NCBI GenBank assembly: GCA_016214005.1
Contig: JACRPK010000006.1
Coordinates: 17,719-81,718 of the forward strand
Source of the DNA: Candidatus Wolfebacteria bacterium
Lineage (GTDB): Bacteria > Patescibacteriota > Minisyncoccia > UBA6257 > UBA9933
DNA length: 64,000 bases
Direction of reading: 5' to 3'
Positions 1-64,000 of this stretch are shown here, piece by piece. The stretch's first letter is position 1. Every line of letters begins with the position of its first letter. The translations under genes were made by a program, and so were the position numbers. The notes beneath the pieces are model-generated. The model had not been told where the DNA came from. It did no database searches and saw only the letters and a program-made list of their open reading frames with translations.

Positions 1-212
1 ATTTTTGTTTTGCCGACGCCGGATTTTCCGATGATATAAAAATGGCGGCGGCGGTCTTTTCTTTTAATGCCGAAAATAAATCTTTTGGCTTCAAATTCAG
101 ATTCATAATTGGTGCGGCCGAAAAAAGAAACTTCTTTCGGATCGATTTGCCCGTAAATCGGCAAATCAGGCGGCGGCGGAGCGGATTTTATTATTTTAAC
201 TTTATCATCCAT
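1..212 (-). CDS. P-loop NTPase, 5' part only (gene continues off the left edge); HerA/VirB4/DUF87-like Walker A context
   Basis: Reverse strand reads MDDKVKIIKSAPPPPDLPIYGQIDPKEV...FGIKRKDRRRHFYIIGKSGVGKTK. The motif RRRHFYIIGKSGVGKT is a Walker A in the arrangement seen in HerA/VirB4-type ATPases. Start codon is CAT at 210-212. Confidence 0.45.
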   Translation of the reverse strand, partial: MDDKVKIIKSAPPPPDLPIYGQIDPKEVSFFGRTNYESEFEAKRFIFGIKRKDRRRHFYIIGKSGVGKTK

Positions 213-227
213 TATTTTTTAGCTAGA

Positions 228-818
228 TTATTTTTTAGTGATGATTTTTTCTTCATTGGCCTTGTTTTCTTCTAAAATTTTTTCGATATCTTTTGCAATT
301 TCAATTTTTTTAGAGAGAAGTTCTTCAAGCGCTTTGTGATATAGCCCGATGATTTTTTTCATTTCGTCAACGGGTAAAACAAGATCAGCTTCGTGGGCAA
401 GCTTGTTTCTTATTTTGTGCGCCTGCCAAAGGCCGTTAAGATTTTCCATTTCATATTCATTTAAAGATTTCAGCCGTTCGCCCATGTCTTCGCCCGGGTG
501 GTCATAGGCTATTAAAAGTTCATCAATGATGCTGTCGGCTTCAATAATCGCCAGCCGGTAATCGCGTTCGTCGCCGGATTTGATTTTTTCCAGAAGATTT
601 TTCCATTTTTTTGAAGAGACTTCTTTTTGTTTAATGATTTTTCTGTATTTGCCTTCGCTTACCTGCATGGTTTTGATGTAGTCAAGAGTTTCCGAGGGAG
701 TAAGTTTATAGCGAAGAGGTAAAGATTTTATCCAAAGCCAAACAATAGCGGCAATTAAGCCGATTATTGAAATAATAAGAAAAATTTTAACAACAGCGAT
801 AATGGTGTAGATAAGCAT
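228..818 (-). CDS. hypothetical membrane-anchored protein (N-terminal TM, coiled-coil-rich)
   Basis: 196-aa ORF with N-terminal hydrophobic helix IIAVVKIFLIISIIGLIAAIVWLW. No recognisable catalytic motif. Confidence 0.5.
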   Translation of the reverse strand: MLIYTIIAVVKIFLIISIIGLIAAIVWLWIKSLPLRYKLTPSETLDYIKTMQVSEGKYRKIIKQKEVSSKKWKNLLEKIKSGDERDYRLAIIEADSIIDELLIAYDHPGEDMGERLKSLNEYEMENLNGLWQAHKIRNKLAHEADLVLPVDEMKKIIGLYHKALEELLSKKIEIAKDIEKILEENKANEEKIITKK

Positions 819-870
819 TATTGGCTAAATTATAGTATTTTAAAGTTAAAAATCAAATTTATCCTCCCCA

Positions 871-931
871 ATTTTCGCCATTAACTTTTTTATTTTCGTG
901 AGTATAATACAGTGTAGAAACCTTGAAAAAT
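871..931 (+). promoter_or_regulatory. promoter cassette copy A (TTAACT 881-886, 16 nt, TATAAT 903-908, then GTAGAAACCTTGAAAAATA)
   Basis: Member of an 8-copy repeat family with near-consensus sigma70 -35/-10 and a conserved downstream box. Confidence 0.6.
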
Positions 932-992
932 AAAAATCTAGTCAATTTTTATTTTGACTAATTAACAAAGACTGGAAAGGAGAAGGTGAAAT

Positions 993-1097
993 ATGATAGG
1001 TCCTGAGGACTGGGACGACACTGCCTCAAAAGAGCAGGGGAACGATGGCGAGGATAGCGCCGATTCCAGTAGCAATTCCGATGGCTCTGACAGATAG
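993..1097 (+). CDS. small acidic peptide, 34 aa (MIGPEDWDDTASKEQGNDGEDSADSSSNSDGSDR); candidate precursor peptide
   Basis: ATG 8 nt after GGAGAAGGTGA. Followed by rho-independent terminator. Shares a DW motif with the peptides at 4399 and 6193. Confidence 0.4.
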   Translation: MIGPEDWDDTASKEQGNDGEDSADSSSNSDGSDR

Positions 1098-1146
1098 AGC
1101 CCCGCGCCATAATCCGCTTTCTCAAAAGGAAAGCGGATTTATATTT
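1098..1146 (+). terminator. rho-independent terminator (aatccgctttc...gaaagcggatt + T-run)
   Basis: Perfect 11-bp stem with 6-nt loop followed by TTTATATTTTT. Confidence 0.6.
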
Positions 1147-1156
1147 TTGGAACTTA

Positions 1157-2434
1157 ATGATATTATTTTTAAATATGGCTTTTTATAATAAACAATTCCA
1201 ATCATTTCAATTGAAGAATGGTTTGAATATCATTACTCGCCAAGATAATAATTCGGATATAGCGACATTATCATTTCGAATTAAGGCAGGCTCGCGATAT
1301 GAAAAAGAAAATGAGCTTGGTTATGCCCATCTTTTAGAACATATGCTTTTGAAAGGAACAAAAAATTTTCCTTCTCCTTTTGAAATTGGATATGCCGTTG
1401 ACAGGGCGGGGGCTTATTTAAATGCTTCTACTGGGCAGGAGTTGTCCAGCGTTTATATCCAAGTTGCCAAAGAAAAATGGCAAGAAATGTTTAAATTGCT
1501 TTGTGATATAATTTCAAACCCGATTTTTCAAAAAGAAATTTTTGAAAACGAGAAAAAAGTTATTTTTCAGGAAATCAAAAAAACGAATGATAATCCTAAT
1601 AAATATCTGTGGATCAAAACAATTAAAAATATTTTTAAAAATCATCCGCTTTCTCATCATCCGCTTGGTGATGAAGAAATTATCAAAAAAGCGGTCGTTG
1701 AAAATTTAATAGATTATCGGGAAAGATTATTTATTCCAAATAATATGGTTTTGATTGCCAATGGCGCGATTGATAATGAAGAATTGATAAGAATAACCGA
1801 ACAAGAATTTTCTGTTCAAGATAATATTCAACAAAAAAGCGGCCAGTTCGATTATTCTGTTCCTCAAATAAATAAAGGGGAAGGTTTCGAATATTTTAAT
1901 AGCAGTCAATCTTATTTTAATTTTAATTTTGTTTCCGCCAGGGCTGATTTAAAAGATTATCTGGCGCTTCAATTAATCTCTATTTTTTTGGGTTCTCTTA
2001 AAACATCAATTTTATATCAAGAGTTAAGGCAAAAAATGGGGTTAGTTTATAATGTTAACGCTTATAATACCGGCTATCAGGATGCAAATTTATTTTATAT
2101 TGAAACTTCCAGCAATTATCCGGACAAAGTTATCCCCATAGTAATTGAAAAATTGTTAAATTTTGAAAAATATTTTTCAGAGAGCCTTCTAAAAGAATAT
2201 CAAGAACAATATGTAAATTCTTTAATCCGTAAATTAAGCGATCCATTCAATGAAATAAAGTTTTTGTCAGAATATTGGTTTCTCTATAATGGCATTAATC
2301 AGCTTTCGGATTTAATCAATATTATAAATTCAATAAAATATGAAGATTTATTTAGGATTAAAAATCAATATTTGAACGAAAATAATCTGTTTATTATGAA
2401 AATCGGCAAAGATAATCCGCAAATCCCCGCATAA
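1157..2434 (+). CDS. M16-family (insulinase/pitrilysin-like) zinc metallopeptidase, 425 aa
   Basis: HxxEH zinc motif (HLLEHMLLKGT) near the N-terminus. Length is typical of an M16 subunit. Its stop codon TAA (2432-2434) lies inside promoter cassette B. Confidence 0.7.
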   Translation: MILFLNMAFYNKQFQSFQLKNGLNIITRQDNNSDIATLSFRIKAGSRYEKENELGYAHLLEHMLLKGTKNFPSPFEIGYAVDRAGAYLNASTGQELSSVYIQVAKEKWQEMFKLLCDIISNPIFQKEIFENEKKVIFQEIKKTNDNPNKYLWIKTIKNIFKNHPLSHHPLGDEEIIKKAVVENLIDYRERLFIPNNMVLIANGAIDNEELIRITEQEFSVQDNIQQKSGQFDYSVPQINKGEGFEYFNSSQSYFNFNFVSARADLKDYLALQLISIFLGSLKTSILYQELRQKMGLVYNVNAYNTGYQDANLFYIETSSNYPDKVIPIVIEKLLNFEKYFSESLLKEYQEQYVNSLIRKLSDPFNEIKFLSEYWFLYNGINQLSDLINIINSIKYEDLFRIKNQYLNENNLFIMKIGKDNPQIPA

Positions 2435-2506
2435 AACCTCGCTAATTCCCCCCATTGACTTTTTTGTTTTCGTGAGTATAATACAGGGTAGAAACTTTGA
2501 AAATAA
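2423..2506 (+). promoter_or_regulatory. promoter cassette copy B (ATCCCCGCATAAAACCTCGCTAATTCCCCCC + TTGACT 2455-2460, 16 nt, TATAAT 2477-2482 + TAGAAACTTTGAAAATA)
   Basis: Repeat family member including the conserved 5' extension. Confidence 0.6.
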
Positions 2507-2612
2507 TCAGAGGAAAATCTCTGTTTTTATATATGGCGAAATATCTAAATAAAAACGTGGCTAATTTTTATTTGGTTTTGATTAACTTATAGCTGGGAAG
2601 GAGGATGCGAAT

Positions 2613-2714
2613 ATGGGCGGTAAAGGCGGTTCGGGCGGTCATGGCGGTGGCAATGCTGGTTCTGGCGGGCAAAACGGTCAGGGTGGCATTCGCGGCGGTG
2701 GCAGAGGCCGATAA
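2613..2714 (+). CDS. small Gly-rich peptide, 33 aa (MGGKGGSGGHGGGNAGSGGQNGQGGIRGGGRGR); candidate precursor peptide
   Basis: ATG 8 nt after GGAGG. Leader is conserved with copy A (GGAG..G.GAATATG). Followed by terminator hairpin ccccgatgtgaac...gtttacatcgggg. Confidence 0.35.
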   Translation: MGGKGGSGGHGGGNAGSGGQNGQGGIRGGGRGR

Positions 2715-2716
2715 TT

Positions 2717-2762
2717 CGACCCCGATGTGAACAAATCAATGTTTACATCGGGGATTTTTTTA
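2717..2762 (+). terminator. rho-independent terminator
   Basis: ccccgatgtgaacaaatcaatgtttacatcgggg followed by a T-run. Confidence 0.6.
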
Positions 2763-2779
2763 TTTATACTTTATAAAAT

Positions 2780-3424
2780 ATGATAAAAATTCCTTTTTAT
2801 GAAAATTCGAAAGACGATACTCATTGTTTTCAGGCTTGCTTGAAATCAATATTGAAATTTTATTTTCCTAAAAAAAATTATAGTTTTAAATATTTAGACA
2901 GAGCGACGGCTCACAAAAAAAATAAATGGACATGGAATAGCGCCGTATTTTTATTTTTAGAAAAATTTGGTTTTGAAATTATAAATATTGAAGATTTTGA
3001 TTATGCAAAATTCGCGCGGCTCGGAGAGCAATACCTTAAGAGAATATGGATAGATGAAGTATTTCAGACTCAAAAAAAATTTTCGGATTTAAAAAATGAA
3101 CAGAAATTGGCTAAAAAGTTAATTAAAAATAAAAAAATTAAATTATTAAAACGGCCGGCAACGATAAGTGATATTAAAAAATTATTTATAAAAAATTATA
3201 TTATTTTAGTGAACATTAATCCTTTTATTTTAAATAATAAAAAAGGTTATTCATCTCATATTGTGATTATAACCGATATGAATAAATCAAAAATAACTTT
3301 TCATGATTCCGGTTTGCCTCCGCAAAAAAATAGGAAAGCCCCCATTAAACTTTTCTTAAAAGCGATGGAATATCCTTATAAAGAAGACGCTAGTATTATT
3401 GCATTAAGATTGTTTTTTCTGTAA
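2780..3424 (+). CDS. putative papain-fold cysteine peptidase (C39-like), 214 aa
   Basis: N-terminal DDTHCFQACLKSILKFYF (Cys in a C39-like context). Later GYSSHIVIITDMN (His) and FHDSG (Asp). The order Cys...His...Asp fits C39-like leader peptidases. Confidence 0.4.
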   Translation: MIKIPFYENSKDDTHCFQACLKSILKFYFPKKNYSFKYLDRATAHKKNKWTWNSAVFLFLEKFGFEIINIEDFDYAKFARLGEQYLKRIWIDEVFQTQKKFSDLKNEQKLAKKLIKNKKIKLLKRPATISDIKKLFIKNYIILVNINPFILNNKKGYSSHIVIITDMNKSKITFHDSGLPPQKNRKAPIKLFLKAMEYPYKEDASIIALRLFFL

Positions 3425-3436
3425 GTTTGTGCTTTA

Positions 3437-3490
3437 TCTTTAAAATATTTTTTGAATTAAATATATTCAATTTGCCCGCCCTTTTTTAAT
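3437..3490 (+). repeat. ~50 bp repeat AAATATTTTTTGAATTAAATATATT..TTTGCCCGCCCTTTTTTAATGAT (second copy 17484..17535)
   Basis: Near-identical string at both loci. At the second locus it contains the stop codon of the kinase-like gene. Confidence 0.5.
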
Positions 3491-3513
3491 GATCAAATTT
3501 AATGATCAAAAAT

Positions 3514-3672
3514 TACAGCGTCAAGAAAATATGTTTTTCAGAATGTCTCGGAGGCGCAAAAAGCTTGGTCTTTTGCGAAGCAAAAGTTTTTGCGCCGAGA
3601 GCCAAGCTCTTGATTTTTCGCTGGAAAAAAATCAAAGAGCGGTTCTGAAAAACATATTTTCTTGACGCTGTA
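3514..3672. mobile_element. MITE-like structured repeat copy 1 (30-bp perfect terminal inverted repeats TACAGCGTCAAGAAAATATGTTTTTCAGAA)
   Basis: Three copies in the window (also 41576..41711 and 55953..56112), each with internal nested inverted repeats. ORFs called inside it are spurious. Confidence 0.6.
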
Positions 3673-3699
3673 ATCCCCAAAAAGTTATCCACAGCCTGT

Positions 3700-3785
3700 T
3701 CTCTCCCCATTGACTTTTTCATTTTCCCAAGTATAATGTAGGATAGAAACTTTGAAAAATACCAGTTCTAAGGTTAGAAACTGGT
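3700..3785 (+). promoter_or_regulatory. promoter cassette copy C (TTGACT 3710-3715, 17 nt, TATAAT 3733-3738) plus leader hairpin CCAGTTCTAAGGTTAGAAACTGG
   Basis: Repeat family member. The hairpin-type leader is shared with copies E and H. Confidence 0.6.
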
Positions 3786-3820
3786 TAAAAAAAGAAAGAA
3801 AAGAAAGAGGGGATAGGAAA

Positions 3821-4399
3821 ATGAAATTTTCAACGCGCCATATTATTTTACGACCAATGGAGGAGAAAGATTTATCGATTTTACATCAATGGCGTAACGA
3901 TGGCGATTTTATTCAATATTGTTCCGTTCGTCGTTATCCCGTCGAATACGAAGAATTTATTAATGAGTTGCAAAAGGATTTTAAAAATGATAGGCATCGT
4001 CAATTTATCATAGAATTACAAAAAGAGCGTAAGGTTATCGGTACAACTTATTCTTACAATTTTAACTCAATAGATGGTTATGCGTTTATAACTATTTATC
4101 TCGAGGAAAGGTACCGCTATCGTGGATATGGAGCAGAAGCAGTCGCGCTATTTTTAAGATTTCTTTTTGAATCATATCCCCTCTATAAAATTTATATGGA
4201 AGTGTATGACTATAATCAGCACGCGCTTTCAATTTTGCAAAATGCTAGTTTTGAAGAAGAGGGAAGATTTAAGGAACACCGTTTTTTTCGTGAAGAACGA
4301 TATGATTTAATCAGATTTGCATTTTTTCAGAAATCATTAACAAAAGTTTTTGAATTTTTAGAGAATATAAAATTTTATCGGAAAGGAGGTGATGTCTAA
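3821..4399 (+). CDS. GNAT-family N-acetyltransferase, 192 aa
   Basis: MKFSTRHIILRPMEEKDLSILHQWRND... with acetyl-CoA binding motif region YRGYGAEAV. RBS GGATAGGAAAATG. Confidence 0.7.
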   Translation: MKFSTRHIILRPMEEKDLSILHQWRNDGDFIQYCSVRRYPVEYEEFINELQKDFKNDRHRQFIIELQKERKVIGTTYSYNFNSIDGYAFITIYLEERYRYRGYGAEAVALFLRFLFESYPLYKIYMEVYDYNQHALSILQNASFEEEGRFKEHRFFREERYDLIRFAFFQKSLTKVFEFLENIKFYRKGGDV

Positions 4400-4599
4400 T
4401 GGGTTGGTTTAGAGATAAGGGAAAAGAAGGCATATTTCTTGAGGGGAAATCCAGTCGAGAGCATACCCATAGAGATGGTTCTCATGGGCGCGATGTAGAA
4501 GCATATCGCAACACATATAATGAGGGTGAACAAGTCCACAGCGAGAAAGCGGATGACTGGGGAAAGGATCACGAAAGTTCTGGCGATAGCGGAAAATAA
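4399..4599 (+). CDS. small hydrophilic peptide, 66 aa (…EKADDWGKDHESSGDSGK); candidate precursor peptide
   Basis: TAATG stop/start overlap with the GNAT gene. GGAGGTGA sits 9 nt upstream. Homologous to the N-terminal part of the 6193 protein (HTxRD…DWGxxKD). Confidence 0.4.
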   Translation: MGWFRDKGKEGIFLEGKSSREHTHRDGSHGRDVEAYRNTYNEGEQVHSEKADDWGKDHESSGDSGK

Positions 4600-4616
4600 A
4601 GTGGCACTTAACTAAA

Positions 4617-4662
4617 TAGGGCAGAGAGCAAATACTCTCCGCCCTATATTTTATTTTGAGGT
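4617..4662 (+). terminator. rho-independent terminator (tagggcagagag…ctctccgcccta + T-run)
   Basis: Inverted repeat followed by TATTTTATTTT. Confidence 0.55.
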
Positions 4663-4697
4663 TTCATTTTAAGTAAGTTTAAATTATAATTTTTAAT

Positions 4698-5975
4698 ATG
4701 CGCGATACAAAACAAATATTAAAAAAACCATTATTCTATCTTGTTAATTTACCTCAAAAAACGGATAAGATTTATTTCGATATTTTTTATCGCAGGGGAA
4801 ACATATTCGATCCTCCAATGGCAATGGGCATGGCGCATATGCTTGAACATTATATGGTTGGGCATCTGAAACAAAAATACATTCGCGATCATTTTATGGT
4901 TGGGGGAAGCATAAGTAATAGCTTCACAAATTTTTATCTTATTTCCAGCACACGTCAATTATTGTTAGATTTGCAGATTTTTTTAAGCGGAATTTTTAGA
5001 CCAGAATTTTCAGATAAAACAATTTTTGAATATGAGCTTAAAGCAGTTCGGAATGAAATTGCCGAAAAAAAACACGACATTGAATCGCAGATATTTGATG
5101 TTATTTCAAAAAAAATATTTTTAGGCGATTGTCCGTATCGCGCGGCAAATAATGAAAAAAATAAATATTTTGAAAAATTTACTCTTCATGACATACAGCA
5201 ATTTTACTTAAAAGATTTTTCAACCATAGAACCTTTGTTTGTTATAGGCGGTTATAATATAAACGATCGTTTGCTTAAAGAAGTTATTATTCTTATTCGC
5301 GAATTTTTACCGCAACGATTGCACTTATTTAATCATTTCAATTTTCCCAAATGCATTCCTCGCAGTTTTAACGTTGAAGCGATAAAAAACAAAAACATTA
5401 AAAGTGGGGCATATTCAGTGTTCACTTTTCCCGGTTTTTCAATGCAAGATCATGATTTTCGCTTGAGAATGGGGTTGCATGTGTTGTTAAAAATACTCAC
5501 AGGAAGTTCGCCATTCGGTTTGTCCATAGAAACCCGCAAATTAGGAATCTATAATATTTCTTATAAAAATATTATGAGACCGAGGATAGGGATTGTTTCA
5601 TTATTTTCTTTTACTGAAAATAATCAAATTTTCGCTTTGGCAAAACTAATTAAAGATCATATCGATTTGTTAAAAAAAGATCTTATAAACGAACAATATA
5701 TTTCAAAAATTGTTAACGACGCAAAAAATAAGCAAAAGGCGATTTGGGAAAATAACGAGAATAAATATAATTGGATCATAGATGATTTTAAATATTTAAA
5801 GTTTAATATTAACATCACGGCGGAAAAGAAAATATTGGATTCAATAACGCCTCAGTTTTTGCGGGAAATTGCAAATACAATTTTTAATTGGAGGAAATTC
5901 AATATGTTTGTTATATATAATGATATAAATAATCCACAGATAGGAAAAATAAAAAAAATTTTTCAAAATAATTAA
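4698..5975 (+). CDS. M16-family zinc metallopeptidase paralog, 425 aa
   Basis: HxxEH motif (MAHMLEHYMVGHL). Same length as 1157..2434. Confidence 0.65.
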   Translation: MRDTKQILKKPLFYLVNLPQKTDKIYFDIFYRRGNIFDPPMAMGMAHMLEHYMVGHLKQKYIRDHFMVGGSISNSFTNFYLISSTRQLLLDLQIFLSGIFRPEFSDKTIFEYELKAVRNEIAEKKHDIESQIFDVISKKIFLGDCPYRAANNEKNKYFEKFTLHDIQQFYLKDFSTIEPLFVIGGYNINDRLLKEVIILIREFLPQRLHLFNHFNFPKCIPRSFNVEAIKNKNIKSGAYSVFTFPGFSMQDHDFRLRMGLHVLLKILTGSSPFGLSIETRKLGIYNISYKNIMRPRIGIVSLFSFTENNQIFALAKLIKDHIDLLKKDLINEQYISKIVNDAKNKQKAIWENNENKYNWIIDDFKYLKFNINITAEKKILDSITPQFLREIANTIFNWRKFNMFVIYNDINNPQIGKIKKIFQNN

Positions 5976-5986
5976 CTTTGATCCGA

Positions 5987-6070
5987 ATCCCCGCATAAAA
6001 CCTCGCTAATTTCGCCATTGACTTTTTCATTTTCCCAAGTATAATATAGTGTAGAAACTTTGAAAAATAA
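5987..6070 (+). promoter_or_regulatory. promoter cassette copy D (TTGACT 6018-6023, 16 nt, TATAAT 6040-6045)
   Basis: Repeat family member. Followed by type-II leader ACGCATCCCTGCCTGCCGGCAGGCAGGTTTGTGAATGTGTTAATAAGAAAACCGG. Confidence 0.6.
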
Positions 6071-6077
6071 CGCATCC

Positions 6078-6097
6078 CTGCCTGCCGGCAGGCAGGT
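6078..6097. repeat. 20-bp perfect palindrome CCTGCCTGCCGGCAGGCAGG (copy 1 of 4)
   Basis: Identical palindrome at 11152..11171, 41542..41561 and 55922-ish (core CCTGCCGGCAGG). Confidence 0.6.
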
Positions 6098-6136
6098 TTG
6101 TGAATGTGTTAATAAGAAAACCGGACTTCATATTTT

Positions 6137-6154
6137 GCTATCACTAATGATAGC
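6137..6154. promoter_or_regulatory. 18-bp palindromic operator-like site GCTATCACTAATGATAGC (copy 1 of 5)
   Basis: Same palindrome (GCTATCAC yRr GTGATAGC) at 25155, 42593, 43143 and 43461. Confidence 0.45.
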
Positions 6155-6192
6155 GTGGTCAAAAATAAGTAAAGAAAGAGAGGAATTGAATT

Positions 6193-6576
6193 ATGGGTGG
6201 ATATTCTGAAAAAGATGCGGCAAAAGATACTAATTCTAGTATGAAAGAAACAAAAGATGCTTGGCATACTGCAAGAGATGATGCTGCTGAAGAAGGCGAT
6301 TGGGGTGTGCCAAAAGACAGACATGGTGAAGGATGTTTTATAGCGACTGCGGCTTATGGAAGCTATTTCGAGCCTCACGTAAAAATTCTCAGGGATTTTA
6401 GAGATATTTTTCTTGTGGAGAGTATTTTGGGAAGATTATTCATAAAAATTTATTATTGTATCAGTCCGTTTATTTCCGGTATTATTGAAAAAAGTGAAAT
6501 TTTAAAGAAAATTATGCGAATAATTCTTTCGCCGATAGCATTGTTGATTGAACATATATTTATAAAGCGCTTTTAA
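6193..6576 (+). CDS. 127-aa protein: N-terminal hydrophilic DW-motif peptide region fused to a C-terminal GCFIATAAYGS…LRDFRD…hydrophobic module
   Basis: N-terminal 47 aa are homologous to the 4399 peptide. C-terminus carries CFIATAAYGS followed by LRDFRD and a hydrophobic stretch. I recall this as a conserved C-terminal module of secreted/anchored proteins but cannot name the family with certainty. Confidence 0.5.
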   Translation: MGGYSEKDAAKDTNSSMKETKDAWHTARDDAAEEGDWGVPKDRHGEGCFIATAAYGSYFEPHVKILRDFRDIFLVESILGRLFIKIYYCISPFISGIIEKSEILKKIMRIILSPIALLIEHIFIKRF

Positions 6577-6610
6577 GCGCTTTTTATTTTGGCAAAATTA
6601 TTCATAATAT

Positions 6611-6895
6611 GTGATAATAATAAATATGGGAAAAGAAAATCAAAAAAATCCTGCCTGCGTTATTTTGTGGCAAGATGCGGCATATTCATATGAGAAAGAA
6701 TTTCCGAAAGAATTTCCATTGCCACAATTAACAGCTGGTTTTATTATTTCCGCTAATGATGAAGACGATTTTATAAATATTGCCATGAATGTTGAATATG
6801 ATGAAAAAACCGGTAAATTATATCCGCTCGATGGATTTTTAATACCAAAAAAATCGAAAATTGAATTCAGGAATATGGGATTTTTTAATGAATAA
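6611..6895 (+). CDS. hypothetical protein, 94 aa
   Basis: ORF with ATG start. No recognisable motif. Confidence 0.35.
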   Translation: MIIINMGKENQKNPACVILWQDAAYSYEKEFPKEFPLPQLTAGFIISANDEDDFINIAMNVEYDEKTGKLYPLDGFLIPKKSKIEFRNMGFFNE

Positions 6896-6900
6896 AATTT

Positions 6901-7161
6901 ATGGATAAAAAGAGAATTAAAGTTTATTGGGCAGACGCTGTATTTTATAAAAAGAGTAAAAATATTGGCGATGGTCTGACTAAAATGATAACTATTGGGG
7001 AATTATTCATTGAAAATGAAAAATTTATTGTGATAAAATATCCAAAATCAATTAAAGAAAATAAGCCATTATTATTTCAATTATTTAAGAGATTCTTATC
7101 AAAAAAACCCACTTACTTATTTATTCCCCGCGGAATGATAAGAAACATTATTTTATATTAA
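6901..7161 (+). CDS. hypothetical protein, 86 aa
   Basis: ORF with ATG start. No recognisable motif. Confidence 0.35.
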   Translation: MDKKRIKVYWADAVFYKKSKNIGDGLTKMITIGELFIENEKFIVIKYPKSIKENKPLLFQLFKRFLSKKPTYLFIPRGMIRNIILY

Positions 7162-7164
7162 TAT

Positions 7165-7275
7165 ATCCCCGCATAAAACCTCGCTAATTCCCCCCCCATT
7201 AACTTTTTTGTTTTCGTGAGTATAATACAGTGTAGAAACCTTGAAAAACACCAGTTCTAAGGTTAGAAACTGGTT
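7165..7275 (+). promoter_or_regulatory. promoter cassette copy E (TTAACT 7199-7204, 16 nt, TATAAT 7221-7226) plus hairpin leader
   Basis: Repeat family member. Confidence 0.6.
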
Positions 7276-7310
7276 AAAAAAAGAGAGAAAAGAAAGAGAG
7301 GATAAGGAAA

Positions 7311-8444
7311 ATGGTTGAATCGGCTATTGTTACATCACCGCTTAAAACAATGGTTCCAATCATTAAGGTGGTGGGCGATTTTTGCAATTTAAATTGCAAA
7401 TATTGTTTTTATAATGCCAAGGACCAGATTATCCGCCATGTGATGAGCAATGATTTGCTTGAAAAATTTTTTAGCGAGTATCTAGATCTTTTTTCTGGCA
7501 ATCTTTTTATTATTTGGCATGGAGGAGAGCCTCTTCTCGCAGGACTTCGATATTTCGAACATATTGTTGAACTTGAAAAGAAATATCTCAAAAAAGGCCA
7601 AACGATTAAAAACGCCATTTAAACAAATGCTACATTGGTAAACGATGAGTGGGCGCAATTTTTTAAAGCGCATAATTTTAAAGTTGGCGTAAGTTTAGAC
7701 GGCGGACAAGAAAGTCATAATCTATTTCGCAAAAATCATGGAGGGAAAGGTTCTTTTGATCATGCTATGCGAGGAATTAAAATACTCCGTCGTTATGGAA
7801 TAGAGCCTGGGATTATTCAAACTTTGACTCGCGCCAATATTTCGCGTGTTCAAGAAGATTTCAATTTTTTTGTGAATGTTCTTGGAATCCATGCGTGGGG
7901 AACAAATTTTTATCTTGATCTTGATAATATTAATCAGCTCATGCTGGATCAGAATCTTACCAATTGTCAGCTTGCGGATTTTTTGAGAAAACAAATTGAT
8001 CTTTGGCTTGTTCGAAATGATAGAACTTTACGCATTAGAGAAATAGAAAATTTTATTTCTGGCGTGTTTAATAAAAAAACGCCAAGTTGCGCTTTTAGCG
8101 GATCTTGCAGTAAATATTTTTGTCTTGAATACGATGGCAAAATATATCCATGTGATAGATCTTCTGGCAAGTCAGATCTGTTATTGGGAGATTTCTCCAG
8201 ACAATCGTTGCAAGATGTTTTTAATAGCGTGAGCAAATTAAATTATGATAAGCAGATTAATAATTTGCCATCTGAATGTTCAATTTGTGAATGGCTGAAG
8301 TTTTGCAATAATGGATGCGTTATGAACAGGGAAGGCGGGATTGGCGGTAAATATTATTATTGCGAGATGCGAAAAGAGATTTTTGCTTATCTTAAAGAGA
8401 AAGTTGGCGAATATAATCGATCACTTATAACACAAACCGCCTGA
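7311..8444 (+). CDS. radical SAM / SPASM-domain peptide-modifying enzyme (anSME-like), interrupted by an in-frame TAA at 7620-7622
   Basis: CxxxCxxC (GDFCNLNCKYCFY) at residues 25-32, followed by GGEPLL. C-terminal Cys cluster CSKYFCLEYDGKIYPCD…CSICEWLKFCNNGCV matches SPASM. Both halves are in the same frame. The TAA falls where the conserved Q of the (I/V)QTNGTLL motif is expected (here AI*TNATLVNDEW). Confidence 0.75.
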
Positions 8445-8465
8445 AAAGGCAGAAAGGAGATAGCA

Positions 8466-8633
8466 ATGGATGGTAATATTGCAATAGAGGGAGCTTTCTT
8501 AAGAGCGGAAGAACGGTCAAATAACGATCTGTTAATTGAGACAGATTCAAAACGGCAGGAAGCTGTTTTGGATTTTTGCAAATGGCCAGATTGGAACAAT
8601 GCTCCGGATTTCACAGAGCTGGAGACGCTCTAA
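8466..8633 (+). CDS. small peptide, 55 aa (MDGNIAIEGAFLRAEERSNNDLLIETDSKRQEAVLDFCKWPDWNNAPDFTELETL); candidate rSAM substrate
   Basis: Starts 22 nt after the rSAM stop, with RBS AAAGGAGA. Contains a CKWPDW segment (Lys-Trp adjacent). Followed by a terminator. Confidence 0.4.
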   Translation: MDGNIAIEGAFLRAEERSNNDLLIETDSKRQEAVLDFCKWPDWNNAPDFTELETL

Positions 8634-8639
8634 TATATA

Positions 8640-8692
8640 AATATTCCGACAAAGGCTTATCAAAATTTTTGATAAGCCTTTTTTATTTTAAT
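8640..8692. terminator. bidirectional rho-independent terminator (ggcttatcaaaatttttgataagcc)
   Basis: Perfect inverted repeat flanked by T-runs on both strands, between convergent genes. Confidence 0.55.
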
Positions 8693-9585
8693 ATTCCTTT
8701 TAATTCAGAAATTGAAAAATATACTTTTTCTATATATTCGTTATCAAGCGGTTTATTTTTCTTAATGTAAATATTTATTAATTTTATTAATTCTTCGGTT
8801 TTAACATAGTTTTTTGGTATTTTGGCGTTTAACGTAATATTCTTGCTATTTAAAAATTTTCTGCCCAAGACGCCATTGGGGAAAAGAGAACTTATCGCCG
8901 ATTCTTTAATAAGATTTATGGTATCAAAATCATTCAGATATTTTTTATACAGCAAGGGAAGAAAATATTGTTTTTCAAAACATAGATGTATTGTTTCGTG
9001 CCAAATAATACCCATGGCATGATTTGCGTCATTTAACGGATAGCGAGAAATTTCAAGGCTGATACTTTTATTATCAATACTTGCTCCGCCGCCCGTTTGA
9101 ACGGGTGAAGAAAATAATAAATTAATGTTAATTTTAAATTCAGAAGGAGAAGTATTAAAAATAATGTTCAATATATCAACTATAGATTTTACCAAATGCG
9201 GTTCATTTATTTTGTCGCTTAATTTTTTTTGCCATTGAAGTAGGAGAGGCTCTTCTTTGTTCCAAAGCAAATTAAATTTTTTTTCCAACAAAGAAAAAAT
9301 ATTTTTGAGATTAATAAAATCTTCTTGCGATAATTTTTGTTCTAAAATAATCCAAGGATTTTTTTCGATAAAAAATTGGCGCCCTAAGTATGATTCTCCA
9401 AATGGATATCGTAAGTGGATTTCTTTAAATTCTTTCAGGGAGTTTTCTTCTTCTGGCGAAAATTGCCCGAGTTCTTCTCTCCATAAAATATTGTAATTTT
9501 TTCGGTTGCTAAAATGCCATTCGGAAAGGTTTTGGATAAAAAAATAAAAATTTGCCCATTTTGAAATTATAAATTCAAATTTCAT
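8683..9585 (-). CDS. hypothetical protein with HExxH motif (putative zinc-dependent peptidase-like), 300 aa
   Basis: MGIIWHETIHLCFE contains HETIH. No other recognisable domain. Confidence 0.4.
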   Translation of the reverse strand: MKFEFIISKWANFYFFIQNLSEWHFSNRKNYNILWREELGQFSPEEENSLKEFKEIHLRYPFGESYLGRQFFIEKNPWIILEQKLSQEDFINLKNIFSLLEKKFNLLWNKEEPLLLQWQKKLSDKINEPHLVKSIVDILNIIFNTSPSEFKININLLFSSPVQTGGGASIDNKSISLEISRYPLNDANHAMGIIWHETIHLCFEKQYFLPLLYKKYLNDFDTINLIKESAISSLFPNGVLGRKFLNSKNITLNAKIPKNYVKTEELIKLINIYIKKNKPLDNEYIEKVYFSISELKGILK

Positions 9586-9672
9586 ATTATTTATTTTACT
9601 AAATTTTCTTTATTTTAACCACTCCTTTTCTCATAATTTGTTTCCTACTATTATTTTTTCCCAAATCCTTTC

Positions 9673-9760
9673 GAATCCCCCGCATAAAACCTCGCTAATT
9701 CCCCCCATTAACTTTTTTATTTTCGTGAGTATAATCTAGGTAGAAACTTTGAAAAATAAC
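9673..9760 (+). promoter_or_regulatory. promoter cassette copy F (TTAACT 9708-9713, 16 nt, TATAAT 9730-9735)
   Basis: Repeat family member. The leader is a diverged type-II version. Confidence 0.6.
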
Positions 9761-9864
9761 GCATTCGCGAGGAGTGTGGCAACAACGGATAATTTTATTT
9801 ATTATAGACTATAGATGGAGCAGAATGGTTCTGTTCCGCCAAACACCTTAAAAAGGAGACGACC

Positions 9865-10443
9865 ATGATCCAGACAGTCGAAAGGAGTTCTTGTTCGAGA
9901 GGGTTTGAGCACTTCCATGGCGGAGTTGGAGTTCAGGGGATTCTCAGCGATCTGGTAATTCCCGCAATTCCAGGCGAGTACTACGCCTACTCCTCCGAGT
10001 TCACGAAGGAACGACCGCTGTACGCGCTCATGAAGTGCAAGGCGAACAAGGATCGTCCAATTACCGCCGCGGAAGACCTTGGTCAAGAGGCAAACCTGCT
10101 TTTCCTGTTTGGCAACCAGAACCAGGTTCAGGCCTGCGCGATCAGGACGGCGTACATTTCCGGTCTGCTCGGTGACTCCGTCAATGGTGAGTCATTCGGC
10201 GAGACGTGGATTGCTCCCGCCCGGATTACCGCCGAAGACTTCTACGAGCTTCGTTCGAGGAAAGATGTGACGAAGCTAGTGGAAATTTGCCAGGTGGCGT
10301 GCTCGGAGCGCAGGGCATCCATCGCGCTGGAACCAGGGGTGGTCATTGCTATGATGACTGACTGCGGAAAGTACGGTTTGTTCTTCGTGAGGCGGATCAC
10401 TCCAGCACTGATCCAAATTGATGCTTGCCACATCTTGCTTTAG
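9865..10443 (+). CDS. hypothetical protein, 192 aa, in a compositionally foreign high-GC segment
   Basis: The segment ~9800-10560 is ~55% GC against ~30% in the flanks. It has RBS AAGGAGA and a downstream terminator hairpin ccgccaaggggtatcccttggcgg. Confidence 0.5.
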   Translation: MIQTVERSSCSRGFEHFHGGVGVQGILSDLVIPAIPGEYYAYSSEFTKERPLYALMKCKANKDRPITAAEDLGQEANLLFLFGNQNQVQACAIRTAYISGLLGDSVNGESFGETWIAPARITAEDFYELRSRKDVTKLVEICQVACSERRASIALEPGVVIAMMTDCGKYGLFFVRRITPALIQIDACHILL

Positions 10444-10573
10444 CTCCACACGGCACGCGAGTAGCATCTGCCGCCAAGGGATACCCCTTGGCGGCAGATT
10501 TAATTTTAAAACCAGGTATAAAATAGGCACATCAGGGGATTTATGAATAGCATTAGAACCCACCCCCTTGTAT

Positions 10574-11044
10574 CTATAAAATTTTTCGCCACACTTGCCC
10601 GATATCATCATCCGGTGGTGTTATCTCTCCAGCTCTCTCAAAACCCAATTTGCCATGAAAGCGCCACGACTCACTGTGAGAATTAGGACTATATAAAAGG
10701 ATTTCAGTAAAACCAAGTCTGCGCGCTTCCTCAATTAGTTTTAATTTTAGTGTTTTTCCGATACCTCTTCTTTTATATTTTACCGCAATGACATAAAATT
10801 CAACAGGATTATTAGTTAGCGCATACGGCTTTAAGTAGTTAGCCAATTTTTTAAAACCAACAATTCCTAAAATTTCACTGTTTTCCGTTGCTACAAAAAA
10901 ACCGGAATCTTTCTTCGGAGTTTTTTTAACATATAATTGTAATTCACTTAAAAGCTCCTTAAGAAATTCTGGGTCTGTCCAATACAAAGCAAAAATTTCT
11001 TCCACCGCTTTTTGGTCGCTTTCCTGAAATTCTCGGATGATCAT
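10574..11044 (-). CDS. GNAT-family N-acetyltransferase, 156 aa
   Basis: RRGIGKTL acetyl-CoA binding motif and characteristic GNAT fold order. Confidence 0.7.
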   Translation of the reverse strand: MIIREFQESDQKAVEEIFALYWTDPEFLKELLSELQLYVKKTPKKDSGFFVATENSEILGIVGFKKLANYLKPYALTNNPVEFYVIAVKYKRRGIGKTLKLKLIEEARRLGFTEILLYSPNSHSESWRFHGKLGFERAGEITPPDDDIGQVWRKIL

Positions 11045-11087
11045 TTATATATACTAGCAAAATTTTGTGGGTTAGGAAACAAGCGCT

Positions 11088-11171
11088 GTCCATTGACTTT
11101 TTCATTTTCCCGAGTATAATATAGGGTAGAAACTTTGAAAAATAACGCATCCCTGCCTGCCGGCAGGCAGG
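11088..11171 (+). promoter_or_regulatory. promoter cassette copy G (TTGACT 11093-11098, 16 nt, TATAAT 11115-11120) with type-II leader containing the 20-bp palindrome
   Basis: Repeat family member. Confidence 0.6.
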
Positions 11172-11272
11172 TTTGTGAATGTGTTAATAAGAAAACCGGT
11201 ACTACTATTGATAGTAGTGCCAAAGATATTTCAGACAAAGAAAGAAAAGAAAAAGAAAGAGAGGATGGGAAA

Positions 11273-12253
11273 ATGAAAGAAGCAATTCTTATTTTAACTA
11301 ATTCCGAAGATGGTAAACATACGGATGTTGTGCTTGAGAAACTTCAACAGGCTGATCAGAATGTTTTTCGTTTTGATTCAGATCGTTTTGCAAATGGTGA
11401 GATTATAATTGATTTTGAGAATAACCATCGGAGATGCGAATTTGCGATGTATTCTCATGATCAAGTGATAAATTCAAGAAATATTAAAAGTGTTTGGTAT
11501 CGTAGGCCTAATCATTTTAACTTGCAAATTCAAGATCTCGTTCAGCGTAATTATGCCGAACAAGAGATTAAAAATTTGCTAGATGGATTATGGACGATGG
11601 TGCCGGATATTTTTTGGTTAAGCAATCCGAAAAGCCTTGAACAAGCGCGGAAAAAACTTTTTCAATTAAAACTTGCTCGCGAGCTTGGATTCTTAATACC
11701 AGAAACAATAGTTACCAATGACCCAAATCGTGTTCATGAATTTTTTAAGACCTACAATGGTAAGATAGTTTTTAAAGCTTTTTATCATGAATTTCTAAAT
11801 TATGGAGATCGCGCATTTAATATTCCGACTACGCTTATAACAGAAAAACACCTAGAAAAACTTGAGCTTGTCAAGAAAATGCCATGTCTATTTCAAGAAT
11901 TTATCGATAAAAAATACGAGCTAAGAATAACGGTTGTAGGACAAAAAATTTTTCCAGTCAAAATTTATTCTCAAGAAAATTCTCAAACAACTGTTGATTG
12001 GAGAAATCCGGAGTTTATTAATAAACTCCGTTATGAAGTTGTTAGTATCCCAGAAGCGCTTGTTAAAACCTGTTTAACTATGTTGAATGAGCTTGAGCTT
12101 TCGTTTGGAGCTTTTGATTTTGTAGTTGATAAAATAGGGGAAATCTTTTTTCTTGAAATTAACCCTAATGGACAATGGTATTGGATGGAAAGTCAAACAA
12201 ATGTGCCAATTTCTGATGCCATTGTTGATATTCTAAGTTTAGAAAGGAGGTGA
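11273..12253 (+). CDS. ATP-grasp ligase (RimK/MdnC-like; candidate peptide macrocyclase), 326 aa
   Basis: N-terminal MKEAILILTNSEDGKHTDVV and central/C-terminal ATP-grasp regions (ELRITVVGQKIF…FDFVVDKIGEIFFLEINPNGQW). The called ORF begins inside the leader, so the start is set at 11273. Confidence 0.6.
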   Translation: MKEAILILTNSEDGKHTDVVLEKLQQADQNVFRFDSDRFANGEIIIDFENNHRRCEFAMYSHDQVINSRNIKSVWYRRPNHFNLQIQDLVQRNYAEQEIKNLLDGLWTMVPDIFWLSNPKSLEQARKKLFQLKLARELGFLIPETIVTNDPNRVHEFFKTYNGKIVFKAFYHEFLNYGDRAFNIPTTLITEKHLEKLELVKKMPCLFQEFIDKKYELRITVVGQKIFPVKIYSQENSQTTVDWRNPEFINKLRYEVVSIPEALVKTCLTMLNELELSFGAFDFVVDKIGEIFFLEINPNGQWYWMESQTNVPISDAIVDILSLERR

Positions 12254-12259
12254 TAGATT

Positions 12260-12370
12260 ATGAGTCCTGAGATTTTTGCGGCAATTTGCGCCGTGGAATC
12301 ATCAGAACAACTCTCTGAAGTTACGGCGAGTTGGACTGGCCAGGGGTCTTTCAAACATCAAGACGACTAG
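12260..12370 (+). CDS. small peptide, 36 aa (MSPEIFAAICAVESSEQLSEVTASWTGQGSFKHQDD); candidate ATP-grasp substrate
   Basis: AAAGGAGGTGA overlaps the ATP-grasp stop and the ATG is 7 nt downstream. Ser/Thr and C-terminal Asp residues present. Terminator follows. Confidence 0.4.
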   Translation: MSPEIFAAICAVESSEQLSEVTASWTGQGSFKHQDD

Positions 12371-12392
12371 GCAGATTAGTCGGGGACCCAAA

Positions 12393-12432
12393 ATAGGGAG
12401 TGGCGATAAGCTGCTCCCTATATTTATTTTTA
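12393..12432 (+). terminator. rho-independent terminator (atagggagtggcgataagctgctccctat + T-run)
   Basis: Inverted repeat followed by ATTTATTTTT. Confidence 0.5.
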
Positions 12433-12457
12433 ATATAATATTCATTAAAATATAAAT

Positions 12458-13165
12458 ATGTTAAATATACATCTTGAAAATTCAAAACAAACTAAATTTA
12501 TTTTAATAGGAGAAATTCATGGCATAAAGGAAAATATTGAGATATTAAAATCAATAATACAATCATATTTAAAAAGTAAAAATAATAATAAATTAATTTT
12601 AGCATTGGAATGGCCATATCAATTAACAGATGAAATTAATAAATATATAGATAATAATCTGACACAATTAAAATGGCAGAAATGGGATTTTATTAAAAAT
12701 AATGATGGAAGAATATCTAAAGAACATATACTTTTTTTAAAGTGGCTTAAAAATATTAATCGCAATCTCTTAAAAAATAAAAAAATTAAAATTCAATGTT
12801 TTGATGTAATTGAAAAAAAATGGAATAAAAGGGATAAAAAAATGGCGAATATATTACTCAAGTTGAAAAAGAGAAAAAATATTCAATTAGTTGCGATTAT
12901 GGGGAATTTTCATGCTTCAAAAATGGTATTTTATTTTGGTGGCAACAAATATATTCCTCTTGGATCATATTTTCCTCTTGATACAACAATATCTATTAAA
13001 TTAGAATATTGTTCTGGTTATTTTTATAATGAATATTCTAAAAAAATTCCTTCTCACAAAAATATAAATACAATTAAAAAATCTAAATTGCAAAAGAATA
13101 AAAAATCTGAATATGATTATATTTTTTTAATAAAAAAAGCTCATTCAACAAAGCCGTTATATTAA
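12458..13165 (+). CDS. hypothetical protein, extremely AT-rich; possible Tiki/TraB/ChaN-like GxxH…E…GxxH metalloprotein
   Basis: IGEIHG … ALEWP … MGNFHA in that order resembles the Tiki/TraB/ChaN motif layout. Local GC is about 20%. Confidence 0.3.
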   Translation: MLNIHLENSKQTKFILIGEIHGIKENIEILKSIIQSYLKSKNNNKLILALEWPYQLTDEINKYIDNNLTQLKWQKWDFIKNNDGRISKEHILFLKWLKNINRNLLKNKKIKIQCFDVIEKKWNKRDKKMANILLKLKKRKNIQLVAIMGNFHASKMVFYFGGNKYIPLGSYFPLDTTISIKLEYCSGYFYNEYSKKIPSHKNINTIKKSKLQKNKKSEYDYIFLIKKAHSTKPLY

Positions 13166-13179
13166 TAAATTTAAAGTTA

Positions 13180-13716
13180 ATGAATAAAAATTTAGTAAAA
13201 ATTATAAATGAAATGGCCGCCATTGATCAAAAGATGAGAAGAAATGCGATGAAAACTGGAATTTGGGATAAGATGGTTGATAGAAAAAATATATTAAAAA
13301 TAAAAAAAATTATTAAAAAATTTGGTTGGCCGACGATTGGTCTTGTTGGTAAAAAAGCTAGTTGGAATGCGTGGTTAATTATTCAACACGCCGATCATGA
13401 TATTCGGTTTCAAAAAACTATTTTAAGTCTGCTCGAAAAAATTTATAATAAAAATTCATTAGAAATAGATAAAAATAATATAGCGTTTTTAAAAGATAGA
13501 ATTTTAATAAATGAAGGGAAGCATCAAGTATTTGGGACACAATTTTATACAAATAAAAAAGGAATTTTTGGACCGAGGTCGATAAAAGATATTAAAAATC
13601 TTGATAAAAAAAGAAAAGAATATAATCTGCCGCCATTTAGTGAATATAAAAAATTAATAAATAATTACAAAGTTGTTCCGATTAAAAAAAATAATAAAAA
13701 TAATCACCGCCATTGA
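13180..13716 (+). CDS. hypothetical protein, 178 aa, very AT-rich
   Basis: ORF only. Its 3' end abuts promoter cassette H. Confidence 0.35.
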   Translation: MNKNLVKIINEMAAIDQKMRRNAMKTGIWDKMVDRKNILKIKKIIKKFGWPTIGLVGKKASWNAWLIIQHADHDIRFQKTILSLLEKIYNKNSLEIDKNNIAFLKDRILINEGKHQVFGTQFYTNKKGIFGPRSIKDIKNLDKKRKEYNLPPFSEYKKLINNYKVVPIKKNNKNNHRH

Positions 13717-13788
13717 CTTTTTTATTTTCCCGAGTATAATATAAAATAGAAACTTTGAAAAATACCAGTTCTAAGGTTAGAAACTGGT
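13705..13788 (+). promoter_or_regulatory. promoter cassette copy H (TTGACT 13713-13718, 16 nt, TATAAT 13735-13740) plus hairpin leader
   Basis: Repeat family member. Confidence 0.6.
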
Positions 13789-13824
13789 AAAAAAAAGAAA
13801 GAAAAAGAAAGAGAGGATAAGGAA

Positions 13825-15134
13825 ATGAAAAAGGAAATGCAGTTGAAATTGCCTTGGTTCCCGATCTTAGATATCTTGCTGGTTATTTTGTTGGGTGTGG
13901 TTTTGTTTGGTTGCGGAAGCAAAAAGGACAACAACAATAACAACAACAATAACAACGTTGTTGTCCAAAAGCCCACAGTCATTTTAACCGCCTCCGAGAC
14001 AAGCATCTGGAGAGGAAAGAAAATAACTCTTAGCTGGGAAGCTAAGAACGCCAATAGCTGCAAAGCTGTGATGTTAATCCCACCGATACCACCACCTACA
14101 GCATCACTTGCTATGGGGAGGATGGCAATTCAGCAGACGATGCCAAAAGCATCAGTGTTGATCTCTGGAAACTGCCGACTAAGTGGCATGGGGGGAATAT
14201 TAATGTTCGCGTCGCTAGCTCTGCCAAAACCAGCGATGGTATTTGGTTCGGCGAATGGTATGCTCCCAATGTCGTCAAATTCAACCTTGCCGGCAAAGTT
14301 CAATGTTCCATAGCCAAAGGTTATTATGTAGAAACTATCGCTTCCTATAGCGACAAGATCTACGCTCTTTGGCATGATGGTGACAGCGCTAGCAGTCCAG
14401 GCCACATTTCCATTTTTGACAACAACTGCAAAGAGTTGCAAGTCATTGAACCGCCGACGGGATATGTCTTTGGCAGGCTTCTGGGTGGGGGAACAATGGT
14501 TGTTGATCAAAACGGCATTGTTGTCCTTGCTTCCAATAACCCCTCAGAAGAGCTGTTTCACCTTGATTTAAATGGAAATTTCATTGGACAGCCCTTTTCG
14601 ATTACAGGCAGTACAGCTGTAATGACATTTGGTGTGACTGTTAGCAATGGAATTTCTTATACAATCGGGTTGGATACCGTAAATGGCCTCACTACAGCAG
14701 TTATTGTCAGCCATACCCTTGACAGCGCTGGCAATAATTGGGTGAATAATTCTTGGCGCTCTACTGCTTTAACAGGAGAAGCGTATACCCAAGATCTTTT
14801 CTATGCTGTCGCAGTCGGCCAAGACGGAATATACGTAGGCGGAGCAGTGACTGTTACTTATCCCAATGGCAGCGGGGATTGGACTTATCTTCTCGTCAAA
14901 TACGATTTCTTGGGAAATCGGCTTTGGCTCGTAGAAGACCGAAAGAAGAAAACGATCAACGGCCTTGCTGTTGACAGCAATGGCTATCTTTACACCAATG
15001 TTGGTGAAAAGATAAACCCTGCCGATGGTTCCGTTGTCTGGAGCATTGGAAAAACCTGCGGAGAGTCTGTTATCGTAGACAATGGAATTTTCTATGCCCG
15101 CCCTTTTTTATTTTTTGCGGAATTTGACAAATGA
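13825..15134 (+). CDS. lipoprotein with Ig-like domain and beta-propeller-like repeats; reading frame broken near 14060 (frame switches by 1 nt)
   Basis: Lipobox LFGC|GS and an Asn run. Frame A up to ~14060 (…ITLSWEAKNANSC) continues in frame C as DVNPTDTTTYSITCYGEDG…, a typical Ig-like strand pattern, through to 15134. The ORF track splits this into 13825..14313 and 14436..15134. Confidence 0.55.
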
Positions 15135-15199
15135 ATTTAACTTGTTATGCTAAAATCAGCATTTAGCTCTTTTAAAATAAAATAAGGAGAATATCGGCA

Positions 15200-16399
15200 A
15201 TGTCGACAATTATATGGCGAAATGTTGGAGAATATACTCATTTTTTAAATTGTGTGAATGGGCACATTGTTTCTTTCAAAGTAGATAGCGCGGAAGCAAA
15301 GAAAATTATAAATAACCCCAATCATTATGAATTTGATTGCGAAGCGGAAAAAGTTTTTAGGACAACAGGCAATCAATATAATTCTAGATTATGCCGCGGA
15401 AATTTGATTAAACTTGGTTTAGAATTTAAATTTCCGACAATAGTGAATATTGAATTAAGCAGGAGATGCTCATTAAGATGCATCCATTGTTATATTGGAA
15501 ATAAAAATTTAAGTTCATCTGAATTAAGTGTTTTTGAAAAAATGGATGATTGCAATATAGACGGATTCTTAAAAAAACTTAAAGATTTGGGAGTTTTTCT
15601 TGTCGTAATAACTGGAGGAGAGCCGTTTATTAGCAAAAAACTTCAAAATTTTTTGCGGATAGCAACAGAAAAAGGATTTTTGATAGAAATATTCAGTAAT
15701 TTACAAAATTTACCCGATTGGTTTTTGCGTAATAAATATGAGGATTTTAGAATAGGTAGAATACAGACTTCAATTTATTCATCTATATTTAAAATTCACG
15801 ATGAAATAACAAAAAGTGCTGGTTCTTTAAAACGCAATCTTAAAAATCTTAATTTATTAATAAAAAATGGGTATTTTGTTGAAGTAGCTACGCCTTTAAT
15901 GAGAAAAAATATCATTTCATGGGAGAGAACTAAATTTTTCTTTGAAGAAAAGAAAATCTCTCAAAATTTTTCTTGGCCGATAGCCGATGAATATTATGGG
16001 ACAAAAAAGAAAAGCAGTTTAAATATTTTTGGTCAAAGTTTTAGTCATTTTATAGAAAAAAATTTAGATTTTCTTTTAGAAAAAAAGTGTTTTGAATCCG
16101 ACGAATATATCTGCGAAGCGGAGAAAGCTATATTCGCGGTATCTGCGACAGGCGACGTTTTCCCATGTAGTCAGATGCCATTACCAGTTGGAAATATATG
16201 CAATAAAAAAATTAAAGATATTATATATGGGAAAGATATGTCTAAAATTGGCTCATTAAAATGGAAAGATGTTTTAAAAGAAAAAGTTTTTAATTTTTGT
16301 CCTGGCATCAATTATACTGATGCAGGAGATGTTTTAATCAAACCAAAACATATGTTCGGCGCGATAGCAACTCTTAATAATAAAATGGAAAGGAGGTGA
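15200..16399 (+). CDS. radical SAM / SPASM-like enzyme with ~85-aa N-terminal extension (candidate RiPP recognition element), 399 aa
   Basis: CxxxCxxC (RRCSLRCIHCYIG) at residues ~89-96, GGEPF, and C-terminal Cys residues (CEAEKAIFAVSATGDVFPCSQMP). The extension before the core is typical of RiPP maturases. Confidence 0.7.
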   Translation: MSTIIWRNVGEYTHFLNCVNGHIVSFKVDSAEAKKIINNPNHYEFDCEAEKVFRTTGNQYNSRLCRGNLIKLGLEFKFPTIVNIELSRRCSLRCIHCYIGNKNLSSSELSVFEKMDDCNIDGFLKKLKDLGVFLVVITGGEPFISKKLQNFLRIATEKGFLIEIFSNLQNLPDWFLRNKYEDFRIGRIQTSIYSSIFKIHDEITKSAGSLKRNLKNLNLLIKNGYFVEVATPLMRKNIISWERTKFFFEEKKISQNFSWPIADEYYGTKKKSSLNIFGQSFSHFIEKNLDFLLEKKCFESDEYICEAEKAIFAVSATGDVFPCSQMPLPVGNICNKKIKDIIYGKDMSKIGSLKWKDVLKEKVFNFCPGINYTDAGDVLIKPKHMFGAIATLNNKMERR

Positions 16400-16405
16400 A
16401 TATTG

Positions 16406-16498
16406 ATGAAAAAATCAATAAAAACCGCGTGGTCATCAAGTAGGAGCAGTAAATCATCCACTTGCCCGGGATGTTCCTCGCGCAGTTCTACCCATTAA
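16406..16498 (+). CDS. small Ser/Cys-rich peptide, 30 aa (MKKSIKTAWSSSRSSKSSTCPGCSSRSSTH); candidate precursor
   Basis: AAAGGAGGTGA overlaps the rSAM stop and the ATG is 7 nt after. 12 Ser, 2 Thr, 2 Cys in 30 aa. Terminator hairpin gggagaatgatttaaacaattctccc follows. Confidence 0.4.
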   Translation: MKKSIKTAWSSSRSSKSSTCPGCSSRSSTH

Positions 16499-16551
16499 AA
16501 ATGGGATTTGGGAGAATGATTTAAACAATTCTCCCTTTTTTTATTTCATTA

Positions 16552-17508
16552 ATGAATGTTATCATTAAAATAATGAATTATTTGATAACAGAAAAGATTA
16601 AAAAAGAATATAATTTAAAGAATCCGGTTTTTCTAAAAAAATTTGAAACGCGAGGGCAGCGGCGCGTTTTTTTAATCATTGATAATAAAAATAAATATGT
16701 TATTAAAATTATTCCGAATAAAAAAGAATTAATTGCGAAATTGGAATTTATATCCAAGATCAAAAATAAAATAATCAATTTTCCTAGAATTATTGATACA
16801 AAATCAAATAAAAAATATTTTTTTCAGTCCGGTAATTTTTTTTTCTTATCGGAATTTATTGATGAAAAAGAAAATATGCCGTCACTGAATTTTTTTTCAA
16901 AATTAGGCTATGCTGTTGGAGAATTTCATAAAATTGAAACAGAAAATAGCAAAATTTTAAATTTAAATATTGGGGAAAAAATTAAAAAATTAAAAACATT
17001 ATTTTCAAAAAAGAATATAGATATTAAAATCAAAAATCAAATAATCAATTTTCTTGATTCATTCCCGCCAATATCTGGCGCGACAATTGGTCCAGTTCAT
17101 GGGGATATAAGCTATTTTAATGTTTTGGGCAAAGAAAAACTTTTTTTAATTGATTTTGATGATATATCGCGCGGTCCGATTGTTTATGATCTTGGGCAGA
17201 TGGTCGCTTTTATGTTTAATCTTATCCCTTTTGATTTTCTTAAGTTTGAGATGAAAATAAAACGTATATCGCAGCCCGTTTTTTTAATGAGCGGATTTAA
17301 AATTTTTTTAAAAAATTATTCTCGAAAAATAAAATTATCTCGCCATGATATAGAAATTTTACCAAAAATGGCTATGTTGGTGTGCTTGGAAAATGTTTAT
17401 TTAGAGTCAATTGACGGAATATTTAAATGGAATTTTAAGAGATTCAAAAAAATAGAAAAAGAACAAGATTTAATAAAACAATTATCTTTAAAATATTTTT
17501 TGAATTAA
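16552..17508 (+). CDS. aminoglycoside-phosphotransferase/protein-kinase-like fold protein, 318 aa
   Basis: Brenner-type motif VHGDISYFNV and LIDFDD (DxD) in the expected order. Confidence 0.5.
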   Translation: MNVIIKIMNYLITEKIKKEYNLKNPVFLKKFETRGQRRVFLIIDNKNKYVIKIIPNKKELIAKLEFISKIKNKIINFPRIIDTKSNKKYFFQSGNFFFLSEFIDEKENMPSLNFFSKLGYAVGEFHKIETENSKILNLNIGEKIKKLKTLFSKKNIDIKIKNQIINFLDSFPPISGATIGPVHGDISYFNVLGKEKLFLIDFDDISRGPIVYDLGQMVAFMFNLIPFDFLKFEMKIKRISQPVFLMSGFKIFLKNYSRKIKLSRHDIEILPKMAMLVCLENVYLESIDGIFKWNFKRFKKIEKEQDLIKQLSLKYFLN

Positions 17509-17535
17509 ATATATTTTGCCCGCCCTTTTTTAATG

Positions 17536-17610
17536 ATTTGGTTGCCTATTAAAATTTTATCTTATAAAATTTAATAATAGGCGCGACCAAATCATTAACC
17601 CGCCAAAATT
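17536..17610. repeat. long imperfect palindrome (gatttggttgcctatta…taataggcgcgaccaaatc)
   Basis: ~75-nt inverted repeat immediately after the 17484..17535 repeat. Confidence 0.45.
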
Positions 17611-17623
17611 TTTGAATTAATTT

Positions 17624-17893
17624 ATGTTTCATTTTGTCTACATATTATTTAGTCATAAAGATATGGGAATATATATTGGTTTTACAGATAATTTACCAAG
17701 AAGAATTAAGGAACATCATCAGGGAAATGTAAAATCAACTGAAAATCGCAGACCAATTGATTTAATATATTTTGAGGGTTATAAAAATAAAAAAGATGCT
17801 TTGCAAAGAGAAATGTATTTAAAAACAGGCTGGGGTAGAAATTATCTAAAGAAGATTATTAAAAATTATTTTCTAAATAATTCAAAAATTTAG
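17624..17893 (+). CDS. GIY-YIG nuclease superfamily protein (UPF0213/YhbQ-like), 89 aa
   Basis: GIYIGFTDNLPRRIKEHH…RRPIDLIYFE… matches the small stand-alone GIY-YIG family. Confidence 0.7.
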   Translation: MFHFVYILFSHKDMGIYIGFTDNLPRRIKEHHQGNVKSTENRRPIDLIYFEGYKNKKDALQREMYLKTGWGRNYLKKIIKNYFLNNSKI

Positions 17894-17994
17894 GCGGGCA
17901 CTCAATTTTATAGTTTCGCTTCGCTCAAATAAACTTGGCGAGTTATCCACAGCTTGCCTCTTGCAACTAATTTTACATATCTTATAATTAAAAA

Positions 17995-18738
17995 ATGATC
18001 AACAAACTAAAAATAAAACTTAACAGCATCAAACAATCAAACGTTTTTCAATTTGTGTTTCTGGCTCTTTTGAGCGTTTCTTTGACTTATTTTTTGGTGT
18101 ACGCGCAAGTTGGAGCTGTTAGTACATTAGATAGTAATTTAAAAACAGGCGATATCATAGCCAGTGGCAAAGCCACGATTGGTGGCGATTTAAGCGCGGC
18201 GACTTTAAGCGCGGCGAATGGTAGTTTCATAGTAAGCTCAATTGGCGACATCACTGGCCATGCGCTTAATATTAACAACAAATTGATAGTTGACTCAAAT
18301 GGTGTCTCGATTTCCGGTTTCAGTATGAAATATCTTTATTTGCCTGTTGCTTTTTCTAATCCGATTAATTTATCGAATGTTTCGGAGCCGGCTTATTCTC
18401 AAAAAACGACCGGCGGTGCTTATGAAGCTAGGCAAACTAGCGCAAACCGTTCACCAATAGGTAATTTTTATAAGATTGATAATCTTGCAACTTTATACAC
18501 CAATCCTTCTGGAACTGGAACTATTTGTGATGCGATAAATAGCGGAAATTGGGGAACACGGGGCAATAATTTAAAATTTATTCTTTCTGATAGAGATCTT
18601 GGCTCTACCGCAAGAATTGTTAATTATTTTGGTTATGCAGGAAGTGATGGTTCTAATGCTTGCACTCAAAAAACAAATGATTACGCCTATTTTGAATTTG
18701 TTGATTATCAAAGATTGGGACAAATTTATATTAAGTAA
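17995..18738 (+). CDS. hypothetical secreted/membrane-anchored protein, 247 aa
   Basis: N-terminal TM/signal (VFQFVFLALLSVSLTYFLVYA). Terminator caaggcaatcagagccttg follows. Confidence 0.45.
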   Translation: MINKLKIKLNSIKQSNVFQFVFLALLSVSLTYFLVYAQVGAVSTLDSNLKTGDIIASGKATIGGDLSAATLSAANGSFIVSSIGDITGHALNINNKLIVDSNGVSISGFSMKYLYLPVAFSNPINLSNVSEPAYSQKTTGGAYEARQTSANRSPIGNFYKIDNLATLYTNPSGTGTICDAINSGNWGTRGNNLKFILSDRDLGSTARIVNYFGYAGSDGSNACTQKTNDYAYFEFVDYQRLGQIYIK

Positions 18739-18786
18739 AAACAAGGCAATCAGAGCCTTGTTTTTTTGTTTGTCCCTTGTTTAACT

Positions 18787-18848
18787 CCTGTTTGCCTCCT
18801 GTTTGACTCCTGTTTGACTTCCGGGTTTTGGAGGTGATAAGATAAATT
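18787..18848 (+). promoter_or_regulatory. TA-module leader: tandem CCTGTTTG(A/C)C repeats, TTGACT, GGAGGTGATAAGATAAATTT (copy 1 of 3; also 19386..19437 and 19996..20063)
   Basis: The same leader precedes three toxin-antitoxin modules. Direct repeats x2-4. Confidence 0.5.
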
Positions 18849-18849
18849 T

Positions 18850-19110
18850 ATGGAAAAATTAAACACAAACACATCTTTTTATTCAATAATTATTGAAGCC
18901 TGCGAAGAGGGCGGATATTTTGCTTATTGTCCTATATTGCAAGGCTGTCATGCCGAAGGAGAGACTTATGGAGAAACAATAGATAATATTCGCGATGTTA
19001 TTAAGACTCATCTTGAATTGCGAAAAAAACATAAAGAATTGACTTCTTTTATTAAAGTTAAAAACAGATCAGATATAAATATTCAAATTCCTGTTCCAGT
19101 GGGAAATTAA
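18850..19110 (+). CDS. hicB: HicB-family antitoxin, 86 aa
   Basis: YSIIIEACEEGGYFAYCPILQGCHAEGETYGETIDNIRDVI is characteristic of HicB/UPF0150. Confidence 0.7.
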   Translation: MEKLNTNTSFYSIIIEACEEGGYFAYCPILQGCHAEGETYGETIDNIRDVIKTHLELRKKHKELTSFIKVKNRSDINIQIPVPVGN

Positions 19111-19116
19111 TTTTTT

Positions 19117-19359
19117 ATGGGCTTGAAATTTCCTGTTGTTAATTATCGCGATACAACAAAAATAGCCAAGAAACTTGGTTTTTATTTTTATCGTCAGGCT
19201 AAGGGCAGCCATGAAATTTGGAGAAGAGATATAGATGGCAGACAGACAACTATACCAAATCATGGCAGTAAAATTATTAAGCGCCGAACTTTAAAAGCAA
19301 TTTTTGAAGATTTTCAAATTTCGGCAGAGGAATTTTTTAAATTAAAAAAACATAAATAA
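19117..19359 (+). CDS. hicA: HicA-family toxin (mRNA interferase), 80 aa
   Basis: KGSHEIWRR…TTIPNHGSKIIKRRTLKAIFED matches HicA/YcfA. Confidence 0.7.
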   Translation: MGLKFPVVNYRDTTKIAKKLGFYFYRQAKGSHEIWRRDIDGRQTTIPNHGSKIIKRRTLKAIFEDFQISAEEFFKLKKHK

Positions 19360-19427
19360 CGGCATTGGGTGTTCTTTTATTTGATTCCTGTTTGACTTCC
19401 GGGTTTTGGAGGTGATAAGATAAATTT

Positions 19428-19655
19428 ATGAATACCATTACTATTCCAAAAAATTTAACCAGAGGGGCGGAGCTTGTTATAATACCCCGCGATGAGTATG
19501 AGGAATATTTGCAGTTGCGTAAAATTATTTCTGTTGTAAAAATGACTTCGGCTCAAAAACGCGATCTAGAACAGGCGAGGAAAGATTATAAACAAGAGAA
19601 ATATATTACTCTTGAGCAGCTTGAATATGAACTGGGTATTACACATAAGAAATAA
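19428..19655 (+). CDS. putative antitoxin (AbrB/MazE- or RHH-like), 75 aa
   Basis: Small ORF upstream of, and overlapping, a RelE/ParE-like gene. Preceded by the shared TA leader. Confidence 0.5.
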   Translation: MNTITIPKNLTRGAELVIIPRDEYEEYLQLRKIISVVKMTSAQKRDLEQARKDYKQEKYITLEQLEYELGITHKK

Positions 19656-19881
19656 GACAAAAAAAGAATTTTGCCGTTTTCCCATGAAAGATCGATGCTA
19701 TATTGCCGAGGCGCTTCGTGAAATAAAAGAGAACCCTTTCTTTGGCGATATTATAAAATTGGATGTAGAGAATTTTTGGCGTCGTCGCATTGGCGCTTAT
19801 CGGATTTTTTACGAAATAATTACCAGCAAAAAAATTGTTTATGTTTTTAGAATTGAACGGCGAAATTCAAAAACTTATTAG
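19612..19881 (+). CDS. RelE/ParE-family toxin (start uncertain; ATG at 19684 also possible)
   Basis: C-terminal YRIFYEIITSKKIVYVFRIERRN matches the RelE/ParE signature. Confidence 0.55.
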   Translation: MSSLNMNWVLHIRNKTKKEFCRFPMKDRCYIAEALREIKENPFFGDIIKLDVENFWRRRIGAYRIFYEIITSKKIVYVFRIERRNSKTY

Positions 19882-19888
19882 TAATATA

Positions 19889-19992
19889 ATGGAAAAATTA
19901 AACACAAACACATCTTTTTATTCAATAATTATTGAAGCCTGCGAAGAGGCGCGAAAAAAACATAAATAACGGCATTGGGTGTTCTTTTATTT
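19889..19992 (+). pseudogene. deleted hicBA remnant: first 60 nt of hicB fused to the 3' end/downstream flank of hicA
   Basis: 19889-19950 is identical to 18850-18911. 19955-19992 matches 19337-19380. The conceptual ORF is only 26 aa. Confidence 0.6.
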
Positions 19993-20063
19993 AACTCCTG
20001 TTTGCCTCCTGTTTGACTCCTGTTTGACTTCCGGGTTTTGGAGGTGATATATTAAAATAAATT

Positions 20064-20312
20064 ATGAACATTATTAAGCCAAAATTATCTTATGGTCGAC
20101 GGCTTCCTCTCCTAGTAGAAAAAGGGGAAGATAATTTTTATGTGGTTGAATGTCCACTTTTTGAAGGTTGTTACAGCCAGGGCAAAACCCTTGACGAGGC
20201 TTTGCATAATATTCGCGAGGTTATAGGGATAATTCTTGAAGAGAAGATTGCCAGAGAAATTCTAAAAAATTATAATCCCGAAGAAATAAGCCTTCATACT
20301 ATTGCGGTATAA
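20064..20312 (+). CDS. hicB: HicB-family antitoxin, 82 aa
   Basis: FYVVECPLFEGCYSQGKTLDEALHNIREVI. Confidence 0.7.
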   Translation: MNIIKPKLSYGRRLPLLVEKGEDNFYVVECPLFEGCYSQGKTLDEALHNIREVIGIILEEKIAREILKNYNPEEISLHTIAV

Positions 20313-20314
20313 AT

Positions 20315-20533
20315 ATGATAAAATTACCGATTATTTCTGGCCGTCAACTTATTAAACTTTTATCTAAATTAGGTTATCGCGAGGTTCGCCAGCGCGGCAG
20401 CCATATTCGTTTATCTTGTTTAAATAGAAAATCAGTAACTGTGCCGAATTACAAAGCTATAGATAGATCTTTGCTTAGAAAAATATTGAGAGATTCTGAA
20501 TTGAGCATAGATGAATTTTTAAATCTTTTTTAA
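20315..20533 (+). CDS. hicA: HicA-family toxin, 72 aa
   Basis: RGSHIRL…VTVPNYKAIDRSLLRKILRD. Terminator follows at 20575-20616. Confidence 0.7.
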   Translation: MIKLPIISGRQLIKLLSKLGYREVRQRGSHIRLSCLNRKSVTVPNYKAIDRSLLRKILRDSELSIDEFLNLF

Positions 20534-20732
20534 ATAAAAAATTAAAAATAAATTTTATAGATTAAATATTTTTTACAAAACAAGGCTCAAAAATAAAACA
20601 TTGAGCCTTGTTTTTATTAATTGACTTTGCGATAAAATTATGATATAAATTACGCAGTATGGTTTGGAAATGGTTTCCAAACTTTTTGACAAGTGAATAA
20701 GGGTGAATCAATAGACAGGAAGGGGGAAATCT

Positions 20733-20993
20733 ATGGATATTATAAAGAATGTAGAAAAAAAGCAGTGCGGTTTTTGTAAGGGTTCTGGCAACTGTTCTAA
20801 ATGCCATAATGGTATTTGTTCAAGATGTAAAGGTAAGGGTGAACTTAATACTACTTATTTAAGGGATGGTTTGTTGTTTTCGCATAGAGTTGAAAATCCC
20901 AATTATTGTCCTCTTTGCAGGGGTAATCATTTGTGCGTGTCGTGTAATGGTACACGACGTTGTAGCGCTTGTAACGGAAGCGGTTGGGTATAA
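20733..20993 (+). CDS. small Cys-rich protein with four CxxCxGxG-type repeats (DnaJ-like zinc-finger motif), 86 aa
   Basis: CGFCKGSGNC, CSRCKGKGEL, CPLCRGNHLC, CSACNGSGWV. RBS GGAAGGGGGAAA. Confidence 0.5.
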   Translation: MDIIKNVEKKQCGFCKGSGNCSKCHNGICSRCKGKGELNTTYLRDGLLFSHRVENPNYCPLCRGNHLCVSCNGTRRCSACNGSGWV

Positions 20994-21027
20994 TTGATAA
21001 TCAACTTTTGAAAGAAAGAGGTAGATT

Positions 21028-21960
21028 ATGAGTATGGATAAGCTTTTCGGAGGATTGGTTGGGATTCTTGACCCGGAAATTCGCAAATTGGCGGAAAAAA
21101 TGGTTGAGGGCGTTCCTAAAAATAGCTTTTTTCGAAGCGAAAAATTCGAACGCATTCTTGGTATTTTTAAGGGCTGGCTTGAAAGCAAGAGCAAAGGGAA
21201 ATCTCCGGGAATGGCAATGGCAATTGAAAAATTTACGGATTTTCTCAATTTTGTCGGAGTCAGCCTTTCAGTAAAAACTTGTAATGACGCTGGTTCTGGA
21301 AAAAAAGAGAAAAAAGTTGTTGAAATTGCCGACGATTGGATGTCATCGTTTTTTAAAGAGGCGAGCGATCGCATTGCGAAAAGCTCTGATCCAAAAACCG
21401 AATTTGCCAGATTGAAAGAAGAATTTGAACTTCGGTTGCAAATTCTTGAACTCGTAAAAAAAGCTCAAGAAGAAGCGCAGTCAAAGCAAGAGGTTTTTGA
21501 ACCAGCTGAACCAAGACCTGAAAAAAGCTGGGATGAACTCTTTGTTTTTTGTAATGAGAAATTCAATGAGTTCTACCGAAGATCTGACAAGGCTACGGCT
21601 GAGGCATTGTGGAATTTCTATGATTTAATATCTCCCAAAAAGCCAAAGATAAAAAGAATTTGGCATCTGGGGGATTGGTTTAATCTTTTTAAGCAATGGT
21701 GGTTAAAGCGTAAAAAGCCGCCTATTGTTGAAAAGGTTGAAGAACCAACTGTTGAAATTCACCATGAAGAAAAGCGGGTTCATGAAGATGGCAAATTTAA
21801 TAATAGCCATCAATTGTGGAAACCAAGAGGCTTTTTTAAAATTCCCGATGCCAATATCTATGGTGATGGGTTTTTTATAAAAAGATATCCTGGCACATTT
21901 TTTCTTCCGGAACATGTGGATCGAGAAGAAGGTCTTGTTGTTATAAAAAAACCTTTTTAA
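21028..21960 (+). CDS. hypothetical protein, 310 aa
   Basis: ORF with RBS AAGAGG. Charged, coiled-coil-like central region. Confidence 0.45.
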   Translation: MSMDKLFGGLVGILDPEIRKLAEKMVEGVPKNSFFRSEKFERILGIFKGWLESKSKGKSPGMAMAIEKFTDFLNFVGVSLSVKTCNDAGSGKKEKKVVEIADDWMSSFFKEASDRIAKSSDPKTEFARLKEEFELRLQILELVKKAQEEAQSKQEVFEPAEPRPEKSWDELFVFCNEKFNEFYRRSDKATAEALWNFYDLISPKKPKIKRIWHLGDWFNLFKQWWLKRKKPPIVEKVEEPTVEIHHEEKRVHEDGKFNNSHQLWKPRGFFKIPDANIYGDGFFIKRYPGTFFLPEHVDREEGLVVIKKPF

Positions 21961-21982
21961 AAGAAAGAAAAGAGAGGATAGA

Positions 21983-22888
21983 ATGGAAAGTTTACAGGCT
22001 TTTTTTGCAATTTTTTCGGAGATTTGGCAACTTGGGAACAGGTTTTGCCGGTGGGCGATTGCGATAATCGCTTTCTGGCCGATACTCATAATGGCTTCGG
22101 CGTTTTACGGAACGTCCGGAATCATTGCTATTGTTTCCATGGTGCCGATAGTGGCAATTGTTCTTTTGACAGCTGTTCATGCAGAAACCTATAAAAAGGT
22201 TGAACGCGAAGAAAATGGGCAGAATGTCGTTCGGCAGGTGCCGAATGTGAATATTTGGCCATTGGGATTTTTCGCTATCGCGGTTTATTCGGAAAAAGTC
22301 CGCGAGGCGATTAAAACGCTCACTGGAATTGCGGCTCTTGAGCTGTGTCTTGGCATTTATTTCGCGCTTGTTCCAGTTCAAAACGATCGCGATCTAATAC
22401 CGGTAGTGGTGCTTATTGTCATCGCTATGATCTTTATTTGGATCAGCGCGGAAGGAAAGACCCGAAGCCATTCGCTTATTTTTTTGGCTGTCGTTCTTAA
22501 AATTATTACGGTCATCTTTTTTATGGGTGGTCGCGATGAAATAAGAATAGATATGCCAAAAACTGCATTTGCTTCTGCGCCTTCTTTTTGGAATACTCCT
22601 CTTTGCGCTAATGGAAAAATTAGCATAGACATAAAAGAGGAGAACACGAAAGAAATTCAGATTAATTTCCGAAATGATTGTATTTCGGAAGTTAAACTTC
22701 CTCCGAATTTCAAGTATATACTTGACCCCGACAAAGATGTTCGGATTAAGTTCCTTGATGGTTCGGAGTATGTTGATGGGCCGGGGAAGATGGCCTGGCA
22801 AGGATTGCATAAAGGATTTTTTAAGATTCGCGGTGTTTCTGAATCCGGGATCTTAAAAATATCCTTGGAATCCCTGCAAAACAGTTAA
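21983..22888 (+). CDS. hypothetical integral membrane protein, 301 aa
   Basis: Several hydrophobic helices. RBS AAAGAGAGGATAG. Confidence 0.45.
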   Translation: MESLQAFFAIFSEIWQLGNRFCRWAIAIIAFWPILIMASAFYGTSGIIAIVSMVPIVAIVLLTAVHAETYKKVEREENGQNVVRQVPNVNIWPLGFFAIAVYSEKVREAIKTLTGIAALELCLGIYFALVPVQNDRDLIPVVVLIVIAMIFIWISAEGKTRSHSLIFLAVVLKIITVIFFMGGRDEIRIDMPKTAFASAPSFWNTPLCANGKISIDIKEENTKEIQINFRNDCISEVKLPPNFKYILDPDKDVRIKFLDGSEYVDGPGKMAWQGLHKGFFKIRGVSESGILKISLESLQNS

Positions 22889-22986
22889 ATATTCCGGATA
22901 TGGGGTTTTCCCCGTATCCGGATTTTTTATTCAGATTTTTTTATTTTCGCTTGACACTATTTATTAAATATCAGAAAATTATATTA

Positions 22987-23352
22987 ATGAATAAATTTAT
23001 TTTAACTATTATAGCGGCTTTATTTATTGTTGGCGTTAATAATGTTTTTGCTGTTAGCGGTGGAATCACTTCCGGTAGCGGGCTTACCAACCCTCTTGGA
23101 GCAGGAGCCACTATCTGGACTCTTCTTGACGGCTTAATTGGCTTTCTTATCAAAGTCGGATCTTTTATCTTGCCGATTATGGTTTTATATGGCGGTTATT
23201 TGATTTTGTCGGCTGGCGATGATCCGAAAAAAGTTGAAAGCGGGAGAGAAGTGATTCTCTGGGCTGTTGTCGGATTTATTATTATCTTGTGTTCATGGGG
23301 AGTTATTTATATAATTGGAGATGTGTTGGGAATCAGTATTCCGACGCAATAA
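22987..23352 (+). CDS. VirB2/TrbC-like small 2-TM secreted protein (paralog 1 of 5)
   Basis: Signal peptide, then two hydrophobic helices separated by a charged loop (SAGDDPKKVESGRE). Pattern shared with 23769, 24135, 25324 and 25960. Confidence 0.4.
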   Translation: MNKFILTIIAALFIVGVNNVFAVSGGITSGSGLTNPLGAGATIWTLLDGLIGFLIKVGSFILPIMVLYGGYLILSAGDDPKKVESGREVILWAVVGFIIILCSWGVIYIIGDVLGISIPTQ

Positions 23353-23356
23353 AATT

Positions 23357-23767
23357 ATGAAAAAACAAAAAATTAAAAAATCAAAAATGACATTGGATAA
23401 ATTGGCGTTGATAATAAAGCAAGAGATTGACACCAAGGTGTCCAAAGACGACTTAAAAAATGAATTACAAAGATTTGCCACCAAAGACGACTTAAAAAAT
23501 GAATTACAAAGATTTGTCACCAAAGATGATCTTAAAAACTTTAAAATAGAATTTAAGTCTGAAGTTGCCGATGAAATTAAATCAACGATTAAAGAAGAAC
23601 TCACTGATAATATAAATAAATTATTTACCAAAGCTGATATTATCATTTCTAAATTGGAAAAAAAAGAACAGGAAGATTTGATGCACACACAAGCTCATAG
23701 AAGAATCAATGACACTTTGGAAATTCACGATAAAAAAATAAAAAATTTAGAAATAAAAATAAATTAA
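23357..23767 (+). CDS. hypothetical coiled-coil protein with internal 14-aa tandem repeat (KDDLKNELQRFxTK)
   Basis: 42-bp DNA direct repeat x2.5 at ~23440-23545. Lys/Glu-rich. Confidence 0.45.
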   Translation: MKKQKIKKSKMTLDKLALIIKQEIDTKVSKDDLKNELQRFATKDDLKNELQRFVTKDDLKNFKIEFKSEVADEIKSTIKEELTDNINKLFTKADIIISKLEKKEQEDLMHTQAHRRINDTLEIHDKKIKNLEIKIN

Positions 23768-23768
23768 A

Positions 23769-24110
23769 ATGAATTTAATTAAAAAATCTGCGTTAATTTT
23801 ATCAATTTTATTTTTTAGTTTTTTAATTTTGAATTTTGCTTTTGCTCAGGCGGGTTCTTCTCCTGTTAAAAGCGCGAGCGATGTTTATAATATTTTAGGG
23901 AAAATCGTGAGCTGGATGTATACGATATTTTTTATTGTTTCAGTGTTTTTTGTTTTATTGGCGGCTTTTAAATTTTTAACGGCCGAAGACGATCCTGAAA
24001 AAATAAAAGGCGCCACAAAATCAATTATGTGGGCGGCGGTGGCGGTTGTTGTGGCTTTGCTTTCCGTTGGTTTCGGAAAAATTATTGAAAGTTTTATTAC
24101 AACACCATAA
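23769..24110 (+). CDS. VirB2/TrbC-like small 2-TM secreted protein (paralog 2)
   Basis: Signal peptide AFA|QA, TM1, loop TAEDDPEKIKGATKS, TM2. Confidence 0.4.
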   Translation: MNLIKKSALILSILFFSFLILNFAFAQAGSSPVKSASDVYNILGKIVSWMYTIFFIVSVFFVLLAAFKFLTAEDDPEKIKGATKSIMWAAVAVVVALLSVGFGKIIESFITTP

Positions 24111-24134
24111 TTTTTTATAATTAATAATTTTATT

Positions 24135-24518
24135 ATGTTAAATATTGCGCAGGCGGCATCTCAAATTCCTGATATTTCTCAATACGGCGGACCAAAAGCG
24201 GTTGGCCCAACGAATGTTGGCGGAATTGTTGATATTCTTGTAAAAGTGATGCAGTGGACTTATTCAATATTTTTTGTTGTGGCGGTTCTTTTTATTATTT
24301 TGGCGGCTTATGAATATCTTACTGGCGCTGAAGATCCGGAAAGAATTCGCGAAGCCCATAAAAGGATTATTTGGGCAGGAGTGGCGATAGCTGTGGCAAT
24401 TCTTGCTTTAAGCTTTAATTTGCTTGTGCAGAATTTTTTGGGCGCAAGCGGGGGAGGCGGCGGATCTAGTGGTGGGGGAGCTGGCGGAACAAATTATTCT
24501 GGCGGAGGGACTCCATAA
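24135..24518 (+). CDS. VirB2/TrbC-like small 2-TM protein (paralog 3) with Gly-rich C-terminal tail
   Basis: Same core (…YLTGAEDPERIREAHKRIIWAGVA…) plus a GGGGGSSGGGAGG tail. Confidence 0.4.
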   Translation: MLNIAQAASQIPDISQYGGPKAVGPTNVGGIVDILVKVMQWTYSIFFVVAVLFIILAAYEYLTGAEDPERIREAHKRIIWAGVAIAVAILALSFNLLVQNFLGASGGGGGSSGGGAGGTNYSGGGTP

Positions 24519-24584
24519 TCAGAAAAGTATTTAATCAAAAAAGAAAACCGCGAGTTGTTATTGAAAACAAACCCGCGGTGTTTT

Positions 24585-25127
24585 TTATTTGGAGGAGGCC
24601 GACAAGAAAGTCGCCCAATGCACTTTCTTCTCCTTAAAGTAGTGGATTGCGCCGGTAACGTGGAAAATCCAGCGAGCTTTTTCTTGTCCCTTAATGTTAA
24701 AAACAGCCGTGTATTCTCCGGGAAGGAGATAGTCTTCTTGCTCTTTTTCCGAATCAAGGGTGTAGCTTGTGGAAAGGCCAGTACTGTTGTTGATTATAAC
24801 AGCGGTAACGGTTTCTTTCGTTGAATTGACCACAATTCCTTTGAATCCCATTGATATGCCATTTTCTGTCTTTGTCATTGTGGGCTGAGCATATAGTTTG
24901 GCCATGGCCGTGTCAAAGCCATCTTTTTTTTGGCGAAGACTCTCTTTTTCGTTTTGAATTTTCGCCATTTCCTCGGCATCCGAAAAACCGCTATGATCGC
25001 CGCTGTTGTATTGCTCTTCACTGCCGTAGCGAGCTTTACCGCCGACATAAGCAATCCCCAGGGCGCCGGCGCAAGCGTTGAGGCTAACGACCGCAAGTAT
25101 CAAAAACAGAAATGCAAATCTTCTCAT
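24585..25127 (-). CDS. hypothetical lipoprotein, 180 aa
   Basis: Signal + lipobox LNAC|AG. Higher GC than the surroundings. Operator palindrome 28 bp upstream of its start. Confidence 0.5.
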   Translation of the reverse strand: MRRFAFLFLILAVVSLNACAGALGIAYVGGKARYGSEEQYNSGDHSGFSDAEEMAKIQNEKESLRQKKDGFDTAMAKLYAQPTMTKTENGISMGFKGIVVNSTKETVTAVIINNSTGLSTSYTLDSEKEQEDYLLPGEYTAVFNIKGQEKARWIFHVTGAIHYFKEKKVHWATFLSASSK

Positions 25128-25323
25128 ATATCCTCCTTAAATTCCTTAAATGTTGCTATCACTAGTGATAGCGTTTATTATTGAGTTTTCAAAAAAATTT
25201 AGAGTTCTTTTTTTATGTCGCGATGTTTCGTTCCCTAAATTAAACTATAAAAAATATAGCATACCTTAATGCAAAAGTCAATAGTTGCAAAGGATAATCA
25301 AATTAGTTAAAATAATATAATCA

Positions 25324-25899
25324 ATGATTAATAAATTTTCATTAATTGCATTGCTTATTATTGGTTTATTGCCGTCTTTTGTTCTTGCCATTTCTGCCGG
25401 TGATATTTTAGCGCCAGCCGATGTGGCTCCTCAAAATATCGGCGGTATTCAGGCCGGAAAAGTTGAGGTGAGTAGTGTTAATCAACTTTTCTCTTATTTA
25501 GAACTGCTTTTAAGATGGGTTTTTGGAATATTTTTTGCCGCTTCAGTCATTCTTATAATTTGGGCCGGCTATTATTATCTTATTGGAGGCGAAGACAGCG
25601 AAAATATCAATATTGCAAAAAGAAGAATTACTTGGGCGGCAGTGGCGATCGTTGTGGCGATTTTATCCGGCACTTTTGTTTTGCTGATTTCTAATTTTTT
25701 AGGAGCTCAAGGCGGAAGTTTTGGAACTGGCAACTCGGGCGGTTCTGGTGGCGCAGGAGGATCTTCTGACTATCCTGGGGGACCATATCAATCGCAGAGT
25801 CAATATTGGCAGCAATATCAATATACCTGCAAAGCAGGCGACACCTTGCCGTGTTGCAGCGGCCATGGAGCGGGTGACGTTGTCACTTGCTGGAAATAA
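25324..25899 (+). CDS. VirB2/TrbC-like 2-TM protein (paralog 4) with Gly-rich and Cys-rich C-terminal tail
   Basis: Core …YYLIGGEDSENINIAKRRITWAAVA…. Tail ends with CKAGDTLPCCSGHGAGDVVTCWK. Confidence 0.4.
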   Translation: MINKFSLIALLIIGLLPSFVLAISAGDILAPADVAPQNIGGIQAGKVEVSSVNQLFSYLELLLRWVFGIFFAASVILIIWAGYYYLIGGEDSENINIAKRRITWAAVAIVVAILSGTFVLLISNFLGAQGGSFGTGNSGGSGGAGGSSDYPGGPYQSQSQYWQQYQYTCKAGDTLPCCSGHGAGDVVTCWK

Positions 25900-25959
25900 T
25901 TTTATATGTTAGATTAAATTAAATTAAAAAGGTCGCAAAAATTATAATTAAATTTAGAA

Positions 25960-26298
25960 ATGACTAAAAAAATCGCGATTGCCTTGTTGGGGTTGTCTCC
26001 GCTTTTAGTTTTTGCCCAACCGAGTGTTCCGACCGTTACCGGATTATCAAGTTACGCCGGTATTATTACCACTATTGATACATTGGCTAATTGGATGCTT
26101 GGAATTCTTGTTGCGGTGGCGGCAATTTTTTATCTTTATGCAGGTTATCTCTATTTAATGGCTTCTGGAAATGAAGAACAATTTGCAGCCGCAAAAAGCT
26201 ATATAATTTACGCCACAGTGGCCGTTGCCGTTGGTTTGCTTTCAAAAACAATTACTGCTCTTTTGCAGAGTTTTCTTGGAACGGCAATTACTCCTTAA
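25960..26298 (+). CDS. VirB2/TrbC-like small 2-TM secreted protein (paralog 5)
   Basis: Signal VFA|QP, TM1, loop ASGNEEQFAAAKS, TM2. Confidence 0.4.
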   Translation: MTKKIAIALLGLSPLLVFAQPSVPTVTGLSSYAGIITTIDTLANWMLGILVAVAAIFYLYAGYLYLMASGNEEQFAAAKSYIIYATVAVAVGLLSKTITALLQSFLGTAITP

Positions 26299-26551
26299 TT
26301 TATTAAAATATAAATATAAAAGCCGCTGCTGATAAAATCTTTGGCAGAGGCTTTTATATTTATTATGGGGCTTGTATTTTTATTTTAATTGTTTATAATA
26401 TATTAGAGTCTTAGTTGTGATTTCCGGATCAAGGATTTATTTACGGGAAGGCAACAGCGCTTTGGCTCTTGGGTCAAAGTTGAGCCTGCCCACTTGGCGA
26501 AAGCCGGGATAATCCAACAGCTAAGGCTCATTAAGTTTTATATTTTAAATT

Positions 26552-26746
26552 ATGAGACAATGTAAAATTTGCGGAAAGGGTTCAATATTGTTCGCTAAAA
26601 GATTAAAACTTCGCGGCAATTATAATCCGATTCCGAAAACAAGAAAATATCCGAATATTCAATCAACCAGGCTTGAAAATGGCAAGCGGGTTTTGGCTTG
26701 CGTGAAGTGCATCAAAACTCAGAAAAAAAATCAAAAGAAAAAATAA
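26552..26746 (+). CDS. rpmB: 50S ribosomal protein L28
   Basis: MRQCKICGKG…LRGNYNPIPKTRKYPNIQ matches bL28. A structured ~130-nt leader lies upstream. Confidence 0.85.
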   Translation: MRQCKICGKGSILFAKRLKLRGNYNPIPKTRKYPNIQSTRLENGKRVLACVKCIKTQKKNQKKK

Positions 26747-26906
26747 TTTTATTTTTTTAAATATTGTTTATAATAAAATGGCTGATATAAGGTCATTTTA
26801 TTTTTAACGGGCTATAGTATAAAAGCAGTATACATGCATGGGGTGCATGAGGCCTCGGAGCATTACCGGGTAGCCCGAAAAAGTTAATTTTTAACGAGAA
26901 ATTTAT

Positions 26907-27317
26907 ATGATTAATGAATTAAAAAATAACGGAAAATTTTGGAAATATCTTACGAATTTTTGGGCGATTATTATTTACGCGGCAATTATTTATGATTTTA
27001 TAAAAGATAACGCTTTCGTTGAATTTCTCGGACCGATTACCGCGATTTATATTGCTGCGCTGGCGATTTATGCAGGAGACAAGGAATTCGAAAGATGGCA
27101 TCACAGCCACAACAAAAGGCATCCCGGAGAGATGTTCGTTGCCGCTTGGACAATATTGGTGGTTGGAATTTTAATTCTAGATTTTATTTTTAATAAACCT
27201 TACAAAATGCCCAGTGAAGTAATTTCGGCCTACATCGCGGTATTGGGTGTTTTAGCTATTACCAAAAAATCAAAATCGCTTTATAATGAAGATATAGAAA
27301 TTCATAAAGGTCGTTAA
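26907..27317 (+). CDS. hypothetical membrane protein, 136 aa
   Basis: Three predicted TM helices. Confidence 0.45.
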   Translation: MINELKNNGKFWKYLTNFWAIIIYAAIIYDFIKDNAFVEFLGPITAIYIAALAIYAGDKEFERWHHSHNKRHPGEMFVAAWTILVVGILILDFIFNKPYKMPSEVISAYIAVLGVLAITKKSKSLYNEDIEIHKGR

Positions 27318-27335
27318 ATTATTATAAATATAAAT

Positions 27336-27665
27336 ATGGAAACGAAACATAATCACGAAGATCATTGTTTTTTTTGCAAATGGAAAGGATTTGAAGGCGG
27401 TCACAAAAAAAATGTCGTCATCCGATGGGTTTTGGGAATTTTAATTCTTATCACTATATTTTATTTCGGAGTGAAGATCGGGCAGATTTCTTATTATGTT
27501 AGAAGCGGATTTGGTTATCCGATGATGGGAGGTTATCCGATGATGTGGGGAGGTTATGGCAGCTACGGCAAGGGATATTCTGATGACGGATATTATGGCG
27601 GAATGGGTCCGTGGATGATGAGGGGATGGTGGAATTATCCGACTCAAAATAATACGCAAAAATAA
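27336..27665 (+). CDS. hypothetical Gly/Tyr/Met-rich membrane protein, 109 aa
   Basis: One TM, then a GYPMMGGYPMMWGGYGSYGKGY low-complexity tail. Confidence 0.4.
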   Translation: METKHNHEDHCFFCKWKGFEGGHKKNVVIRWVLGILILITIFYFGVKIGQISYYVRSGFGYPMMGGYPMMWGGYGSYGKGYSDDGYYGGMGPWMMRGWWNYPTQNNTQK

Positions 27666-27757
27666 GTTTGCTTAAACAAAAAAATATCCCAAATGGGATA
27701 TTTTTTTATTCATTTTTATTTAAAATAAATTAATAGACCTTTTGAGATTCTACTTTT

Positions 27758-27831
27758 TGGCTGCGGGACAGGGAATCGAACCCCAATTTTCTGGTTCAGA
27801 GCCAGACGTGCTACCATTACACCATCCCGCA
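27758..27831 (-). tRNA. tRNA-Gln (anticodon CUG)
   Basis: Reverse complement folds as a cloverleaf. Acceptor stem TGCGGGA/TCCCGCA, anticodon stem TCTGG/CCAGA with loop CTCTGAA, T-loop TTCGATT, 3' GCCA. Confidence 0.8.
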
Positions 27832-27882
27832 ATATATTTAATTTGCTAACGAAAAAATTATAATCTATAATAATTTTAAATG

Positions 27883-29103
27883 CCAATGAATAAATTGGAA
27901 ATTGAAAAAGAGCTTCTTGCGCCGGCAAATGAAATTTCAATTATTAAGCTTGTGGATTCTTTGATTGATCATGCTTATGAATCGCGGGCTTCGGATATCC
28001 ATATTGATCCGGCTAGCGATAAGGTTACGGTTAGGCTTAGGATTGACGGCGTGATGCACGGCGCTTTTATTTTGCCGAAAGAAATTCAATCGGAAGTCAT
28101 CACTCGGCTTAAAGTTTTGTCTGGTCTTCGCACCGATGAGCACCAAATCGCCCAAGACGGCCGTTTTAAATTTATTGCCGAAGACAAAAAAGAATTTGAC
28201 ATAAGAATTTCCATAGTCCCAACTTATTATGAGGAAAATGCGGTTTTAAGGCTTTTGGTTGAGCAAGGACAGGCCCACAATCTTGATACTATTGGATTTT
28301 CCGAAAGAGATTTAAATATTGTTAAAAGCGCGATGCAAAAGCCTTACGGGATGATTTTGGCGACTGGCCCGACTGGGAGCGGGAAAACTACCACTCTTTA
28401 TACAATTTTAAAAATTCTTAATACCGATGATGTGGAAATTATCACGATTGAAGATCCGATTGAATATTCGCTTGAAAAAACCACTCAGATTCAGGTAAAT
28501 AATCAAACTAGTTTGACTTTTGCCAAAGGTCTTCGTTCAATTTTGAGGCAGGATCCGAATATTATTATGGTTGGTGAAATTCGTGATGAGGAAACAGCGA
28601 AGATTGCCGTTAACGCCGCTTTGACTGGTCATCTTTTGCTTTCCACTTTGCACACCAACGACGCGCCAACGGCTTTGCCTCGTTTGATTGATATGGGGGT
28701 GGAGCCGTTTTTAATCGTTTCAACCGTTAATGTTGTTATTGCCCAGCGTTTAGTAAGACAAATTTGTTCTGATTGCAAAATTGAGAAAAAATATTCTTTA
28801 AGCGCGTTGAAAACTTTAGGCGCTCATCTTCCGCCGGAATTCTTGTCGGATAATCAAAATTTTTTTGTCGGCGCGGGATGCAAAACTTGCGGCAATAGCG
28901 GCTATTTGGGAAGAGTCCCCATTCATGAAGTTTTTGAAATAACAGATGCCATCCGCGAAGCGATTGTTTCAAGAGTAGGAGCTCAAGAGATAAAAGAAAT
29001 AGCCAAAAAAGAAGGCATGACCACGATGTTTGAAGATGGCTTTAAAAAAGTGATAGCGGGTATAACCACCATGGAAGAGATATTAAGAGTTATCCATGAA
29101 TAA
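27883..29103 (+). CDS. pilB: type IV pilus assembly ATPase PilB/GspE family (short form)
   Basis: Walker A GPTGSGKTTTLY, Asp box and His box region, and a tetracysteine (CSDC…CKTCGNSGY). Confidence 0.85.
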   Translation, partial: PMNKLEIEKELLAPANEISIIKLVDSLIDHAYESRASDIHIDPASDKVTVRLRIDGVMHGAFILPKEIQSEVITRLKVLSGLRTDEHQIAQDGRFKFIAEDKKEFDIRISIVPTYYEENAVLRLLVEQGQAHNLDTIGFSERDLNIVKSAMQKPYGMILATGPTGSGKTTTLYTILKILNTDDVEIITIEDPIEYSLEKTTQIQVNNQTSLTFAKGLRSILRQDPNIIMVGEIRDEETAKIAVNAALTGHLLLSTLHTNDAPTALPRLIDMGVEPFLIVSTVNVVIAQRLVRQICSDCKIEKKYSLSALKTLGAHLPPEFLSDNQNFFVGAGCKTCGNSGYLGRVPIHEVFEITDAIREAIVSRVGAQEIKEIAKKEGMTTMFEDGFKKVIAGITTMEEILRVIHE

Positions 29104-30202
29104 TAATCATAAGGTTTCTTTATTGCAATCAGTCGCGAGAAAATTTGTTATTTTTTTTACACGCGTGCCGCTTTCGGAAAAAATTCTTTTTGCCAAGCAT
29201 TTGTCTATGATGGTCAATGCCGGTATGACCGAAGTTGAAAGCATTCGTTTGATAAGAAAACAGATAAAAAGCCGCGGTTTTGGAAAAATTTTGGATAAAA
29301 TTATCGCTGATTTGGAAAGCGGATTGTTTTTGTCCGTGTCCCTAAAACAATTTCCTCGCGCTTTCGGAGAAATTTTTATTAATTTGATAGAAATCGGTGA
29401 AATTACTGGCACGCTTTCTCAAAATTTAAATTTTCTTTCGGTGGAGCTTAAAAAATCTCAACAACTTCGTTCAAAAGTCCGTTCGGCTTTGATTTACCCG
29501 ATTGTCATATTGGCGGCGACTTTGGGAGTCGGCGGAATGCTGATATTTTTTGTTTTGCCGAAAATTCTTCCGGTTTTTTACAGCTTGCGCATTGAATTGC
29601 CGGTTGAAACAAAAATTTTAGTGGCTGCCAGCAATTTTCTTTTGCATTATTATCTTTGGGTTATTTTGGGATTTTTTGTTTTTTTTATTCTTATGGCTGG
29701 TTTATTAAAAATTCCTTTTATAAGATTTTATTATCATCGGCTGATTTTGGCATTGCCGATTATCGGAAAAATTGCGATTGCTTATAATATGGCCAATACC
29801 ACAAGAACGCTCGGTATTCTTTTAAAAAGCGGGATAAAAATCGTTGAGGCGATTTTAATTAACGCCAATATAACAAGCAACGATGTTTATAAAAAATCTT
29901 TTTATTTGGTAGCCGAAGAAATTAAAAAAGGAGAATCGTTTTATAAATATTTTGAAAATAATTCGAAAATTTTTCCTCCGACCATCACGCGGATGATTGA
30001 AGTCGGTGAAAATACGGGCAAGCTTGAAGAAAATCTTTTTTATTTGGCGGATTTTTATGAAAATGAAGTTGACGAAATTACCAAAGACCTTTCGAGTATT
30101 TTGGAGCCGGTTTTGCTTGTGGTAATGGGATCTCTGGTGGGTTTTGTGGTAGTTTCAATTATAAAACCAATTTATGAAGTTAGTCGAAGCATCACAAGAT
30201 AA
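29096..30202 (+). CDS. pilC: type IV pilus platform protein PilC/GspF family
   Basis: Two GspF-type repeats, polytopic membrane protein. Overlaps pilB stop. Confidence 0.8.
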   Translation: MNNNHKVSLLQSVARKFVIFFTRVPLSEKILFAKHLSMMVNAGMTEVESIRLIRKQIKSRGFGKILDKIIADLESGLFLSVSLKQFPRAFGEIFINLIEIGEITGTLSQNLNFLSVELKKSQQLRSKVRSALIYPIVILAATLGVGGMLIFFVLPKILPVFYSLRIELPVETKILVAASNFLLHYYLWVILGFFVFFILMAGLLKIPFIRFYYHRLILALPIIGKIAIAYNMANTTRTLGILLKSGIKIVEAILINANITSNDVYKKSFYLVAEEIKKGESFYKYFENNSKIFPPTITRMIEVGENTGKLEENLFYLADFYENEVDEITKDLSSILEPVLLVVMGSLVGFVVVSIIKPIYEVSRSITR

Positions 30203-30626
30203 CGCAAAAGGCCTGACGATGATTGAAATTATTGTTGCGATGGCAATTCTTTCCGTAATTGCCGGATTGGGTTTTTGGGTAAGCTTGGAATTTTATAAAA
30301 CATACAATCTTGATTCTGAATTTAATATTTTAACAAGCGCTTTAAGAAAAGTTAGAAATTTAAGCATGACTAATTTTAATGAATCAGCGCATGGAATTTA
30401 TATTGAGCCGAACCGATATGTTATTTTCCAGGGATCGTCTTATGTCGCCCGTAATCAGTCTTTTGATGAAATTTATGAACCGCTTAGCGTTAATTTTTCG
30501 GGAATTGGAGAAGCGGTTTTTAGTCAATTGAGCGGTGATTCAAGCGCTTCCGGAACGATTAAAATAAATTATGAAACAAAGAATCGGCAAGTTTTTATAA
30601 ATTATGATGGAAAAATTGATTGGTAA
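30174..30626 (+). CDS. prepilin-type (pseudopilin/minor pilin) protein
   Basis: Class III signal KG|LTMIEIIVAMAIL with Glu at +5. Confidence 0.6.
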   Translation: MKLVEASQDNAKGLTMIEIIVAMAILSVIAGLGFWVSLEFYKTYNLDSEFNILTSALRKVRNLSMTNFNESAHGIYIEPNRYVIFQGSSYVARNQSFDEIYEPLSVNFSGIGEAVFSQLSGDSSASGTIKINYETKNRQVFINYDGKIDW

Positions 30627-31974
30627 AAAAAATTGCGGGCAAAGCGTTTTGGAAACTCTTGTAGCTTTGGCGATTTTGGCTATCAGCGTTTTAAGCGGGT
30701 TTATTTTAATTTATAATAGCCAGTCTTTTTCAGTTGACGTTGATTTAGGCCAGCAAGCTATTTATTTGGCTCAAAAAGGATTGGAAACAGCTAGATATTC
30801 GGCAAAAAATAATTTTAATGATTTGGTTGGCAGCTCATCAATAACTGGAAATTTTACCCAAGAAACAATAATTGAAAATATTGACGCTTATTCAAAAAAA
30901 ATTATTAGCCGAACAAGTTGGAAAACAGATCTTTTGAGGCCGCAAAAAATTGAATTGACAACTTTGGTTACTAGCAGATCAAATATTATTGGATCCGGCG
31001 GCGATGCTGGGGGCAGCGCTCCGTTCGGCGATTGGAAAAATCCAAAAACTTTGGGAAGCATTGATTTGGGAGCCGGCGAATCGGCCACCGATTTAGACGT
31101 TAAAAATAAAATGGTTTATCTTACGGCCGAAGCTTCGGACAAGAAAAAATCTGATTTTTTTATTGTTAACGCCACTGACGGTCAAAATCCGTTTATTGTT
31201 TCTAGTCTTAATGTCGGAGACGGATTGAAAGGTGTCGATGTCGCCGGCAATTACGCTTATGTGGTCGGCAAAGATGATGATAAAGAATTTATTGTTATTG
31301 ATGTAAGCAATCAATCGGCGCCAATTGAAGTCGCTTCTCTTAATTTGTCCGGCAGCGCTGACGCTTTAACAATATTTTATTGGAATGGTTATGTTTATGT
31401 TGGCCGGGCCAGCGGCTCTTCGCAGGAATTTTTAATTATTGATGTTTCTAATCCTTTGGCGCCGAGCCTTGTTTCCGGTTTGTCGGGTGTTGGCAACGAA
31501 ATTAATGATATTTATGTTTTGAATAACCGCGTTTATTTGGGAACCGAAGATTCTAGCAGGGGAATGATTGTTATTAATGTAGCTAGTTCAACTTCACCTT
31601 CGGTTTTAGGATCAATTGATGTTGGCGATCATGTTTATGGCATTTATCCCAGAAGTGAAAATCAAGTATTGGTAGGCGAAAAAACAAAATTTTACATCGT
31701 TAACGCTTCCAGTACTTCTAAAATGGCGATTTTGGGTTCAGCTTCGATTGGAAGTAAAACCCGAGATATCGTTTCCTCTGGTTCTTTGGCTTTTTTGGCA
31801 ACAGAAGATTCTAATAAAGAATTTCAAGTTTATGATATTTCCAGTTCGACTAGACCTTCTTTTTGGAGTTCGTTTAATTTCCCTCAAATCGCGACGGGAA
31901 TTGATTATGAAGATAATATTGTTTATGTTTCGGTCCGCAGCAATGACGCGTTAAGAATTATTACTTCGCAATAA
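30604..31974 (+). CDS. prepilin-type N-terminus fused to LVIVD-repeat beta-propeller domain (pilus-associated adhesin-like), 456 aa
   Basis: G|QSVLETLVALAIL. Repeated FIVIDVSN/FLIIDVSNP/MIVINVAS units match LVIVD repeats. Confidence 0.6.
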   Translation: MMEKLIGKKNCGQSVLETLVALAILAISVLSGFILIYNSQSFSVDVDLGQQAIYLAQKGLETARYSAKNNFNDLVGSSSITGNFTQETIIENIDAYSKKIISRTSWKTDLLRPQKIELTTLVTSRSNIIGSGGDAGGSAPFGDWKNPKTLGSIDLGAGESATDLDVKNKMVYLTAEASDKKKSDFFIVNATDGQNPFIVSSLNVGDGLKGVDVAGNYAYVVGKDDDKEFIVIDVSNQSAPIEVASLNLSGSADALTIFYWNGYVYVGRASGSSQEFLIIDVSNPLAPSLVSGLSGVGNEINDIYVLNNRVYLGTEDSSRGMIVINVASSTSPSVLGSIDVGDHVYGIYPRSENQVLVGEKTKFYIVNASSTSKMAILGSASIGSKTRDIVSSGSLAFLATEDSNKEFQVYDISSSTRPSFWSSFNFPQIATGIDYEDNIVYVSVRSNDALRIITSQ

Positions 31975-31976
31975 AT

Positions 31977-32465
31977 ATGAAAAATCAAAAAGCTTTTACT
32001 TTAATTGAAACAATTATTTACGCTGTTTTAGTTTCTTTAATTGGCGGGTTTTCAATTTTTGTTCTTTATCAAATTATTGACAGCGGTGATCGCTTAAAAG
32101 CGAAAATTGACGTTGAGGGAGAAGCGAATTTTATTTTGCAAAAAGTTAATTGGGCTTTAAACGGAGCGACAGCCGTTAATCAGCCGGCAGCTGGCGCTAC
32201 TTCAACGATTCTATCAATCAATAAAAATAATTTTTCTTCCAATCCGATTGTTTTTGATTTAAATGAAGGCAATATTCGTTTGGCAAAAGGCGGAGGCGCT
32301 GCTTCGTTTTTAAACAATCAGAATATTTCAGTTGGCCAATTAGTTTTTGAACATTTGGCGGCCAGCGGAGGATCATCGGAGGCTATTAGGGCAACACTTT
32401 CCGTAAATTCTAAAATTTTCAATTATTCCAAAACCATTGAAATGCTTTATTATTTAAGAAATTAA
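31977..32465 (+). CDS. prepilin-type minor pilin
   Basis: KA|FTLIETIIYAVLVSL N-terminus. Confidence 0.55.
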   Translation: MKNQKAFTLIETIIYAVLVSLIGGFSIFVLYQIIDSGDRLKAKIDVEGEANFILQKVNWALNGATAVNQPAAGATSTILSINKNNFSSNPIVFDLNEGNIRLAKGGGAASFLNNQNISVGQLVFEHLAASGGSSEAIRATLSVNSKIFNYSKTIEMLYYLRN

Positions 32466-32475
32466 TATTTATAAA

Positions 32476-32868
32476 ATGAAAACAAATTTTCAAAAAGGTT
32501 ATATTGCTCTTACTTCGGCTGTGATTATTTCGGCTTTGATTATGATAATTGCTTTGACTTTGAGTTCGGGTTCTTTTTCCGGCCGTTTTGACATTTTGGG
32601 AGTGGAATTTAAGAAAATCAGCCGCGCCCTAGCCGAAGCTTGCGCTGAAACAGCTCTTCTAAAATTGGCGCAAAACAGCTCTTACTCTGGAGATGAAAAT
32701 ATTCAAATTGGTGATAAACAATGTTCAATTTTAGCGATTGAATCAGCAGGCGGACAAAAAATAATAAAAACAAAAGCGAATTTTCAAAATTTTATCACCA
32801 ACTTAAAAATAGCAGTGTCAATTTCAAACTTAGCAGTTGTTTATTGGGAAGAAGTGGCGAATTTTTAA
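32476..32868 (+). CDS. hypothetical pilus-associated protein (N-terminal TM)
   Basis: Location within the pilin operon. Hydrophobic N-terminus. Confidence 0.4.
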   Translation: MKTNFQKGYIALTSAVIISALIMIIALTLSSGSFSGRFDILGVEFKKISRALAEACAETALLKLAQNSSYSGDENIQIGDKQCSILAIESAGGQKIIKTKANFQNFITNLKIAVSISNLAVVYWEEVANF

Positions 32869-32929
32869 ATTATATAATATAATTAAATAAATTTGAAAAG
32901 GTCGAGATTGAAAATTATTAAATTTTGCA

Positions 32930-33385
32930 ATGAAAAAAATTAAAGGTTTTACATTGATTGAACTTTTGGTGGTTATTGGCATTATTGCGGTGTTAGCGGC
33001 AGTAGTTATTATTGCCATCAATCCGGCCAGGCAATTTGCTCAAGCCAGGAATACTCAGCGTTGGTCAAATGTTAATACCATTTTAAATAGTGTTGGGCAA
33101 AGATTGGCCGATAATAAGGGTGTGTTTGAAACCGGCTGCGTTGCTGGAGTTATTCCTGCGACTTCTACTATTATGAAAAGCAGCGGCGGTTATGATGTCG
33201 CTCCTTGTTTGGTGCCGACTTATATTTCAACATTTCCGTTTGATCCGACAACTTCCGGCGCTCATTATACAAGTAATACAGATTACGATACTGGTTATAC
33301 TATTTACAAAGATGCAACAACCGGGAGAATCACTGTCGGCGCTCCGACATCAGAACTTTCAGAAACAATTTCCGTAACAAGATAA
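32930..33385 (+). CDS. type IV pilin (major pilin candidate)
   Basis: KG|FTLIELLVVIGIIAVLAAVV canonical class III signal and pilin N-terminal helix. Confidence 0.7.
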   Translation: MKKIKGFTLIELLVVIGIIAVLAAVVIIAINPARQFAQARNTQRWSNVNTILNSVGQRLADNKGVFETGCVAGVIPATSTIMKSSGGYDVAPCLVPTYISTFPFDPTTSGAHYTSNTDYDTGYTIYKDATTGRITVGAPTSELSETISVTR

Positions 33386-33437
33386 AATAAAAGAAATAAA
33401 AAATCGGCTCCCTATTTTTTGATATTGAGCCGATTTT

Positions 33438-34277
33438 TTATTTCAAGATTTGAGGCTTTTCGCCTTCAACTTGGATTTTTTTGAGTTTTAATTTTCCTTC
33501 AAAAATTTCCGCTTCCAAAAATTTTACGCGCTTGTTGTTGATGAAGACATAAGCGCCGGGTTCGGGATTGAAAGCTTTGATTTTTCGCTCAATTTGAACG
33601 GCGATTTCGCCTCCCTGATTTTTAGCAATTTCCAAATCTTCCGAAGAAATCAAAGCATCTTCGGTTTTAAATTTTTTGGTAAAAGTTGCTCGGGATTCAT
33701 CTTGAATAGCTGCGGTTTTAATTTTATTCTCAATATCGGGCAAAATTTCAATCAATAAATCAGCGCTTAACTCGGCGAGTTTTTGTTGAAATTTTTTATA
33801 GTCGTCATTTTTGTCTATTGGGATATTTTTTAACGCCAATATCGGCCCATGATCAACTTTTTCATCCACCATAAATATGGCGGCGCCAGTTTCTTTTTCA
33901 TTGTTTAAAATGGCGGATTGAATTGGCGTTGCGCCGCGGTATTTTGGCAAAAGCGAAGGGTGGGCGCCGATTGCGCCGAGCCGCGGAATTTCCAGAATTT
34001 CTTTGGGAATAATTTTGGCGTAAGCGGCAACAATGGAAAAATCAAAATCTTTAATAGGGTGATTTTGAAAAAAATCTTTTGATAATTTTTCCGGTTGTAA
34101 AACAGGGATATTATATTTTTGAGCAATAGTTTTTGTCGGCGGGAAAGTGATGATTTTTTTTCTGCCGACCGGCTTATCTGGATTGCAAATAACGGCTTGC
34201 GGAACAAATCCGGCATTGATTAATTTTTCTAAAATTATTGAGGCGAATTCTGGTGTTCCGAAAAATGCGAATTTCAT
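33438..34277 (-). CDS. fmt: methionyl-tRNA formyltransferase
   Basis: MKFAFFGTPEFA… N-terminus and formyltransferase core. Adjacent to def. Confidence 0.85.
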   Translation of the reverse strand: MKFAFFGTPEFASIILEKLINAGFVPQAVICNPDKPVGRKKIITFPPTKTIAQKYNIPVLQPEKLSKDFFQNHPIKDFDFSIVAAYAKIIPKEILEIPRLGAIGAHPSLLPKYRGATPIQSAILNNEKETGAAIFMVDEKVDHGPILALKNIPIDKNDDYKKFQQKLAELSADLLIEILPDIENKIKTAAIQDESRATFTKKFKTEDALISSEDLEIAKNQGGEIAVQIERKIKAFNPEPGAYVFINNKRVKFLEAEIFEGKLKLKKIQVEGEKPQILK

Positions 34278-34287
34278 GGTTTCTATT

Positions 34288-34800
34288 TTATTGCTTGTTT
34301 TGATTATCTATTTTATGGAGACCATTTGCTTTGTCAATAAATAAAATTCCATTAAGATGATCTATCTCATGCTGAAAAACTCGAGCTTCTATTCCTTCTG
34401 CTTTAATTCTTATTTTTTTGTTGTTTTTGTCTCGACCGATTAAAGTGATTTTTTCCGGCCGCTCAACTTCGCCATAAATTTCTGGCACGCTTAAACACCC
34501 TTCTTCAACAAAAGATGTTTTTTCGGATGATTTTATAATTTCCGGATTAAAAATCGCGTAAAATTTTTCACCGATTATTTTATCGCCTTCAATTTTGGGA
34601 ATTTGAGCTATAAAAAATTTAAAATTCAATCCGATTTGATTGGCGGAAAGCCCGATGCCATTAGCTTTTATCATTGTTTCTTTCATTTGTTTTAATAATT
34701 CGTTAATTTCTTTTTTGGAAAATTTTGAGAAATCAAAATCCGCGGTCTTGGTCCGCAAGAATTTCTCTTCTTTTTTATTGTTGATTGTCAGAATTTTCAT
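34288..34800 (-). CDS. def: peptide deformylase
   Basis: EGCLSVP and QHEIDHLNG motifs. Confidence 0.9.
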   Translation of the reverse strand: MKILTINNKKEEKFLRTKTADFDFSKFSKKEINELLKQMKETMIKANGIGLSANQIGLNFKFFIAQIPKIEGDKIIGEKFYAIFNPEIIKSSEKTSFVEEGCLSVPEIYGEVERPEKITLIGRDKNNKKIRIKAEGIEARVFQHEIDHLNGILFIDKANGLHKIDNQNKQ

Positions 34801-35078
34801 TTTTTCTTTTTTAAATTTTTTAACAAATACGGATGGGTTTGCGTTAAAACTTTCATAAAATAACCGCCTTTATTTTCAATATTTTTTCTTTCGGAAACAT
34901 CTTTGGCGATGCTGAGCAAATGTTCATTATTATGTTCTTTGGCGAGCTTGATATAAAGAGCTTTGTGTTTTTCGTCATCAAGAAGCTGGGCGATCATTAG
35001 GCCTATCATTTGATATTTTCTGTAAACATGAGATTTTTTCCCGCGCTCTTTGAGAATTTCCAAATAATTTTTTTCCAT
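34797..35078 (-). CDS. hypothetical protein, 93 aa
   Basis: ORF overlapping def start by 4 nt. Confidence 0.4.
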   Translation of the reverse strand: MEKNYLEILKERGKKSHVYRKYQMIGLMIAQLLDDEKHKALYIKLAKEHNNEHLLSIAKDVSERKNIENKGGYFMKVLTQTHPYLLKNLKKKK

Positions 35079-35252
35079 AAAATTATTTTAGCATAAAAAA
35101 CTGATAAAAAAATTAGTAAAAAAATCGGCGTCCAGAGCGGAAAAATGCTCGTGGACGCCCTAGGGATGGGTGCTATCTTCGAATGAAGATAGCGGGTGGG
35201 CCGTATTTAAGAAATATATTAATAATATAAAATTATATTTTTTTATCAATAG

Positions 35253-35468
35253 TTATTTGGTGGTTTTGGCTTTGGCGCGGCGGGCTTTGAATTTTTCAAC
35301 TCGGCCAGCGGTGTCAATTAAATTTGTTCTGCCGGTAAAAAAAGGATGGCATTGGCTGCAAATTTCAACTTGAATTTCCGGGTTGGTTGAGCCGATGGAA
35401 AATTTAGCGCCGCAAGCGCATTGAATTTTCGCATTTTTATGATATTGGGGATGAACGTCTTTTTTCAT
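35253..35468 (-). CDS. rpmE: 50S ribosomal protein L31
   Basis: [10 protein letters not shown]…CxxC…[10 protein letters not shown] matches bL31. The ORF track extends upstream, but the start is set at MKKDV. Confidence 0.85.
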
Positions 35469-35739
35469 AATTTTGATAGTTTGAATACTATCACGGCTTT
35501 TTTCTCTTGACAAGGGGCAGGGCATTCATATAATGGGTAGATATCTGAAAACGGAACGAATCTGATTTTTGGAGAGAACTGATTTTTGGAGAGGACCTTG
35601 AAAAATTAAAAGTTAAAATTAAATCAGAATTTTTTTAGTTGTCCCAATTTTTATTCAAAATAGAAATGTAGTTGGTAGTGAGTAGCTGGCAAATTTTTGC
35701 TTTCTGCTTACTGCTTTCTACTTCTATTTTTATTTGAGA

Positions 35740-37322
<1,583 letters not shown>

Positions 37323-37459
37323 AAATTAATAAAAATGTTGTCGATCACAGAAGGCGTTGACCGAGGAGCCTCAAGTTTCGGTTAAAATTGGGCAACTGAA
37401 AAAGTTCTGACTAAAATCCGCCTTGCATGGCGGATTTAAATTTTGTATTATAAATTTAT

Positions 37460-37837
37460 ATGGCTAAAATACTTTTAGTTGAAGACGATCAATTTTTATC
37501 TTCATTATTAAAAAACAGGCTTCAAAAAGAAAATTATGAAGTTGTTTTGGCGACCGACGGAGAAGCGGCGATAAATTATTTAAGAACGGCTGATTTTGAT
37601 TTAATATTGCTTGATATTATCTTGCCGAAAAAAACCGGTTTTGAAGTTTTGGAAGAAATTAATTTAGATCCGCGCTTTCAAGCAAAAAAACCGCCGATAA
37701 TTATAATTTCAAATTTGGGCCAGGTGGAAGACATTAAAAGAGGTCAGGAATTGGGCGTAATAGAATATCTTATTAAAGCAAAAATTTCTATTGACGATTT
37801 GATCAATAAGGTTAAAGAATTTTTAAAAAATAAATAG
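37460..37837 (+). CDS. stand-alone response-regulator receiver domain protein (CheY-like)
   Basis: LLVEDD…D…LLDIILPKKTG…K signature. Confidence 0.7.
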   Translation: MAKILLVEDDQFLSSLLKNRLQKENYEVVLATDGEAAINYLRTADFDLILLDIILPKKTGFEVLEEINLDPRFQAKKPPIIIISNLGQVEDIKRGQELGVIEYLIKAKISIDDLINKVKEFLKNK

Positions 37838-37839
37838 AA

Positions 37840-38388
37840 ATGAAGAAAGGTTTTACTCTTCTAGAACTTTTGATCGTCATAAGCATTTTGGCTATTTTAA
37901 TGGTAATTGTTGCTGTAGTTTTAAACCCGGGCGAGCTTATAGCTCAAGCGCGCGATGCTCAAAGAATCAGCGATTTAAGTTCTTTACGAAGCGTTTTACC
38001 GCTTTATATGGCGAGTATCTCTCCGAATTCTTTAGGCGCTTGCAATAGACGCTGTACTTTATCGGGCGTTACTCCCTTTGGGACGGATATTTCTCCTGTT
38101 GGATGTGCAACAATTTCCACTTCAACGCTAATAAACAGCGCAGGTTGGGTTGACGTGAATTTTAACGATATTTCAGGAGGCTCTCCATTTTCTAAATTGC
38201 CGATAGATCCCGTTAATAAAAATGGCTATTATTATGGCTACGCCTGCGACGACAGCGCTAAAACTTTTGAATTGGTTGCTGTGCTTGAAAGTGAAAAATA
38301 TACAATTAAAGAAGATTTTGACGGCAAAGATGGCGGCAATAGAGCGAATATTTATGAGATTGGCACTGACCCGGGATTAGATTTATAA
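37840..38388 (+). CDS. type IV pilin
   Basis: KG|FTLLELLIVISILAIL N-terminus. Confidence 0.7.
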   Translation: MKKGFTLLELLIVISILAILMVIVAVVLNPGELIAQARDAQRISDLSSLRSVLPLYMASISPNSLGACNRRCTLSGVTPFGTDISPVGCATISTSTLINSAGWVDVNFNDISGGSPFSKLPIDPVNKNGYYYGYACDDSAKTFELVAVLESEKYTIKEDFDGKDGGNRANIYEIGTDPGLDL

Positions 38389-38468
38389 TAAATTAGTTAT
38401 CCACATTGTTTTTTTAAATTATCATTCTATACTTAAAAATAAATTAGTCGATTATATAAAATAAATAT

Positions 38469-39035
38469 ATGCAAAAAGAAAACACACAAATTATAAGAAT
38501 TTCTAAGCGGGGTTTTACATTATTAGAGCTTTTAATCGTTATCGGTATTTTGGCGATTTTAACAACGGTCGTGGCAATTACTTTAAATCCGGCGCAACTT
38601 TTAGCTCAAGCGCGCGATAGCCAACGATTATCAGATTTAAATTCAGTAAATAGCGCTGTTGGATTATATGTGGCAAGCGCTTCGACTACGCCAGCTATTG
38701 GCGCTGGTCCGACTTGCACTGCTGGTACTACTTCTGGATTCGGTTTTGGAGGAAATGAAGCTTGCACGACCAATGCTTCAACAACAATTAGCGGCACTGG
38801 TTGGGTGCTAGTTGATTTCAGAAATATTTCCAGCGGTTCTCCGTTGTCTAAATTGCCGCTTGATCCGGTTAATAGCGCTACTTATTTTTATGCCTATAAA
38901 GGAGATACAACTAATTTAACAATTGAATTAAATACTAAATTGGAAAGCAATAAATATACCGGCTTAATGACTACAGATGGCGGAAGTAATAATTCTTTTT
39001 ACGAAATTGGTTCTGATCCAGGATTAGATTTGTAA
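38469..39035 (+). CDS. type IV pilin
   Basis: RG|FTLLELLIVIGILAIL. Paralog of 37840 (shared SDLxSxxS and LPxDPVN motifs). Confidence 0.7.
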   Translation: MQKENTQIIRISKRGFTLLELLIVIGILAILTTVVAITLNPAQLLAQARDSQRLSDLNSVNSAVGLYVASASTTPAIGAGPTCTAGTTSGFGFGGNEACTTNASTTISGTGWVLVDFRNISSGSPLSKLPLDPVNSATYFYAYKGDTTNLTIELNTKLESNKYTGLMTTDGGSNNSFYEIGSDPGLDL

Positions 39036-39037
39036 AA

Positions 39038-39664
39038 ATGATTTTTTATTTTTCTTTGGGAATTTTAATATTAACTCTGTTTATCTTTTTGGGAGCGTCT
39101 TCTTTGGGAAGGCGCTTCTTTAATATTGGAGATAATTTTTATAAATATATTTTTAAATATTTTTATTTTGCGTCAATTATAATTATTTTTTTTATTCTCA
39201 TTTATCAATCATTTGAGCAATATCAACTATGGAAATCGGATAATTTATCAAAATATCTGCTTCCGCCATACGTAAACATAAATTATTTTTTTAAATATGT
39301 CGGTTTTAGATTTTTTGGACCTTATTTGATTTCGTTTGCGGCTTCAATTTTACTTTTGTTTTCTTTAAATCGTTTAAATAAAAAATATGAAGAAAGATTT
39401 TTTTATTCCGAAGAACCGCAGATCGCGGCCTTGGCGATGTTTTTGAGCGGCTGGCCGGGATGTTTATTTTATTTTATCGGTTTAATTTTGGCTTATCTGA
39501 TAATTCATTTTTTAGTCTCGTTTTATTATAAGTTTTTTTTAAAAATAGGCCCAAGCGAGGTTCGGGTAAGTTTGCGTTATTGGTGGATTCCAATGGCTAT
39601 TGTTGCTATAATAATTAATAAATGGTTGGTTGGCTTAGATTTATGGAAGTTATTGAAAATATAA
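39038..39664 (+). CDS. hypothetical polytopic membrane protein (no clear prepilin-peptidase motifs)
   Basis: Several TM helices. Sits directly after the pilin genes. Confidence 0.4.
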   Translation: MIFYFSLGILILTLFIFLGASSLGRRFFNIGDNFYKYIFKYFYFASIIIIFFILIYQSFEQYQLWKSDNLSKYLLPPYVNINYFFKYVGFRFFGPYLISFAASILLLFSLNRLNKKYEERFFYSEEPQIAALAMFLSGWPGCLFYFIGLILAYLIIHFLVSFYYKFFLKIGPSEVRVSLRYWWIPMAIVAIIINKWLVGLDLWKLLKI

Positions 39665-39745
39665 AGCAATCGCGAATAATGCGAATATTAATTTAATTAT
39701 TAGCATTATTTGCTTAAAATTCGTATTATTGGAGAATACCCTATT

Positions 39746-40966
39746 ATGTCGATTTTTGTTTATAAAGCTTTAAATAAAGAAGGCGGTCAGCAACATGGGG
39801 AAGTTCAGGCAGATAGCCGTCAGACAGCGATTGATTTTTTAAGGCGGGATAATTTAACGCCTATTTTTATTGAAGAAAAAGGGAAATTTGAAAAAAAACA
39901 ATTGTCATTTTTAAAAATTACTTTCGGCGGTATCAGCAATGTTGATAAAATTTTTATTACTCGTCATTTGGCGGCGATTTTAAAATCAGGGATTAATTTG
40001 ATTGAGGCTTTGCAAATTCTTGAAGAGGACGTTCAAAAGCCATTGATGAAAAAAATTTTAAGAGACGCAAAAGTTAATCTTGAAAAAGGCCAGCCCCTTT
40101 CAACGACTTTTGCTTCTTATGAGAAATATTTTTCGCCGGTTTTTGTTGGGCTTATAAAAGCCGGAGAGGCTTCCGGCACTCTTGAAGACAGCCTTGAGGG
40201 ATTGGGCGAACAGCTTCAGCGCGATTATGACATTAAGAAAAAAGTTCAATCAGCTATGATTTATCCGCTGATTCTTTTAACAGCGACTTCATTGATAATT
40301 ATTTTGCTCATGACATTTGTGATGCCGCGTTTGATAAAAGCTTTGTCGCAAACAAAAATCACCCTGCCGTTAATTACAAGAATTTTAATAAATATCAGCA
40401 ATGTTTTATCGGCAAATCCCCTGATGACAATATTAATTTTCCTAACTTTGATTTTTTTAATATTTATTTTTTATAGAAGTAAATTCGGAAAGCAAATTAT
40501 TTTTTCTTTGTTTGAAAAATTTCCCGTAAGCGGAGAGTTAATTAAAAAGTTGGCTTTGGCAAGATTTTCCATAACCTTGCGCAATTTGCTCAAGAGCGGC
40601 ATGCCGGCGTTGCAGGCCATTGATTTGACGGCAAAAACAGTTGGTAATATTAAATATGAGAATGCTCTTGTGGCGATCGGCTCTGAATTGCGGCGAGGCG
40701 CTCCGCTCCATGAAACTTTCAGAAGGCGAAGCGAGCTTTTTCCCCAAATGGTTGTGAGTGTTTTGACAGTCGGCGAGCGCACCGGCACTTTAGAGCGCTC
40801 GCTTTTAGTCATTTCTAATTATTATAATGAAGAAGTTGACCGAGCTTTGAAAAATTTGATCGTGCTTTTGGAACCATTGCTTTTGATTATTATGGGTTTT
40901 GTGGTTGCGGGAATCGCTTTGTCAATTTTATTGCCGATTTATCAATTAGTAAGTTCGTTTAGATAA
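39746..40966 (+). CDS. pilC: type IV pilus platform protein PilC/GspF family (second copy)
   Basis: MSIFVYKALNKEGG… and duplicated GspF domains. Start moved to the internal ATG. Confidence 0.75.
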   Translation: MSIFVYKALNKEGGQQHGEVQADSRQTAIDFLRRDNLTPIFIEEKGKFEKKQLSFLKITFGGISNVDKIFITRHLAAILKSGINLIEALQILEEDVQKPLMKKILRDAKVNLEKGQPLSTTFASYEKYFSPVFVGLIKAGEASGTLEDSLEGLGEQLQRDYDIKKKVQSAMIYPLILLTATSLIIILLMTFVMPRLIKALSQTKITLPLITRILINISNVLSANPLMTILIFLTLIFLIFIFYRSKFGKQIIFSLFEKFPVSGELIKKLALARFSITLRNLLKSGMPALQAIDLTAKTVGNIKYENALVAIGSELRRGAPLHETFRRRSELFPQMVVSVLTVGERTGTLERSLLVISNYYNEEVDRALKNLIVLLEPLLLIIMGFVVAGIALSILLPIYQLVSSFR

Positions 40967-40968
40967 AT

Positions 40969-41430
40969 ATGAAGGGTTTTACTTTAATTGAATTGATTTT
41001 AGTTATTGGAATTTTGGGGATTTTAGGAGGAATCGGTTTCGGAGTTTATTATAATTTTCAAACTAATGTTAAGGTTGAAGAAGAGGCGAATAAAATTGTT
41101 GAGATTTTGCGGGGAACCCAACAAAAAGCCATTAGCGGAGAAAATTTAAATCAATGGGGCATAAGATTTGTAAATTCAACCAGCAGTCAATATTATGATG
41201 TGTTTGAAGGTGGAAATTATTTGACCGGAACAAGCACAGAAAGAAATTATTTGCCGGAAAGCGTTATTTTTATAAATCCTTCGACAAGCTCAACAATTGA
41301 CACGATTTTTAATATTCGTTCTGGCAACGCCGCAACAAGTTCAAATATAATCATTACTATTACAAGTTCTGTTTCAAGTTCAACAAAAAATATCACTATT
41401 ACGCCAAGGGGATTAATTTCAAGAGATTAA
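40969..41430 (+). CDS. prepilin-type pseudopilin
   Basis: MKG|FTLIELILVIGILGIL. Confidence 0.65.
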   Translation: MKGFTLIELILVIGILGILGGIGFGVYYNFQTNVKVEEEANKIVEILRGTQQKAISGENLNQWGIRFVNSTSSQYYDVFEGGNYLTGTSTERNYLPESVIFINPSTSSTIDTIFNIRSGNAATSSNIIITITSSVSSSTKNITITPRGLISRD

Positions 41431-41575
41431 ATATAAAGATTAAAAATAAGATGCAGAAAAAAATTTTTATTAATATAAATATTTTTGATTTTATAAGAAA
41501 ACATGCGTTAATCTCTCCAGCGAGGAATTTGCGCTTGGCTCCCTGCCTGCCGGCAGGCAGGTCGACTTCGCTCGT

Positions 41576-41711
41576 CAAGAAAATATGTTTTTCAGAATGT
41601 CTCGGAAGGCTAAAAAGCTTGGTCTCCGAAGGAGTTTTTAGCCTGAGAGCCAAGCTCTTGATTTTTCGCTGGAAAAAATCAAAGAGCGGTTCTGAAAAAC
41701 ATATTTTCTTG
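41576..41711. mobile_element. MITE-like structured repeat copy 2 (with 20-bp palindrome flank at 41542..41561)
   Basis: Terminal inverted repeat CAAGAAAATATGTTTTTCAGAA / TTCTGAAAAACATATTTTCTTG. Internal GGCTAAAAAGCTTGGTCTCCGAAGGAGTTTTTAGCC hairpin. Confidence 0.6.
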
Positions 41712-41801
41712 GTATCATACCCGCTCGGTCTGCGTATGATTTTTTTAATAAAATCAAAAATATTTATATATCAAATTATAAAATATTACAGGAATAGTTT
41801 T

Positions 41802-42497
41802 GTGAATAATCGCGGACAAATTTTAACAGAGCTTATTGTTGCCATATCTATTACCGCCATTATTGTGGCGATTGGAGCGCAGATGATAGGCGTAAGTTTA
41901 TATTCGGCCGGATCTTCGGGAGATCGGCAAACCGCGAGCAGATTGTCCGAAGAAGTTTTTGAAGCGCTTCGCGCTATCACCCAAGGCAATGATGCGGCAA
42001 GTCAAGGCTGGAATAGGCTTTATTTGCCTCCGGACGGCAATGGCAATGCGTCAACTTCAAAAGGTGTGGCTAATCCGTATAAATTAACAATTGTTTCAAA
42101 TGCTTGGAAGGTTGCCACTGGCACGGAAGAAATTATTTTAGACGGCAATTCGTATTCTCGTTATTTTATTATTGAAAATGTTTCGCGAGCTTCTTCAACC
42201 GGAGCGATTGAAGATGTTTATAATCCCAGCAATGACGATCCGCATACTCAAAAAGTGATTGTAGATGTTTCTAAAATAAGCGGAATTGCCCAAGGCCAAA
42301 CGGACTTCGTTTTTTCGCAATATTTTACAAGATATTTAAATGAAGCCACGGCTCAAAATAATTGGACTCTTTCTGGTCAATGCGGTTCGGTAAGCGCCAC
42401 CTCAACTTCAATAGGAAATTGTTCAAATACTGGAGGAGATATCAGCAATTCATCTTGCGGCGGCGGAGTTTCTGCTTGTTTGAAAATTTCCCAGTGA
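41802..42497 (+). CDS. prepilin-type minor pilin (GTG start; the ORF track start lies inside the MITE)
   Basis: VNNRG|QILTELIVAISITAIIVAIG class III signal with Glu +5. Confidence 0.5.
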   Translation: MNNRGQILTELIVAISITAIIVAIGAQMIGVSLYSAGSSGDRQTASRLSEEVFEALRAITQGNDAASQGWNRLYLPPDGNGNASTSKGVANPYKLTIVSNAWKVATGTEEIILDGNSYSRYFIIENVSRASSTGAIEDVYNPSNDDPHTQKVIVDVSKISGIAQGQTDFVFSQYFTRYLNEATAQNNWTLSGQCGSVSATSTSIGNCSNTGGDISNSSCGGGVSACLKISQ

Positions 42498-42592
42498 TTT
42501 TTTCCGGAATTTTTTAAGCATTTTCTGAGTGATTTTTACAAAGCGATTTTAATAAAGCATTTTTTTAAATTTTTTATGTTTAAAATATTCTT

Positions 42593-42610
42593 GCTATCAC
42601 TAGTGATAGC
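42593..42610. promoter_or_regulatory. palindromic operator-like site TTCTTGCTATCACTAGTGATAGCAAGAA (28-bp perfect palindrome) upstream of the regulator gene
   Basis: Copy 3 of 5. Identical extended copy at 43139..43164, just downstream of the same gene. Confidence 0.5.
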
Positions 42611-42660
42611 AAGAATGATATAATTATTATATAATGCAATAAAATAAAAATAATAATTTT

Positions 42661-43131
42661 ATGGAAAATCTTTCTAATTTTAAATCAAGAAAAGAATGGG
42701 AAGAATTTATTTGGCATAAATTTTTAGAAGGTCTTAAGGATGCTAAAACAACGGGGCAGTTAAAAGAAATTTTAGAAAGCGTTTTAGACGGTCGCGAGAA
42801 AAATTTTATGATTAAGCGATTGATTGTGATTGCCTCAATCAGCCAAAATAAAACATATCGGGAAATCAGCGAACTTTTATGGCTGTCTCCGAATACAATT
42901 AGTTCAATTAAAAAAAGTTTATTTAAGAAAACAATTTATAGCGGTTATAAAAAATCAAATGCTAAATTTAATAAAAATAATAAAGAAGTTTCAAAGAAAA
43001 AATGGGGAGATGTCGCTTTTGATTTATTGGAATCATTTTCTCGCATTCCATTGCCGCCATTTATAGGAAAAAATCGCTGGCGTTATTTGGATGTAGATTA
43101 TCAAGACAAGATAAAATACGGTAAAAAATGA
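42661..43131 (+). CDS. TrpR/YerC-YecD-like HTH transcriptional regulator, 156 aa
   Basis: TYREISELLWLSPNTISSIKKSL helix-turn-helix as in the TrpR-related YerC family. Flanked by the palindromes. Confidence 0.55.
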   Translation: MENLSNFKSRKEWEEFIWHKFLEGLKDAKTTGQLKEILESVLDGREKNFMIKRLIVIASISQNKTYREISELLWLSPNTISSIKKSLFKKTIYSGYKKSNAKFNKNNKEVSKKKWGDVAFDLLESFSRIPLPPFIGKNRWRYLDVDYQDKIKYGKK

Positions 43132-43164
43132 TAAATTTTCTTGCTATCACTAGTGATAGCAAGA

Positions 43165-43545
43165 AAAGAGAGGGGGAAAAGATGGGGGAATGAAGAAAAA
43201 ATGAGGGGAAAAGATGGGGGGGGGAGAAAAGATGAGAAAATAAAGAAAAAATGGGGAAAAAAATAATAAAATTTTTTATTATCACTGATGATAACATGGA
43301 GAAAAGATATGGAAAAAAGAGAGATAAATAAAGAGAATATAAGAGAGAAAAAAGGGGGGGAGAAGAAGGTAATTGATGGGAGAGAAAATAATAAAATAAA
43401 TTAATCATTGCGCGGTATTGTTATAATTAATAAAAAATAGTAATTGATTAAAAAATAGATGCTATCACCAGTGATAGCGCTAAAAAGAAAAACAAGAGGG
43501 GGAGGGAAAACAAAGAATAAATTTAAGAATATTTAAGAATAAAAA
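43165..43545 (+). repeat. purine-only low-complexity tract with G-homopolymers and GAAAAGATGGGG repeats
   Basis: ~380 bp almost devoid of pyrimidines on the + strand. Contains G9 and G8 runs. Operator copy 5 is at 43461..43478. Confidence 0.6.
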
Positions 43546-43550
43546 ATAAA

Positions 43551-44540
43551 ATGGTTTATAAAAAGGAGAACAATTTAATGGAAAATAATTTTAATTTAGT
43601 TAAATATAAAAAATATGCCGCGGTTTTTGGAATTTTGGCGGCGATTTTTGTTATAACAAGCGCGGCGATGGCGTATTTATGGCAGAAAGCAGAACGAGTT
43701 AATGAAAAAGGAATAATGCGGAGTGATAAATTTAATTTACTCAATCCGGCGAGAAAATTTGTAAAACAGGAAGATTTGATTATCAATTTTCAGCCTCTGC
43801 GGAATTATTTGAATGACAAATACGAAGCCGACCCGAATGTTTCCATTTATTTTGAATACTTGCCGACAGGTTCTAACATATCAATAAATAAAGACGCGGA
43901 GTTTTGGCAGGCGAGCTTGCTCAAATTGCCGGTTGCGTTGGCAGTGGCGAAAAAAATAGAAAAAGGCGAGTGGAAATGGACCAATGAACTGGTGATTATG
44001 ACGTCTGATAAAAATGGCGGGTTTGGCGATTTGTATAAGAAGCCGATCGGAACAAAACTTACGATTGAAAAATTAGTTCAGCTTTCCCTTTCGGAATCCG
44101 ACAATACGGCGAATTTCGTTTTGGTAAGAAATTTAGAGCCTTCGGATTATCAGGATATTTATGATCATCTTGGCTTAAGCGATTTTTTGTCAAATGAAGG
44201 CAAAATAAGCTCCAAGAAGTATTCAGTAATGCTGCGGGCGCTTTACAATTCTTCTTATCTTTCGGATGAAAATTCTCAAAAGCTTTTGGATTTTTTAAAT
44301 GAAACGTTGTTTAAGGAATATCTTGGCAGCGGCTTGCCCGATGATATTGAATTTTCTCATAAAATCGGCGTAAGCGACGACCAAAAAGTTTTTCTTGATT
44401 CCGGAATTGTCTTTGTCAAAAATCGTCCGTATATTTTGACTGCTATAATTAAAACTCAAAATAAAGAATATGCCGAAAAAGTTATGAAAGATATTTCAGA
44501 AAAAACTTATCAATATATTATGAATTATAATAGTAAATAA
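43551..44540 (+). CDS. membrane-anchored serine beta-lactamase-like (class A / PBP-fold) protein
   Basis: SxxK (ASLLK), SDN (SESDNTA) and K(T/I)G (HKIGVS) in the canonical order, after an N-terminal TM. Confidence 0.55.
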   Translation: MVYKKENNLMENNFNLVKYKKYAAVFGILAAIFVITSAAMAYLWQKAERVNEKGIMRSDKFNLLNPARKFVKQEDLIINFQPLRNYLNDKYEADPNVSIYFEYLPTGSNISINKDAEFWQASLLKLPVALAVAKKIEKGEWKWTNELVIMTSDKNGGFGDLYKKPIGTKLTIEKLVQLSLSESDNTANFVLVRNLEPSDYQDIYDHLGLSDFLSNEGKISSKKYSVMLRALYNSSYLSDENSQKLLDFLNETLFKEYLGSGLPDDIEFSHKIGVSDDQKVFLDSGIVFVKNRPYILTAIIKTQNKEYAEKVMKDISEKTYQYIMNYNSK

Positions 44541-44597
44541 ATTTGATGAATAAAATTTTAAAACGATGTATAATTTAAAAATAATGCAAATTCAACG

Positions 44598-47500
44598 ATG
44601 ATTTTTTTAAAAAAAACAATTAAATCGATTTTCATATTTTTGATGATTTTTGGCTTGGCATTTTCTAATTTGCCTTATGACGCGGCAATGTTAGCGTTGC
44701 AATCTTATGTTAAAAATCGCAATGTTGTCGATAAAATCTGGCTGACTAGTAATGACACAAATGTGGTTGATAAATTCGTGCCGTTTGAAAATGTAATCAG
44801 AAATTTGAAAATTAAAGACGCTTTGGCTGTGTCAAACGGCGATGGCAAGATATTTTACAGCATTTCCGCCAATGCCACCCCGAGTACGCGCGATTATATT
44901 TCATCAACCAATACTTTTAATGTGGCAGCAACAACGGTTGCTGGCGTAACAGCTTTGCAGGCGGTAACCAAGGCGTCGCCGACGCAAGACGAAATGATCG
45001 CCGGTTATGTGAATTCAGCCGGCACTTTGCAGGTAATGTGCTGGAATGGCGCTACGTGGAGCAACGAATGGTCAGTAGCGGTTGGCGGTACAGGAACAAC
45101 TAGAAGATTTGATATTGCTTATGAAACTAATTCCGGCGATGCGATGGTGCTTTATTCTACGAACGTCGGCACTACAAATGAACTTGCTTATCGCACAAAG
45201 CCTGGGGCATCAGTTTGCGGAAGCGCAAATTGGTCAGCAGCGACGAATCTTGATCCAGTGCGAACAACAGGCATCGTGCATTGGGTAAAAATGGCTTGGG
45301 ATAGGCGAGCGGCTCAAAATTTAATCACTGCTATCTGGGCGGACGCTAATGCCGGCCTTTCGGCAATGGTCTGGTCGGGGACCGCATGGGGGAATGAGCC
45401 GACGGCTGCGCTTGAAACAGCTTTGGAAATAGTTGCCGCAGGACAAGATGTTGAGTCGTTTGACGTGGAATATGAATCGCTTTCCGGCGATGTAATGATA
45501 GTGCGCGGGTCTGGGGGAACAAATGGCACAAATGGAGGATATTATTCGGTTTGCACGGGCGGAACATCCACTTGCGTATGGGGGACTAGAACCGCAATGC
45601 CGACTATTTTAGACGATGTTACTCATCTTGATATTTCCGCTGATCCGAATTCCGATTCAATTCTTTTTGGCGCGATTGGCAATGCTGGGAGTGACTTATC
45701 GATAGGCGTTTGGTCGGGATCTGCGTGGACTAATACCGCCAATGCAGATATATCTTGCGCTACGCCTCTTGCGGGAACAAAATTTGTTTCTACCGGCTGG
45801 CTTATTTCAGGCGCCAATACCAGAGGAGTGTTGGTTTATTATGACTCGGCAGCCACAAACATTGGTTGGATGACCTTAAGCGGCACCACTTGGACCGCGC
45901 AAACTGACTGGGCCCCGACTCCGGTTTTCGGCGTTCAAAAAAATTATGATATTAAAATGGACCCGATTAACAAAGACAGGTTGATTTTTACCGTTAATGA
46001 TGCCAATTCTGATATATTTGCCAAACGTTTGATCTTATCGGGCACAACATTTACATGGTCTAATGCCGACGGCGGAGTAGCGATTGAAGCCAATACCGGT
46101 TCAGCCGCATATAAAACTTTTGATTTTGAATATAATAGATATATTCCAGCGCCGTCAGCATCTTTAACAATTGGCGCGACAGCCGGTTCTAAGACAATAA
46201 ATTTGGATTCCGGCGCAGCCAGCCAATATGCGAACACGACAACTTGCAACAGCGCGGCGACTTGCAGCGCGTTCACGCTTTTATTAAATACCGGATCAGA
46301 AACAATCACTTCAATAAAAATTACGGAAACCGGCACTGCTGACGCGACAAACAATTTGGCAAATCTTGCTCTTTTTTATGACACTGACGGCAATTATTCC
46401 AATGGCGTGACCGGTCAATATGGAACAACGGTTGCGGCGTTTACGGCTGAAGCGGCAAATGTTTCCGGATCTCTCGCGATTTCCGCTGGCACCACTTATT
46501 ATTTTTATGTTCGTTTTGATTTGGCAAAAACCGGAACATATCCTTCGGGAGGACAGACAATAAATTTTCAGATTGCGGCTAATGCCGATGTCGGCACATC
46601 CGGCGCTCCGACAAAAACCGGCGCTCCGGCAACTTTGGCAGGCGCAACAACTATCAGTCCGAATGCTACGGGAATTACTTATACAACCGGCGGCGACGGA
46701 GGAATATCCGGAAGTTCGGCAACAATTTCCGGCTATGGTTTCGGAACACCGGCAGCAGGAGCGGCCCGCGAAGATTGCGCAGCCGCGACAGTTAATTATG
46801 GCTGTGTGAAATTTATTGTTGGCGGAACAACCAATGTGGCAAACGCCAATATTTCTTCTTGGGGTAATACGCAAATTGTTTTTAGCGTGGCAACTAATTT
46901 GGTAACAGAAGGCGGAGCCAGCGCTGTTGAAGTGAGAGCCGCCAATCAAGCTGACGCAACGCCGCTCACTTATTATGTTTATCCGAATATCACATCCTTG
47001 ACTGTGCCAACGGCTGTGGCTAATGCGGCTCGGGAATATTCAGCGTCTGATTCTGAAGGAATTTTTACCGCCAATGGAGATCATTTTGGATCTGCTGGTT
47101 CAGTAACAATTTTAGGCTCAACCGCTACTCAACAGACAACAGCTGCTTGCGCAGGCAGCGCTTATCAAACGACTTGCGTCGGGTTGCAAGCGCCGACAGC
47201 TATTGCTGATAATTCTTATACTGGAAATATTGTTTTAACGAGGACATCGGACTCAAAAACAAGCACTTACGCTGGCTTTAGGATTTTGCCGCGTATTGTC
47301 AGTTTAAATCCTTCTTCGCAGTCTGTTGGATCGGCAATAGAAATTATTGGTAATCATTTATGTCAAAATGGAGGGGTTTGTCCTTCGGCTTTTGACGCAA
47401 ACAATAAAGCCACTTTTTATAATGCGGTTGACGCAACAGCATTAAATTCCTGGACTAACGGCGATTCTCTTCTTACCGGCATTAATGTTAATGTGCCGAC

Positions 47501-48665
47501 TGGCGCGCAAACCGGCAATCTTATAATTAAATCAAATGGCTATGACTCAAACGCAGCGGCTTTCAGCCTTCTTTCGACAATTCCCAGCGATCCAAATGTT
47601 TCTGGAAATAGGCAATATCAATCTGATAATTCAACAATAATTTCTATCGGCGGATATGCCAGTAGCAGTTCGGTTATTTTAAAAGCCGATATTAGCGCCG
47701 GATTAAATATTAATATGGCTTTGCAGGTTGAAGTTCAATCGGTTGGCGCGGCTTTTACTTGCGGAGCGGGAAATTGCGCCAGCGCTGTTGAAGGAACGGT
47801 TGTCGGCGGCGGAGCTTGCACGCTTTGCACTTCTCTTTTAAACGCTAAAATCACTTTAACCGGAATTTCTGACGGGCAAAAACATTGGCAAGCTCGAGTA
47901 AGAAACACGACAACAAATGAATATTCTAATTGGGCAAGTTTTGGCGCGAATGCTGAATCGGTTGCGGATTTTATAATAGACACTGCGGCGCCCGTTATAA
48001 CTGGTCCGTCATCAAGCAATATTCTGTCAAATTCCGCTACCATAAGCTGGACAACCGGCGAATCGTCTGACACGCGCGTTCAATACAATAAAACAGGAAG
48101 CTTCGGCGCTTGTTCAACTGACTGCACAACAATAACCGATGCGGTTCCGCCGGGATCGACTAATCATAGCGTTAATTTGAGCAACTTGGATTCAGCAACA
48201 ACTTATTATTATCGCGTTCGCTCAAAAGATGCGGCTGGCAATGAAGCGATAAGTTCTGTGAATAATTTTATAACTGTCAGCGTTGGCAATCCGGCGAAAA
48301 CAACAAAATTTTATATTGCCGGCGTCGCTGGATCAATTACAGCGGCAAGCACAGCCTCATCAACTTTTTCTGTTTTGGCGCCTGAAACATCGGCAACTGT
48401 TCAGGGGGCTTTTGTGGAGATCTCTGGCATATCCAATAGCGGCGGAACTAATAATATTCAAGTTTGGGTTAATTCTCAGGCCACGAAAACTTATGCGATA
48501 AACGCATCATCTAAAACATTTTTTAGAATTATTTATTACGTGTCTTCGGGAAATTTGAATCTTAATGATAGCCCGACAATTAATGTGTTTTATATCAGTC
48601 CGCAAAATTATAATATTTTTATAACATCGGCAAAGGTCATCACAACATATACTTACGCGCCGTAA
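44598..48665 (+). CDS. very large secreted surface protein (1355 aa) with Ig-like repeats and C-terminal fibronectin type III domain
   Basis: Signal peptide. Thr/Ser/Gly/Ala-rich beta repeats. FN3 signature …ISWTTGESSDTRVQYNKTGSF…TTYYYRVRSKDAAGNE. Confidence 0.6.
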   Translation: MIFLKKTIKSIFIFLMIFGLAFSNLPYDAAMLALQSYVKNRNVVDKIWLTSNDTNVVDKFVPFENVIRNLKIKDALAVSNGDGKIFYSISANATPSTRDYISSTNTFNVAATTVAGVTALQAVTKASPTQDEMIAGYVNSAGTLQVMCWNGATWSNEWSVAVGGTGTTRRFDIAYETNSGDAMVLYSTNVGTTNELAYRTKPGASVCGSANWSAATNLDPVRTTGIVHWVKMAWDRRAAQNLITAIWADANAGLSAMVWSGTAWGNEPTAALETALEIVAAGQDVESFDVEYESLSGDVMIVRGSGGTNGTNGGYYSVCTGGTSTCVWGTRTAMPTILDDVTHLDISADPNSDSILFGAIGNAGSDLSIGVWSGSAWTNTANADISCATPLAGTKFVSTGWLISGANTRGVLVYYDSAATNIGWMTLSGTTWTAQTDWAPTPVFGVQKNYDIKMDPINKDRLIFTVNDANSDIFAKRLILSGTTFTWSNADGGVAIEANTGSAAYKTFDFEYNRYIPAPSASLTIGATAGSKTINLDSGAASQYANTTTCNSAATCSAFTLLLNTGSETITSIKITETGTADATNNLANLALFYDTDGNYSNGVTGQYGTTVAAFTAEAANVSGSLAISAGTTYYFYVRFDLAKTGTYPSGGQTINFQIAANADVGTSGAPTKTGAPATLAGATTISPNATGITYTTGGDGGISGSSATISGYGFGTPAAGAAREDCAAATVNYGCVKFIVGGTTNVANANISSWGNTQIVFSVATNLVTEGGASAVEVRAANQADATPLTYYVYPNITSLTVPTAVANAAREYSASDSEGIFTANGDHFGSAGSVTILGSTATQQTTAACAGSAYQTTCVGLQAPTAIADNSYTGNIVLTRTSDSKTSTYAGFRILPRIVSLNPSSQSVGSAIEIIGNHLCQNGGVCPSAFDANNKATFYNAVDATALNSWTNGDSLLTGINVNVPTGAQTGNLIIKSNGYDSNAAAFSLLSTIPSDPNVSGNRQYQSDNSTIISIGGYASSSSVILKADISAGLNINMALQVEVQSVGAAFTCGAGNCASAVEGTVVGGGACTLCTSLLNAKITLTGISDGQKHWQARVRNTTTNEYSNWASFGANAESVADFIIDTAAPVITGPSSSNILSNSATISWTTGESSDTRVQYNKTGSFGACSTDCTTITDAVPPGSTNHSVNLSNLDSATTYYYRVRSKDAAGNEAISSVNNFITVSVGNPAKTTKFYIAGVAGSITAASTASSTFSVLAPETSATVQGAFVEISGISNSGGTNNIQVWVNSQATKTYAINASSKTFFRIIYYVSSGNLNLNDSPTINVFYISPQNYNIFITSAKVITTYTYAP

Positions 48666-48668
48666 TTT

Positions 48669-49331
48669 ATGAACAAAAAAATAATTTTATTTATATTGGT
48701 TGCAATAATTATTTTAGCAAGCGCTGGAATTTATTTTGGTTTGCCTTCGAAGTTATTTAAGCGCGTTGAAATATTAAAAAACGGAGGAGTGGTTGTTGAG
48801 GAAAATTTGGTTATTCCGGATACGAAAAAAATCAGTTTGATTGAAAGCAGAATTGTCACGGCCGGCAATTTTGAAACGACTTTAATGCCAAAAAATGACG
48901 GAGAAAAAATTATTGTTTCAGGAGCGGTTTTAACTATTAAGGGAAGCTATGAAGTTTCGATTGTTGAAGCAAAAAAGTGGGCGAATGACGCCAAATTGGT
49001 TTTTATCAAATCATTGGGGGCCGTAAATTTGGAAGGAAAATCAAGCGAATGGCAGGCAATTTTTGGTTCAAAAGAAAAAAAGAAAGGATATGAAATAATT
49101 ATTCAGGCCGATAAAATAGTTTCGCAAAAAGAAATTGAATCGGAATTGGGCGGATTTGATTTGCCACAAATTTGGCAAGATTCCGGATTTGCCGTAGCTG
49201 CTTTGCAGGCGCTTCCGCAATTTTCTGACGCGACAATTTCGTCAATAACTTTTTATTATAGCAATGATGCTCAAAAGTGGGGATACGCTTTTGCCACTTC
49301 CAAAGGAACGACATCTATGTATGCGAGGTAA
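48669..49331 (+). CDS. hypothetical protein with N-terminal TM, 220 aa
   Basis: ORF directly downstream of the large surface protein. Confidence 0.45.
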   Translation: MNKKIILFILVAIIILASAGIYFGLPSKLFKRVEILKNGGVVVEENLVIPDTKKISLIESRIVTAGNFETTLMPKNDGEKIIVSGAVLTIKGSYEVSIVEAKKWANDAKLVFIKSLGAVNLEGKSSEWQAIFGSKEKKKGYEIIIQADKIVSQKEIESELGGFDLPQIWQDSGFAVAALQALPQFSDATISSITFYYSNDAQKWGYAFATSKGTTSMYAR

Positions 49332-49340
49332 AATTGAATT

Positions 49341-50287
49341 ATGAATTTTGATTTAAGAAAAAATCAAAAAAAAACGTTAATTTTTGCGATTTCCGCGGCA
49401 ATTTGTTTTATTTTTTTGGCGGCAATAAATGTTTTTGCCGTTAATAATCAGATCAAAACCACCGAATCATTCATCATCGGCTCAGACGTTCAAATTTCAA
49501 CAGCCACTAATGCCGCTGTCAATCTTTACATCGGCGATAATCTGGCGGGCATCACCAATCCGGTAAAATCAGTTTATTTTATTATCTCCGGAATATATAC
49601 AGACACCGGCGCTGGCGGAACATTAGAATTCAAAATTAACGATAATCCTTCTTCTTCCAAAATATTCACTTTGCCGACAGCGGGGACAACACCCACTCCT
49701 TTTGAAATAATTTACAAAGACGATTCAAATACAATCAATTCAACTTCAGCCGGAAGCTATGCTTATACTCTCAACATTATTCCCACCAATATCACTATTT
49801 CCAGTTTGAGCGGGAAAATGGAGGAGACGCAATCACTATTTCCAGTTTGAGCGGGAAAATGGAGGAGACGCACAGATATAAGCCGCCATCTTGCGGCATA
49901 GGCTATCAGCCAACTGGCACAATTGAATCTTCGGTTTTTGACACTGGCGCGGCAAACGGTGTTGGATTTAATTTTATAATGGCGTCCGGCACCACGCCTT
50001 TTGGCACAAAATTCAGAGCGCAAATTGCCACATCAAATAATTCCAGCGGACCGTGGAATTATTTAGGTCCAAGCTGCACAAACAGCGATTATTATTTTGA
50101 TGCCGGATTTGCTCCTTTTCCTGGAATAGGGGATTCTCCTGCAACGGCTGAAATTGGCTGCCAGAATAATCATAATAATAAAAGATATTTTAAATATAAG
50201 ATTATTCTTTGTTCTGCTAACGATTGTGTTAGTCAAGGAACAGATACGCCCCAGATCGATAAGATTATTATAAATTGGTCTCCATAA
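49341..50287 (+). pseudogene. secreted protein gene split by a 41-bp perfect tandem duplication (49791..49831 = 49832..49872)
   Basis: The two ORFs (49341..49850 and 49847..50287) are contiguous once one repeat copy is removed: …NITISSLSGKMEETHRYKPPSCGIGYQ…. Confidence 0.6.
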
Positions 50288-50402
50288 TTCTTTCCGAGTT
50301 TTTCCCCTTGACATTCTATGGGTATTTAAGTTCTAATCAATATAGAAACTTTCAATAAAAAATAAGAATTGTGAAAAGCATTTTCAAAGCAAGGAGGAAC
50401 TT

Positions 50403-50789
50403 GTGTCTGATATAAAGATTCTTTTTGTTGATGATGACGAAATGCTTCGTATGATAATTCCTTCCTGTTTAAAAGGAGTTTTTGGAGGAAAATATCAGGT
50501 AATTTGCGCCGCAGATGGTTTTGGGGCGCTGGAGATTGTTAAGAATGAAAAAGGTATTCGGCTTGTAATCACTGATTGTGATATGCCGAAAATGAATGGC
50601 CTTGATTTGGATGCTAATATTGAAAAATATTATCCTGATATCAAAGTTATTATGATGTCAGGAATGCACCACGAAGAAGATATAGCAAACCGCGGACTCC
50701 ATTGTTATTTTATTTTAAAAGGAATTGATGGCGATAGAAAGCTCTGCGATGCAATTCGGGAATTATTGGAAAACACGCCGGCGGTCTGA
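50403..50789 (+). CDS. stand-alone response-regulator receiver domain protein (GTG start)
   Basis: ILFVDDDE…D…ITDCDMPKMNG…K. RBS AAGGAGGAAC. Confidence 0.65.
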   Translation: MSDIKILFVDDDEMLRMIIPSCLKGVFGGKYQVICAADGFGALEIVKNEKGIRLVITDCDMPKMNGLDLDANIEKYYPDIKVIMMSGMHHEEDIANRGLHCYFILKGIDGDRKLCDAIRELLENTPAV

Positions 50790-50831
50790 CCGCCGGTTTT
50801 TCTTTTGTTTTTTTGGAGTTATAATTTAAAA

Positions 50832-52577
50832 ATGTTAAATCGCGAGCTTGCCAAAATTTTTCGCAATATGGCGTTTTATCTTGAAATGGAAGGTGTTTCT
50901 TTTAAACCGCAGGCTTATGAAAAAGCGGCTGATGTAATTGAGTCTTTGTCGCAGGACATTGAAAATGTTTATAAATCCGGCGGTTTGAAATCTTTGGAAG
51001 AACTTTCGGGAATCGGGAAAAACATTGCGGCTCATATTGAGGAATACATAAAAACCGGAAAAATAAAAAATTATTCGGATTTTAAGAAAAAAATTCCAGT
51101 TGATATTGATGAGCTTTCGCAGGTTGAAGGTTTGGGTCCAAGAAAAATAAAAGCTCTTTATTCCGAATTAAAAATCAAAAATTTAATTGATCTTGAAAAA
51201 GCGGCAAAGCTTGGGAAAATAAGGAATTTGCCGCAATTCGGCTTGAAAAGCGAAATAAATATTTTAGAAAGTTTGGAGTTTTTAAAAAAAAGCAGGGGCA
51301 GATTTTTGTTGGCGGAAATTTTACCAGTAGCCGATAAAATCATTGATAATCTTAAAAATTTAAAAGAAATCAGAAGAGATGTCTTGGAAATTTCTTTTGC
51401 CGGATCTTTAAGGCGCAGAAAAGAAACTATCGGCGATGCGGATATTTTAATTGCCGCTGCAAATCCCGCGGCTTCCAGAAAAATTATTGGCAGCTTTTTA
51501 AAATTTCCCGGAATTGCAAAAATTTGGGGCAAGGGCGAAACAAAAATCTCCGCAAGAATGGAGGATGGCTTTGACATTGATATCAGGATTTTAGCGCAGG
51601 AAAGTTTTGGCGCCGGACTTCAATATTTTACCGGATCAAAAGAGCATAATATAGTTTTGCGTAAAGCCGCCATTGGAAAAGGGCTAAAGCTCAATGAATA
51701 CGGGCTGTTTAAGGGGAATAAAATGATTGCCGGCAAAACGGAAAAAGAAATTTATCAGGCTTTAGGTATGGATTATATAGAGCCGGAACTTCGTGAAAAT
51801 AGCGGCGAAATTGAAGCGGCGTTAATCGGAGAATTGCCGAAATTGATAAATAATAAAGATATTTTGGGCGATTTGCATATTCACTCAAATTGGAACGGCG
51901 GAGAAAATTCAATTGAAGAATTGGCAAAAGAAGCCATGGGTATGGGTTATCAATATATTGGCATTTCCGATCATACGAAATTTTTAAAAATTGAAAACGG
52001 GCTTGACGAAAAACAATTGGAAAAGCGAAATAAAGAAATTGACAGGCTCAATTCGGGATTTAAAATTCAGGATTCAGGATTCAGGATTTTGCGGGGCTGT
52101 GAAGCGAATATAATGCCCGATGGCTCAATTGATATTAAAGATTCAGTTTTAAAAAAATTAGATTATGCGATTGCGGGAATCCATCATCAAATGAAAATGA
52201 ATGAAAATGAAGTGACAGAAAGAATTATTAAGGCGATGAAAAACAAAAATGTTGATATTATATCCCACCCAACCGGAAGAATTTTAAAAGCTCGCGAGGC
52301 TTATGAAATTGATTTTGATAAAATTTTGGAAGCTGCCAAAAAAACCGGCACAATTTTAGAAATTAACGCATATCCATCAAGATTGGATTTAAACGATATC
52401 AATATCAAAAAAGCCAAACAAATGGGCGTAAAAATGATAATTAATTCAGACGCTCACGAAAAAAGCCAAATGCGATTTATAGAATACGGCGTTTTTCAGG
52501 CGCGCCGTGGCTGGGCAGAAAAAAAAGATATTGTTAATTGCTGGCAGATTGACAAGTTGAAAAGATTTTTTAAGTGA
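50832..52577 (+). CDS. polX: DNA polymerase X family protein with C-terminal PHP domain
   Basis: HhH motifs, Pol-beta nucleotidyltransferase GSLRRRKETIGDADILIA, PHP histidines (DLHIHSNWNGG…). Confidence 0.8.
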   Translation: MLNRELAKIFRNMAFYLEMEGVSFKPQAYEKAADVIESLSQDIENVYKSGGLKSLEELSGIGKNIAAHIEEYIKTGKIKNYSDFKKKIPVDIDELSQVEGLGPRKIKALYSELKIKNLIDLEKAAKLGKIRNLPQFGLKSEINILESLEFLKKSRGRFLLAEILPVADKIIDNLKNLKEIRRDVLEISFAGSLRRRKETIGDADILIAAANPAASRKIIGSFLKFPGIAKIWGKGETKISARMEDGFDIDIRILAQESFGAGLQYFTGSKEHNIVLRKAAIGKGLKLNEYGLFKGNKMIAGKTEKEIYQALGMDYIEPELRENSGEIEAALIGELPKLINNKDILGDLHIHSNWNGGENSIEELAKEAMGMGYQYIGISDHTKFLKIENGLDEKQLEKRNKEIDRLNSGFKIQDSGFRILRGCEANIMPDGSIDIKDSVLKKLDYAIAGIHHQMKMNENEVTERIIKAMKNKNVDIISHPTGRILKAREAYEIDFDKILEAAKKTGTILEINAYPSRLDLNDINIKKAKQMGVKMIINSDAHEKSQMRFIEYGVFQARRGWAEKKDIVNCWQIDKLKRFFK

Positions 52578-52594
52578 TTTATAATTTGTAAATT

Positions 52595-52981
52595 ATGGAA
52601 AAGCCATTAGTTTTAATTATTGATGACGAAGCTGATATACGAGATGCTTTAAGCCTAAAATTAAAAGCTTCGGGTTTTAATGTCCATGAAGCTAATAATG
52701 GAGAAGAGGGAGTCAGATTGGCTAACGCTTTAAAGCCGGACATTATTATTTTAGATGTGGTGATGCCGATTATGGACGGCGTAACTGCGTTTTTTAAAAT
52801 GAAAGAAAATGACAACTTGGCAAATGTCAAATTTTTCTTTTTTACCGGCAAGGGAGATTCGCGGGAAAGGATTATTGAAATTAACAGAAAATTTGCCAAA
52901 GGCAGCGGGGCAATAGATTTTATCAGGAAAGAAACTGATTTGGATGAATTAGTGGGGAAACTTAAAATGTTTTCAAATTAA
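52595..52981 (+). CDS. stand-alone response-regulator receiver domain protein
   Basis: LIIDDEADIRD…D…ILDVVMPIMDG…K. Confidence 0.65.
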   Translation: MEKPLVLIIDDEADIRDALSLKLKASGFNVHEANNGEEGVRLANALKPDIIILDVVMPIMDGVTAFFKMKENDNLANVKFFFFTGKGDSRERIIEINRKFAKGSGAIDFIRKETDLDELVGKLKMFSN

Positions 52982-53026
52982 AAATAAAATGAGAAAGCCG
53001 GACTTTTTGAGTCCGGCCGTGAGATG

Positions 53027-53239
53027 TCATTCCTTGAAGCCCTTGAAGCCAAGGATACCAACCTTGAATTTTTTTCCCTCGTTGATGTTGTTGTAATGGT
53101 GCCTTGCAAAGGAGAATATGTCCGGGAATTCTTTCGTTGGAGTGAACGACACCCACCCCTTTCCCGGGTTATGTTTTTCTTTTTCAGGTGTTATTAACAC
53201 CAGATACTTCCCCGCTTTCGTTCCCTGCCCGTGATCCAT
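53027..53239 (-). CDS. hypothetical small protein, 70 aa
   Basis: GGAGG 7 nt upstream of ATG on the minus strand. Hairpin gccggactttttgagtccggc downstream acts as a bidirectional terminator. Confidence 0.4.
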   Translation of the reverse strand: MDHGQGTKAGKYLVLITPEKEKHNPGKGWVSFTPTKEFPDIFSFARHHYNNINEGKKFKVGILGFKGFKE

Positions 53240-53329
53240 AATATGTCCTCCTTACAATTTTAATGTTAACTTATTAAGTTGTTAATTTGCTAATAAAATA
53301 TTATAATCTATTAAAATAATTTTGTCAAT

Positions 53330-55816
53330 ATGAAGGATAAAATCATCATCAAAGGCGCGAAAGTGCATAATTTAAAAAATGTCAGTCTGGAAATTCCCAA
53401 AAACAAAATAGTTGTTTTTACCGGAGTTTCGGGAAGCGGAAAATCCAGCCTGGCTTTTGATACGATTTTTGCCGAAGGCCAGAGAAGATATATTGAATCT
53501 TTAAGTCCGTACGCAAGGCAGTTTTTGGGGCAAATGGAAAGGCCGGATGTTGATGAAATTATCGGGCTTTCACCGGCAATCGCCATTGACCAAAGAGCTC
53601 TTTCGCATAATCCGCGTTCGATTGTCGGCACGCTCACGGAGGTTTTTGATTATTTAAGAGTTTTATACGCCAGGCTCGGCGAAGTTTATTGTCCGCAATG
53701 CCAAACAAAAATTGAAAAACTTTCAATTGATGAAATGGCGGATATTATTATGACAAAAGCCAAAGAATTGCAAAGCGAAACAATTGAAATTTTATCGCCG
53801 GTAGTTATCGGCAGAAAAGGGGAATATTACCAATTGCTTTATAATTTTCTTTCGCTGGGATTTTCACAGGCGCGCATAGACGGCAAAATTATTTCACTCC
53901 ATGACAAGATAGAATTGTCGCGCTATAAGGCGCATACCATTGAAATTATTATTGATAAAATAATTTCAAATGATGAAGGTCGTTTGTTTGAAGCCATTGA
54001 AACTGCCATTGAATATAGCAAGGGATTAGTTATAGCGGTTTTGGGAAAAGAAGAGACCCTTCTTTCTTCAAAATGGACTTGTCCGAACGATAATTTTTCT
54101 TTTCCCGAAGTTGAGCCGCGCCTTTTTTCTTTCAACAGCCCCTATGGCGCTTGCGAAAACTGCCATGGTTTGGGGAAAACCGATTTAATGCTTAAAACAA
54201 TCTGTAACATCTGCGAAGGCAAAAGATTAAAACCCGAAGCGCTTAATGTGAAAATCAAAGGTAAAAATATTTGGGATATTTCAAATTTAACAATAGACAA
54301 AGCTTATGAATTTTTATCAAATTATGAAAAAAAATTAAGCGAAAGGGACAAAAAAATTGCGGAAAATATTTTGAAAGAAATTTTAGGCAGGCTTAATTTT
54401 TTGCTTGAAGTCGGGCTTGATTATTTGTCTTTAGGCAGGGAAGCGGAAACATTATCCGGCGGCGAAGCGCAAAGGATAAGATTGGCGTCGCAAATCGGCT
54501 CGCAACTTTCAAACACTCTTTATGTTTTAGATGAGCCGACAATCGGACTTCATGAGCGTGACACCGAGCGCTTGATTAAAACATTGAAAGCTCTAAATAA
54601 TCAAAATAACACTTTGATTGTTGTTGAACATGACGAAAAAACAATTCAGGCGTCGGATTATTTGGTTGACTTGGGGCCGATGGCCGGCCGGCATGGCGGT
54701 GAAATTATGGCAAGCGGAGCAATTAAAGATTTACTTAAAAACAAGACGGAATCTTTAACCGTTCAATATTTAAAAGGAGAAAGAAAAATTGAATTGCCGA
54801 AAGAAAGGCGCTTAAAAGCAATGGAAAAAATAAAAATTATCGGCGCCCGGGCGAATAATCTGAAAAACATTGATGTTGAAATTCCATTGAGAAAATTGGT
54901 GTGTTTTACCGGAGTTTCCGGAAGCGGAAAATCTTCTTTGATGTATGATGTTTTATATGAGAACCTCGCGCTTTTAAAAGCTCGCTTTAATGAACCTCTT
55001 AAAAACGCCAGTAAACTTTTGGGAAGCGAATATATTGATAAAATCGTGATGGTTGATCAATCACCCATAGGCCGCACGCCGCGTTCAAATCCGGCGACTT
55101 ATACCGGAATTTGGAGCCCGATCAGGGATTTTTACTCTTCCTTGGAAGAATCGCGCGCCAAAGGATTTTCAGCTTCAAGATTTTCTTTTAATGTTGCCGG
55201 AGGAAGATGCGAGGCTTGCCAGGGAGCTGGGTCTAATTTAATTGAAATGCATTTTTTGCCGCCGGTGATGGTTCAGTGCGATGTTTGCCGCGGCAAAAGA
55301 TTTAACCGCGAAACTTTACAAATAAAATACAAGAGAAAAAATATTCACGATATTTTAGAAATGACGATTGACGAGGCGGTGGATTTTTTTGACGGCATAT
55401 ATCTGATAACCGACAAGCTGAAAGTTTTGCAGGAAGTCGGACTCGGCTATCTTCAACTTGGTCAGTCAGCTACAACGCTTTCCGGCGGTGAAGCGCAAAG
55501 AATAAAACTTGGCCGCGAGCTTACGCATCCTTTGGGCAAGCGGGCGATTTATCTTCTTGATGAGCCGACGGTCGGACTTCATTATCATGATGTTGAAATG
55601 CTTTTGAAGGTTTTAAATAAATTGGTTGATAAAGGGAATACGGTTATTGTGATTGAACATAATATGCATATAATCCAATCCGCTGATTATGTGATTGATT
55701 TAGGGCCGGAAGGCGGGGCAGGCGGAGGGAAAGTGGTTGCCAAAGGAACGCCCGAAGAAATCGCTAAAAATAAAAATTCATGGACAGGCGCATATTTAAA
55801 AGATTATTTAAAATAA
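53330..55816 (+). CDS. uvrA: excinuclease ABC subunit A (short 828-aa form)
   Basis: Two ABC ATPase modules (GVSGSGKSSL twice), zinc-finger Cys pairs, LSGGEAQRI signature. Confidence 0.9.
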   Translation: MKDKIIIKGAKVHNLKNVSLEIPKNKIVVFTGVSGSGKSSLAFDTIFAEGQRRYIESLSPYARQFLGQMERPDVDEIIGLSPAIAIDQRALSHNPRSIVGTLTEVFDYLRVLYARLGEVYCPQCQTKIEKLSIDEMADIIMTKAKELQSETIEILSPVVIGRKGEYYQLLYNFLSLGFSQARIDGKIISLHDKIELSRYKAHTIEIIIDKIISNDEGRLFEAIETAIEYSKGLVIAVLGKEETLLSSKWTCPNDNFSFPEVEPRLFSFNSPYGACENCHGLGKTDLMLKTICNICEGKRLKPEALNVKIKGKNIWDISNLTIDKAYEFLSNYEKKLSERDKKIAENILKEILGRLNFLLEVGLDYLSLGREAETLSGGEAQRIRLASQIGSQLSNTLYVLDEPTIGLHERDTERLIKTLKALNNQNNTLIVVEHDEKTIQASDYLVDLGPMAGRHGGEIMASGAIKDLLKNKTESLTVQYLKGERKIELPKERRLKAMEKIKIIGARANNLKNIDVEIPLRKLVCFTGVSGSGKSSLMYDVLYENLALLKARFNEPLKNASKLLGSEYIDKIVMVDQSPIGRTPRSNPATYTGIWSPIRDFYSSLEESRAKGFSASRFSFNVAGGRCEACQGAGSNLIEMHFLPPVMVQCDVCRGKRFNRETLQIKYKRKNIHDILEMTIDEAVDFFDGIYLITDKLKVLQEVGLGYLQLGQSATTLSGGEAQRIKLGRELTHPLGKRAIYLLDEPTVGLHYHDVEMLLKVLNKLVDKGNTVIVIEHNMHIIQSADYVIDLGPEGGAGGGKVVAKGTPEEIAKNKNSWTGAYLKDYLK

Positions 55817-55952
55817 TTTTAAATTTGTATAATACAATCATATTTTGGATTTTATTCTCGCTAACGTTTCGCGCAAAAACACGCTATCATTTCGTTACAG
55901 GCGGAATGCGCTCGGCTCCATGCCTGCCGGCAGGCAGGTCGACCTCGCTCGC

Positions 55953-56112
55953 CAAGAAAATATGTTTTTCAGAATGTTCCCTCACCCTTGAACAAGGGTG
56001 AGGGAGAAGGCTAAAAAGCTTGGTCTCCGAAGGAGTTTTTAGCCTGAGAGCCAAGCTCTTGATTTTTCGCTGGAAAAAATCAAAGAGCGGTTCTGAAAAA
56101 CATATTTTCTTG
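55953..56112. mobile_element. MITE-like structured repeat copy 3 (extra internal hairpin CCCTCACCCTTGAACAAGGGTGAGGG)
   Basis: Same TIRs and core as copies 1 and 2. Palindrome flank at ~55922. Confidence 0.6.
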
Positions 56113-56247
56113 GCATCATATCCATTCGGCCTGCGAGACGATTTTTTAGCGAAACGCTGGCGGAGATATTATTGGCATATAGTCTAAGATAGGGTTGCAT
56201 TATACAATATTTTGACAATTATTTAATTTTGAGTATAATTGAAAAAT

Positions 56248-56630
56248 CGGCAAGGAAACGATAGCCCGCCAAAATTTTGTTTTGCAAAATTTAGGCGGGA
56301 GGAAGGTCCGGACACTCATAAAAACAAATACGGGTTAACGGCCCGCCGTGGCAATACGAGAGGTGCGAGCAGTGACGCTTTGATTTGAAAAAATTAAAGG
56401 AGCCATATCCCAACGTAAAGGTTTAATTCCGCCATAGGGATAAAAAAGCGGAAGTGAAACGGCTAAATCCTTATTGGGTGCAAGGCCGAACCTGCTAAAA
56501 TTCTTTTAGGAATTTAGGCAGGGGTGCCGCTAGAACTTGCGAGCAATCGCAGGTCCAGATAAATTATCGTTAGGATTCTTAAAGAGTCCGTACACAGAAT
56601 CCGGCCTATCACTTGCCGATTTTTAGTTGA
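56248..56630 (+). ncRNA. rnpB: RNase P RNA (bacterial type), with its own TTGACA-16-TATAAT promoter at 56212-56239
   Basis: GGAGGAAGGTCCGGAC (P4 5' strand region) and ACAGAATCCGGCCTATC (P4 3' strand). The P1 pairing is CGGCAAG…GATAGCC with GGCCTATC…CTTGCCG. Confidence 0.65.
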
Positions 56631-56665
56631 CAAAAATAATTTAATTTTGATAAACTGAAAACTCA

Positions 56666-57079
56666 ATGCCAACAATTAATCAACTAATTAAAAAGAAAAG
56701 AAAAAGCGTGGAGAAAAAATCAAAATCCGCGGCTTTGGGTTTTTATTTTAATAATATTTTAAACAGGCCGGTTTATTCCGAATCTCCTTTTAAGCGCGGC
56801 GTTTGTTTGAAAGTTTTTACTACTACTCCGAAAAAACCGAACTCAGCGCTTCGTAAAGTCGCAAGAGTAAGACTTTCAAACGGCATGGAAGTAACCGCTT
56901 ATATTCCCGGTGTCGGACATAATTTGCAGGAACACTCTGTGGTGATGATAAGAGGCGGCAGGGTGAAAGATTTGCCTGGCGTAAGATATCATATTGTCCG
57001 CGGTGTTTTAGACGCCACTGGCGTTGACGGAAGAAAACAGGAAAGAAGTAAATATGGAGTCAAAAAACCTAAAAAATAA
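56666..57079 (+). CDS. rpsL: 30S ribosomal protein S12
   Basis: PTINQLI…[15 protein letters not shown]…[10 protein letters not shown]. Confidence 0.9.
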
Positions 57080-57082
57080 TTT

Positions 57083-57550
57083 ATGAGAAAAAAGAAAAAA
57101 TATAAAAGAGACCACGAACCGGATATTAATTTTAACAGCGTAATAGTTGGGCGTTTTGTTAATTTTTTAATGAAAGACGGGAAAAAATCAACGGCTGAAA
57201 AAATTTTGTATGATTGCTTTGAAAACGTTAAAAGAGAAACAAAACAAGAGCCGCTTGAAGTTTTTGAAAAAGCGATAAATAACGCTTCGCCGATGCTTGA
57301 AGTGATTTCAAAAAGAGTGGGCGGGGCCAATTATCAGGTGCCTCGCGAAATCCGTCCGGACAGAAAATTCTTTTTGGCTTGCAATTGGATAATTAACGCC
57401 GCTAAATCAAAGAAAGGGAAAGAAATGAGCAAAAAATTGGCCGAAGAGCTGATTTTGGCCCTTAAAAATGAAGGAACGGCAATTAAGAAAAAACAAGATA
57501 TGCACAGAATGGCGGAAGCTAATCGCGCTTTCGCGCATTTTGCAAGATAA
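57083..57550 (+). CDS. rpsG: 30S ribosomal protein S7
   Basis: RFVNFLMKDGKKSTAEKI and C-terminal conserved region. Confidence 0.9.
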   Translation: MRKKKKYKRDHEPDINFNSVIVGRFVNFLMKDGKKSTAEKILYDCFENVKRETKQEPLEVFEKAINNASPMLEVISKRVGGANYQVPREIRPDRKFFLACNWIINAAKSKKGKEMSKKLAEELILALKNEGTAIKKKQDMHRMAEANRAFAHFAR

Positions 57551-57596
57551 AGCAGCGGTATGTTTAAAAGTTTAAACGCCGCTGGTTTTTAATTTT

Positions 57597-59705
57597 ATGA
57601 GACAATACGCTCTGGAAAAATATAGAAATATTGGGATCATCGCTCACATTGACGCAGGAAAAACAACCGTTTCTGAGCGCGTTCTTTTTTATACTGGAAT
57701 GTCTCATAAAATCGGTGAAGTTCACGAGGGTTCAACAACAATGGATTGGATGGAGCAAGAAAGAGAACGCGGCATCACAATCACTTCAGCGGCCACTACT
57801 TGCTTTTGGACGCCGACTTATCGACAAGGCGATAAAAAATACGAACACAGAATTAATTTGATAGATACTCCCGGACATATTGATTTTACGGTTGAAGTTA
57901 AAAGATCTTTAAGAGTTCTTGATGGCGCGGTGGTTGTTTTTGACGGAGTTTCCGGAGTGGAACCGCAATCAGAAACAAATTGGCATTATGCCGATGAGTA
58001 TCGCGTGCCGAGAATTTGTTTTATCAATAAATTAGACAGAATGGGAGCGAGTTTCGAAAGATCATATCAGTCAATTCTTGATCGCTTAACTAAAAATGCT
58101 TTTCCGATTCAGTTGCCGATCGGCCTGGAATCGGTTTTTGAAGGAGTAATTGATTTGATAAAAATGAAAGCCTATCGCTTTGAAGGCGAGCTCGGCGAAA
58201 AAATCATTGAAAGTGAAATTCCTGAAAATATGAAATCAGAAGCGCAAATAGCCCGCGCGACTTTGCTTGAAAAAATCGTTGAGTACGACGATGTTTTGAT
58301 GGAAAAATATTTAGGTCAAGGAGAATTAACCGAAGAAGAAATTGTAAAAACAATTCGCAAGGCGACAATCAACGACGGATTCGTGCCGGTTTTGTGCGGT
58401 TCAGCTTTGAAAAATAAAGGAGTGCAATTGATGCTTGACGCGGTTTTAAATTATTTGCCGTCTCCTTTGGATTTAGCGCAAATTAAGCCAATCAAAGGCA
58501 TTGATTTGAAAACTAACGAAGAAATTATCCGCCAGCCAGATGATGCCGAACCTTTTACCGCTTTGGCTTTTAAAATTGCCACTGATCCATATGTCGGCAG
58601 TTTGACTTTTTTCAGAATTTATTCAGGTTCAATTAAAAAAGGCAGCTATATTTTAAATTCAGTCAAAGACAACCAAGAGCGCGTTTCTCGTATTATGCGC
58701 ATGCATGCCAATAAGCGGGAAGAAGTTGATGAATTTTATACTGGAGATATTGGCGCCATTGTCGGTTTGAAAGATACGACCACCGGCGATACTCTTTGCG
58801 ATCCGGATAAGCCGGTGATTTTGGAAAAAATCATTTTCCCGAATCCGGTTATTTCAATTAGGATTGAACCTAAAACCAAAGCTGACCAGGAAAAAATCGG
58901 CATTGCTTTGAGGCGCCTGGCTGATGAAGATCCGACATTTAAAGTTGCGGGTGATCCGGAAACTGGCGAAACAATTATTTCCGGAATGGGCGAACTTCAT
59001 TTGGAAATTATCGTTGATAGAATGAAGCGCGAATTTGGCGTTGAAGCTAACGTCGGCCGGCCGCAAGTGGCTTATAAAGAAACTATTAAAGGCGCGTCTG
59101 AAGCCGAAGGAAAATATATCAGGCAATCCGGCGGACGCGGACAATACGGCCATGTTTGGATTAAAATTAAAGCCTTGGAACGCGGCAAGGGCTTTGAATT
59201 TGTTGATGAAATTAAGGGGGGAACTATTCCTCAGGAATTTATTGCGCCGGTTGGAAAAGGCGTTAAAGAAGCGCTGGACAAAGGCGTTGTTGCAGGTTAT
59301 CCTATTGTTGATGTTGAGGTAACGCTTTTTGACGGATCTTTTCATGAAGTTGATTCTTCGGAATCGGCTTTTAAAATAGCCGGATCAATCGCTTTACAAG
59401 AAGCGGTGAAAAATGCTAAGCCGATTATTTTAGAGCCGATTATGAAAGTTCAGGTTCTAGCGCCTCAAGATTTTTTGGGTGATATTACCGGAGATTTGCA
59501 AAGCAAGCGCGGCAAAATTGAATCATTGGGAGAGAGGGGAAATGCAAAGGTTATTGATGTCAAAGTTCCTCTTTCGGAAATGTTTGGTTATGCCACAAAG
59601 CTTCGTTCAATGACTCAGGGCCGCGGAAGTTTTTCAATGGAATTTGATACCTATGAAGAAGTTCCGAAAAATATAGAAGCTCAAATTATTGAAGGTAAAA
59701 AATAA
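57597..59705 (+). CDS. fusA: elongation factor G
   Basis: [22 protein letters not shown], and the full five-domain length of 702 aa. Confidence 0.95.
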
Positions 59706-59707
59706 TT

Positions 59708-60049
59708 ATGGAACACATAATTGACGCAACAAATAAAAAAATTGGAAGATTAGCTTCAGAAATAGCTGTTATTTTGCAAGGCAAAAAAAGCGCTAAATAT
59801 GAGCCGCGTCTTGAAGGCGATGCAAAAGTAATTGTTAAAAATATCGGCAAAGTTGAAGTGGGCCAGAAAAAAGAAACTCAAAGAATTTACTATCGCCACA
59901 CGACTCAAATCGGTCATTTGAAGGAGCAGTCTCTTGGCATGCTTATTGAAAAAAAAGGCGTTGGGGCGGCTTTGAAAAAAATGGTGATGGGCATGCTTCC
60001 GAAAAATAAATTAAGAATCAGAAGAATTAAAAAATTAATTATAGAATAA
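59708..60049 (+). CDS. rplM: 50S ribosomal protein L13
   Basis: IIDATNKKIGRLASEIA…YYRHTTQIGHLK…GMLPKNKL. Confidence 0.85.
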   Translation: MEHIIDATNKKIGRLASEIAVILQGKKSAKYEPRLEGDAKVIVKNIGKVEVGQKKETQRIYYRHTTQIGHLKEQSLGMLIEKKGVGAALKKMVMGMLPKNKLRIRRIKKLIIE

Positions 60050-60540
60050 TGGAAAAAACAATAAAACCAAAAGTTAAAAAAGTTGTTGAAAAAGCAGAAA
60101 AAAGCGAGAAAGCGGCAAAACCGGCCGTTAAAAAAATTTCTCCAGAAAAAAAAGAAAAATATTTTGAAGCTGTCGGCAGAAGAAAAACCGCTGTTGCTCG
60201 CGTAAGGCTTTATACAAAAAAAGACGGCATTATCGTTAATGGAAAAAATTATACCGATTATTTTCCATTGCTTCGTTGGCAAAAAGAAATTGTTGCGCCG
60301 ATTGAAAAAATGAAAATCAACGATAAGCTTGGCGCGACTATCATAGTAAAAGGCAGCGGCGTTTCAGCTCAGGCGATAGCTGTCCGCCATGGAATTTCCA
60401 GGGCTTTGGTTAAATTCAATGCCGAATTTAAAAAGCGTTTGCGCAAAGCTGGATATTTATTAAGAGATCCGCGGGCTGTGGAAAGGAAAAAATACGGGCG
60501 TCACAAGGCCAGAAGAGGTCATCAGTGGAGGAAGAGATAG
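60049..60540 (+). CDS. rpsI: 30S ribosomal protein S9 with Lys-rich N-terminal extension
   Basis: GRRKTAVARVRL…C-terminal GHQWRKR-type tail. ~35-aa basic extension. Confidence 0.85.
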   Translation: MEKTIKPKVKKVVEKAEKSEKAAKPAVKKISPEKKEKYFEAVGRRKTAVARVRLYTKKDGIIVNGKNYTDYFPLLRWQKEIVAPIEKMKINDKLGATIIVKGSGVSAQAIAVRHGISRALVKFNAEFKKRLRKAGYLLRDPRAVERKKYGRHKARRGHQWRKR

Positions 60541-60576
60541 TTCTATCGATTATTTCTTAATTTCTTATATAATCCT

Positions 60577-60951
60577 ATTGTTGTTAATGAAGTTGGGGAA
60601 ATTATTCTTGTTCGTCATAAATACGGAGAAGGATTATTTTTGCCAGGCGGCAAAGTACGTAAAAATGAAAAAGATGAAGATGCTTTGCGTCGCGAACTTA
60701 AAGAAGAAATTGGTCTTGAAATTAATGGACTTGTTGAAAAATTTGGCGAATATCAAAATAATTACGAATATAAAAAAGATACGATTATTATATTTGTCGT
60801 TAAATCGTTTAATATTTCGCCAAAATACCACTTTGAAATTGACGAGTGGAAATTTGTTAATCCAAAAGATCTTCCGAGAGGAACTTCTCCGGGAACGCGT
60901 CGAAGAATAGGGGAGTGGCTTAATCAGCGACCGATTAGCGGTCAATGGTAA
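60577..60951 (+). CDS. Nudix hydrolase, no canonical start codon
   Basis: Nudix box GGKVRKNEKDEDALRRELKEEIGLE. Frame is open from 60541, right after the rpsI TAG. In-frame upstream codons are PIVVNEVGEIILVRHKYGEGLF. No ATG/GTG in frame, only TTG (60640) or ATT (60577). Confidence 0.55.
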   Translation: MVVNEVGEIILVRHKYGEGLFLPGGKVRKNEKDEDALRRELKEEIGLEINGLVEKFGEYQNNYEYKKDTIIIFVVKSFNISPKYHFEIDEWKFVNPKDLPRGTSPGTRRRIGEWLNQRPISGQW

Positions 60952-60964
60952 AAAGGAGGTTATT

Positions 60965-61969
60965 GTGATGTTTGAAAAGAGGTTGTGCGGCTGTTGTAGC
61001 GGAGCCAATGAAATTTTTATTGGCGGAACAGAAAGCGATATTAAATATATTGAAAATTATCTTTCAAATATTAGAGCGCTTGATCCAATAGAAATTGCAA
61101 TTCTTCCAAATCCGATAAATTTAGCATCAATAAATTCCAATATTTTAAATGAAATTATTGATGTTGGATTATTTCGCAGATCAATTGATTTTTGTTTTAA
61201 ATTGTGCCGTGAAATATATGCTGTAAAAATTTATCCGATTAAGGATGATCGTTATTATATTGCCCAACCACCAGATGATGACATCGGAGGATTTTATAGT
61301 TCGCATATATTGGGATATCAATATTGGTATCATGCGGCGTTTGTTGTAGTTCTTAATTCAAGAGTTGCGGATAAAAAACTTCGGACAATTGAATTGGTTC
61401 GCGGCGTTTTGCATGATTATTTGCATCATTCAACTTTCAGATCGTTTAAAAGAGCTATTCGTATGCCATCTATATCGTCAAAAATAGCTAAACATCGAAT
61501 TCCTGAAATATATCGCGAACAATACGGAATTAATTTTAGAAATCAAGGCGGTCTTTCATATTCTTCGGTATCGCTCACATGCCAATCTCCGGAAACAATA
61601 AATCTTAATCTTTTAATGGATGGAGTTATTATTTTGATTGTCGCCGATCTTATAAAAAGATTTTGTGATAGCTATGCTTTTGGCAATAAAAGTGAAATTG
61701 AAAAAGAGATTTTAAAAGAAATCATTCTTGATCAATTTGACGCGTCAATATTGCCGTCGGCTTTTAATTTTTATAAAGAAATTATTGAACCGACAAAATT
61801 ATTTATTGATCGTTGGGGCGGTCAAGATTTTATGGTTCTTATTTTACAGGCGATGATAAGCGGTGAACTTTCGAAATTAAAAAAATTTTTCGAAAAAGAA
61901 ACTGGCATTATCAATGCTTGGGAAAAAAAATTTAAGCGCTTAAACTTTAATTTACCATTCAGTTTTTAG
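60965..61969 (+). CDS. hypothetical protein, 334 aa
   Basis: RBS AAAAGGAGG, then GTGATG. No recognisable motif. Confidence 0.5.
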   Translation: MMFEKRLCGCCSGANEIFIGGTESDIKYIENYLSNIRALDPIEIAILPNPINLASINSNILNEIIDVGLFRRSIDFCFKLCREIYAVKIYPIKDDRYYIAQPPDDDIGGFYSSHILGYQYWYHAAFVVVLNSRVADKKLRTIELVRGVLHDYLHHSTFRSFKRAIRMPSISSKIAKHRIPEIYREQYGINFRNQGGLSYSSVSLTCQSPETINLNLLMDGVIILIVADLIKRFCDSYAFGNKSEIEKEILKEIILDQFDASILPSAFNFYKEIIEPTKLFIDRWGGQDFMVLILQAMISGELSKLKKFFEKETGIINAWEKKFKRLNFNLPFSF

Positions 61970-62063
61970 ATTTAATGAATTTATAAGGCGTCCAATGACG
62001 CCTTTTTTTATTAAATTAAATTTAAAGTTGACAAAGATTATTTTATTTTGATATTATTTAAAA

Positions 62064-62330
62064 ATGCTTACAACTCGCCAAAAACTAAACGTTATAAAAG
62101 AGTCAGCCCTGCATGATACCGATACCGGTTCGGTTGAAATTCAGGTTTCGCTTTTGACAAAACAAATCAGCGAATTGACTGATCACTTAAAAACCCACAA
62201 GAAAGATAACCATTCTCGTCGGGGACTTTTAAAAATGGTTGGCAAAAGAAAAAAACTTCTCAGTTATCTTGAAAAAAATAATCCTAAAAGTTATGCGTCT
62301 TTGATAAGAAAATTGGGATTGAAAAAATAA
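62064..62330 (+). CDS. rpsO: 30S ribosomal protein S15
   Basis: …DTGSVEIQVSLLTKQI…HLKTHKKDNHSRRGLL…. Confidence 0.9.
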   Translation: MLTTRQKLNVIKESALHDTDTGSVEIQVSLLTKQISELTDHLKTHKKDNHSRRGLLKMVGKRKKLLSYLEKNNPKSYASLIRKLGLKK

Positions 62331-62333
62331 GAT

Positions 62334-62834
62334 ATGATTCATCGCAACCAGCGTGTCGGAATATTTATAGACGTTCAGAATTTATATCATTCCACAAAAC
62401 ATCTTTATAGCGGCCGCGTTAATTATCGCGAACTTATAAAATCTTTGACAGCCGGCCGGCAACTTATTAGGGCAATCGGCTATGTTGTTAAAAGTGAAAC
62501 CGCTTTTGGAGAAACTTCTTTTTTTGAAGCTTTGAAAAAATCCGGCGTTGAGCTAAGAATGAAAGATCTGCAAATTTTTCCGGGAGGAGTTAAAAAGGCT
62601 GATTGGGATGTCGGCATGGCGGTTGACGCCATCAGGATGGCGGGCTCGCTTGATACTGTTGTGCTTGCAACCGGAGACGGAGATTTTGTTCCTTTGGTTG
62701 AATATTTAAAATGGGGGCTGGGAAAAGAGGTTGAAGTGGCGGCTTTTAGCAGAAGCTCTTCGGCCAAATTAAAAGAAGCAGCCGATTTTTTCATTGATCT
62801 GGAAAGATTGCCAAGAATGATAATAAAAAAATAA
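62334..62834 (+). CDS. NYN-domain (LabA-like) protein
   Basis: VGIFIDVQNLY…DWDVGMAVDAI…VVLATGDGDFVPLVEYL… matches the NYN/LabA family. Confidence 0.7.
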   Translation: MIHRNQRVGIFIDVQNLYHSTKHLYSGRVNYRELIKSLTAGRQLIRAIGYVVKSETAFGETSFFEALKKSGVELRMKDLQIFPGGVKKADWDVGMAVDAIRMAGSLDTVVLATGDGDFVPLVEYLKWGLGKEVEVAAFSRSSSAKLKEAADFFIDLERLPRMIIKK

Positions 62835-62839
62835 AAATA

Positions 62840-64000
62840 TGAGTTTAAATAAAAAAGAATTTAAAATTGATTTTGCGGGACAGCCTTTGACTTTGGCTGT
62901 TTCAAAAATAGCCGAACAGGCCAATGCCGCGGTTTTGGGAACCTATGGAGATACTTCGGTTTTAGCAACCGTTGTTATTGGAAAAAATGATAAGCCGATT
63001 GATTTTTTCCCATTAACCGTTGATTATGAAGAAAAATTTTACGCTGCCGGAAAAATTATCGGCAGTCGTTTTGTGCGCCGCGAAGGCAGGCCGTCGGAGG
63101 CCGCTGTTTTGTCGGGCCGATTGATTGATCGCACCATCAGGCCGCTTTTTGATCACAGAATGCGCCGCGATGTCCAGGTTGTCATTACGGTTCTTTCTTA
63201 TGATGAAGAAAATGATCCGGATTTCATCGCTTTGCTTTCAGCCTCAACCGCTTTGGCGATTTCCGATATTCCTTGGAATGGGCCGGCCGCCGGCGTAAGA
63301 ATTGCGCGGACAAAAGATGACAAAACTATTATCAATCCGTTGAATTCTGTTTTTTCCGATTTAACAAAAATTTCTTTTGACGCTTTCGCATCCGGAACAA
63401 AAGAAAAATTGAATATGATTGAATTGGGCGGTTATGAAGCAGTTGAAAGCGGCGTGGTTGAAAGTTTTGATGAAGCTCATAAAGAAATCGGCAAGCTGGT
63501 TGATTTTCAAAAAGAAATTGTCGCTAAAATCGGCAAGAAAAAATTATTAATTCCATTGGCTGAACCGGAAAAAGAAATCAAAGAAAAAGCAGAAGCGTTT
63601 TTAAGCAACAAATTGGAAGAAGCGGTTTATGTCAAAGATAAAGTTGAAAGGCAAAATAAAATAGACGAAGTAAAAGAATCATTTAAAAAACATTTGGAGG
63701 AAATTTCCGAGGAAGCCGCCAAATTAACAGACCATTTATTTGAAGAAAAACTTGACGAAATCGTCCATAAAAATATTATTCAAAGCGATAAACGGCCGGA
63801 CGGAAGAAGGCTTGATGAGGTAAGAGAACTTTACGCTGAAATTGGCTTATTCAAGCGCCTTCACGGGTCAGCGTTGTTTTGCCGCGGCAATACGCAATCT
63901 TTGGCTGTGACGACCTTAGCGGCTCCCGGAGCCGAACAATTAGTTGAAACAATGGAAATTTCCGGCAAGCGCAGGTTTATGCTTCATTATAATTTCCCCC
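62840..64000 (+). CDS. pnp: polynucleotide phosphorylase, 3' part missing (gene continues off the right edge)
   Basis: N-terminal RNase PH-like domain FAGQPLTLAVSKIAEQANAAVLG…RREGRPSEAAVLSGRLIDRTIRPLF. No stop before the window end. Confidence 0.9.

Follow-up and report, generated by a model that had tools for sequence, protein, structure and literature searches.

Three intergenic positions in the 64,000-nt stretch of Candidatus Wolfebacteria DNA analysed here, which is called the window, carry the same structured sequence, and the question is whether this sequence is a repeat that spreads as DNA, a structured RNA present in several copies or a set of ordinary terminators that look alike. A preliminary description had proposed a MITE-like element in three structured copies, all of which end in perfect inverted repeats. 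A search with the 22-mer CAAGAAAATATGTTTTTCAGAA gave six exact matches in the window, arranged as three inverted pairs (3522-3543/3643-3664, 41576-41597/41690-41711 and 55953-55974/56091-56112), and all six arms (6/6) were identical. The number of arm matches expected by chance was 0 (100 shuffles, with up to three mismatches allowed), and no further arm with three or fewer mismatches was found in the window. Both the three copies and their perfect ends, 22 nt long in each case, were therefore as described.

The core delimited by the 22-nt terminal inverted repeats had a size of 136 to 160 nt, typically about 140 nt, and all three window copies were on the plus strand. Copy 1 was located at 3522-3664, copy 2 at 41576-41711 and copy 3 at 55953-56112. 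A covariance model (R1) built from these three copies scored them at 157.6, 168.1 and 158.5 bits, respectively. A search of the 64 kb with R1 and the speed filters off yielded exactly three copies, and the weaker hits were plain AT-rich terminator hairpins. In the fold of the core the two arms form a long stem (P1) that encloses the hairpins P2 and P3, the latter consisting of CTCTTGATTTTT...AAAAATCAAAGAG. The nested inner inverted repeats listed in the preliminary description were present in all copies, but not with the same sequence in all: P2 of copies 2 and 3 is GGCTAAAAA...TTTTTAGCC with the inner hairpin CTCC-GAA-GGAG, while copy 1 carries the compensated variant GGCGCAAAAA...TTTTTGCGCC with the inner hairpin CTTTTGC-GAA-GCAAAAG. 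The additional hairpin reported for copy 3 was located at 55978-56005 (TCCCTCACCCTTGAACAAGGGTGAGGGA). Copy 1 has an extension of its own, a 10-bp continuation of the stem (ATTACAGCGT / ACGCTGTAAT), and its inverted repeat is perfect over 32 nt (3512-3543/3643-3674) and not over the 30 bp given before; the element with this extension accordingly occupies 3512-3674 on the plus strand instead of 3514-3672.

Predicted fold energies were 6.7 to 10.6 standard deviations below those of shuffled sequences (z of -6.7 to -10.6), with both strands alike. The whole-locus folds gave -82/-80, -117/-111, -141/-140 and -124/-127 kcal/mol for the plus and minus strands. As both strands were about equally stable, folding is silent on which strand is relevant and on whether RNA or DNA is concerned; G.U counts did not single out one strand either. 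Covariation was assessed in an alignment of four distinct sequences, namely the three window copies and a copy from a foreign organism on the groundwater contig L013. All 204 stem cells of this alignment (204/204) held standard pairs, and 8 pairs had changed on both sides with pairing kept. The double changes comprised GGCT/AGCC versus GGCGC/GCGCC versus GCGC/GCGC in P2, CTCC/GGAG versus CTTTTGC/GCAAAAG in its inner hairpin and a change from A-T to C-G in P3. Three one-sided changes were present, all of which gave G.U pairs on the plus strand. None of the 500 shuffles reached the observed values, and sliding the partner columns abolished the signal. The unpaired junctions and loops were nearly invariant across the aligned copies.

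Such data would be expected from a multi-copy structured RNA, either an sRNA gene or a cis-acting 3'-UTR element, the fold of which is itself selected and the copies of which are paralogues. The complete pairing with eight compensatory changes, the G.U-only one-sided changes and the conserved junctions and loops all favour this RNA, and the perfect pairing and the one-sided changes count against mobile repeats in that they also fit a selected RNA. The equal stability of both strands speaks against it, and so does the sequence of the arms. These differed pairwise at 0 to 1 of 44 positions, while elsewhere in the core 12 to 18 differences in 96 positions were counted in pairs with copy 1 or L013, and only 5 between copies 2 and 3. 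The contrast between arms and remainder gave Fisher p values of 0.003 and 0.0008 for copy 1 versus copies 2 and 3, and of about 0.06 in each comparison with L013. The few arm differences together with the compensated inner changes show that the arms are kept in sequence and the inner stems in pairing only. An RNA stem would not need a 22-bp P1 of invariant sequence, and long perfect duplexes are typical of DNA palindromes and RNase III targets rather than of stable functional RNAs. A search of copies 1 and 3 against Rfam at E <=10 returned only noise of at most 23 bits, which also argues against an RNA gene.

Around the cores of copies 2 and 3 and of L013 a conserved quasi-palindromic shell was found, with which the unit measures 227 to 274 nt; copy 1 is a core without a shell. 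Copies 2 and 3 agree over about 45 nt before the core and over 37 nt after it, and the flanks of L013 are the same but diverged. On the 5' side the general order is an A-run (AAAACAYGC), the hairpin H1, GCGCTYGSC and CYTCGCTCGY, and on the 3' side of the core it is GGYAYCATR, a second stem that covaries (loop CCGCTCGGYCT) and a T-run. The unit of copy 2 (41497-41747, plus strand) consists, from 5' to 3', of the A-run, H1 (41505-41534), GCGCTTGGC, a 20-bp palindrome (41542-41561), CTTCGCTCGT, the core, the 3' arm GGTATCATACCCGCTCGGTCTGCGTATGA and the T-run. In the unit of copy 3 (55875-56148, plus strand), H1 occupies 55888-55908 and the palindrome 55919-55938, and the 3' arm extends over 56113-56148. 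The stem of H1 varies by locus; the H1 loop reads CCAGCG in both copy 2 and L013, and UUACAGG in copy 3. The 3' hairpin of the shell covaries (AUCAUAC/GUAUGAU versus ACCAUGC/GCACGGU), and its conserved loop CCGCUCGG is complementary to the H1 loop. The covariation of H1 (with the CCAGCG loop) and the 3' hairpin and the complementarity of their loops are further points in favour of a selected RNA.

The preliminary description had recognized the cores and a longer flank common to copies 2 and 3 that includes a 20-bp palindrome, but it had missed the quasi-palindrome of 250 to 274 nt in these two copies, its setting in palindrome centres and the separability of its modules. The shared flank is real; the palindrome CCTGCCTGCCGGCAGGCAGG is exact only at copy 2, has one mismatch at copy 3 (CATGCC...) and occurs elsewhere as well. 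L013 lacks it, so the palindrome is a small module in its own right, which entered the shell of copies 2 and 3 by insertion. Stand-alone copies of CCTGCCTGCCGGCAGGCAGG were present at 6077-6096 and 11152-11171, each in a 5' leader shortly after the repeated promoter described below, and behave as an independent small module or operator. Another operator-like palindrome, TGCTATCACTAGTGATAGCA, was found six times in the window (6132-6156, 25150-25174, 42588-42612, 43138-43162, 43273-43297 and 43451-43483), and four of these copies surround a Trp-repressor-like gene (42661-43131).

Outside core and shell, an outer palindrome contiguous with the repeat was present in all four loci read as DNA (4/4), and its sequence was specific to the locus and unrelated between loci. 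The outer arms of copy 2 (41473-41501 / 41741-41769) are 29 nt long and 93% complementary, and those of copy 3 (55859-55879 / 56142-56162) are 21 nt long and 81% complementary. The outer inverted repeat of L013 has 16 nt at 94% and that of copy 1 has 10 nt at 100% complementarity. Each locus is therefore a hairpin-in-hairpin of 160 to 300 nt. No solo shell arms were found in the 338 kb of sequence searched.

The preliminary description had reasoned that copies confined to the window, with neither flanking duplications nor a discrete transcript, would point to a simple local duplication. Copy 2 was translated in a single frame and searched against 1.84 billion representative proteins. Two matches were obtained, both to spurious ORFs, one of which belongs to the metagenome contig L030 and the other of which is MBI4993465.1 (HZC33_00695). 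The translated core of the latter was 96% identical, and it is encoded on another, 25-kb contig of the same MAG. The window was tied to this MAG by the locus tags HZC33_01110 and HZC33_01115 on the 84-kb contig and by its UvrA, which was 100% identical to MBI4993612.1. The GenBank hypothetical proteins HZC33_01115 (window 3513-3722, minus strand) and HZC33_00695 are mere translations of the repeat.

The N-terminus of MBI4993465.1 corresponds to the minus strand of a 3' arm of the copy 3 type including the outer arm, which is near-identical to the outer arm of copy 3 (55859-55879), and is followed by the plus strand of the core. The arm being read on the minus and the core on the plus strand, the core is flipped relative to the shell arm; as this fourth copy is known from its protein sequence alone, the flip depends on a correct assembly and may be an artefact at an inverted repeat. 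The second flank was unlike any known arm. Judged from these arrangements, core and shell are separable modules, the core occurring with a shell, without a shell and flipped against a shell arm, which an RNA domain would not tolerate.

The flipped core could also indicate an invertible or recombinogenic DNA site, in which the 22-bp repeats are crossover sites and a flip switches a terminator-like signal near genes such as those for pilins. This would agree with the fourth copy, in which the interior has the opposite orientation against a 3' arm of the same type and the junctions are identical, with an asymmetric interior that has a terminator-like hairpin on one strand only, with the position of one copy between pilin genes and with the inversion reported for Correia elements (PMC10969869). 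No recombinase gene was found nearby, the three window copies all have one orientation, and the other flank of the fourth copy is unlike the expected 5' arm; because of this mismatch, the fourth copy represents another locus rather than a flipped allele. An invertible site would also leave the dispersal of the repeat and its occurrence in a foreign genome unexplained, and is considered improbable. If the repeat spreads as DNA, recombination between the two arms could invert its interior as well.

For other genomes, the GTDB representatives and the JGI metagenomes were scanned with an exact 20-mer, by which diverged terminal repeats would be missed. The representative genomes, a set that evidently does not include the source MAG, gave seven chance single hits, among them a 22/22 match inside a coding region of Woesearchaeota without a second arm. 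The JGI metagenomes gave one real match, the 2.1-kb groundwater contig L013, at 163 bits. This copy was 91% identical, with terminal repeats of 24 nt at 96%. The locus was recovered in three further assemblies (L030-L032), and the element was present in all four (4/4). The host of L013 has a GC content of 48%, compared with 36% for the window, and the core has 38 to 40% in both. The known loci are thus five: the window has three, a further contig of the MAG has one and a foreign organism has one. The copies are not limited to the window, which excludes a simple local duplication and supports a dispersed, horizontally shared repeat.

No similar sequence was found in IMG/VR (three motifs) or by blastn against plasmids and phages. 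At the uvrA loci of the nearest relatives (UvrA 79 to 83% identical) no copy was present within flanks of up to 10 kb, and the gene order after uvrA was not conserved; the closest UvrA relative has a simple hairpin and T-run alone after uvrA. A homologue of the gene next to L013 (69% identity) had no copy, and its locus was not syntenic. A Logan contig with the gene neighbouring copy 1 ends 39 nt past the gene, short of the element. At the Rfam gathering threshold the window yielded only 16S rRNA, RNase P RNA and tRNA. A hammerhead-type junction was rejected after a check by hand, as CUGAGAG and not CUGANGA is present, and an integron attC site, a retron, a CRISPR and a toxin-antitoxin system were rejected as there was no array, reverse transcriptase, integrase or conserved peptide. 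A search of the full-text literature found no description of MITE-like elements in CPR/Patescibacteria.

Two of the RNA genes had features of their own. The 16S rRNA gene (35730-37327) exceeded the Rfam model by about 65 nt and contained an AT-rich hairpin insertion (36870-36965, about 21% GC) between conserved blocks; such expansions of the 16S rRNA have been reported for CPR rRNAs. The RNase P RNA gene was bracketed by a 34-nt imperfect inverted repeat (56221-56254/56612-56645), which continues past its P1 helix, into the promoter on one side and into the downstream region on the other.

With respect to mobility, the repeat has the terminal inverted repeats, the small size and the non-coding nature of a MITE, and its copies are dispersed in unrelated contexts. 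The ORFs over the copies vary in strand and frame, and the "proteins" recorded in databases for the repeat are all spurious hypothetical ORFs. The proposed check for target-site duplications was negative: no consistent duplication was found at any candidate boundary with shifts of up to 4 nt, and the flanks are inverted repeats. A 2-bp GY...GY repeat was confined to the shared junction of the shell and was absent at copy 1. Among the window ORFs of at least 200 aa there were no Pfam hits for a transposase, integrase, recombinase or RAYT-like/Y1 protein, no longer element with the same terminal repeats was found in the window or in the exact-20-mer public scans, and no empty site was recovered among the loci examined. 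The MITE reading thus held for terminal repeats, size, non-coding nature and dispersal, but the repeat lacks a target-site duplication and is not a MITE in the strict sense, and neither a transposase nor a partner element was found in the sequences searched.

The modules appear to move or to be copied as DNA, as is suggested by the dispersal over contigs, the occurrence in a host of foreign GC content, the arms conserved in sequence, the core with, without and flipped against the shell, and the small palindromic insertions, which together are not what one RNA gene passed on by inheritance would show. Target duplications are lacking and the flanks are inverted in all four loci (4/4), a pattern that does not fit classical cut-and-paste transposition and that agrees with insertion into palindrome centres or with fold-back extension. 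By the first route, modules would insert into palindrome centres or hairpin loops, including those of other copies, and so give rise to nesting. By the second, fold-back priming would extend an existing palindrome outward, a result that is not distinguishable here from insertion. The moving enzyme would act in trans and would not be encoded nearby. Rather unlikely, in our estimation, is a more far-reaching version, in which the repeat spreads by recognition of hairpin loops or palindrome centres without target duplications, by an enzyme new to CPR transposition (e.g. a small GIY-YIG nuclease like that described below at a site paralogous to the site of copy 1), or in which it is a structured RNA of about 250 nt that is specific to Parcubacteria and has a loop-loop contact.

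The intergenic positions given in the preliminary description were all correct. Copy 1 follows a C39-like gene and is next to a GNAT gene, and copy 3 follows uvrA and is next to the RNase P RNA gene. At copy 2 the gene for PilC is followed by a prepilin gene and a pilin-like ORF, and the copy lies between the last two. All three window copies (3/3) follow the end of a gene, precede the next transcription unit and have the orientation of the gene upstream. Promoters with 11 or 12 of 12 consensus positions follow copy 1 (3710-3737) and copy 3 (56212-56239). No conserved promoter was found upstream of the copies.

Several other repeated sequences were noted at the promoters and leaders of the window. 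A promoter module of about 80 nt, CCATTGACTTTTT-N-TATAAT...GTAGAAACTTTGAAAAATA, is present in eight copies between 851 and 13764 (e.g. 2425-2506, 3680-3761, 6015-6124 and 11090-11199). These modules precede the genes of an apparent RiPP-type cluster, which encode M16 peptidases, a C39-like protein, a GNAT protein, two radical-SAM/SPASM proteins and an MvdD-like ATP-grasp protein. A DnaA-box-like sequence, GTTATCCACAG(C), occurs at 3684-3695 and 17942-17953, 10 to 20 nt upstream of -35 elements, and a similar sequence is present in an unrelated groundwater contig (L033, about 370-385). A small GIY-YIG nuclease is encoded at 17624-17893 (Pfam E = 1.7e-15), and an inverted repeat of 24 nt (17599-17622/17875-17898) brackets its gene; the intergenic site is paralogous to that of copy 1, the two sites having GCCCGCCCTTTTTTAATGAT to the left and GTTATCCACAGC to the right in common. 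Short repeats of the CCTGTTTGACT type and a repeated leader of about 70 nt were found at 18766-20056, before three near-identical small ORFs (starting at about 18850, 19428 and 20064).

Every core contains on its plus strand a terminator-like hairpin, TGAGAGC-CAA-GCTCTTG followed by ATTTTT (41644-41660 in copy 2, with the same motif at 3596-3612 and 56045-56061), which is a match to the consensus only and which competes with P3 for the CTCTT segment. On the strand that carries the upstream gene, a G+C-containing hairpin of 6 to 7 bp is thus predicted directly before a run of five U's, as in intrinsic terminators. As the copies lie between a gene end and a promoter in the orientation of the upstream gene, transcripts should fold into a long hairpin with a short hairpin and a U-run. 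From their sequence and position, the copies probably act as transcription terminators or insulators. The perfect duplex of 22 to 32 bp in a read-through transcript would be a substrate for RNase III, by analogy with Correia elements.

If the copies were nothing but lookalike ordinary terminators, local duplications or an assembly artefact, their location at terminator sites would be expected, as would basal A- and T-runs similar to those of the plain bidirectional terminators of this genome (33393-33444 and 26310-26363). The latter, however, are 35 to 55 nt long and mutually unrelated, while the repeat is 84 to 100% identical over about 140 nt across unlinked loci, contigs and organisms of different GC content, which convergence cannot produce, and the sequence of the foreign locus was identical in four independent assemblies. 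This explanation is very improbable. The motif GCCCGCCCTTTTTT was also observed after three gene ends (3474-3487, 15096-15109 and 17518-17531); as no complementary arm was present in the 60 to 70 nt upstream, it is not an obvious hairpin terminator.

The genes on either side of the L013 unit are divergent, so that a terminator would have no evident purpose there, and this counts against a family of mobile repeats that serve as terminators. In such a region only an independent transcript would make sense, and together with the co-orientation of all window copies with genes this favours a structured RNA. The lack of a conserved upstream promoter does not. With the stability of both strands, the invariant P1 and the modular arrangements also taken into account, a selected multi-copy RNA is regarded as unlikely, if still a serious contender. 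The explanation we lean towards, with slightly more confidence than doubt, is a previously undescribed MITE-like family of small, non-coding, nested-palindrome intergenic repeats of CPR/Patescibacteria, the modules of which were moved or copied as DNA and which are probably terminators or RNase III substrates.

Among known systems, the Correia elements (CREE/NEMIS) of Neisseria are non-coding intergenic sequences of 100 to 200 bp with inverted repeats of about 22 to 26 bp, which are dispersed and often co-transcribed with their neighbours. RNase III cuts the duplex of their terminal repeats, and their interior can invert (PMC10969869). Compared by features and not by sequence, the Wolfebacteria repeat resembles them in size, terminal repeats, location and its flipped fourth copy. 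It differs in having no TA or other consistent duplication, in being nested in a second conserved palindrome and in locus-specific palindromes, in its CPR host and in its copy number (at least 4, compared with more than 100 for Correia elements). The pneumococcal repeats insert into one another, and SPRITE is terminator-like (PMC10969869, PMC3049150). BOX, RUP and SPRITE are modular hairpin repeats with clustering and mutual insertion, to which the build of core, shell and palindrome and the terminator-like hairpin are comparable. Going by their description, the modules of BOX are arranged in tandem (A-Bn-C), whereas those of the Wolfebacteria repeat are nested.

The cognate IS of RUP is IS630-Spn1; for the Wolfebacteria repeat no cognate IS was found in the window or in the exact-20-mer scans. 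IS1397 and ISKpn1 target REP/BIME palindromes, and insertion at a palindrome centre leaves half-palindromes as inverted flanks, as in all four loci (4/4) here. Unlike these IS, the Wolfebacteria repeat as the inserted sequence is a non-coding palindrome, no RAYT or IS3-type transposase was found among the window ORFs of at least 200 aa, and such a mechanism is inferred. Intrinsic bidirectional terminators have in common with the repeat the A-run, hairpin and T-run at gene ends and the inner 6-7-bp hairpin with five U's, but the repeat is 140 to 300 nt long, branched and alike in sequence across loci and organisms. By analogy, the Wolfebacteria repeat would be a new family of the Correia/RUP/BOX/SPRITE kind, the nested-palindrome setting being its sole unusual aspect.

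The practical value of the finding is modest and consists of a new covariance model for annotation and a warning about spurious ORFs over the element. In MAG assemblies the repeat can be a source of inversions and of contig breaks. For the organism, it may supply ready-made terminators between transcription units. Its position in palindrome centres without target duplications hints at a mechanism of insertion or extension unlike that of cut-and-paste MITEs. The very small genomes of CPR/Patescibacteria are regarded as poor in mobile or repeated DNA, and a family common to two organisms of different base composition marks a horizontal flow of DNA among the ultra-small bacteria of groundwater.

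Follow-up and report, generated by a model that had tools for sequence, protein, structure and literature searches.

The locus examined here raises the question of why a radical SAM/SPASM gene in a Candidatus Wolfebacteria genome carries an in-frame TAA at a position where a conserved glutamine is expected. The initial annotation had left three explanations open, namely a recent inactivating mutation, a sequencing error, and readthrough or recoding of the stop codon. In the analysis of the 64,000-nucleotide stretch of DNA containing the gene (the window), the first of these was retained, with intact orthologues and no further lesion in the gene, while the evidence went against error and recoding.

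One gene with a stop codon in place of an invariant glutamine

A single reading frame extends on the forward strand from the ATG at 7311 to the TGA at 8442-8444, and its sole interruption is the TAA at 7620-7622. This premature stop is codon 104, preceded by 103 sense codons, and the joined product of 7311-8444 is a radical SAM/SPASM protein of 377 amino acids (AA), referred to here as the maturase. The features of the gene and its immediate surroundings are:

7169..7250, forward strand: repeat cassette E, a promoter of a direct-repeat family (-35 box TTAACT and -10 box TATAAT at 7199-7226; promoter scan 10/12)
7250..7310, forward strand: 5' leader of the maturase gene, with the hairpin ACCAGTT-N11-AACTGGT (7250-7274) and, ahead of the ATG, a purine-rich region for ribosome binding
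7311..7619, forward strand: maturase codons 1-103, with CX3CX2C (C25, C29, C32), GGEP at 71-74, barrel strands 1-2 and most of strand 3
7613..7636, forward strand: 5' arm of a coding-region mRNA stem, codons 102-109, containing the stop (from folding and orthologue comparison)
7620..7622, forward strand: premature TAA in place of the invariant Gln104, also found in two further assemblies (loci L001 and L002)
7623..8444, forward strand: maturase codons 105-377 and TGA, with the remaining SAM-binding barrel and the SPASM domain
7680..7704, forward strand: 3' arm of the mRNA stem, codons 124-132 (K-VGVSLDG-G; from folding and orthologue comparison)
8466..8633, forward strand: precursor-like peptide of 55 AA with its own strong ribosome-binding site (AAGGAG); a homologue lies 3' of the radical SAM gene in most orthologous loci
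8651..8681, forward strand: hairpin resembling an intrinsic terminator (14 bp and a T run) between the convergent genes
8683..9585, reverse strand: convergent protein of 300 AA with an invariant HExxH (WHETIH), the third gene of the module, without a Pfam family

The Pfam Radical_SAM match (PF04055; residues 21-166, 77 bits against a cut-off of 29.5) spans the stop, a SPASM match (PF13186; 26 bits against a cut-off of 21.5) covers residues 267-326, and the joined protein aligns over residues 17-361 (E 1.9e-46) with anSMEcpe, an anaerobic sulfatase maturase of solved structure. As the domain and anSMEcpe matches cross the stop, the open reading frames 7311..7622 and 7635..8444 are one gene, as the initial annotation had proposed from their common frame, and a chance juxtaposition is rejected. 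The protein has the C25-X3-C29-X2-C32 and G71-G72-E73 motifs of the radical SAM superfamily, which are invariant across the orthologues, and the SPASM pattern C266-X9-G276-X4-C281, C323-X2-C326-X5-C332-X3-C336 and C351. Every SPASM cysteine, from C266 to C351, is encoded 3' of the stop.

In the public record, this one broken gene is listed as two ordinary coding sequences (CDSs) with no pseudogene label. MBI4993551.1 is the N-terminal piece of 103 AA (7311-7622), described as a 4Fe-4S cluster-binding domain-containing protein. MBI4993552.1, a radical SAM protein assigned to Candidatus Wolfebacteria, matches exactly the piece of 269 AA from TTG 7635 to 8444. This TTG is merely the first start-like codon past the stop. 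No second copy of the maturase gene was found within the 64-kb window, where the only other radical SAM/SPASM gene (15200-16399) encodes a protein about 22 % identical to the maturase.

Comparison with orthologues confirmed that the TAA falls on a conserved glutamine. The column of codon 104 is Q in all 43 aligned orthologous proteins (50-66 % identity), and the codon is CAA or CAG in 49 of 49 orthologous DNA loci, none of which has a stop at this position. The residue is also Q in 80/80 distant homologues (26-38 % identity) among the matches listed from a contig search with full alignment and generic motifs, a set that served later as a negative control, and it is aligned with Q98 of anSMEcpe. 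The motif proposed earlier, (I/V)QTNGTLL, was right in its conserved Q; in this radical SAM family it reads IQTNATL. Since the nearest relatives (L131, L111, L091 and L092) use CAA, one C>T transition is enough to produce the TAA, in agreement with the origin suggested at the outset.

Across the 49 DNA loci, no internal stop was found outside the variable C-terminal tail. In-frame stops within the aligned region occur only in L097 and L112, both in this tail. In L097, the stop (around 2400-2426) falls eight codons short of the normal C-terminus and is followed in frame by the conserved tail SLATQTA. It represents a natural, harmless nonsense mutation within this radical SAM family. Homologues of 333-348 AA that start at the conserved Met45 were suspected of upstream stops or recoding. 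This was rejected in favor of mis-called starts, as the upstream translation is intact in L007 and L008, the two loci translated for this check.

Artefact, recoding and the mRNA stem

The NCBI genome has this TAA, and so do two assemblies built separately from the runs SRR12113407 and SRR12113397, which are independent read sets, probably from one project and perhaps not from independent populations. The locus from SRR12113407 (L001) is identical to 7255-9707 of the window (2,453 bases), and the locus from SRR12113397 (L002) reads ...gccatttaaacaaatgc... at the stop. A literature search found no paper mentioning either run. Among about 15 billion predicted proteins there was no CAA version of the protein, and in 5.8 billion protein clusters the next best match after the window's own fragment was 66 % identical. 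A single-base difference in a metagenome-assembled genome could be a sequencing or assembly artefact, with CAA as the true codon and an intact gene. However, the identical base in three assemblies, two of them made separately from different runs, together with the lack of a near-identical intact protein, makes an assembly error unlikely, and we regard this explanation as very improbable.

A change of the genetic code, with TAA reassigned to Gln, would also restore the protein. Stop codons have been reassigned in some related uncultured lineages, such as UGA to Gly in Gracilibacteria and Absconditabacteria. Against this precedent stands the survey of terminators in the window, where 61 non-overlapping long ORFs end on TAA (46), TGA (9) or TAG (6), with no sign of reassignment. 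The genes for S12, S7 and EF-G stop on TAA at normal C-termini, with Pfam matches extending to the profile ends, and the neighboring precursor peptide and HExxH genes likewise stop on TAA. The tRNA scan, which covered the window, yielded Gln-CUG as the sole tRNA. TAA being the main terminator, the terminator usage of the window excludes a reassignment, whose probability we consider negligible.

Leaky or programmed readthrough would require UAA104 to be read as Gln often enough to yield a useful amount of full-length maturase, possibly under the influence of the mRNA stem. tRNA-Gln is near-cognate to UAA, and insertion of Gln would restore the native residue; UAA is recognized by both release factors. 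The maturase gene shows no other decay, and its promoter is intact, as are the precursor and HExxH genes. The stop lies inside a 19-bp stem conserved in the family, in which U7620 is paired with A7697; with T instead of C at 7620, the stem gains 3.8 kcal/mol in stability in the present TTA background. Nevertheless, UAA is the standard terminator here, and the stop at 7620-7623 has the most frequent context, TAA-A (25 of the 61 long ORFs). The stop is absent from codon 104 in all 49 orthologous DNA loci, hence nothing is conserved or programmed, and the stem is no readthrough signal, since orthologues with a Gln codon have it as well. Moreover, the 5' arm must be melted by the ribosome ahead of the stop, and no stimulatory structure was found after it, as 7623-7720 folded alone is no more stable than shuffled sequences (z -0.72). 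The in-frame stop at a position of the maturase where a sense codon is required resembles programmed readthrough or reassignment, but stop conservation, depletion of TAA and a special context are all lacking here. Readthrough at a useful level is therefore considered improbable. A -1 frameshift was likewise rejected, because the TTTAAAC heptamer at 7618-7624 does not lie in the phase needed for slippage and the downstream part is already in frame.

The stem itself deserves separate consideration. The region 7600-7720 folds into a long stem (z -3.2) that was also found in three of four orthologues tested (z -4.5, -3.6 and -4.4) and pairs the strand-3 codons (AIQTNATL) with the strand-4 codons (K/R-VGVSLDG-G). 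Its two arms have corresponding positions in the loci L003-L010 and L091-L131. In 33 distinct orthologous sequences, 16.3 of 19 pairs are observed (z = 11 against within-gene shuffles of synonymous codons) and about 13.5 of 19 are expected from the amino-acid sequences alone; the sequences are related to one another, and while 9 of the 33 went into deriving the structure, 24 did not. A standard pair occurs in 85.1 % of the cells, compared to 32-43 % with the partners slid, and 34 cells are changed on both sides, compared to 16 ± 5 in the shuffles. At the same positions in the 80 distant homologues among the matches listed, the stem is absent (9.8/19 pairs, z = 1.5). A search of Rfam returned nothing relevant for the stem or the leader. 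Judged from these sequence comparisons, the stem appears to be maintained by the choice of synonymous sites and some double changes. If real, it would be an unusual example of an RNA structure that links the codons of two neighboring beta-strands and is kept through synonymous sites.

The window has all 19 pairs, with U7620-A7697 (in the TTA codon of Leu129) in place of the C-G of the nearest relatives. A reading of this as a compensatory change, and thus as evidence of selection, was set aside as weak, because TTA accounts for about 32 % of the Leu codons here, each of the two changes is a GC>AT transition, in a genome of 36 % GC, and the pair is mismatched in 12 of the 33 orthologues. For the same reasons of TTA usage and mismatched orthologues, the U7620-A7697 pairing is regarded as a coincidence favored by GC>AT mutation pressure. 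There is a very small chance that selection on the stem helped to fix the T allele, or that the context allows a low, useful level of Gln insertion as a leaky throttle of the pathway.

The three-gene module and its surroundings

The maturase gene belongs to a module of three genes, comprising the radical SAM/SPASM maturase, an acidic, Trp-rich precursor and the convergent HExxH protein. It is conserved in many Patescibacteria (window 7311-9585; loci L003-L010 and L091-L131), while the genes upstream of it are not conserved between the loci. In the orthologous loci, the convergent HExxH proteins have 293-330 AA and the precursors 45-80 AA. In 29 of 36 loci examined, a homologue of the peptide is encoded no more than about 70 nt 3' of the radical SAM gene, and three of the seven loci without it had less than 100 nt of sequence past that gene. 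A literature search found no paper on this module in Patescibacteria.

The window peptide of 55 AA combines a conserved leader, AIEGAFxRAEER..NDL, with a Trp/Asp/Asn-rich core, KWPDWNNAPDF. Across the family, the leader is shared (..AIxGAxxR....N[DN]L..) and the core varies, taking two forms, GWDDQWxNWDDLGGDDPGWGD[IV] or [GD]WxNWPDW[DE]NxxDFPNWE[DN]I. Such a short gene next to the maturase gene, whose product keeps its leader while the core changes, fits the dedicated precursor of a RiPP maturase. The module looks like an uncharacterised modified-peptide pathway. The placement of the maturase gene in the initial annotation, behind cassette E and ahead of a candidate substrate peptide, agrees with the location of both features.

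Among proteins of solved structure, anSMEcpe (PDB 4K36-4K39; TIGR03942) is the best match of the maturase by sequence as well as by fold (TM 0.85-0.86 for a model of an orthologue). Both have the CX3CX2C, GGE and QTN motifs and the SPASM cysteine pattern, at an identity of about 29-30 %. However, the maturase scores 260.7 bits with the TIGR03942 equivalog model, which has a cut-off of 349.45. No sulfatase gene was found in the window neighborhood or in the orthologous loci; instead, a small Trp-rich peptide gene adjoins the maturase gene in most of these loci. The next best NCBIfam matches are DynA (215 bits), DarW (167) and GrrM/OscB (147), all far below the family cut-offs. These belong to the radical SAM/SPASM RiPP maturases of the Trp-cross-linking or cyclophane type (DynA, DarW/DarE, GrrM/OscB, AmcB, YhhB, XyeB; ChlB), of which ChlB (PDB 9GM3) is the second-best fold match of the orthologue model. 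The locus resembles such systems in that a short precursor gene adjoins the enzyme gene and its core is rich in aromatic residues with W-x-x spacing. It differs from them in that the precursor is downstream of the enzyme, the partner is an uncharacterised HExxH protein and the enzyme gene is broken. The comparison suggests a peptide maturase that may cross-link aromatic residues.

The promoter of the maturase gene is one of eight near-identical cassettes, all on the forward strand and spread over 13 kb (878-13740), where eight pattern matches were found and none expected. Each cassette heads a different gene or small operon and contains a strong sigma-70-type promoter (TTGACT or TTAACT, 16-17 nt, TATAAT). 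Three cassettes share one leader, with the hairpin ACCAGTT..AACTGGT, and two share another. The ATG of the maturase gene is 85 nt past the -10 box of cassette E, and its leader is 85 % identical to the leader at 3699-3821 of the GNAT gene. CCCCGCATAAAACC stands before several of the cassettes and, combined with TTCGAATCC at 9672-9680, looks like a tRNA gene 3' end. Such tRNA-like 3' ends next to the cassettes are a hint of repeated integration or duplication events. The cassettes and the genes of the cassette-rich stretch 1157-16399, which is dense in peptide-processing genes, are:

878-908, 2452-2482, 3707-3737, 6015-6045, 7196-7226, 9705-9735, 11090-11120 and 13710-13740, all forward strand: promoter cassettes
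1157-2434: M16 peptidase
2780-3424: C39-like peptidase
3821-4399: GNAT acetyltransferase
4698-5975: second ORF of 425 AA, without a Pfam match
6193-6576: CFI-box-CTERM protein
11273-12253: MvdD-like ATP-grasp ligase
15200-16399: second, intact radical SAM/SPASM gene

Graspetide clusters have been described in these lineages (PMC8939145). Two small ORFs with strong ribosome-binding sites lie on the forward strand just 3' of cassettes, one for an acidic peptide of 34 AA (MIGPEDWDDT...) at 993-1097 behind cassette A, and one for a Gly-rich peptide of 33 AA (MGGKGGSGGHGGG...) at 2613-2714 behind cassette B. Both may encode further precursor peptides. Elsewhere on the forward strand, at 18850-20533, small ORFs of about 72-89 AA form several tandem pairs that appear by eye to be of the HicB/HicA type or otherwise toxin-antitoxin-like. 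The 16S rRNA gene at 35730-37327 (forward strand) has 1,598 bases compared to the 1,533 positions of the model, i.e. about 65 extra bases; rRNA insertions are common in these lineages.

Consequence and age of the lesion

The effect of the stop on the enzyme was considered with a structural model of an orthologue of 377 AA with the same numbering (pLDDT 93.3, pTM 0.90), which has strands at 15-19, 64-70, 98-105, 124-128, 167-172 and 195-200. Strand 98-105 is the third of the SAM-binding barrel and holds residue 104 at its end, so the stop cuts inside this strand. A fragment of 103 residues would retain CX3CX2C and GGE, with about 73 % of the protein missing, including the rest of the barrel and the whole SPASM domain with its auxiliary clusters, and would be expected to be non-catalytic.

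A possible way around this loss is a split enzyme, in which the piece of 103 AA and the piece of 269 AA re-initiated at TTG 7635 form an active two-chain enzyme. The two CDSs of the NCBI annotation imply such a reading, the TTG is only 12 nt past the stop, and a Shine-Dalgarno match is found for only 14 of 62 genes in the window, so its absence at the TTG says little. On the other hand, the usual start in the window is ATG, TTG 7635 lies inside a predicted local hairpin, and no split orthologue was found. The pieces would also be without residues 104-108 (QTNAT) at the end of strand 3, of which Q104 and T108 are invariant and T105 and N106 nearly so. A working two-chain enzyme is thus unlikely, and we would assign it a very low probability.

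We therefore favor, with high confidence, a real and recent CAA>TAA nonsense mutation and thus a young pseudogene. The stop lies in a conserved domain, is reproduced in separate assemblies and has no counterpart in the orthologues, which are intact. Like ordinary bacterial nonsense pseudogenes, the locus has a conserved gene that is intact except for one transition to a stop; it differs from these in being annotated as two CDSs and in that the mutated base completes a pair in a conserved mRNA stem. The proposed course of events is that a C>T transition converted the codon of the invariant Gln104 in this Candidatus Wolfebacteria population and that translation now presumably stops there. The pseudogene would be young because nothing else in the gene has decayed. 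No frameshift and no second stop was found in the maturase gene. Among 120 columns with a conservation of 90 % or more, the window protein deviates at seven, four before the stop and three after it, while the intact orthologues deviate at 5.0 ± 3.9 of these columns and 14 of the 43 at seven or more. Read from the sequence, this pattern suggests that the mutation is recent or that the gene is still constrained. The lack of decay, together with a strong intact promoter and intact partners, would also be compatible with continued use of the gene at a low level.

The partner peptide was also considered as a sign of decay. Within its subfamily, the window peptide alone has F for the first Trp and 'TELETL' for 'PNWE[DN]I'. 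Two Trp conserved in the subfamily are missing from its core, but decay of the peptide was not accepted, since the variation of the core across the family is large. The changes are suggestive at most and would be compatible with a relaxed constraint on the module.

Under the favored reading of a young pseudogene, the lesion leaves intact the promoter cassette, the precursor gene, which carries a ribosome-binding site of its own, and the convergent HExxH gene; any residual activity of the enzyme would require rare near-cognate decoding of UAA. Since the partners are intact and the enzyme is truncated, the module is probably without peptide modification, and the peptide may still be made. For the annotation, this means that MBI4993551.1 and MBI4993552.1 are to be corrected to one disrupted gene and that the genome is to be counted as one without the modifying enzyme. 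For genome mining, an intact orthologue is preferable to the window copy for studying the module, which has probably lost its modifying enzyme in this genome.

Follow-up and report, generated by a model that had tools for sequence, protein, structure and literature searches.

Graspetides (omega-ester/omega-amide RiPPs) can be made with a single ligase, as exemplified by the group 11 product prunipeptin, a bicyclic peptide held by one ester and one isopeptide bond. Graspetide clusters of candidate-phyla-radiation (CPR) bacteria have already been described bioinformatically by Makarova et al. (2022; PMC8939145) and Carter et al. (2026; PMC13097080). In the former, two branches of CPR ligases are distinguished. 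Branch 1 precursors are 55–60 aa long, with leaders and cores other than those described below. Branch 2 ligases have SPASM radical-SAM enzymes, Tiki/TraB-family proteins and a 'cluster 23' protein, itself uncharacterised, among their neighbours; precursors were not confidently identified for the majority of these loci, and the 329 aa ligase of Daviesbacteria GW2011_GWB1_41_5 is tabulated there under Branch 2 with no precursor assigned (PMC8939145). Carter et al. (PMC13097080) define 43 graspetide groups, with DUF6624 proteins at high frequency in groups 18, 20, 23 and 42. The last of these comprises 22 clusters from candidate phyla, with a minimal arrangement of ligase and DUF6624 gene in 82 %, and its representative precursor has the leader PLILDRL and a core ending in FTTHGTPNDPDSGGTD.

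The window considered here, a 64,000 nt stretch of DNA from a Candidatus Wolfebacteria bacterium (GCA_016214005.1, JACRPK010000006.1:17719-81718), contains an ATP-grasp ligase gene followed by a gene for a short peptide (Table 1). The first-pass annotation had called these a graspetide-like pair, a view that holds up, as the ligase is full-length MdnB/MdnC-type and a homologous peptide occurs in 17–18 of 19 loci from its clade. The locus is best explained as a compact graspetide gene pair of a CPR bacterium, a reading to which we assign a probability of roughly 85 %. Established here are the ligase family, a precursor gene that is real and conserved, the operon anatomy, and, for the accessory genes, their fold and co-occurrence.

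Table 1. Features of the graspetide locus, in window coordinates.
Feature	Coordinates	Strand	Basis
Sigma-70-like promoter, TTGACT-16 nt-TATAAT	11093..11120	+	11/12 consensus positions
Predicted 5′ UTR with two hairpins and, ahead of the ligase ATG, a purine-rich ribosome-binding stretch (AGAGAGGA)	11127..11272	+	Folding
Graspetide-type ATP-grasp ligase (macrocyclase), 326 aa	11273..12253	+	NCBIfam, Pfam and PDB matches
Shine-Dalgarno GGAGG of the peptide	12246..12250	+	Read directly, within the last ligase codons GAA AGG AGG TGA
Precursor peptide, 36 aa; leader ~1-13, linker 14-23, core 24-36	12260..12370	+	Homologous ORFs, alignment, codon selection
Intrinsic terminator, 12-bp GC-rich hairpin and T-run	12393..12431	+	Terminator scan, folding
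Erythromycin-esterase/ChaN/Tiki-superfamily hydrolase, 235 aa; accessory tied to Lys-type cores	12458..13165	+	
DUF6624 protein, 178 aa; recurrent graspetide-associated accessory	13180..13716	+	Pfam PF20329 1.9e-22

The ligase, the only one within the window, is read from the ATG at 11273 through 326 codons to a TGA at 12251-12253. Comparison with HMMs of graspetide ligase families, which had been put forward as a check on the pair, returned full-length matches to TIGR04187, MvdC and MvdD at 6e-74 to 8e-65. Among NCBIfam models, TIGR04187 is the best (5.8e-74, 249 bits) and, like MvdC (9.3e-71, 238 bits) and MvdD (8.2e-65, 219 bits), aligns end-to-end, with the grasp-with-SPASM model following at 1.9e-34. 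All scores lie below the curated equivalog or subfamily cut-offs (249 vs 350 bits for TIGR04187, 238 vs 425 for MvdC and 219 vs 475 for MvdD), and the protein therefore belongs to a divergent clade outside any curated NCBIfam family. Housekeeping models match weakly (RimK 3e-11, GshB ~1e-4), with scores short of the RimK, GshB and LysX cut-offs (43 vs 143, 21 vs 272 and 22 vs 276 bits, respectively), and the MptN cut-off is not reached either. The enzyme is not of the RimK/glutathione-synthetase type, and the peptide ORF is present in orthologous loci, the two points on which the first-pass annotation had made its proposal depend. The protein also carries the MvdD pre-ATP-grasp domain PF21068 (2e-17, 63.8 bits vs a GA of 27), and the nearest solved structures in the PDB are MdnB (5ig8, 4e-51) and MdnC (5ig9, 1e-45), with further full-length matches to AMdnB, CdnC and PsnB; the values for MdnB, MdnC, AMdnB and CdnC range from 4e-51 to 4e-36.

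A database search recovered 586 homologues of the ligase at E<=1e-10, the closest ~100 of which share 45–69 % identity with it and derive nearly all from Patescibacteria metagenome bins. In a clade alignment of 21 sequences, the window protein included, residues K168, Q208, R218, D242-W-R244 (DxR), D282 and E295-x-N297 are invariant; going by general knowledge of ATP-grasp enzymes and the alignment in Fig. S31 of Carter et al. (2026), these correspond to the predicted ATP/Mg2+- and acceptor-binding residues. An exact look-up of the 326 aa protein gave no match, since the public record of the identical protein (HZC33_01175, from a Candidatus Wolfebacteria MAG) begins at a TTG at 11135 and is 372 aa long. 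Homologues all begin MK..ILVLTNS, which corresponds to the ATG at 11273, and the TTG lies only 15 nt past the -10 box; on these two grounds ATG 11273 is the true start and the GenBank start is wrong.

The peptide ORF reads MSPEIFAAICAVESSEQLSEVTASWTGQGSFKHQDD and closes with a TAG at 12368-12370, the leader containing PEIFAAICAVE and core residues 24-36 being SWTGQGSFKHQDD. Its ATG at 12260 is separated from the ligase stop by 6 nt, its first base being the seventh, and so the arrangement first described, of a ligase ending in TGA with a peptide starting 7 nt on, agrees in coordinates and anatomy. It is without annotation in GenBank, where HZC33_01175 is the ligase and HZC33_01180 the next gene. 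Overlapping ORFs of 53 and 59 aa run across the same stretch in other frames; ORF size alone therefore proves nothing, and the case for the peptide rests on its conservation.

Conservation was assessed in 169 loci, 160 of which were fetched with the ligase alignment and the remainder by exact look-up. These include 19 distinct loci in which the ligase is at least 44 % identical to that of the window and downstream DNA is present. A peptide homologue of about 34–50 aa sits right after the ligase stop in 17 of the 19, at a distance of -11 to +52 nt; one further locus (L003) has a diverged version of 53 aa, and one (L090) has no peptide after the ligase. Matches to a regular expression for the leader motif, run over both strands of all 169 loci, are confined to known peptide sites. 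With a profile built from 16 peptides, 84 cluster representatives (34–71 aa) were recovered from 5.8 billion proteins; HMMER, run exhaustively over 1.84 billion representatives, gave 57 matches, only three of which are not peptides of this kind. The family has ~100 distinct members. In a set of 85 family peptides, the median length is 38 aa, a Cys is found in the leader of 83 and an exact DD end in 68. The family leader can be written PE[IVT]FAAxCAVE and the core W(x)TG...DD, usually at the very C-terminus. Across the 16-locus alignment, F6, T26, G27 and D35 are invariant, with E4, C10, W25 and D36 conserved at >=90 %; T26 likewise remains at >=90 % in a 53-member alignment. Between these two parts lies a linker of variable sequence and length, with indels in whole codons.

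At the nucleotide level, the conserved T, G and V residues are each encoded by four synonymous codons, pairwise differences are highest at the third codon position (0.39, 0.35 and 0.66 for positions one to three), and the median dN/dS over 25 unsaturated pairs is 0.24. Such substitutions fit selection acting on the encoded protein. Judged by these comparative sequence data, the 36 aa ORF is a real, conserved gene, and its conserved leader, variable linker and conserved core with Thr/Ser/Lys and Asp residues form the pattern expected of a two-part RiPP precursor. The Thr/Ser donors and acidic acceptors that had been noticed in the C-terminal half are borne out by the conserved T26, D35 and D36 of the core, to which a Lys can be added.

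Several core types can be distinguished within the family. The commonest, SW[TS]TG[SQ]GTGSDPDD, accounts for 43 of the 85 peptides, and a Lys-type (type-A) core, SWTG[QK]G(S/A)xKH[RQK]DD, for 16, including that of the window; smaller sets carry WCTG or DRARD. As Thr26 is the only universally conserved nucleophile, a macrolactone from Thr26 to Asp is the probable primary ring. All 16 type-A cores have the Lys, whereas Ser30 is replaced by Ala in P0160/L086; because Lys32 is constant and Ser30 can be Ala, a Lys32-to-Asp lactam is favoured over a Ser30 ester as the second link. These crosslinks are predictions drawn from sequence conservation.

Signals for expression surround the pair. The promoter is part of a promoter/5′ UTR cassette of 43–55 nt that is repeated at 3708, 6016, 7196, 9705 and 13710, with 0 such repeats expected by chance, and copies of the purine-rich stretch also stand ahead of two further genes (7276 and 13791). 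The position of the promoter and the starts of the homologues suggest that 11127..11272 is untranslated; its predicted fold has an energy of -37.4 kcal/mol (z = -4.5 vs shuffles). A purine-rich Shine-Dalgarno sequence precedes the peptide start in 16 of 16 loci, mostly as GGAGG and in a few as GGGGG, GGCGG or GGAAGG, and since it mostly overlaps the ligase stop codon the ligase C-terminus ends in ..RR or ..GR. The terminator reported after the peptide was recovered by a terminator scan as a hairpin at 12393-12421 (-22.6 kcal/mol) followed by a T-run, ATTTATTTTT. A GC-rich hairpin and T-run likewise follow the peptide stop in 15 of 16 loci; in the other (L165) neither is evident within 90 nt of that stop. 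With a strong sigma-70-like promoter and structured 5′ UTR before the ligase and a terminator after the peptide, ligase and substrate form a two-gene unit. That they are translationally coupled, as the first-pass annotation put it, is inferred from the Shine-Dalgarno sequence lying inside the last ligase codons.

From this organisation a course of events can be proposed, in which the leader binding, the linked residues, the number of rings and the roles of the accessory proteins are all put conditionally. The promoter and terminator would delimit a single transcript, ligase then substrate, with translation of the peptide starting from the Shine-Dalgarno sequence within the ligase codons. By analogy with MdnC and PsnB, the ligase would bind the alanine-rich N-terminal leader helix (PEIFAAICAVE) and activate the side-chain carboxylates of D35 and D36, in an ATP-dependent manner, to acyl-phosphates. 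Capture by Thr26 would yield a macrolactone of ~10 residues, and a second ring could be closed as a Lys32 lactam or, alternatively, a Ser30 lactone, so that the predicted product is a bicyclic peptide with a mass shift of -36 Da. The downstream hydrolase would most likely process this peptide, by removal of the leader or opening of a ring, and the DUF6624 protein would serve as a second accessory.

At each of the seven Lys-type loci for which sufficient DNA is available (the window, L001, L086, L166, L167, L168 and L169), the hydrolase gene comes directly after the peptide, and it is absent from all 12 loci with other core types. This association is to be taken as a pattern and not as a statistic because the loci are related to one another. 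The ChaN/Tiki-superfamily Pfam model matches 6 of 6 family members, and the erythromycin esterase model 5 of 6. Sequence-profile searches of the PDB with the hydrolase and the DUF6624 protein gave chance matches only, and the fold of the former was assigned through structure prediction, an AlphaFold model built with 25 homologues reaching a pLDDT of 90.5. The predicted fold is that of the superfamily, whose N-terminal GxxH, conserved Glu and C-terminal GxxH are all found, and the family invariants are GExHG, E51, R85, E89-H90, R125-D126, G149 and H152. In fold and in conserved residues the protein thus matches the macrolactone-opening Ere enzymes, and its nearest known counterparts are the erythromycin esterases EreB/EreC, together with Bcr135/136. 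The superfamily also includes proteases (Tiki, RRSP). A more specific suggestion, that the hydrolase is a dedicated graspetide-processing enzyme co-evolving with the Lys-type core, either opening a lactone or isopeptide or representing a new class of leader peptidase, is speculative and on balance unlikely. Were it correct, opening of the lactone or isopeptide would serve self-protection or switch the macrocycle on or off, and 35–40 aa precursors with hydrolase and DUF6624 would make up a minimal CPR-specific pathway with accessory chemistry unseen in characterised graspetides.

Of the 12 non-type-A loci, 10 have a DUF6624 gene after the peptide, and among Lys-type loci only the window has one; a single-sequence AF2 model of its product gave no usable fold (pLDDT 45.7). 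Both accessory families also adjoin more distant Patescibacteria ligases, which have short candidate precursors of their own with related leaders, e.g. MEKEQIIEVFALLVAKE... in L005. The terminator stands between the peptide and the accessory genes. In related loci neither an exporter nor a protease with an identifiable cleavage motif is conserved. Other neighbours were considered as parts of the system and set aside: an APH-like kinase (16552..) and a second radical-SAM gene (15200..) are unconserved beside the ligase, and the pair formed by a radical-SAM/SPASM gene and a 300 aa protein of unknown type (7311..9585) recurs only in L087 and L169, making it an occasional neighbour.

In two lineages the peptide and the hydrolase gene are found without a ligase nearby. 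In L166/L170 there is none within 10 kb, and there the hydrolase is truncated with an rve transposase close by; L169 is syntenic with the window between the radical-SAM gene and the peptide but has no ligase, and ...GAAAGGAGGTGA is kept before the peptide start. These absences are read as deletions. The peptide may be able to last with no ligase beside it, or have no strict need of one. This bears upon the least improbable of three rival explanations, albeit still a very unlikely one, in which the peptide, instead of being a ligase substrate, would act as a conserved small protein in its own right, for example as a signal, inhibitor or regulator. Its main partner would then be the hydrolase or some other factor, and it would lie beside the ligase as a matter of operon convenience. 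This reading would account for these ligase-free loci and for the way in which the hydrolase tracks core type perfectly. In 18 loci, however, the ligase is immediately followed by the peptide, with a conserved junction of Shine-Dalgarno and stop codon; non-Lys core types keep the ligase and are without the hydrolase, the L170 locus looks degraded, and the peptide has the leader and core of a RiPP precursor.

A second rival takes the pair in this genome to be the inactive remnant of a disintegrating peptide-modification island. The neighbouring radical-SAM gene has an in-frame TAA where its homologues have Gln, relatives without the ligase exist, and the GC composition of the region is mosaic; against this, the ligase and peptide frames are intact, as are promoter, Shine-Dalgarno sequence and terminator, and the window copies retain every residue that is invariant in the ligase clade and in the peptide family, which makes a remnant decidedly improbable. 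Most improbable of all is that the ligase works as a RimK-like tailing enzyme, adding amino acids to the C-terminal Asp-Asp of the peptide with no cyclisation. RimK-type enzymes extend acidic C-termini, and both the prevalence of the exact DD end (68/85) and the weak RimK match (3e-11) would be in keeping with such an activity; yet that match amounts to 43 bits vs 249 for graspetide maturase models, the ligase has the MvdD-specific pre-ATP-grasp domain and macrocyclases as its nearest structures, and acidic ends are also seen in other graspetide precursors (e.g. ...THFDD and ...SDPD). Tailing would, moreover, leave unexplained the conservation of Thr26 and Trp25 and of the type-specific Lys or Ser/Thr.

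Taken as a graspetide gene pair, the locus leaves the general knowledge of how graspetides are made unchanged. Its interest lies in a peptide that was passed over by gene callers and by the GenBank annotation of this genome, in a precursor family that appears to be unreported, and in the convenience of a self-contained pair of ~1.1 kb that is easily expressed and would make a handy entry to CPR graspetide chemistry, from which no product has yet been characterised. Furthermore, the esterase-fold protein goes strictly with one core type and DUF6624 mostly with the others, which provides two testable hypotheses on accessory enzymes.

Compared with known systems, the pair resembles microviridin (MdnA with MdnB/MdnC; group 1) in ligase fold and domain layout, with full-length alignment to 5ig8 and 5ig9, and in the logic of the precursor, where a leader helix is combined with a C-terminal core that offers Thr/Ser/Lys as donors and acidic residues as acceptors. 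It is nevertheless not a member of the microviridin family: the window has one ligase where microviridin has two (MdnB and MdnC), that ligase scores far under the MvdC and MvdD equivalog cut-offs, the TxKYPSDWEE core (pattern TxKxPSDx(D/E)(D/E)) and PFFARFL leader are absent from the window peptide, no ABC exporter accompanies the pair, and a precursor of just 36 aa is encoded after the ligase. The divergent GNAT gene at 10574..11044, considered as an MdnD-like N-acetyltransferase, has no homologue in the 169 related loci and, being unconserved, is not an MdnD analogue. SAV_5884-type actinobacterial pairs share the TIGR04187 model that scores best for the window ligase, and their precursors end in ...GTTTSTAGSKTHFDD (GS.(K)THFDD), near to the GSFKHQDD seen here; these precursors differ in being ~60 aa long with unrelated leaders, and the window ligase reaches 249 bits, below the cut-off of 350. 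A special closeness to this group, as the ...KH.DD ending might suggest, is not supported, since the window ligase is 30–36 % identical to the Streptomyces and Nonomuraea ligases, the same as to cyanobacterial ones.

Further parallels come from the candidate phyla themselves. Group 42 of PMC13097080 shares with the window its candidate-phyla hosts and a DUF6624 gene beside the ligase, and its core FTTHGTPNDPDSGGTD resembles the [WF]TTG...DPDD of the present family; it differs in its PLILDRL leader, and no esterase-fold partner is mentioned for it. Neither family profile search (5.8 and 1.84 billion proteins) retrieved the group 42 representative precursor or anything similar. With Branch 2 of PMC8939145 the locus shares the host radiation, and its neighbours match the accessory set described there, in which 'cluster 23' may be DUF6624. 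The strings GSDPDD, CAVES and KHRDD are absent from the incomplete supplementary text of PMC8939145 examined. In Daviesbacteria GW2011_GWB1_41_5, the annotated 38 aa protein UU67_C0056G0003 (P0160) is a member of the precursor family, identical to the L086 peptide, and the L086 ligase, of 329 aa, is 52 % identical to that of the window. By this sequence comparison the Daviesbacteria ligase falls within the window's clade, which places the window locus with Branch 2 of PMC8939145. With the peptide described here, a clade of candidate-phyla ligases that the survey lists without precursors gains the substrate it lacked.

A promoter cassette reading CCATTGACTTTTTCATTTTCCCGAGTATAAT..GTAGAAACTTTGAAAAA recurs in six near-identical copies inside a 10-kb part of the window, with half of these (3/6) being followed downstream by a purine-rich ribosome-binding stretch (AAAGAAAG...AGAGAGGA). 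Given this sixfold repetition, one promoter design is common to several unrelated genes of the region, including that for the ATP-grasp ligase. In the public annotation, this ligase starts from a TTG codon at 11135, yielding 372 aa. The 46 extra N-terminal residues are missing in all homologues, and the corresponding nucleotides (window 11135–11272) coincide with predicted 5′ UTR hairpins.

Upstream of the ligase lies an island of 56 % GC within a genome of approximately 30 % GC. The 192-aa ORF that it harbours has no Pfam match, and a Patescibacteria MAG (L002) has a 53 % identical homologue upstream of its ligase. Separately, the upstream region at 1157–6600 contains more genes of peptide-processing type.

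The radical-SAM/SPASM gene, which resembles anaerobic sulfatase maturases, forms a pair with a 300-aa gene of unknown function, and both are also found near the peptide in the related loci L169 and L087. The in-frame TAA of the radical-SAM/SPASM gene occupies the exact position of a Gln in these homologues (..NAI*TNATLVN in the window vs ..NLVQTNATLVN). A nonsense mutation of CAA to TAA, or else an assembly error, accounts for it.

Features of the window and of related loci
Feature	Position	Remark
Promoter cassette copies	3708-3750, 6016-6058, 7196-7250, 9705-9759, 11090-11144, 13710-13764	near-identical sequence
M16 peptidase	1157-2434	
C39-like peptidase	2780-3424	weak
GNAT	3752-4399	
Second HxxEH protein	4698-5975	no Pfam match
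Small protein	6193-6576	CFIATAAYGS motif
Radical-SAM/SPASM gene	7311-8444	in-frame TAA at 7620-7622
300-aa gene	8683-9585	
GC island	9800-10500	
192-aa ORF	9865-10443	inside GC island
Peptide + esterase-fold gene	L166/L170 10001-10803; L169 3407-3690	no ligase
Candidate precursors	L005 4991-5128; L092 1260-1379; L048 4997-5116	
DUF397 gene	L161 2299-2526	

The peptide and esterase-fold gene also occur together without an ATP-grasp ligase, as seen for L166/L170 and L169. No such ligase is present within 10 kb of the pair in L170, where the esterase-fold gene is truncated and an rve transposase lies 2 kb away. Gene order in L169 matches that of the window, minus the GC-rich ORF, GNAT and ligase.

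Remoter Patescibacteria ligases (33–39 % identity; L005, L092 and L048) have their own short candidate precursors, with related leaders, that appear unannotated. That of L005 carries the leader IEVFALLVAKE, and an esterase-fold gene is again present; in L092 the candidate (VEVFGFSFA...RWTTGGGGDADE) lies upstream of the ligase, and DUF6624 also occurs. In L161, another Patescibacteria locus, a DUF397 gene is immediately 5′ of the ligase; DUF397 adjoins actinobacterial graspetide groups 11 and 13, as described by Carter et al. 2026 (PMC13097080).

Follow-up and report, generated by a model that had tools for sequence, protein, structure and literature searches.

How near-identical promoters came to stand in front of unrelated toxin-antitoxin (TA) genes, with one further module caught half-deleted among them, is the question raised by a small island (18766-20620, ~1.85 kb) in a genome of Candidatus Wolfebacteria. 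The window analysed here is a stretch of 64,000 nucleotides (positions 17,719 to 81,718 of contig JACRPK010000006.1, assembly GCA_016214005.1); it also carries 16S rRNA and RNase P RNA, which indicates that the setting of the island is chromosomal. Three TA modules and the stump of a fourth pair were identified, in the order hicB-hicA, then a RelE/ParE toxin with its small antitoxin, then another hicB-hicA that has diverged. All three modules are co-oriented, with the antitoxin gene first in each, and are flanked by two related terminator hairpins. The elements of the array (Table 1) stand far above chance expectation. The best explanation overall, which we regard as likely, is that three TA operons came to lie on copies of one promoter through duplication, capture and interior deletion, a history that we infer from the sequence.

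Table 1. Features of the TA island, with coordinates in the window
Feature	Coordinates	Strand	Basis
Left border of the island: hairpin terminating the upstream gene (17995-18738)	18737..18765	+	Terminator scan; fold -13.1 kcal/mol, z = -3.4
11-nt tandem repeat TGTTTGACTCC, 4.8 copies	18767..18819	+	TRF; decays toward the 5' end, last unit supplies the -35 hexamer
Predicted promoter 1: -35 TTGACT, 18-nt spacer with GGAGG, TG-extended -10 TAAGAT, ends 6 nt before the hicB-1 ATG	18814..18843	+	Promoter scan
hicB-1, 86-aa single-domain HicB antitoxin	18850..19110	+	Pfam HicB_lk_antitox, homologue names
hicA-1, 80-aa HicA toxin, conserved GSH motif	19117..19359	+	Pfam HicA_toxin, E = 8.7e-17 (61.4 bits)
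39-nt tail: last 16 nt of hicA-1 and 23-nt spacer	19344..19382	+	Exact repeat at 19954-19992
Predicted promoter 2: same as promoter 1 through the ATG, -10 ends 6 nt before the start, ~2 repeat units 5'	19392..19421	+	Promoter scan, alignment
Antitoxin 2, 75 aa	19428..19655	+	Pairing with toxin conserved in L009 and L010
RelE/ParE-superfamily toxin of module 2, 84 aa	19627..19881	+	Pfam ParE_toxin (PF05016), 3e-6, 28.2 bits (cut-off 23)
Stump of second hicBA-1 copy	19889..19992	+	Alignment: 61 nt of the hicB-1 5' end, CGCG filler, tail copy
11-nt tandem repeat before module 3, 3.6 copies, with the sequence of the 3' units in the first block	19990..20029	+	TRF, alignment
Predicted promoter 3: same -35 and spacer, TG-extended -10 TATATT, ends 10 nt before the hicB-3 ATG	20024..20053	+	Promoter scan
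hicB-3, 82-aa single-domain HicB	20064..20312	+	Pfam HicB_lk_antitox, E = 1.8e-9, 38.3 bits (cut-off 27)
hicA-3, 72-aa HicA toxin	20315..20533	+	Pfam HicA_toxin, E = 1.8e-14 (54 bits)
Terminator hairpin, right border: 14-bp perfect stem, then T-run	20577..20614	+	Fold -18.1 kcal/mol, z = -5.5

The gene identities proposed in the initial annotation, which had described a tandem TA array, were confirmed by Pfam matches and by the names of homologues, and the three operons are of type II. With a Pfam cut-off of 27 bits for both HicA_toxin (PF07927) and HicB_lk_antitox, the hicB-1 product falls just below the threshold (E = 1.1e-5, 26 bits) and matches only profile positions 1-48 of 123; the hicB-3 match covers positions 2-54 of 123. 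In a profile comparison, the HicB-1 family matches E. coli HicB (6u0i, 148 aa) over residues 7-87 (E = 0.0064), and HicB-1 homologues, up to 94% identical, carry the name HicB. A 100% match to HicB-3 is named HicB family antitoxin in Candidatus Wolfebacteria. The proteins of the two modules are 39% (HicB) and 35% (HicA) identical to each other. Both HicA toxins contain GSH (KGSHEIW and RGSHIRL), and HicA-1 matches PDB 1whz, where GSH is aligned with GGH and the His is in register; the conserved His of HicA is the catalytic residue.

Like E. coli HicAB and the single-domain relatives TTHA1913/TTHA1756 of Thermus, these modules combine a HicA toxin domain carrying the conserved His with a HicB N-terminal domain, and their genes are adjacent and translationally coupled as in HicAB type II systems. 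The gene order is different: the antitoxin gene comes first in the island, whereas E. coli hicAB is arranged toxin first. A C-terminal RHH/HTH DNA-binding domain is typical of HicB, though not universal. Such a domain is absent from both HicB-1 and HicB-3 by Pfam profile, the proteins ending at 82-86 aa, whereas the 148-aa HicB of E. coli has it. Thus, classical autoregulation by HicB-1 and HicB-3 appears unlikely.

In the second module, a toxin with a ParE_toxin match above the cut-off follows an antitoxin gene which it overlaps by 29 nt, an arrangement likewise found in the RelBE/ParDE superfamily. The toxin most likely starts at ATG 19627, which gives it 84 aa, the length called for the orthologue in locus L009; the antitoxin orthologue in the same locus is 81% identical. 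The pairing of 75-aa and 84-aa proteins is conserved in other Patescibacteria, with one example from a Liptonbacteria MAG and another from a Logan contig. Unlike RelBE/ParDE antitoxins, antitoxin 2 matched no Pfam or NCBIfam family, and a profile search of PDB found no relative (nothing below E = 0.19). MazE_antitoxin was matched by 2 of 20 antitoxin 2 homologues (best E = 3.4e-5), and the N-terminus of the protein may be MazE/AbrB-like. Its AlphaFold model was poor (pTM 0.30). For the toxin, the best matches in PDB were weak ones to archaeal and E. coli RelE (E = 0.14-0.9); RelE-like toxins are RNases and ParE-like toxins are gyrase poisons. From what is known of these families, the HicA mRNA interferases and the RelE-like toxin would be kept inactive by their partner antitoxins.

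The genes neighbouring the array are TA genes and accessory genes. Exact-sequence look-ups with the window's own proteins returned no record, and a single Candidatus Wolfebacteria contig is the source of both the 100% match to antitoxin 2 and the 100% match to HicB-3. The two border hairpins have the 13-mer GAGCCTTGTTTTT in common, exact copies of which are present in the window only at 18753 and 20603. The right-border hairpin is the sole convincing terminator within the array, and the spacers between modules are unstructured (fold z = 0.6 and -1.5).

What the three modules share is the DNA immediately upstream. Each is preceded by the same 30-nt core, and the 26-mer TTGACTTCCGGGTTTTGGAGGTGATA has exactly three copies in the window (18814, 19392 and 20024) versus 0 expected in shuffles. 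Leaders 1 and 3 are identical at 62 of 63 nt, and leaders 1 and 2 at 44 of 45 nt, right up to the ATG. The earlier description of one and the same leader before each module holds for this near-identical block, but the leader of module 3 diverges after GGAGGTGATA, where it reads TATTAAAATAAATT and not AGATAAATTT. The block had also been called an iteron leader, which is not what its layout indicates: the -10 element ends 6, 6 and 10 nt before the three start codons. We consider that the block is probably a sigma-70-type promoter (TTGACT, 18 nt, TGnTAAGAT/TGnTATATT), and neither a 5' UTR nor a ribosome-binding site.

Comparison with other loci is consistent with this reading. Orthologous promoters align with the leader of the window at the -35 element, the T-rich spacer, the TG and the -10 element, and not at GGAGG. 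Of 13 hicB loci examined in other Patescibacteria, 10 have their best promoter match ending 6-8 nt upstream of the ATG, versus 4.7% of random positions in the window. The same promoter-to-start geometry is common in general in the genome of the island, being found at 18 of 76 ORFs versus the same 4.7%. Since the -10 element ends 6-10 nt before the ATG, the TA mRNAs of the island are probably leaderless or nearly so, judging by consensus geometry alone. TA transcripts of Mycobacterium tuberculosis are described as mostly leaderless in one study (PMC8485053), and the -10 elements of the island likewise end 6-10 nt before the antitoxin ATG. The leaderless status in M. tuberculosis comes from transcription start mapping (Cortes et al., 2013, PMC3898074; PMC8485053), whereas the probable leaderless status in the island comes from promoter geometry and its conservation.

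Several other readings of the leader were rejected. GGAGG is located in the spacer between -35 and -10, 15-19 nt from the ATG; as a ribosome-binding site it would lie 15 or 19 nt from the start, a distance that varies by module while the -35/-10 geometry is constant, and it is not conserved in orthologous promoters. A structured leader RNA or riboswitch was not supported by folding (z = 0.0), and no Rfam family was matched at the gathering threshold. Alignment with hicB-1 orthologue promoters had pointed to a leader native to hicBA-1; the hicB-3-type and other TA promoters elsewhere are equally near the consensus. Because the promoters of hicB-1-type and hicB-3-type orthologues are both near the same lineage consensus, the donor module of the promoter cannot be named. 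A 21-mer of the leader had 0 matches in genome, metagenome and viral contigs.

Overlapping the -35 elements are the 11-nt repeats. Leader 2 has only ~2 units and is short by exactly 22 nt, that is, by two units. As part of the preferred explanation, it is likely that the CTGTTTGACTC repeats arose when slippage amplified the -35 region in units of 11 nt. The closest hicB-1 orthologue loci (L098, 94% identical, and L011, 88%) lack them, as does the region upstream of the 81%-identical antitoxin 2 orthologue (L009), and a double repeat had 0 matches in viral contigs. Plasmid iterons are direct repeats of ~17-22 bp beside a rep gene or origin features. The initial annotation had used this term for the repeats of the island, and it could not be maintained: the unit is 11 nt long and overlaps the -35 box, no replication gene was found among the neighbours, no iteron-like features were seen and the setting is chromosomal. 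A replication origin was rejected on the same grounds.

A different view of the repeats, which we hold to be possible though rather doubtful, is that they form with the core a common operator, through which one DNA-binding protein co-regulates the three promoters, so that their identity reflects selection and not recent copying. The binder could be antitoxin 2, the toxin-antitoxin complex or a factor encoded elsewhere, and the block could still be a promoter. The 11-nt period would put the repeats on one face of the helix, and HicB proteins without DNA-binding domains would need another regulator; antitoxin 2 homologues weakly match DNA-binding antitoxins of the MazE/AbrB type. Moreover, a Saccharibacteria locus (L027) has 11-nt repeats (TTGCGCGATTA, 2.9 copies) before two adjacent modules. 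However, the copy number differs among the three leaders (4.8, ~2 and 3.6), the units decay 5'-ward, and the promoters of the orthologues mentioned above lack the repeats. The near-identity also extends to non-consensus bases of the spacer and to the non-coding tail, which recent copying explains better.

Between modules 2 and 3, alignment confirmed the stump of a further hicBA-1-type module with its 26-aa ORF (19889-19969, MEKLNTNTSFYSIIIEACEEARKKHK). Positions 19889-19949 are identical to the start of hicB-1 (18850-18910, 61/61 nt), an untemplated CGCG filler follows at 19950-19953, and 19954-20004 matches 19344-19394, the last 16 nt of hicA-1 and the spacer, at 49 of 51 nt. The start of hicB-1 is thus joined to the end of hicA-1 as had been claimed, although the copy measures 61 nt and not 60. 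The junction sequences are ...TTATTAGTAATATAATGGAAAAA... and ...GAAGAGGCGCGAAAAAAACAT..., and of the two internal junctions one follows nt 61 of hicB and the other precedes the hicA stop by 16 nt. On the right, the junction is at a 13-nt repeat (AAAAAAACATAAA) whose occurrences within hicB-1 (19023) and at the end of hicA-1 (19344) agree in codon phase; on the left (GAGG/CGCG/AAAAAAA), simple microhomology does not explain it. Since the stump begins 7 nt after the relE stop without a leader of its own, leader 2 may be its original promoter, now driving the antitoxin-relE pair. Complementarity of the tail (GGGTGTTCTTTTATTT) to the relE coding sequence at 19718-19736 was also noticed and was judged compatible with chance.

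The stump had been ascribed to a deletion by recombination between the repeated leaders, and here the evidence points elsewhere, as both internal junctions lie inside the module and not in the leaders. In that version of events, four independent modules once stood in a row, each with its own leader, and the third (hicBA-1') would have lost its interior and its leader through such recombination. The stump and the repeated leaders do exist, and in relatives whole modules were removed or added by leader-to-leader recombination. However, such an event would take out the whole leader-to-leader unit and leave no stump, and it accounts neither for the positions of the junctions within hicB and hicA nor for the 4-nt filler. 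A further deletion would be needed for the absent leader of the stump, and yet another event to make leader 2 the same as leader 1 as far as the ATG. We therefore consider this scenario unlikely.

The stump or the order of the modules might also be artefactual, produced by a chimeric assembly or by the merging of co-existing strains into one consensus, given that the genome was assembled from a metagenome and that exact repeats of up to 61 nt could confuse assemblies with short k. Yet three 25-mers across the junctions are unique in the window, ordinary 150-nt reads span repeats of ≤61 nt, and the CGCG filler and the bases TAATATA are found nowhere else in the array. Such junction-only bases are beyond a mis-join in the graph, and thus must be present in the reads. 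An artefact is accordingly quite improbable.

Returning to the preferred explanation of duplication, capture and interior deletion, its starting point is a disparity between promoters and genes. The coding sequences of hicB-1 and hicB-3 are 55% identical and those of hicA-1 and hicA-3 52%, while the promoters are 98-100% identical even where the genes behind them are unrelated; this shows that the promoter copies spread recently inside the array. The tail and leader are repeated after hicA-1 and after the stump, which is what a tandem duplication of a [leader-hicBA-1-tail] unit predicts. Leader 2, with its module-1-type -10 element and the tail 5' of it, agrees with a hybrid origin from leaders 3 and 1. 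The most economical history would begin with unequal recombination of the hicBA-1 leader with the hicBA-3 leader, by which the [leader-hicBA-1-tail] unit was duplicated. The antitoxin-relE pair would then have landed directly behind the duplicated promoter, and the displaced hicBA-1 copy would finally have lost its interior in frame, so that what remains is a fusion of 61 nt of hicB with the final codons of hicA.

Leader-to-leader recombination would thus explain the earlier duplication of the hicBA-1 unit better than the deletion in the stump. This route can be seen directly in two related loci (L001 and L002), which encode identical HicB proteins and differ by exactly 1039 nt, corresponding to one Gp49/HTH module between two 80-nt leader repeats. 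Tandem TA arrays, including orphaned or truncated members, are the rule around the homologues. No closely related genome with an intermediate state was found in genome, metagenome and viral contigs, and an empty-site synteny search with the upstream 247-aa protein found no relatives in metagenome contigs. The order of the events cannot be proved from a single sequence.

The presence of different TA modules behind the same repeated block also brings to mind a cassette array of the integron type, or of some other site-specific kind, in which the block would be the recombination site. In integrons, cassettes are followed by attC sites, which are imperfect palindromes at their 3' side, and an integrase is present. 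Similar to integron TA cassettes and TA-rich islands, the array has unrelated TA modules in tandem and in one orientation, with repeats separating them; the gain or loss of entire modules is a further parallel. Relatives have other repeated elements between their modules, among them a 22-nt palindrome that occurs 10 times in L001, and L002 and L003 have a weak Y1-transposase-like gene nearby. In contrast to integron cassettes, however, the island has no integrase and no attC-like imperfect palindromes: its repeated element shows no significant fold (z = 0.0), lies 5' of the modules and has the layout of a promoter. The neighbouring genes tested (13180-25127) yielded no recombinase, and the REP-like palindrome of L001 (GGAAGTCNGACTTCC) is not present in the window beyond chance. 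In the relatives, the indel ends inside plain direct repeats, which is consistent with homologous recombination and unlike integron cassettes. We rejected the attC reading, and a site-specific cassette system of any kind seems extremely improbable.

The individual parts of the array are ordinary; its TA modules are new members of known families, in an array that has been recently rearranged, and the general knowledge of TA systems is unchanged by the locus. A more far-reaching interpretation, which we put forward as speculation with little expectation that it is correct, is that in Patescibacteria the lineage-typical TA promoter, which in this genome carries a phased 11-nt repeat, doubles as a portable homology block. 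Homologous recombination between such blocks would duplicate, delete and swap modules and place newly arrived promoterless pairs exactly at a leaderless start, forming an integrase-free cassette system, possibly with one shared repeat-binding regulator.

What the locus does show is the duplication and reshuffling of TA modules, and it records in a clean and datable form how TA arrays are remodelled in Patescibacteria, whose genomes are very small. Its promoter geometry suggests that TA transcripts of this lineage lack a 5' leader, and the domain content of the short HicB antitoxins suggests that they are unable to repress their own promoters. If both suggestions hold, one may ask by what means these organisms keep toxin and antitoxin in balance.

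The three plus-strand toxin-antitoxin (TA) modules at 18766-20620 lie on the chromosome of an uncultured member of Candidatus Wolfebacteria (Patescibacteria), in DNA with a GC content of ~35%, and a 16S rRNA gene, an RNase P RNA gene and one tRNA gene are present in the same window. All elements described in the initial annotation were recovered here by ORF prediction, Pfam searches and alignment of the leaders and of the stump, a remnant of a second hicBA-1 copy between modules 2 and 3. The genes flanking the array are accessory, including those for a radical SAM/SPASM protein, an APH-type kinase, a GIY-YIG protein and T4SS-type pilins, and no recombinase was detected among the neighbouring genes tested.

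Features of the TA array, and copies of a repeated promoter unit elsewhere in the window
Feature	Position	Strand	Evidence
Left hairpin	18737-18765		strong, z = -3.4
hicB-1	18850-19110	+	Pfam HicB_lk_antitox 26 bits (cut-off 27)
hicA-1	19117-19359	+	Pfam HicA_toxin E = 8.7e-17
Antitoxin 2	19428-19655	+	75 aa, no Pfam family
RelE/ParE toxin	19627-19881	+	Pfam ParE_toxin 28.2 bits (cut-off 23)
hicB-3	20064-20312	+	Pfam 38.3 bits
hicA-3	20315-20533	+	Pfam E = 1.8e-14
Right hairpin	20577-20614		strong, z = -5.5
Promoter/5'UTR unit	851-932, 2425-2506, 3680-3761, 5988-6069, 7169-7250, 9678-9759, 11063-11144, 13683-13764	+	

Pfam searches showed that the two HicB proteins, which share 39% identity (35% for the two HicA proteins), each cover only the N-terminal portion of the HicB profile; on the 148-aa E. 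coli HicB, the family profile itself spans residues 7-87. The DNA-binding C-terminal domain is absent from both. For antitoxin 2, a weak MazE_antitoxin match was found in two of 20 homologues, and a PDB profile search and an AlphaFold model were uninformative.

The modules have a common promoter block. A 26-mer from it occurs exactly three times versus zero expected, and alignment showed identity across ~60 nt between leaders 1 and 3 (the blocks upstream of modules 1 and 3), with a different -10 region, and from the last repeat unit through to the ATG between leaders 1 and 2. In all three, promoter scanning identified a TTGACT -35 hexamer separated by 18 nt from a -10 box with TG in front of it (TAAGAT, TAAGAT and TATATT for modules 1, 2 and 3). 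The distance from the end of the box to the start codon is 6, 6 and 10 nt, respectively, so that transcription is predicted to begin on the ATG or only a few nt away from it. A GGAGG inside the -35/-10 spacer is 15 nt away from the ATG in modules 1 and 2, and 19 nt away in module 3. In other Patescibacteria, orthologous hicB promoters align with the block at the -35, the T-rich spacer, the TG and the -10, and the GGAGG shows no such alignment; the leader block folds no better than shuffled sequences (z = 0.0). Of 13 hicB loci in species-representative genomes of Patescibacteria, 10 have their best promoter match ending 6-8 nt 5' of the ATG, and in the window 18 of 76 ORFs of at least 100 aa follow a promoter-like match with its -10 ending 5-10 nt ahead of the first ATG, versus 4.7% of random window positions with a comparable match at 5-10 nt. 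This implies that the leaderless geometry is conserved for hicB operons and widespread in this genome, where leaderless genes may be frequent. TA transcripts of Mycobacterium tuberculosis are described as predominantly leaderless (PMC3898074, PMC8485053). Separately, several TA promoters in a Patescibacteria population from groundwater (L107, ~1186-1245 and 1935-1975; L108, 1-66 and ~751-816) carry a GC-rich, hairpin-like insert of ~30 nt (e.g. CCTGCCCCGGCGTGCTTGCTCTGCTTCAGGG) between a conserved -35 block, TTTGACTTTTAATTTTTG, and a TG-extended -10, which would part the two promoter elements.

The direct repeats upstream, for which the leaders had been called iteron leaders, have a period of 11 nt (TRF, 4.8 and 3.6 copies). 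The unit, CTGTTTGACTC, includes the -35 hexamer, which stands at the right distance from the -10 in the last copy only. Leader 2 has exactly two units fewer, copy number varies among the leaders, and copies degenerate toward the 5' end. The loci of the closest orthologues, L098 (HicB 94% identical) and L011 (88%), have one CTGT(A)TTTGACTT each and no tandem copies, and upstream of the antitoxin 2 orthologue in L009 (81% identical) the DNA is unrelated and lacks such repeats. Because of this decay, variable number and absence from the orthologue loci, we read the repeats as a probable amplification of the -35 region by slippage, specific to this genome. They may serve as a phased operator, a view to which a Saccharibacteria locus (L027, 702-734 and 1397-1429) lends a little weight: a different 11-nt tandem repeat there, TTGCGCGATTA (2.9 copies), parallels those of the window in standing 5' of two neighbouring modules of small genes, of which one is hicBA.

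In the stump, 19889-19949 is identical to the first 61 nt of hicB-1 (61/61), CGCG follows directly, and 19954-20004 matches the 3'-terminal 16 nt of hicA-1 together with the spacer behind it (49/51), giving an in-frame fusion (...EACEE-A-RKKHK-stop). The right deletion junction falls on a 13-nt repeat, AAAAAAACATAAA, found at 19023 in hicB-1 and at 19344 at the hicA-1 end in the same codon phase; in the stump, its flanks are of hicB type on the left (GCG) and hicA type on the right (TAACGG). At the left junction there is filler and no clear microhomology. These junctions do not fit the earlier proposal that recombination between the leaders caused the deletion. The initial annotation holds as observation and only in part as interpretation. 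No exact repeat in the array exceeds 61 nt. Each of the three 25-mers at the junctions is unique, and the junctions hold bases absent from the rest of the array, so the junctions must exist in the reads.

The leaders are nearly identical (62/63 and 44/45) versus 55% and 52% identity for hicB and hicA coding DNA, indicating that the promoter copies are recent. A tail (the last 16 nt of hicA-1 and a 23-nt spacer) plus leader is found after hicA-1 and again after the stump. Unequal recombination between leaders 1 and 3 would duplicate [leader-hicBA-1-tail] and also yield a hybrid leader that follows the tail and has the module-1 type -10; leader 2 has this form. The antitoxin-relE pair would then have come to lie exactly between the hybrid promoter and the second hicB-1 ATG, with 7 extra nt, and the interior of the second hicBA-1 would have been lost.

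No convincing terminator was found between the modules. The two bracketing hairpins have in common the 13-mer GAGCCTTGTTTTT and its complementary arm (18753-18765, 20603-20615), with no other exact occurrence of the 13-mer in the window. The island thus resembles a discrete insertion beside or into a terminator, and the sequence common to the hairpins suggests that a duplicated terminator was the site of insertion or came in with the island.

Re-use of one promoter sequence is habitual in this genome rather than confined to the TA array, as a promoter/5'UTR unit of 82-120 nt, CCATTGACTTTTTTnTTTTCnnGAGTATAATA...GTAGAAACTTTGAAAAATAA followed by an A/G-rich stretch ending AGAGAGGA..ATG, occurs in eight copies. 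The genes behind them (peptidase M16, C39-like peptidase, GNAT, radical SAM/SPASM and MvdD-type ATP-grasp) look like a peptide-modification cluster. A short ORF 3' of one copy (2614-2713, plus strand), adjoining peptidase and radical-SAM genes, encodes a glycine-rich 33-aa peptide, MGGKGGSGGHGGGNAGSGGQNGQGGIRGGGRGR, that may be a precursor peptide. Other repeats in the window include an operator-like palindrome, TTGCTATCACTAGTGATAGCAA, with five plus-strand copies (25145, 42583, 43133, 43268 and 43451), four of them grouped in 42.5-43.5 kb; a ~150-220-nt element in three copies of 91-100% identity (3519-3664, 41530-41747, 55907-56148), one just 5' of the RNase P RNA gene (56246); and tandem duplications within coding regions, a perfect 41-nt one (49791-49872) and a 39-nt one (97% identical, 23442-23519).

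As a rule, homologues of either HicB type lie within tandem TA arrays, with varying partners (Gp49/HTH, MNT/HepT, YafQ, ParE, BrnT) and truncated or orphaned members. The loci L001, a Hainich groundwater Patescibacteria contig, and L002, a variant of it, encode identical HicB and are collinear apart from 1039 nt, which contain one Gp49/HTH module and lie between two direct repeats, each 80 nt long, of another shared leader. Because the two differ by one such repeat-bounded module, they provide direct evidence that leader repeats mediate whole-module gain or loss in this group. L001 (2996-7830) also has 10 copies of a 22-nt palindrome, TATGGAAGTCAGACTTCCATAA, between small genes, TA modules included, and in the variants L002 and L003 a nearby gene has a weak Y1-transposase match; together these may represent a REP/RAYT-like system. 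In Parcubacteria GW2011_GWA1_40_21 (L019), a hicBA module 84% identical to hicB-1 is flanked by 47-53-nt direct repeats (3798-3850, 4602-4651 and 7484-7539, the third 2.9 kb off).

The array has been rearranged recently, and its modules add new members to families already known. Modest points of interest are the promoter common to all three modules, their leaderless geometry and the HicB proteins with a single domain.
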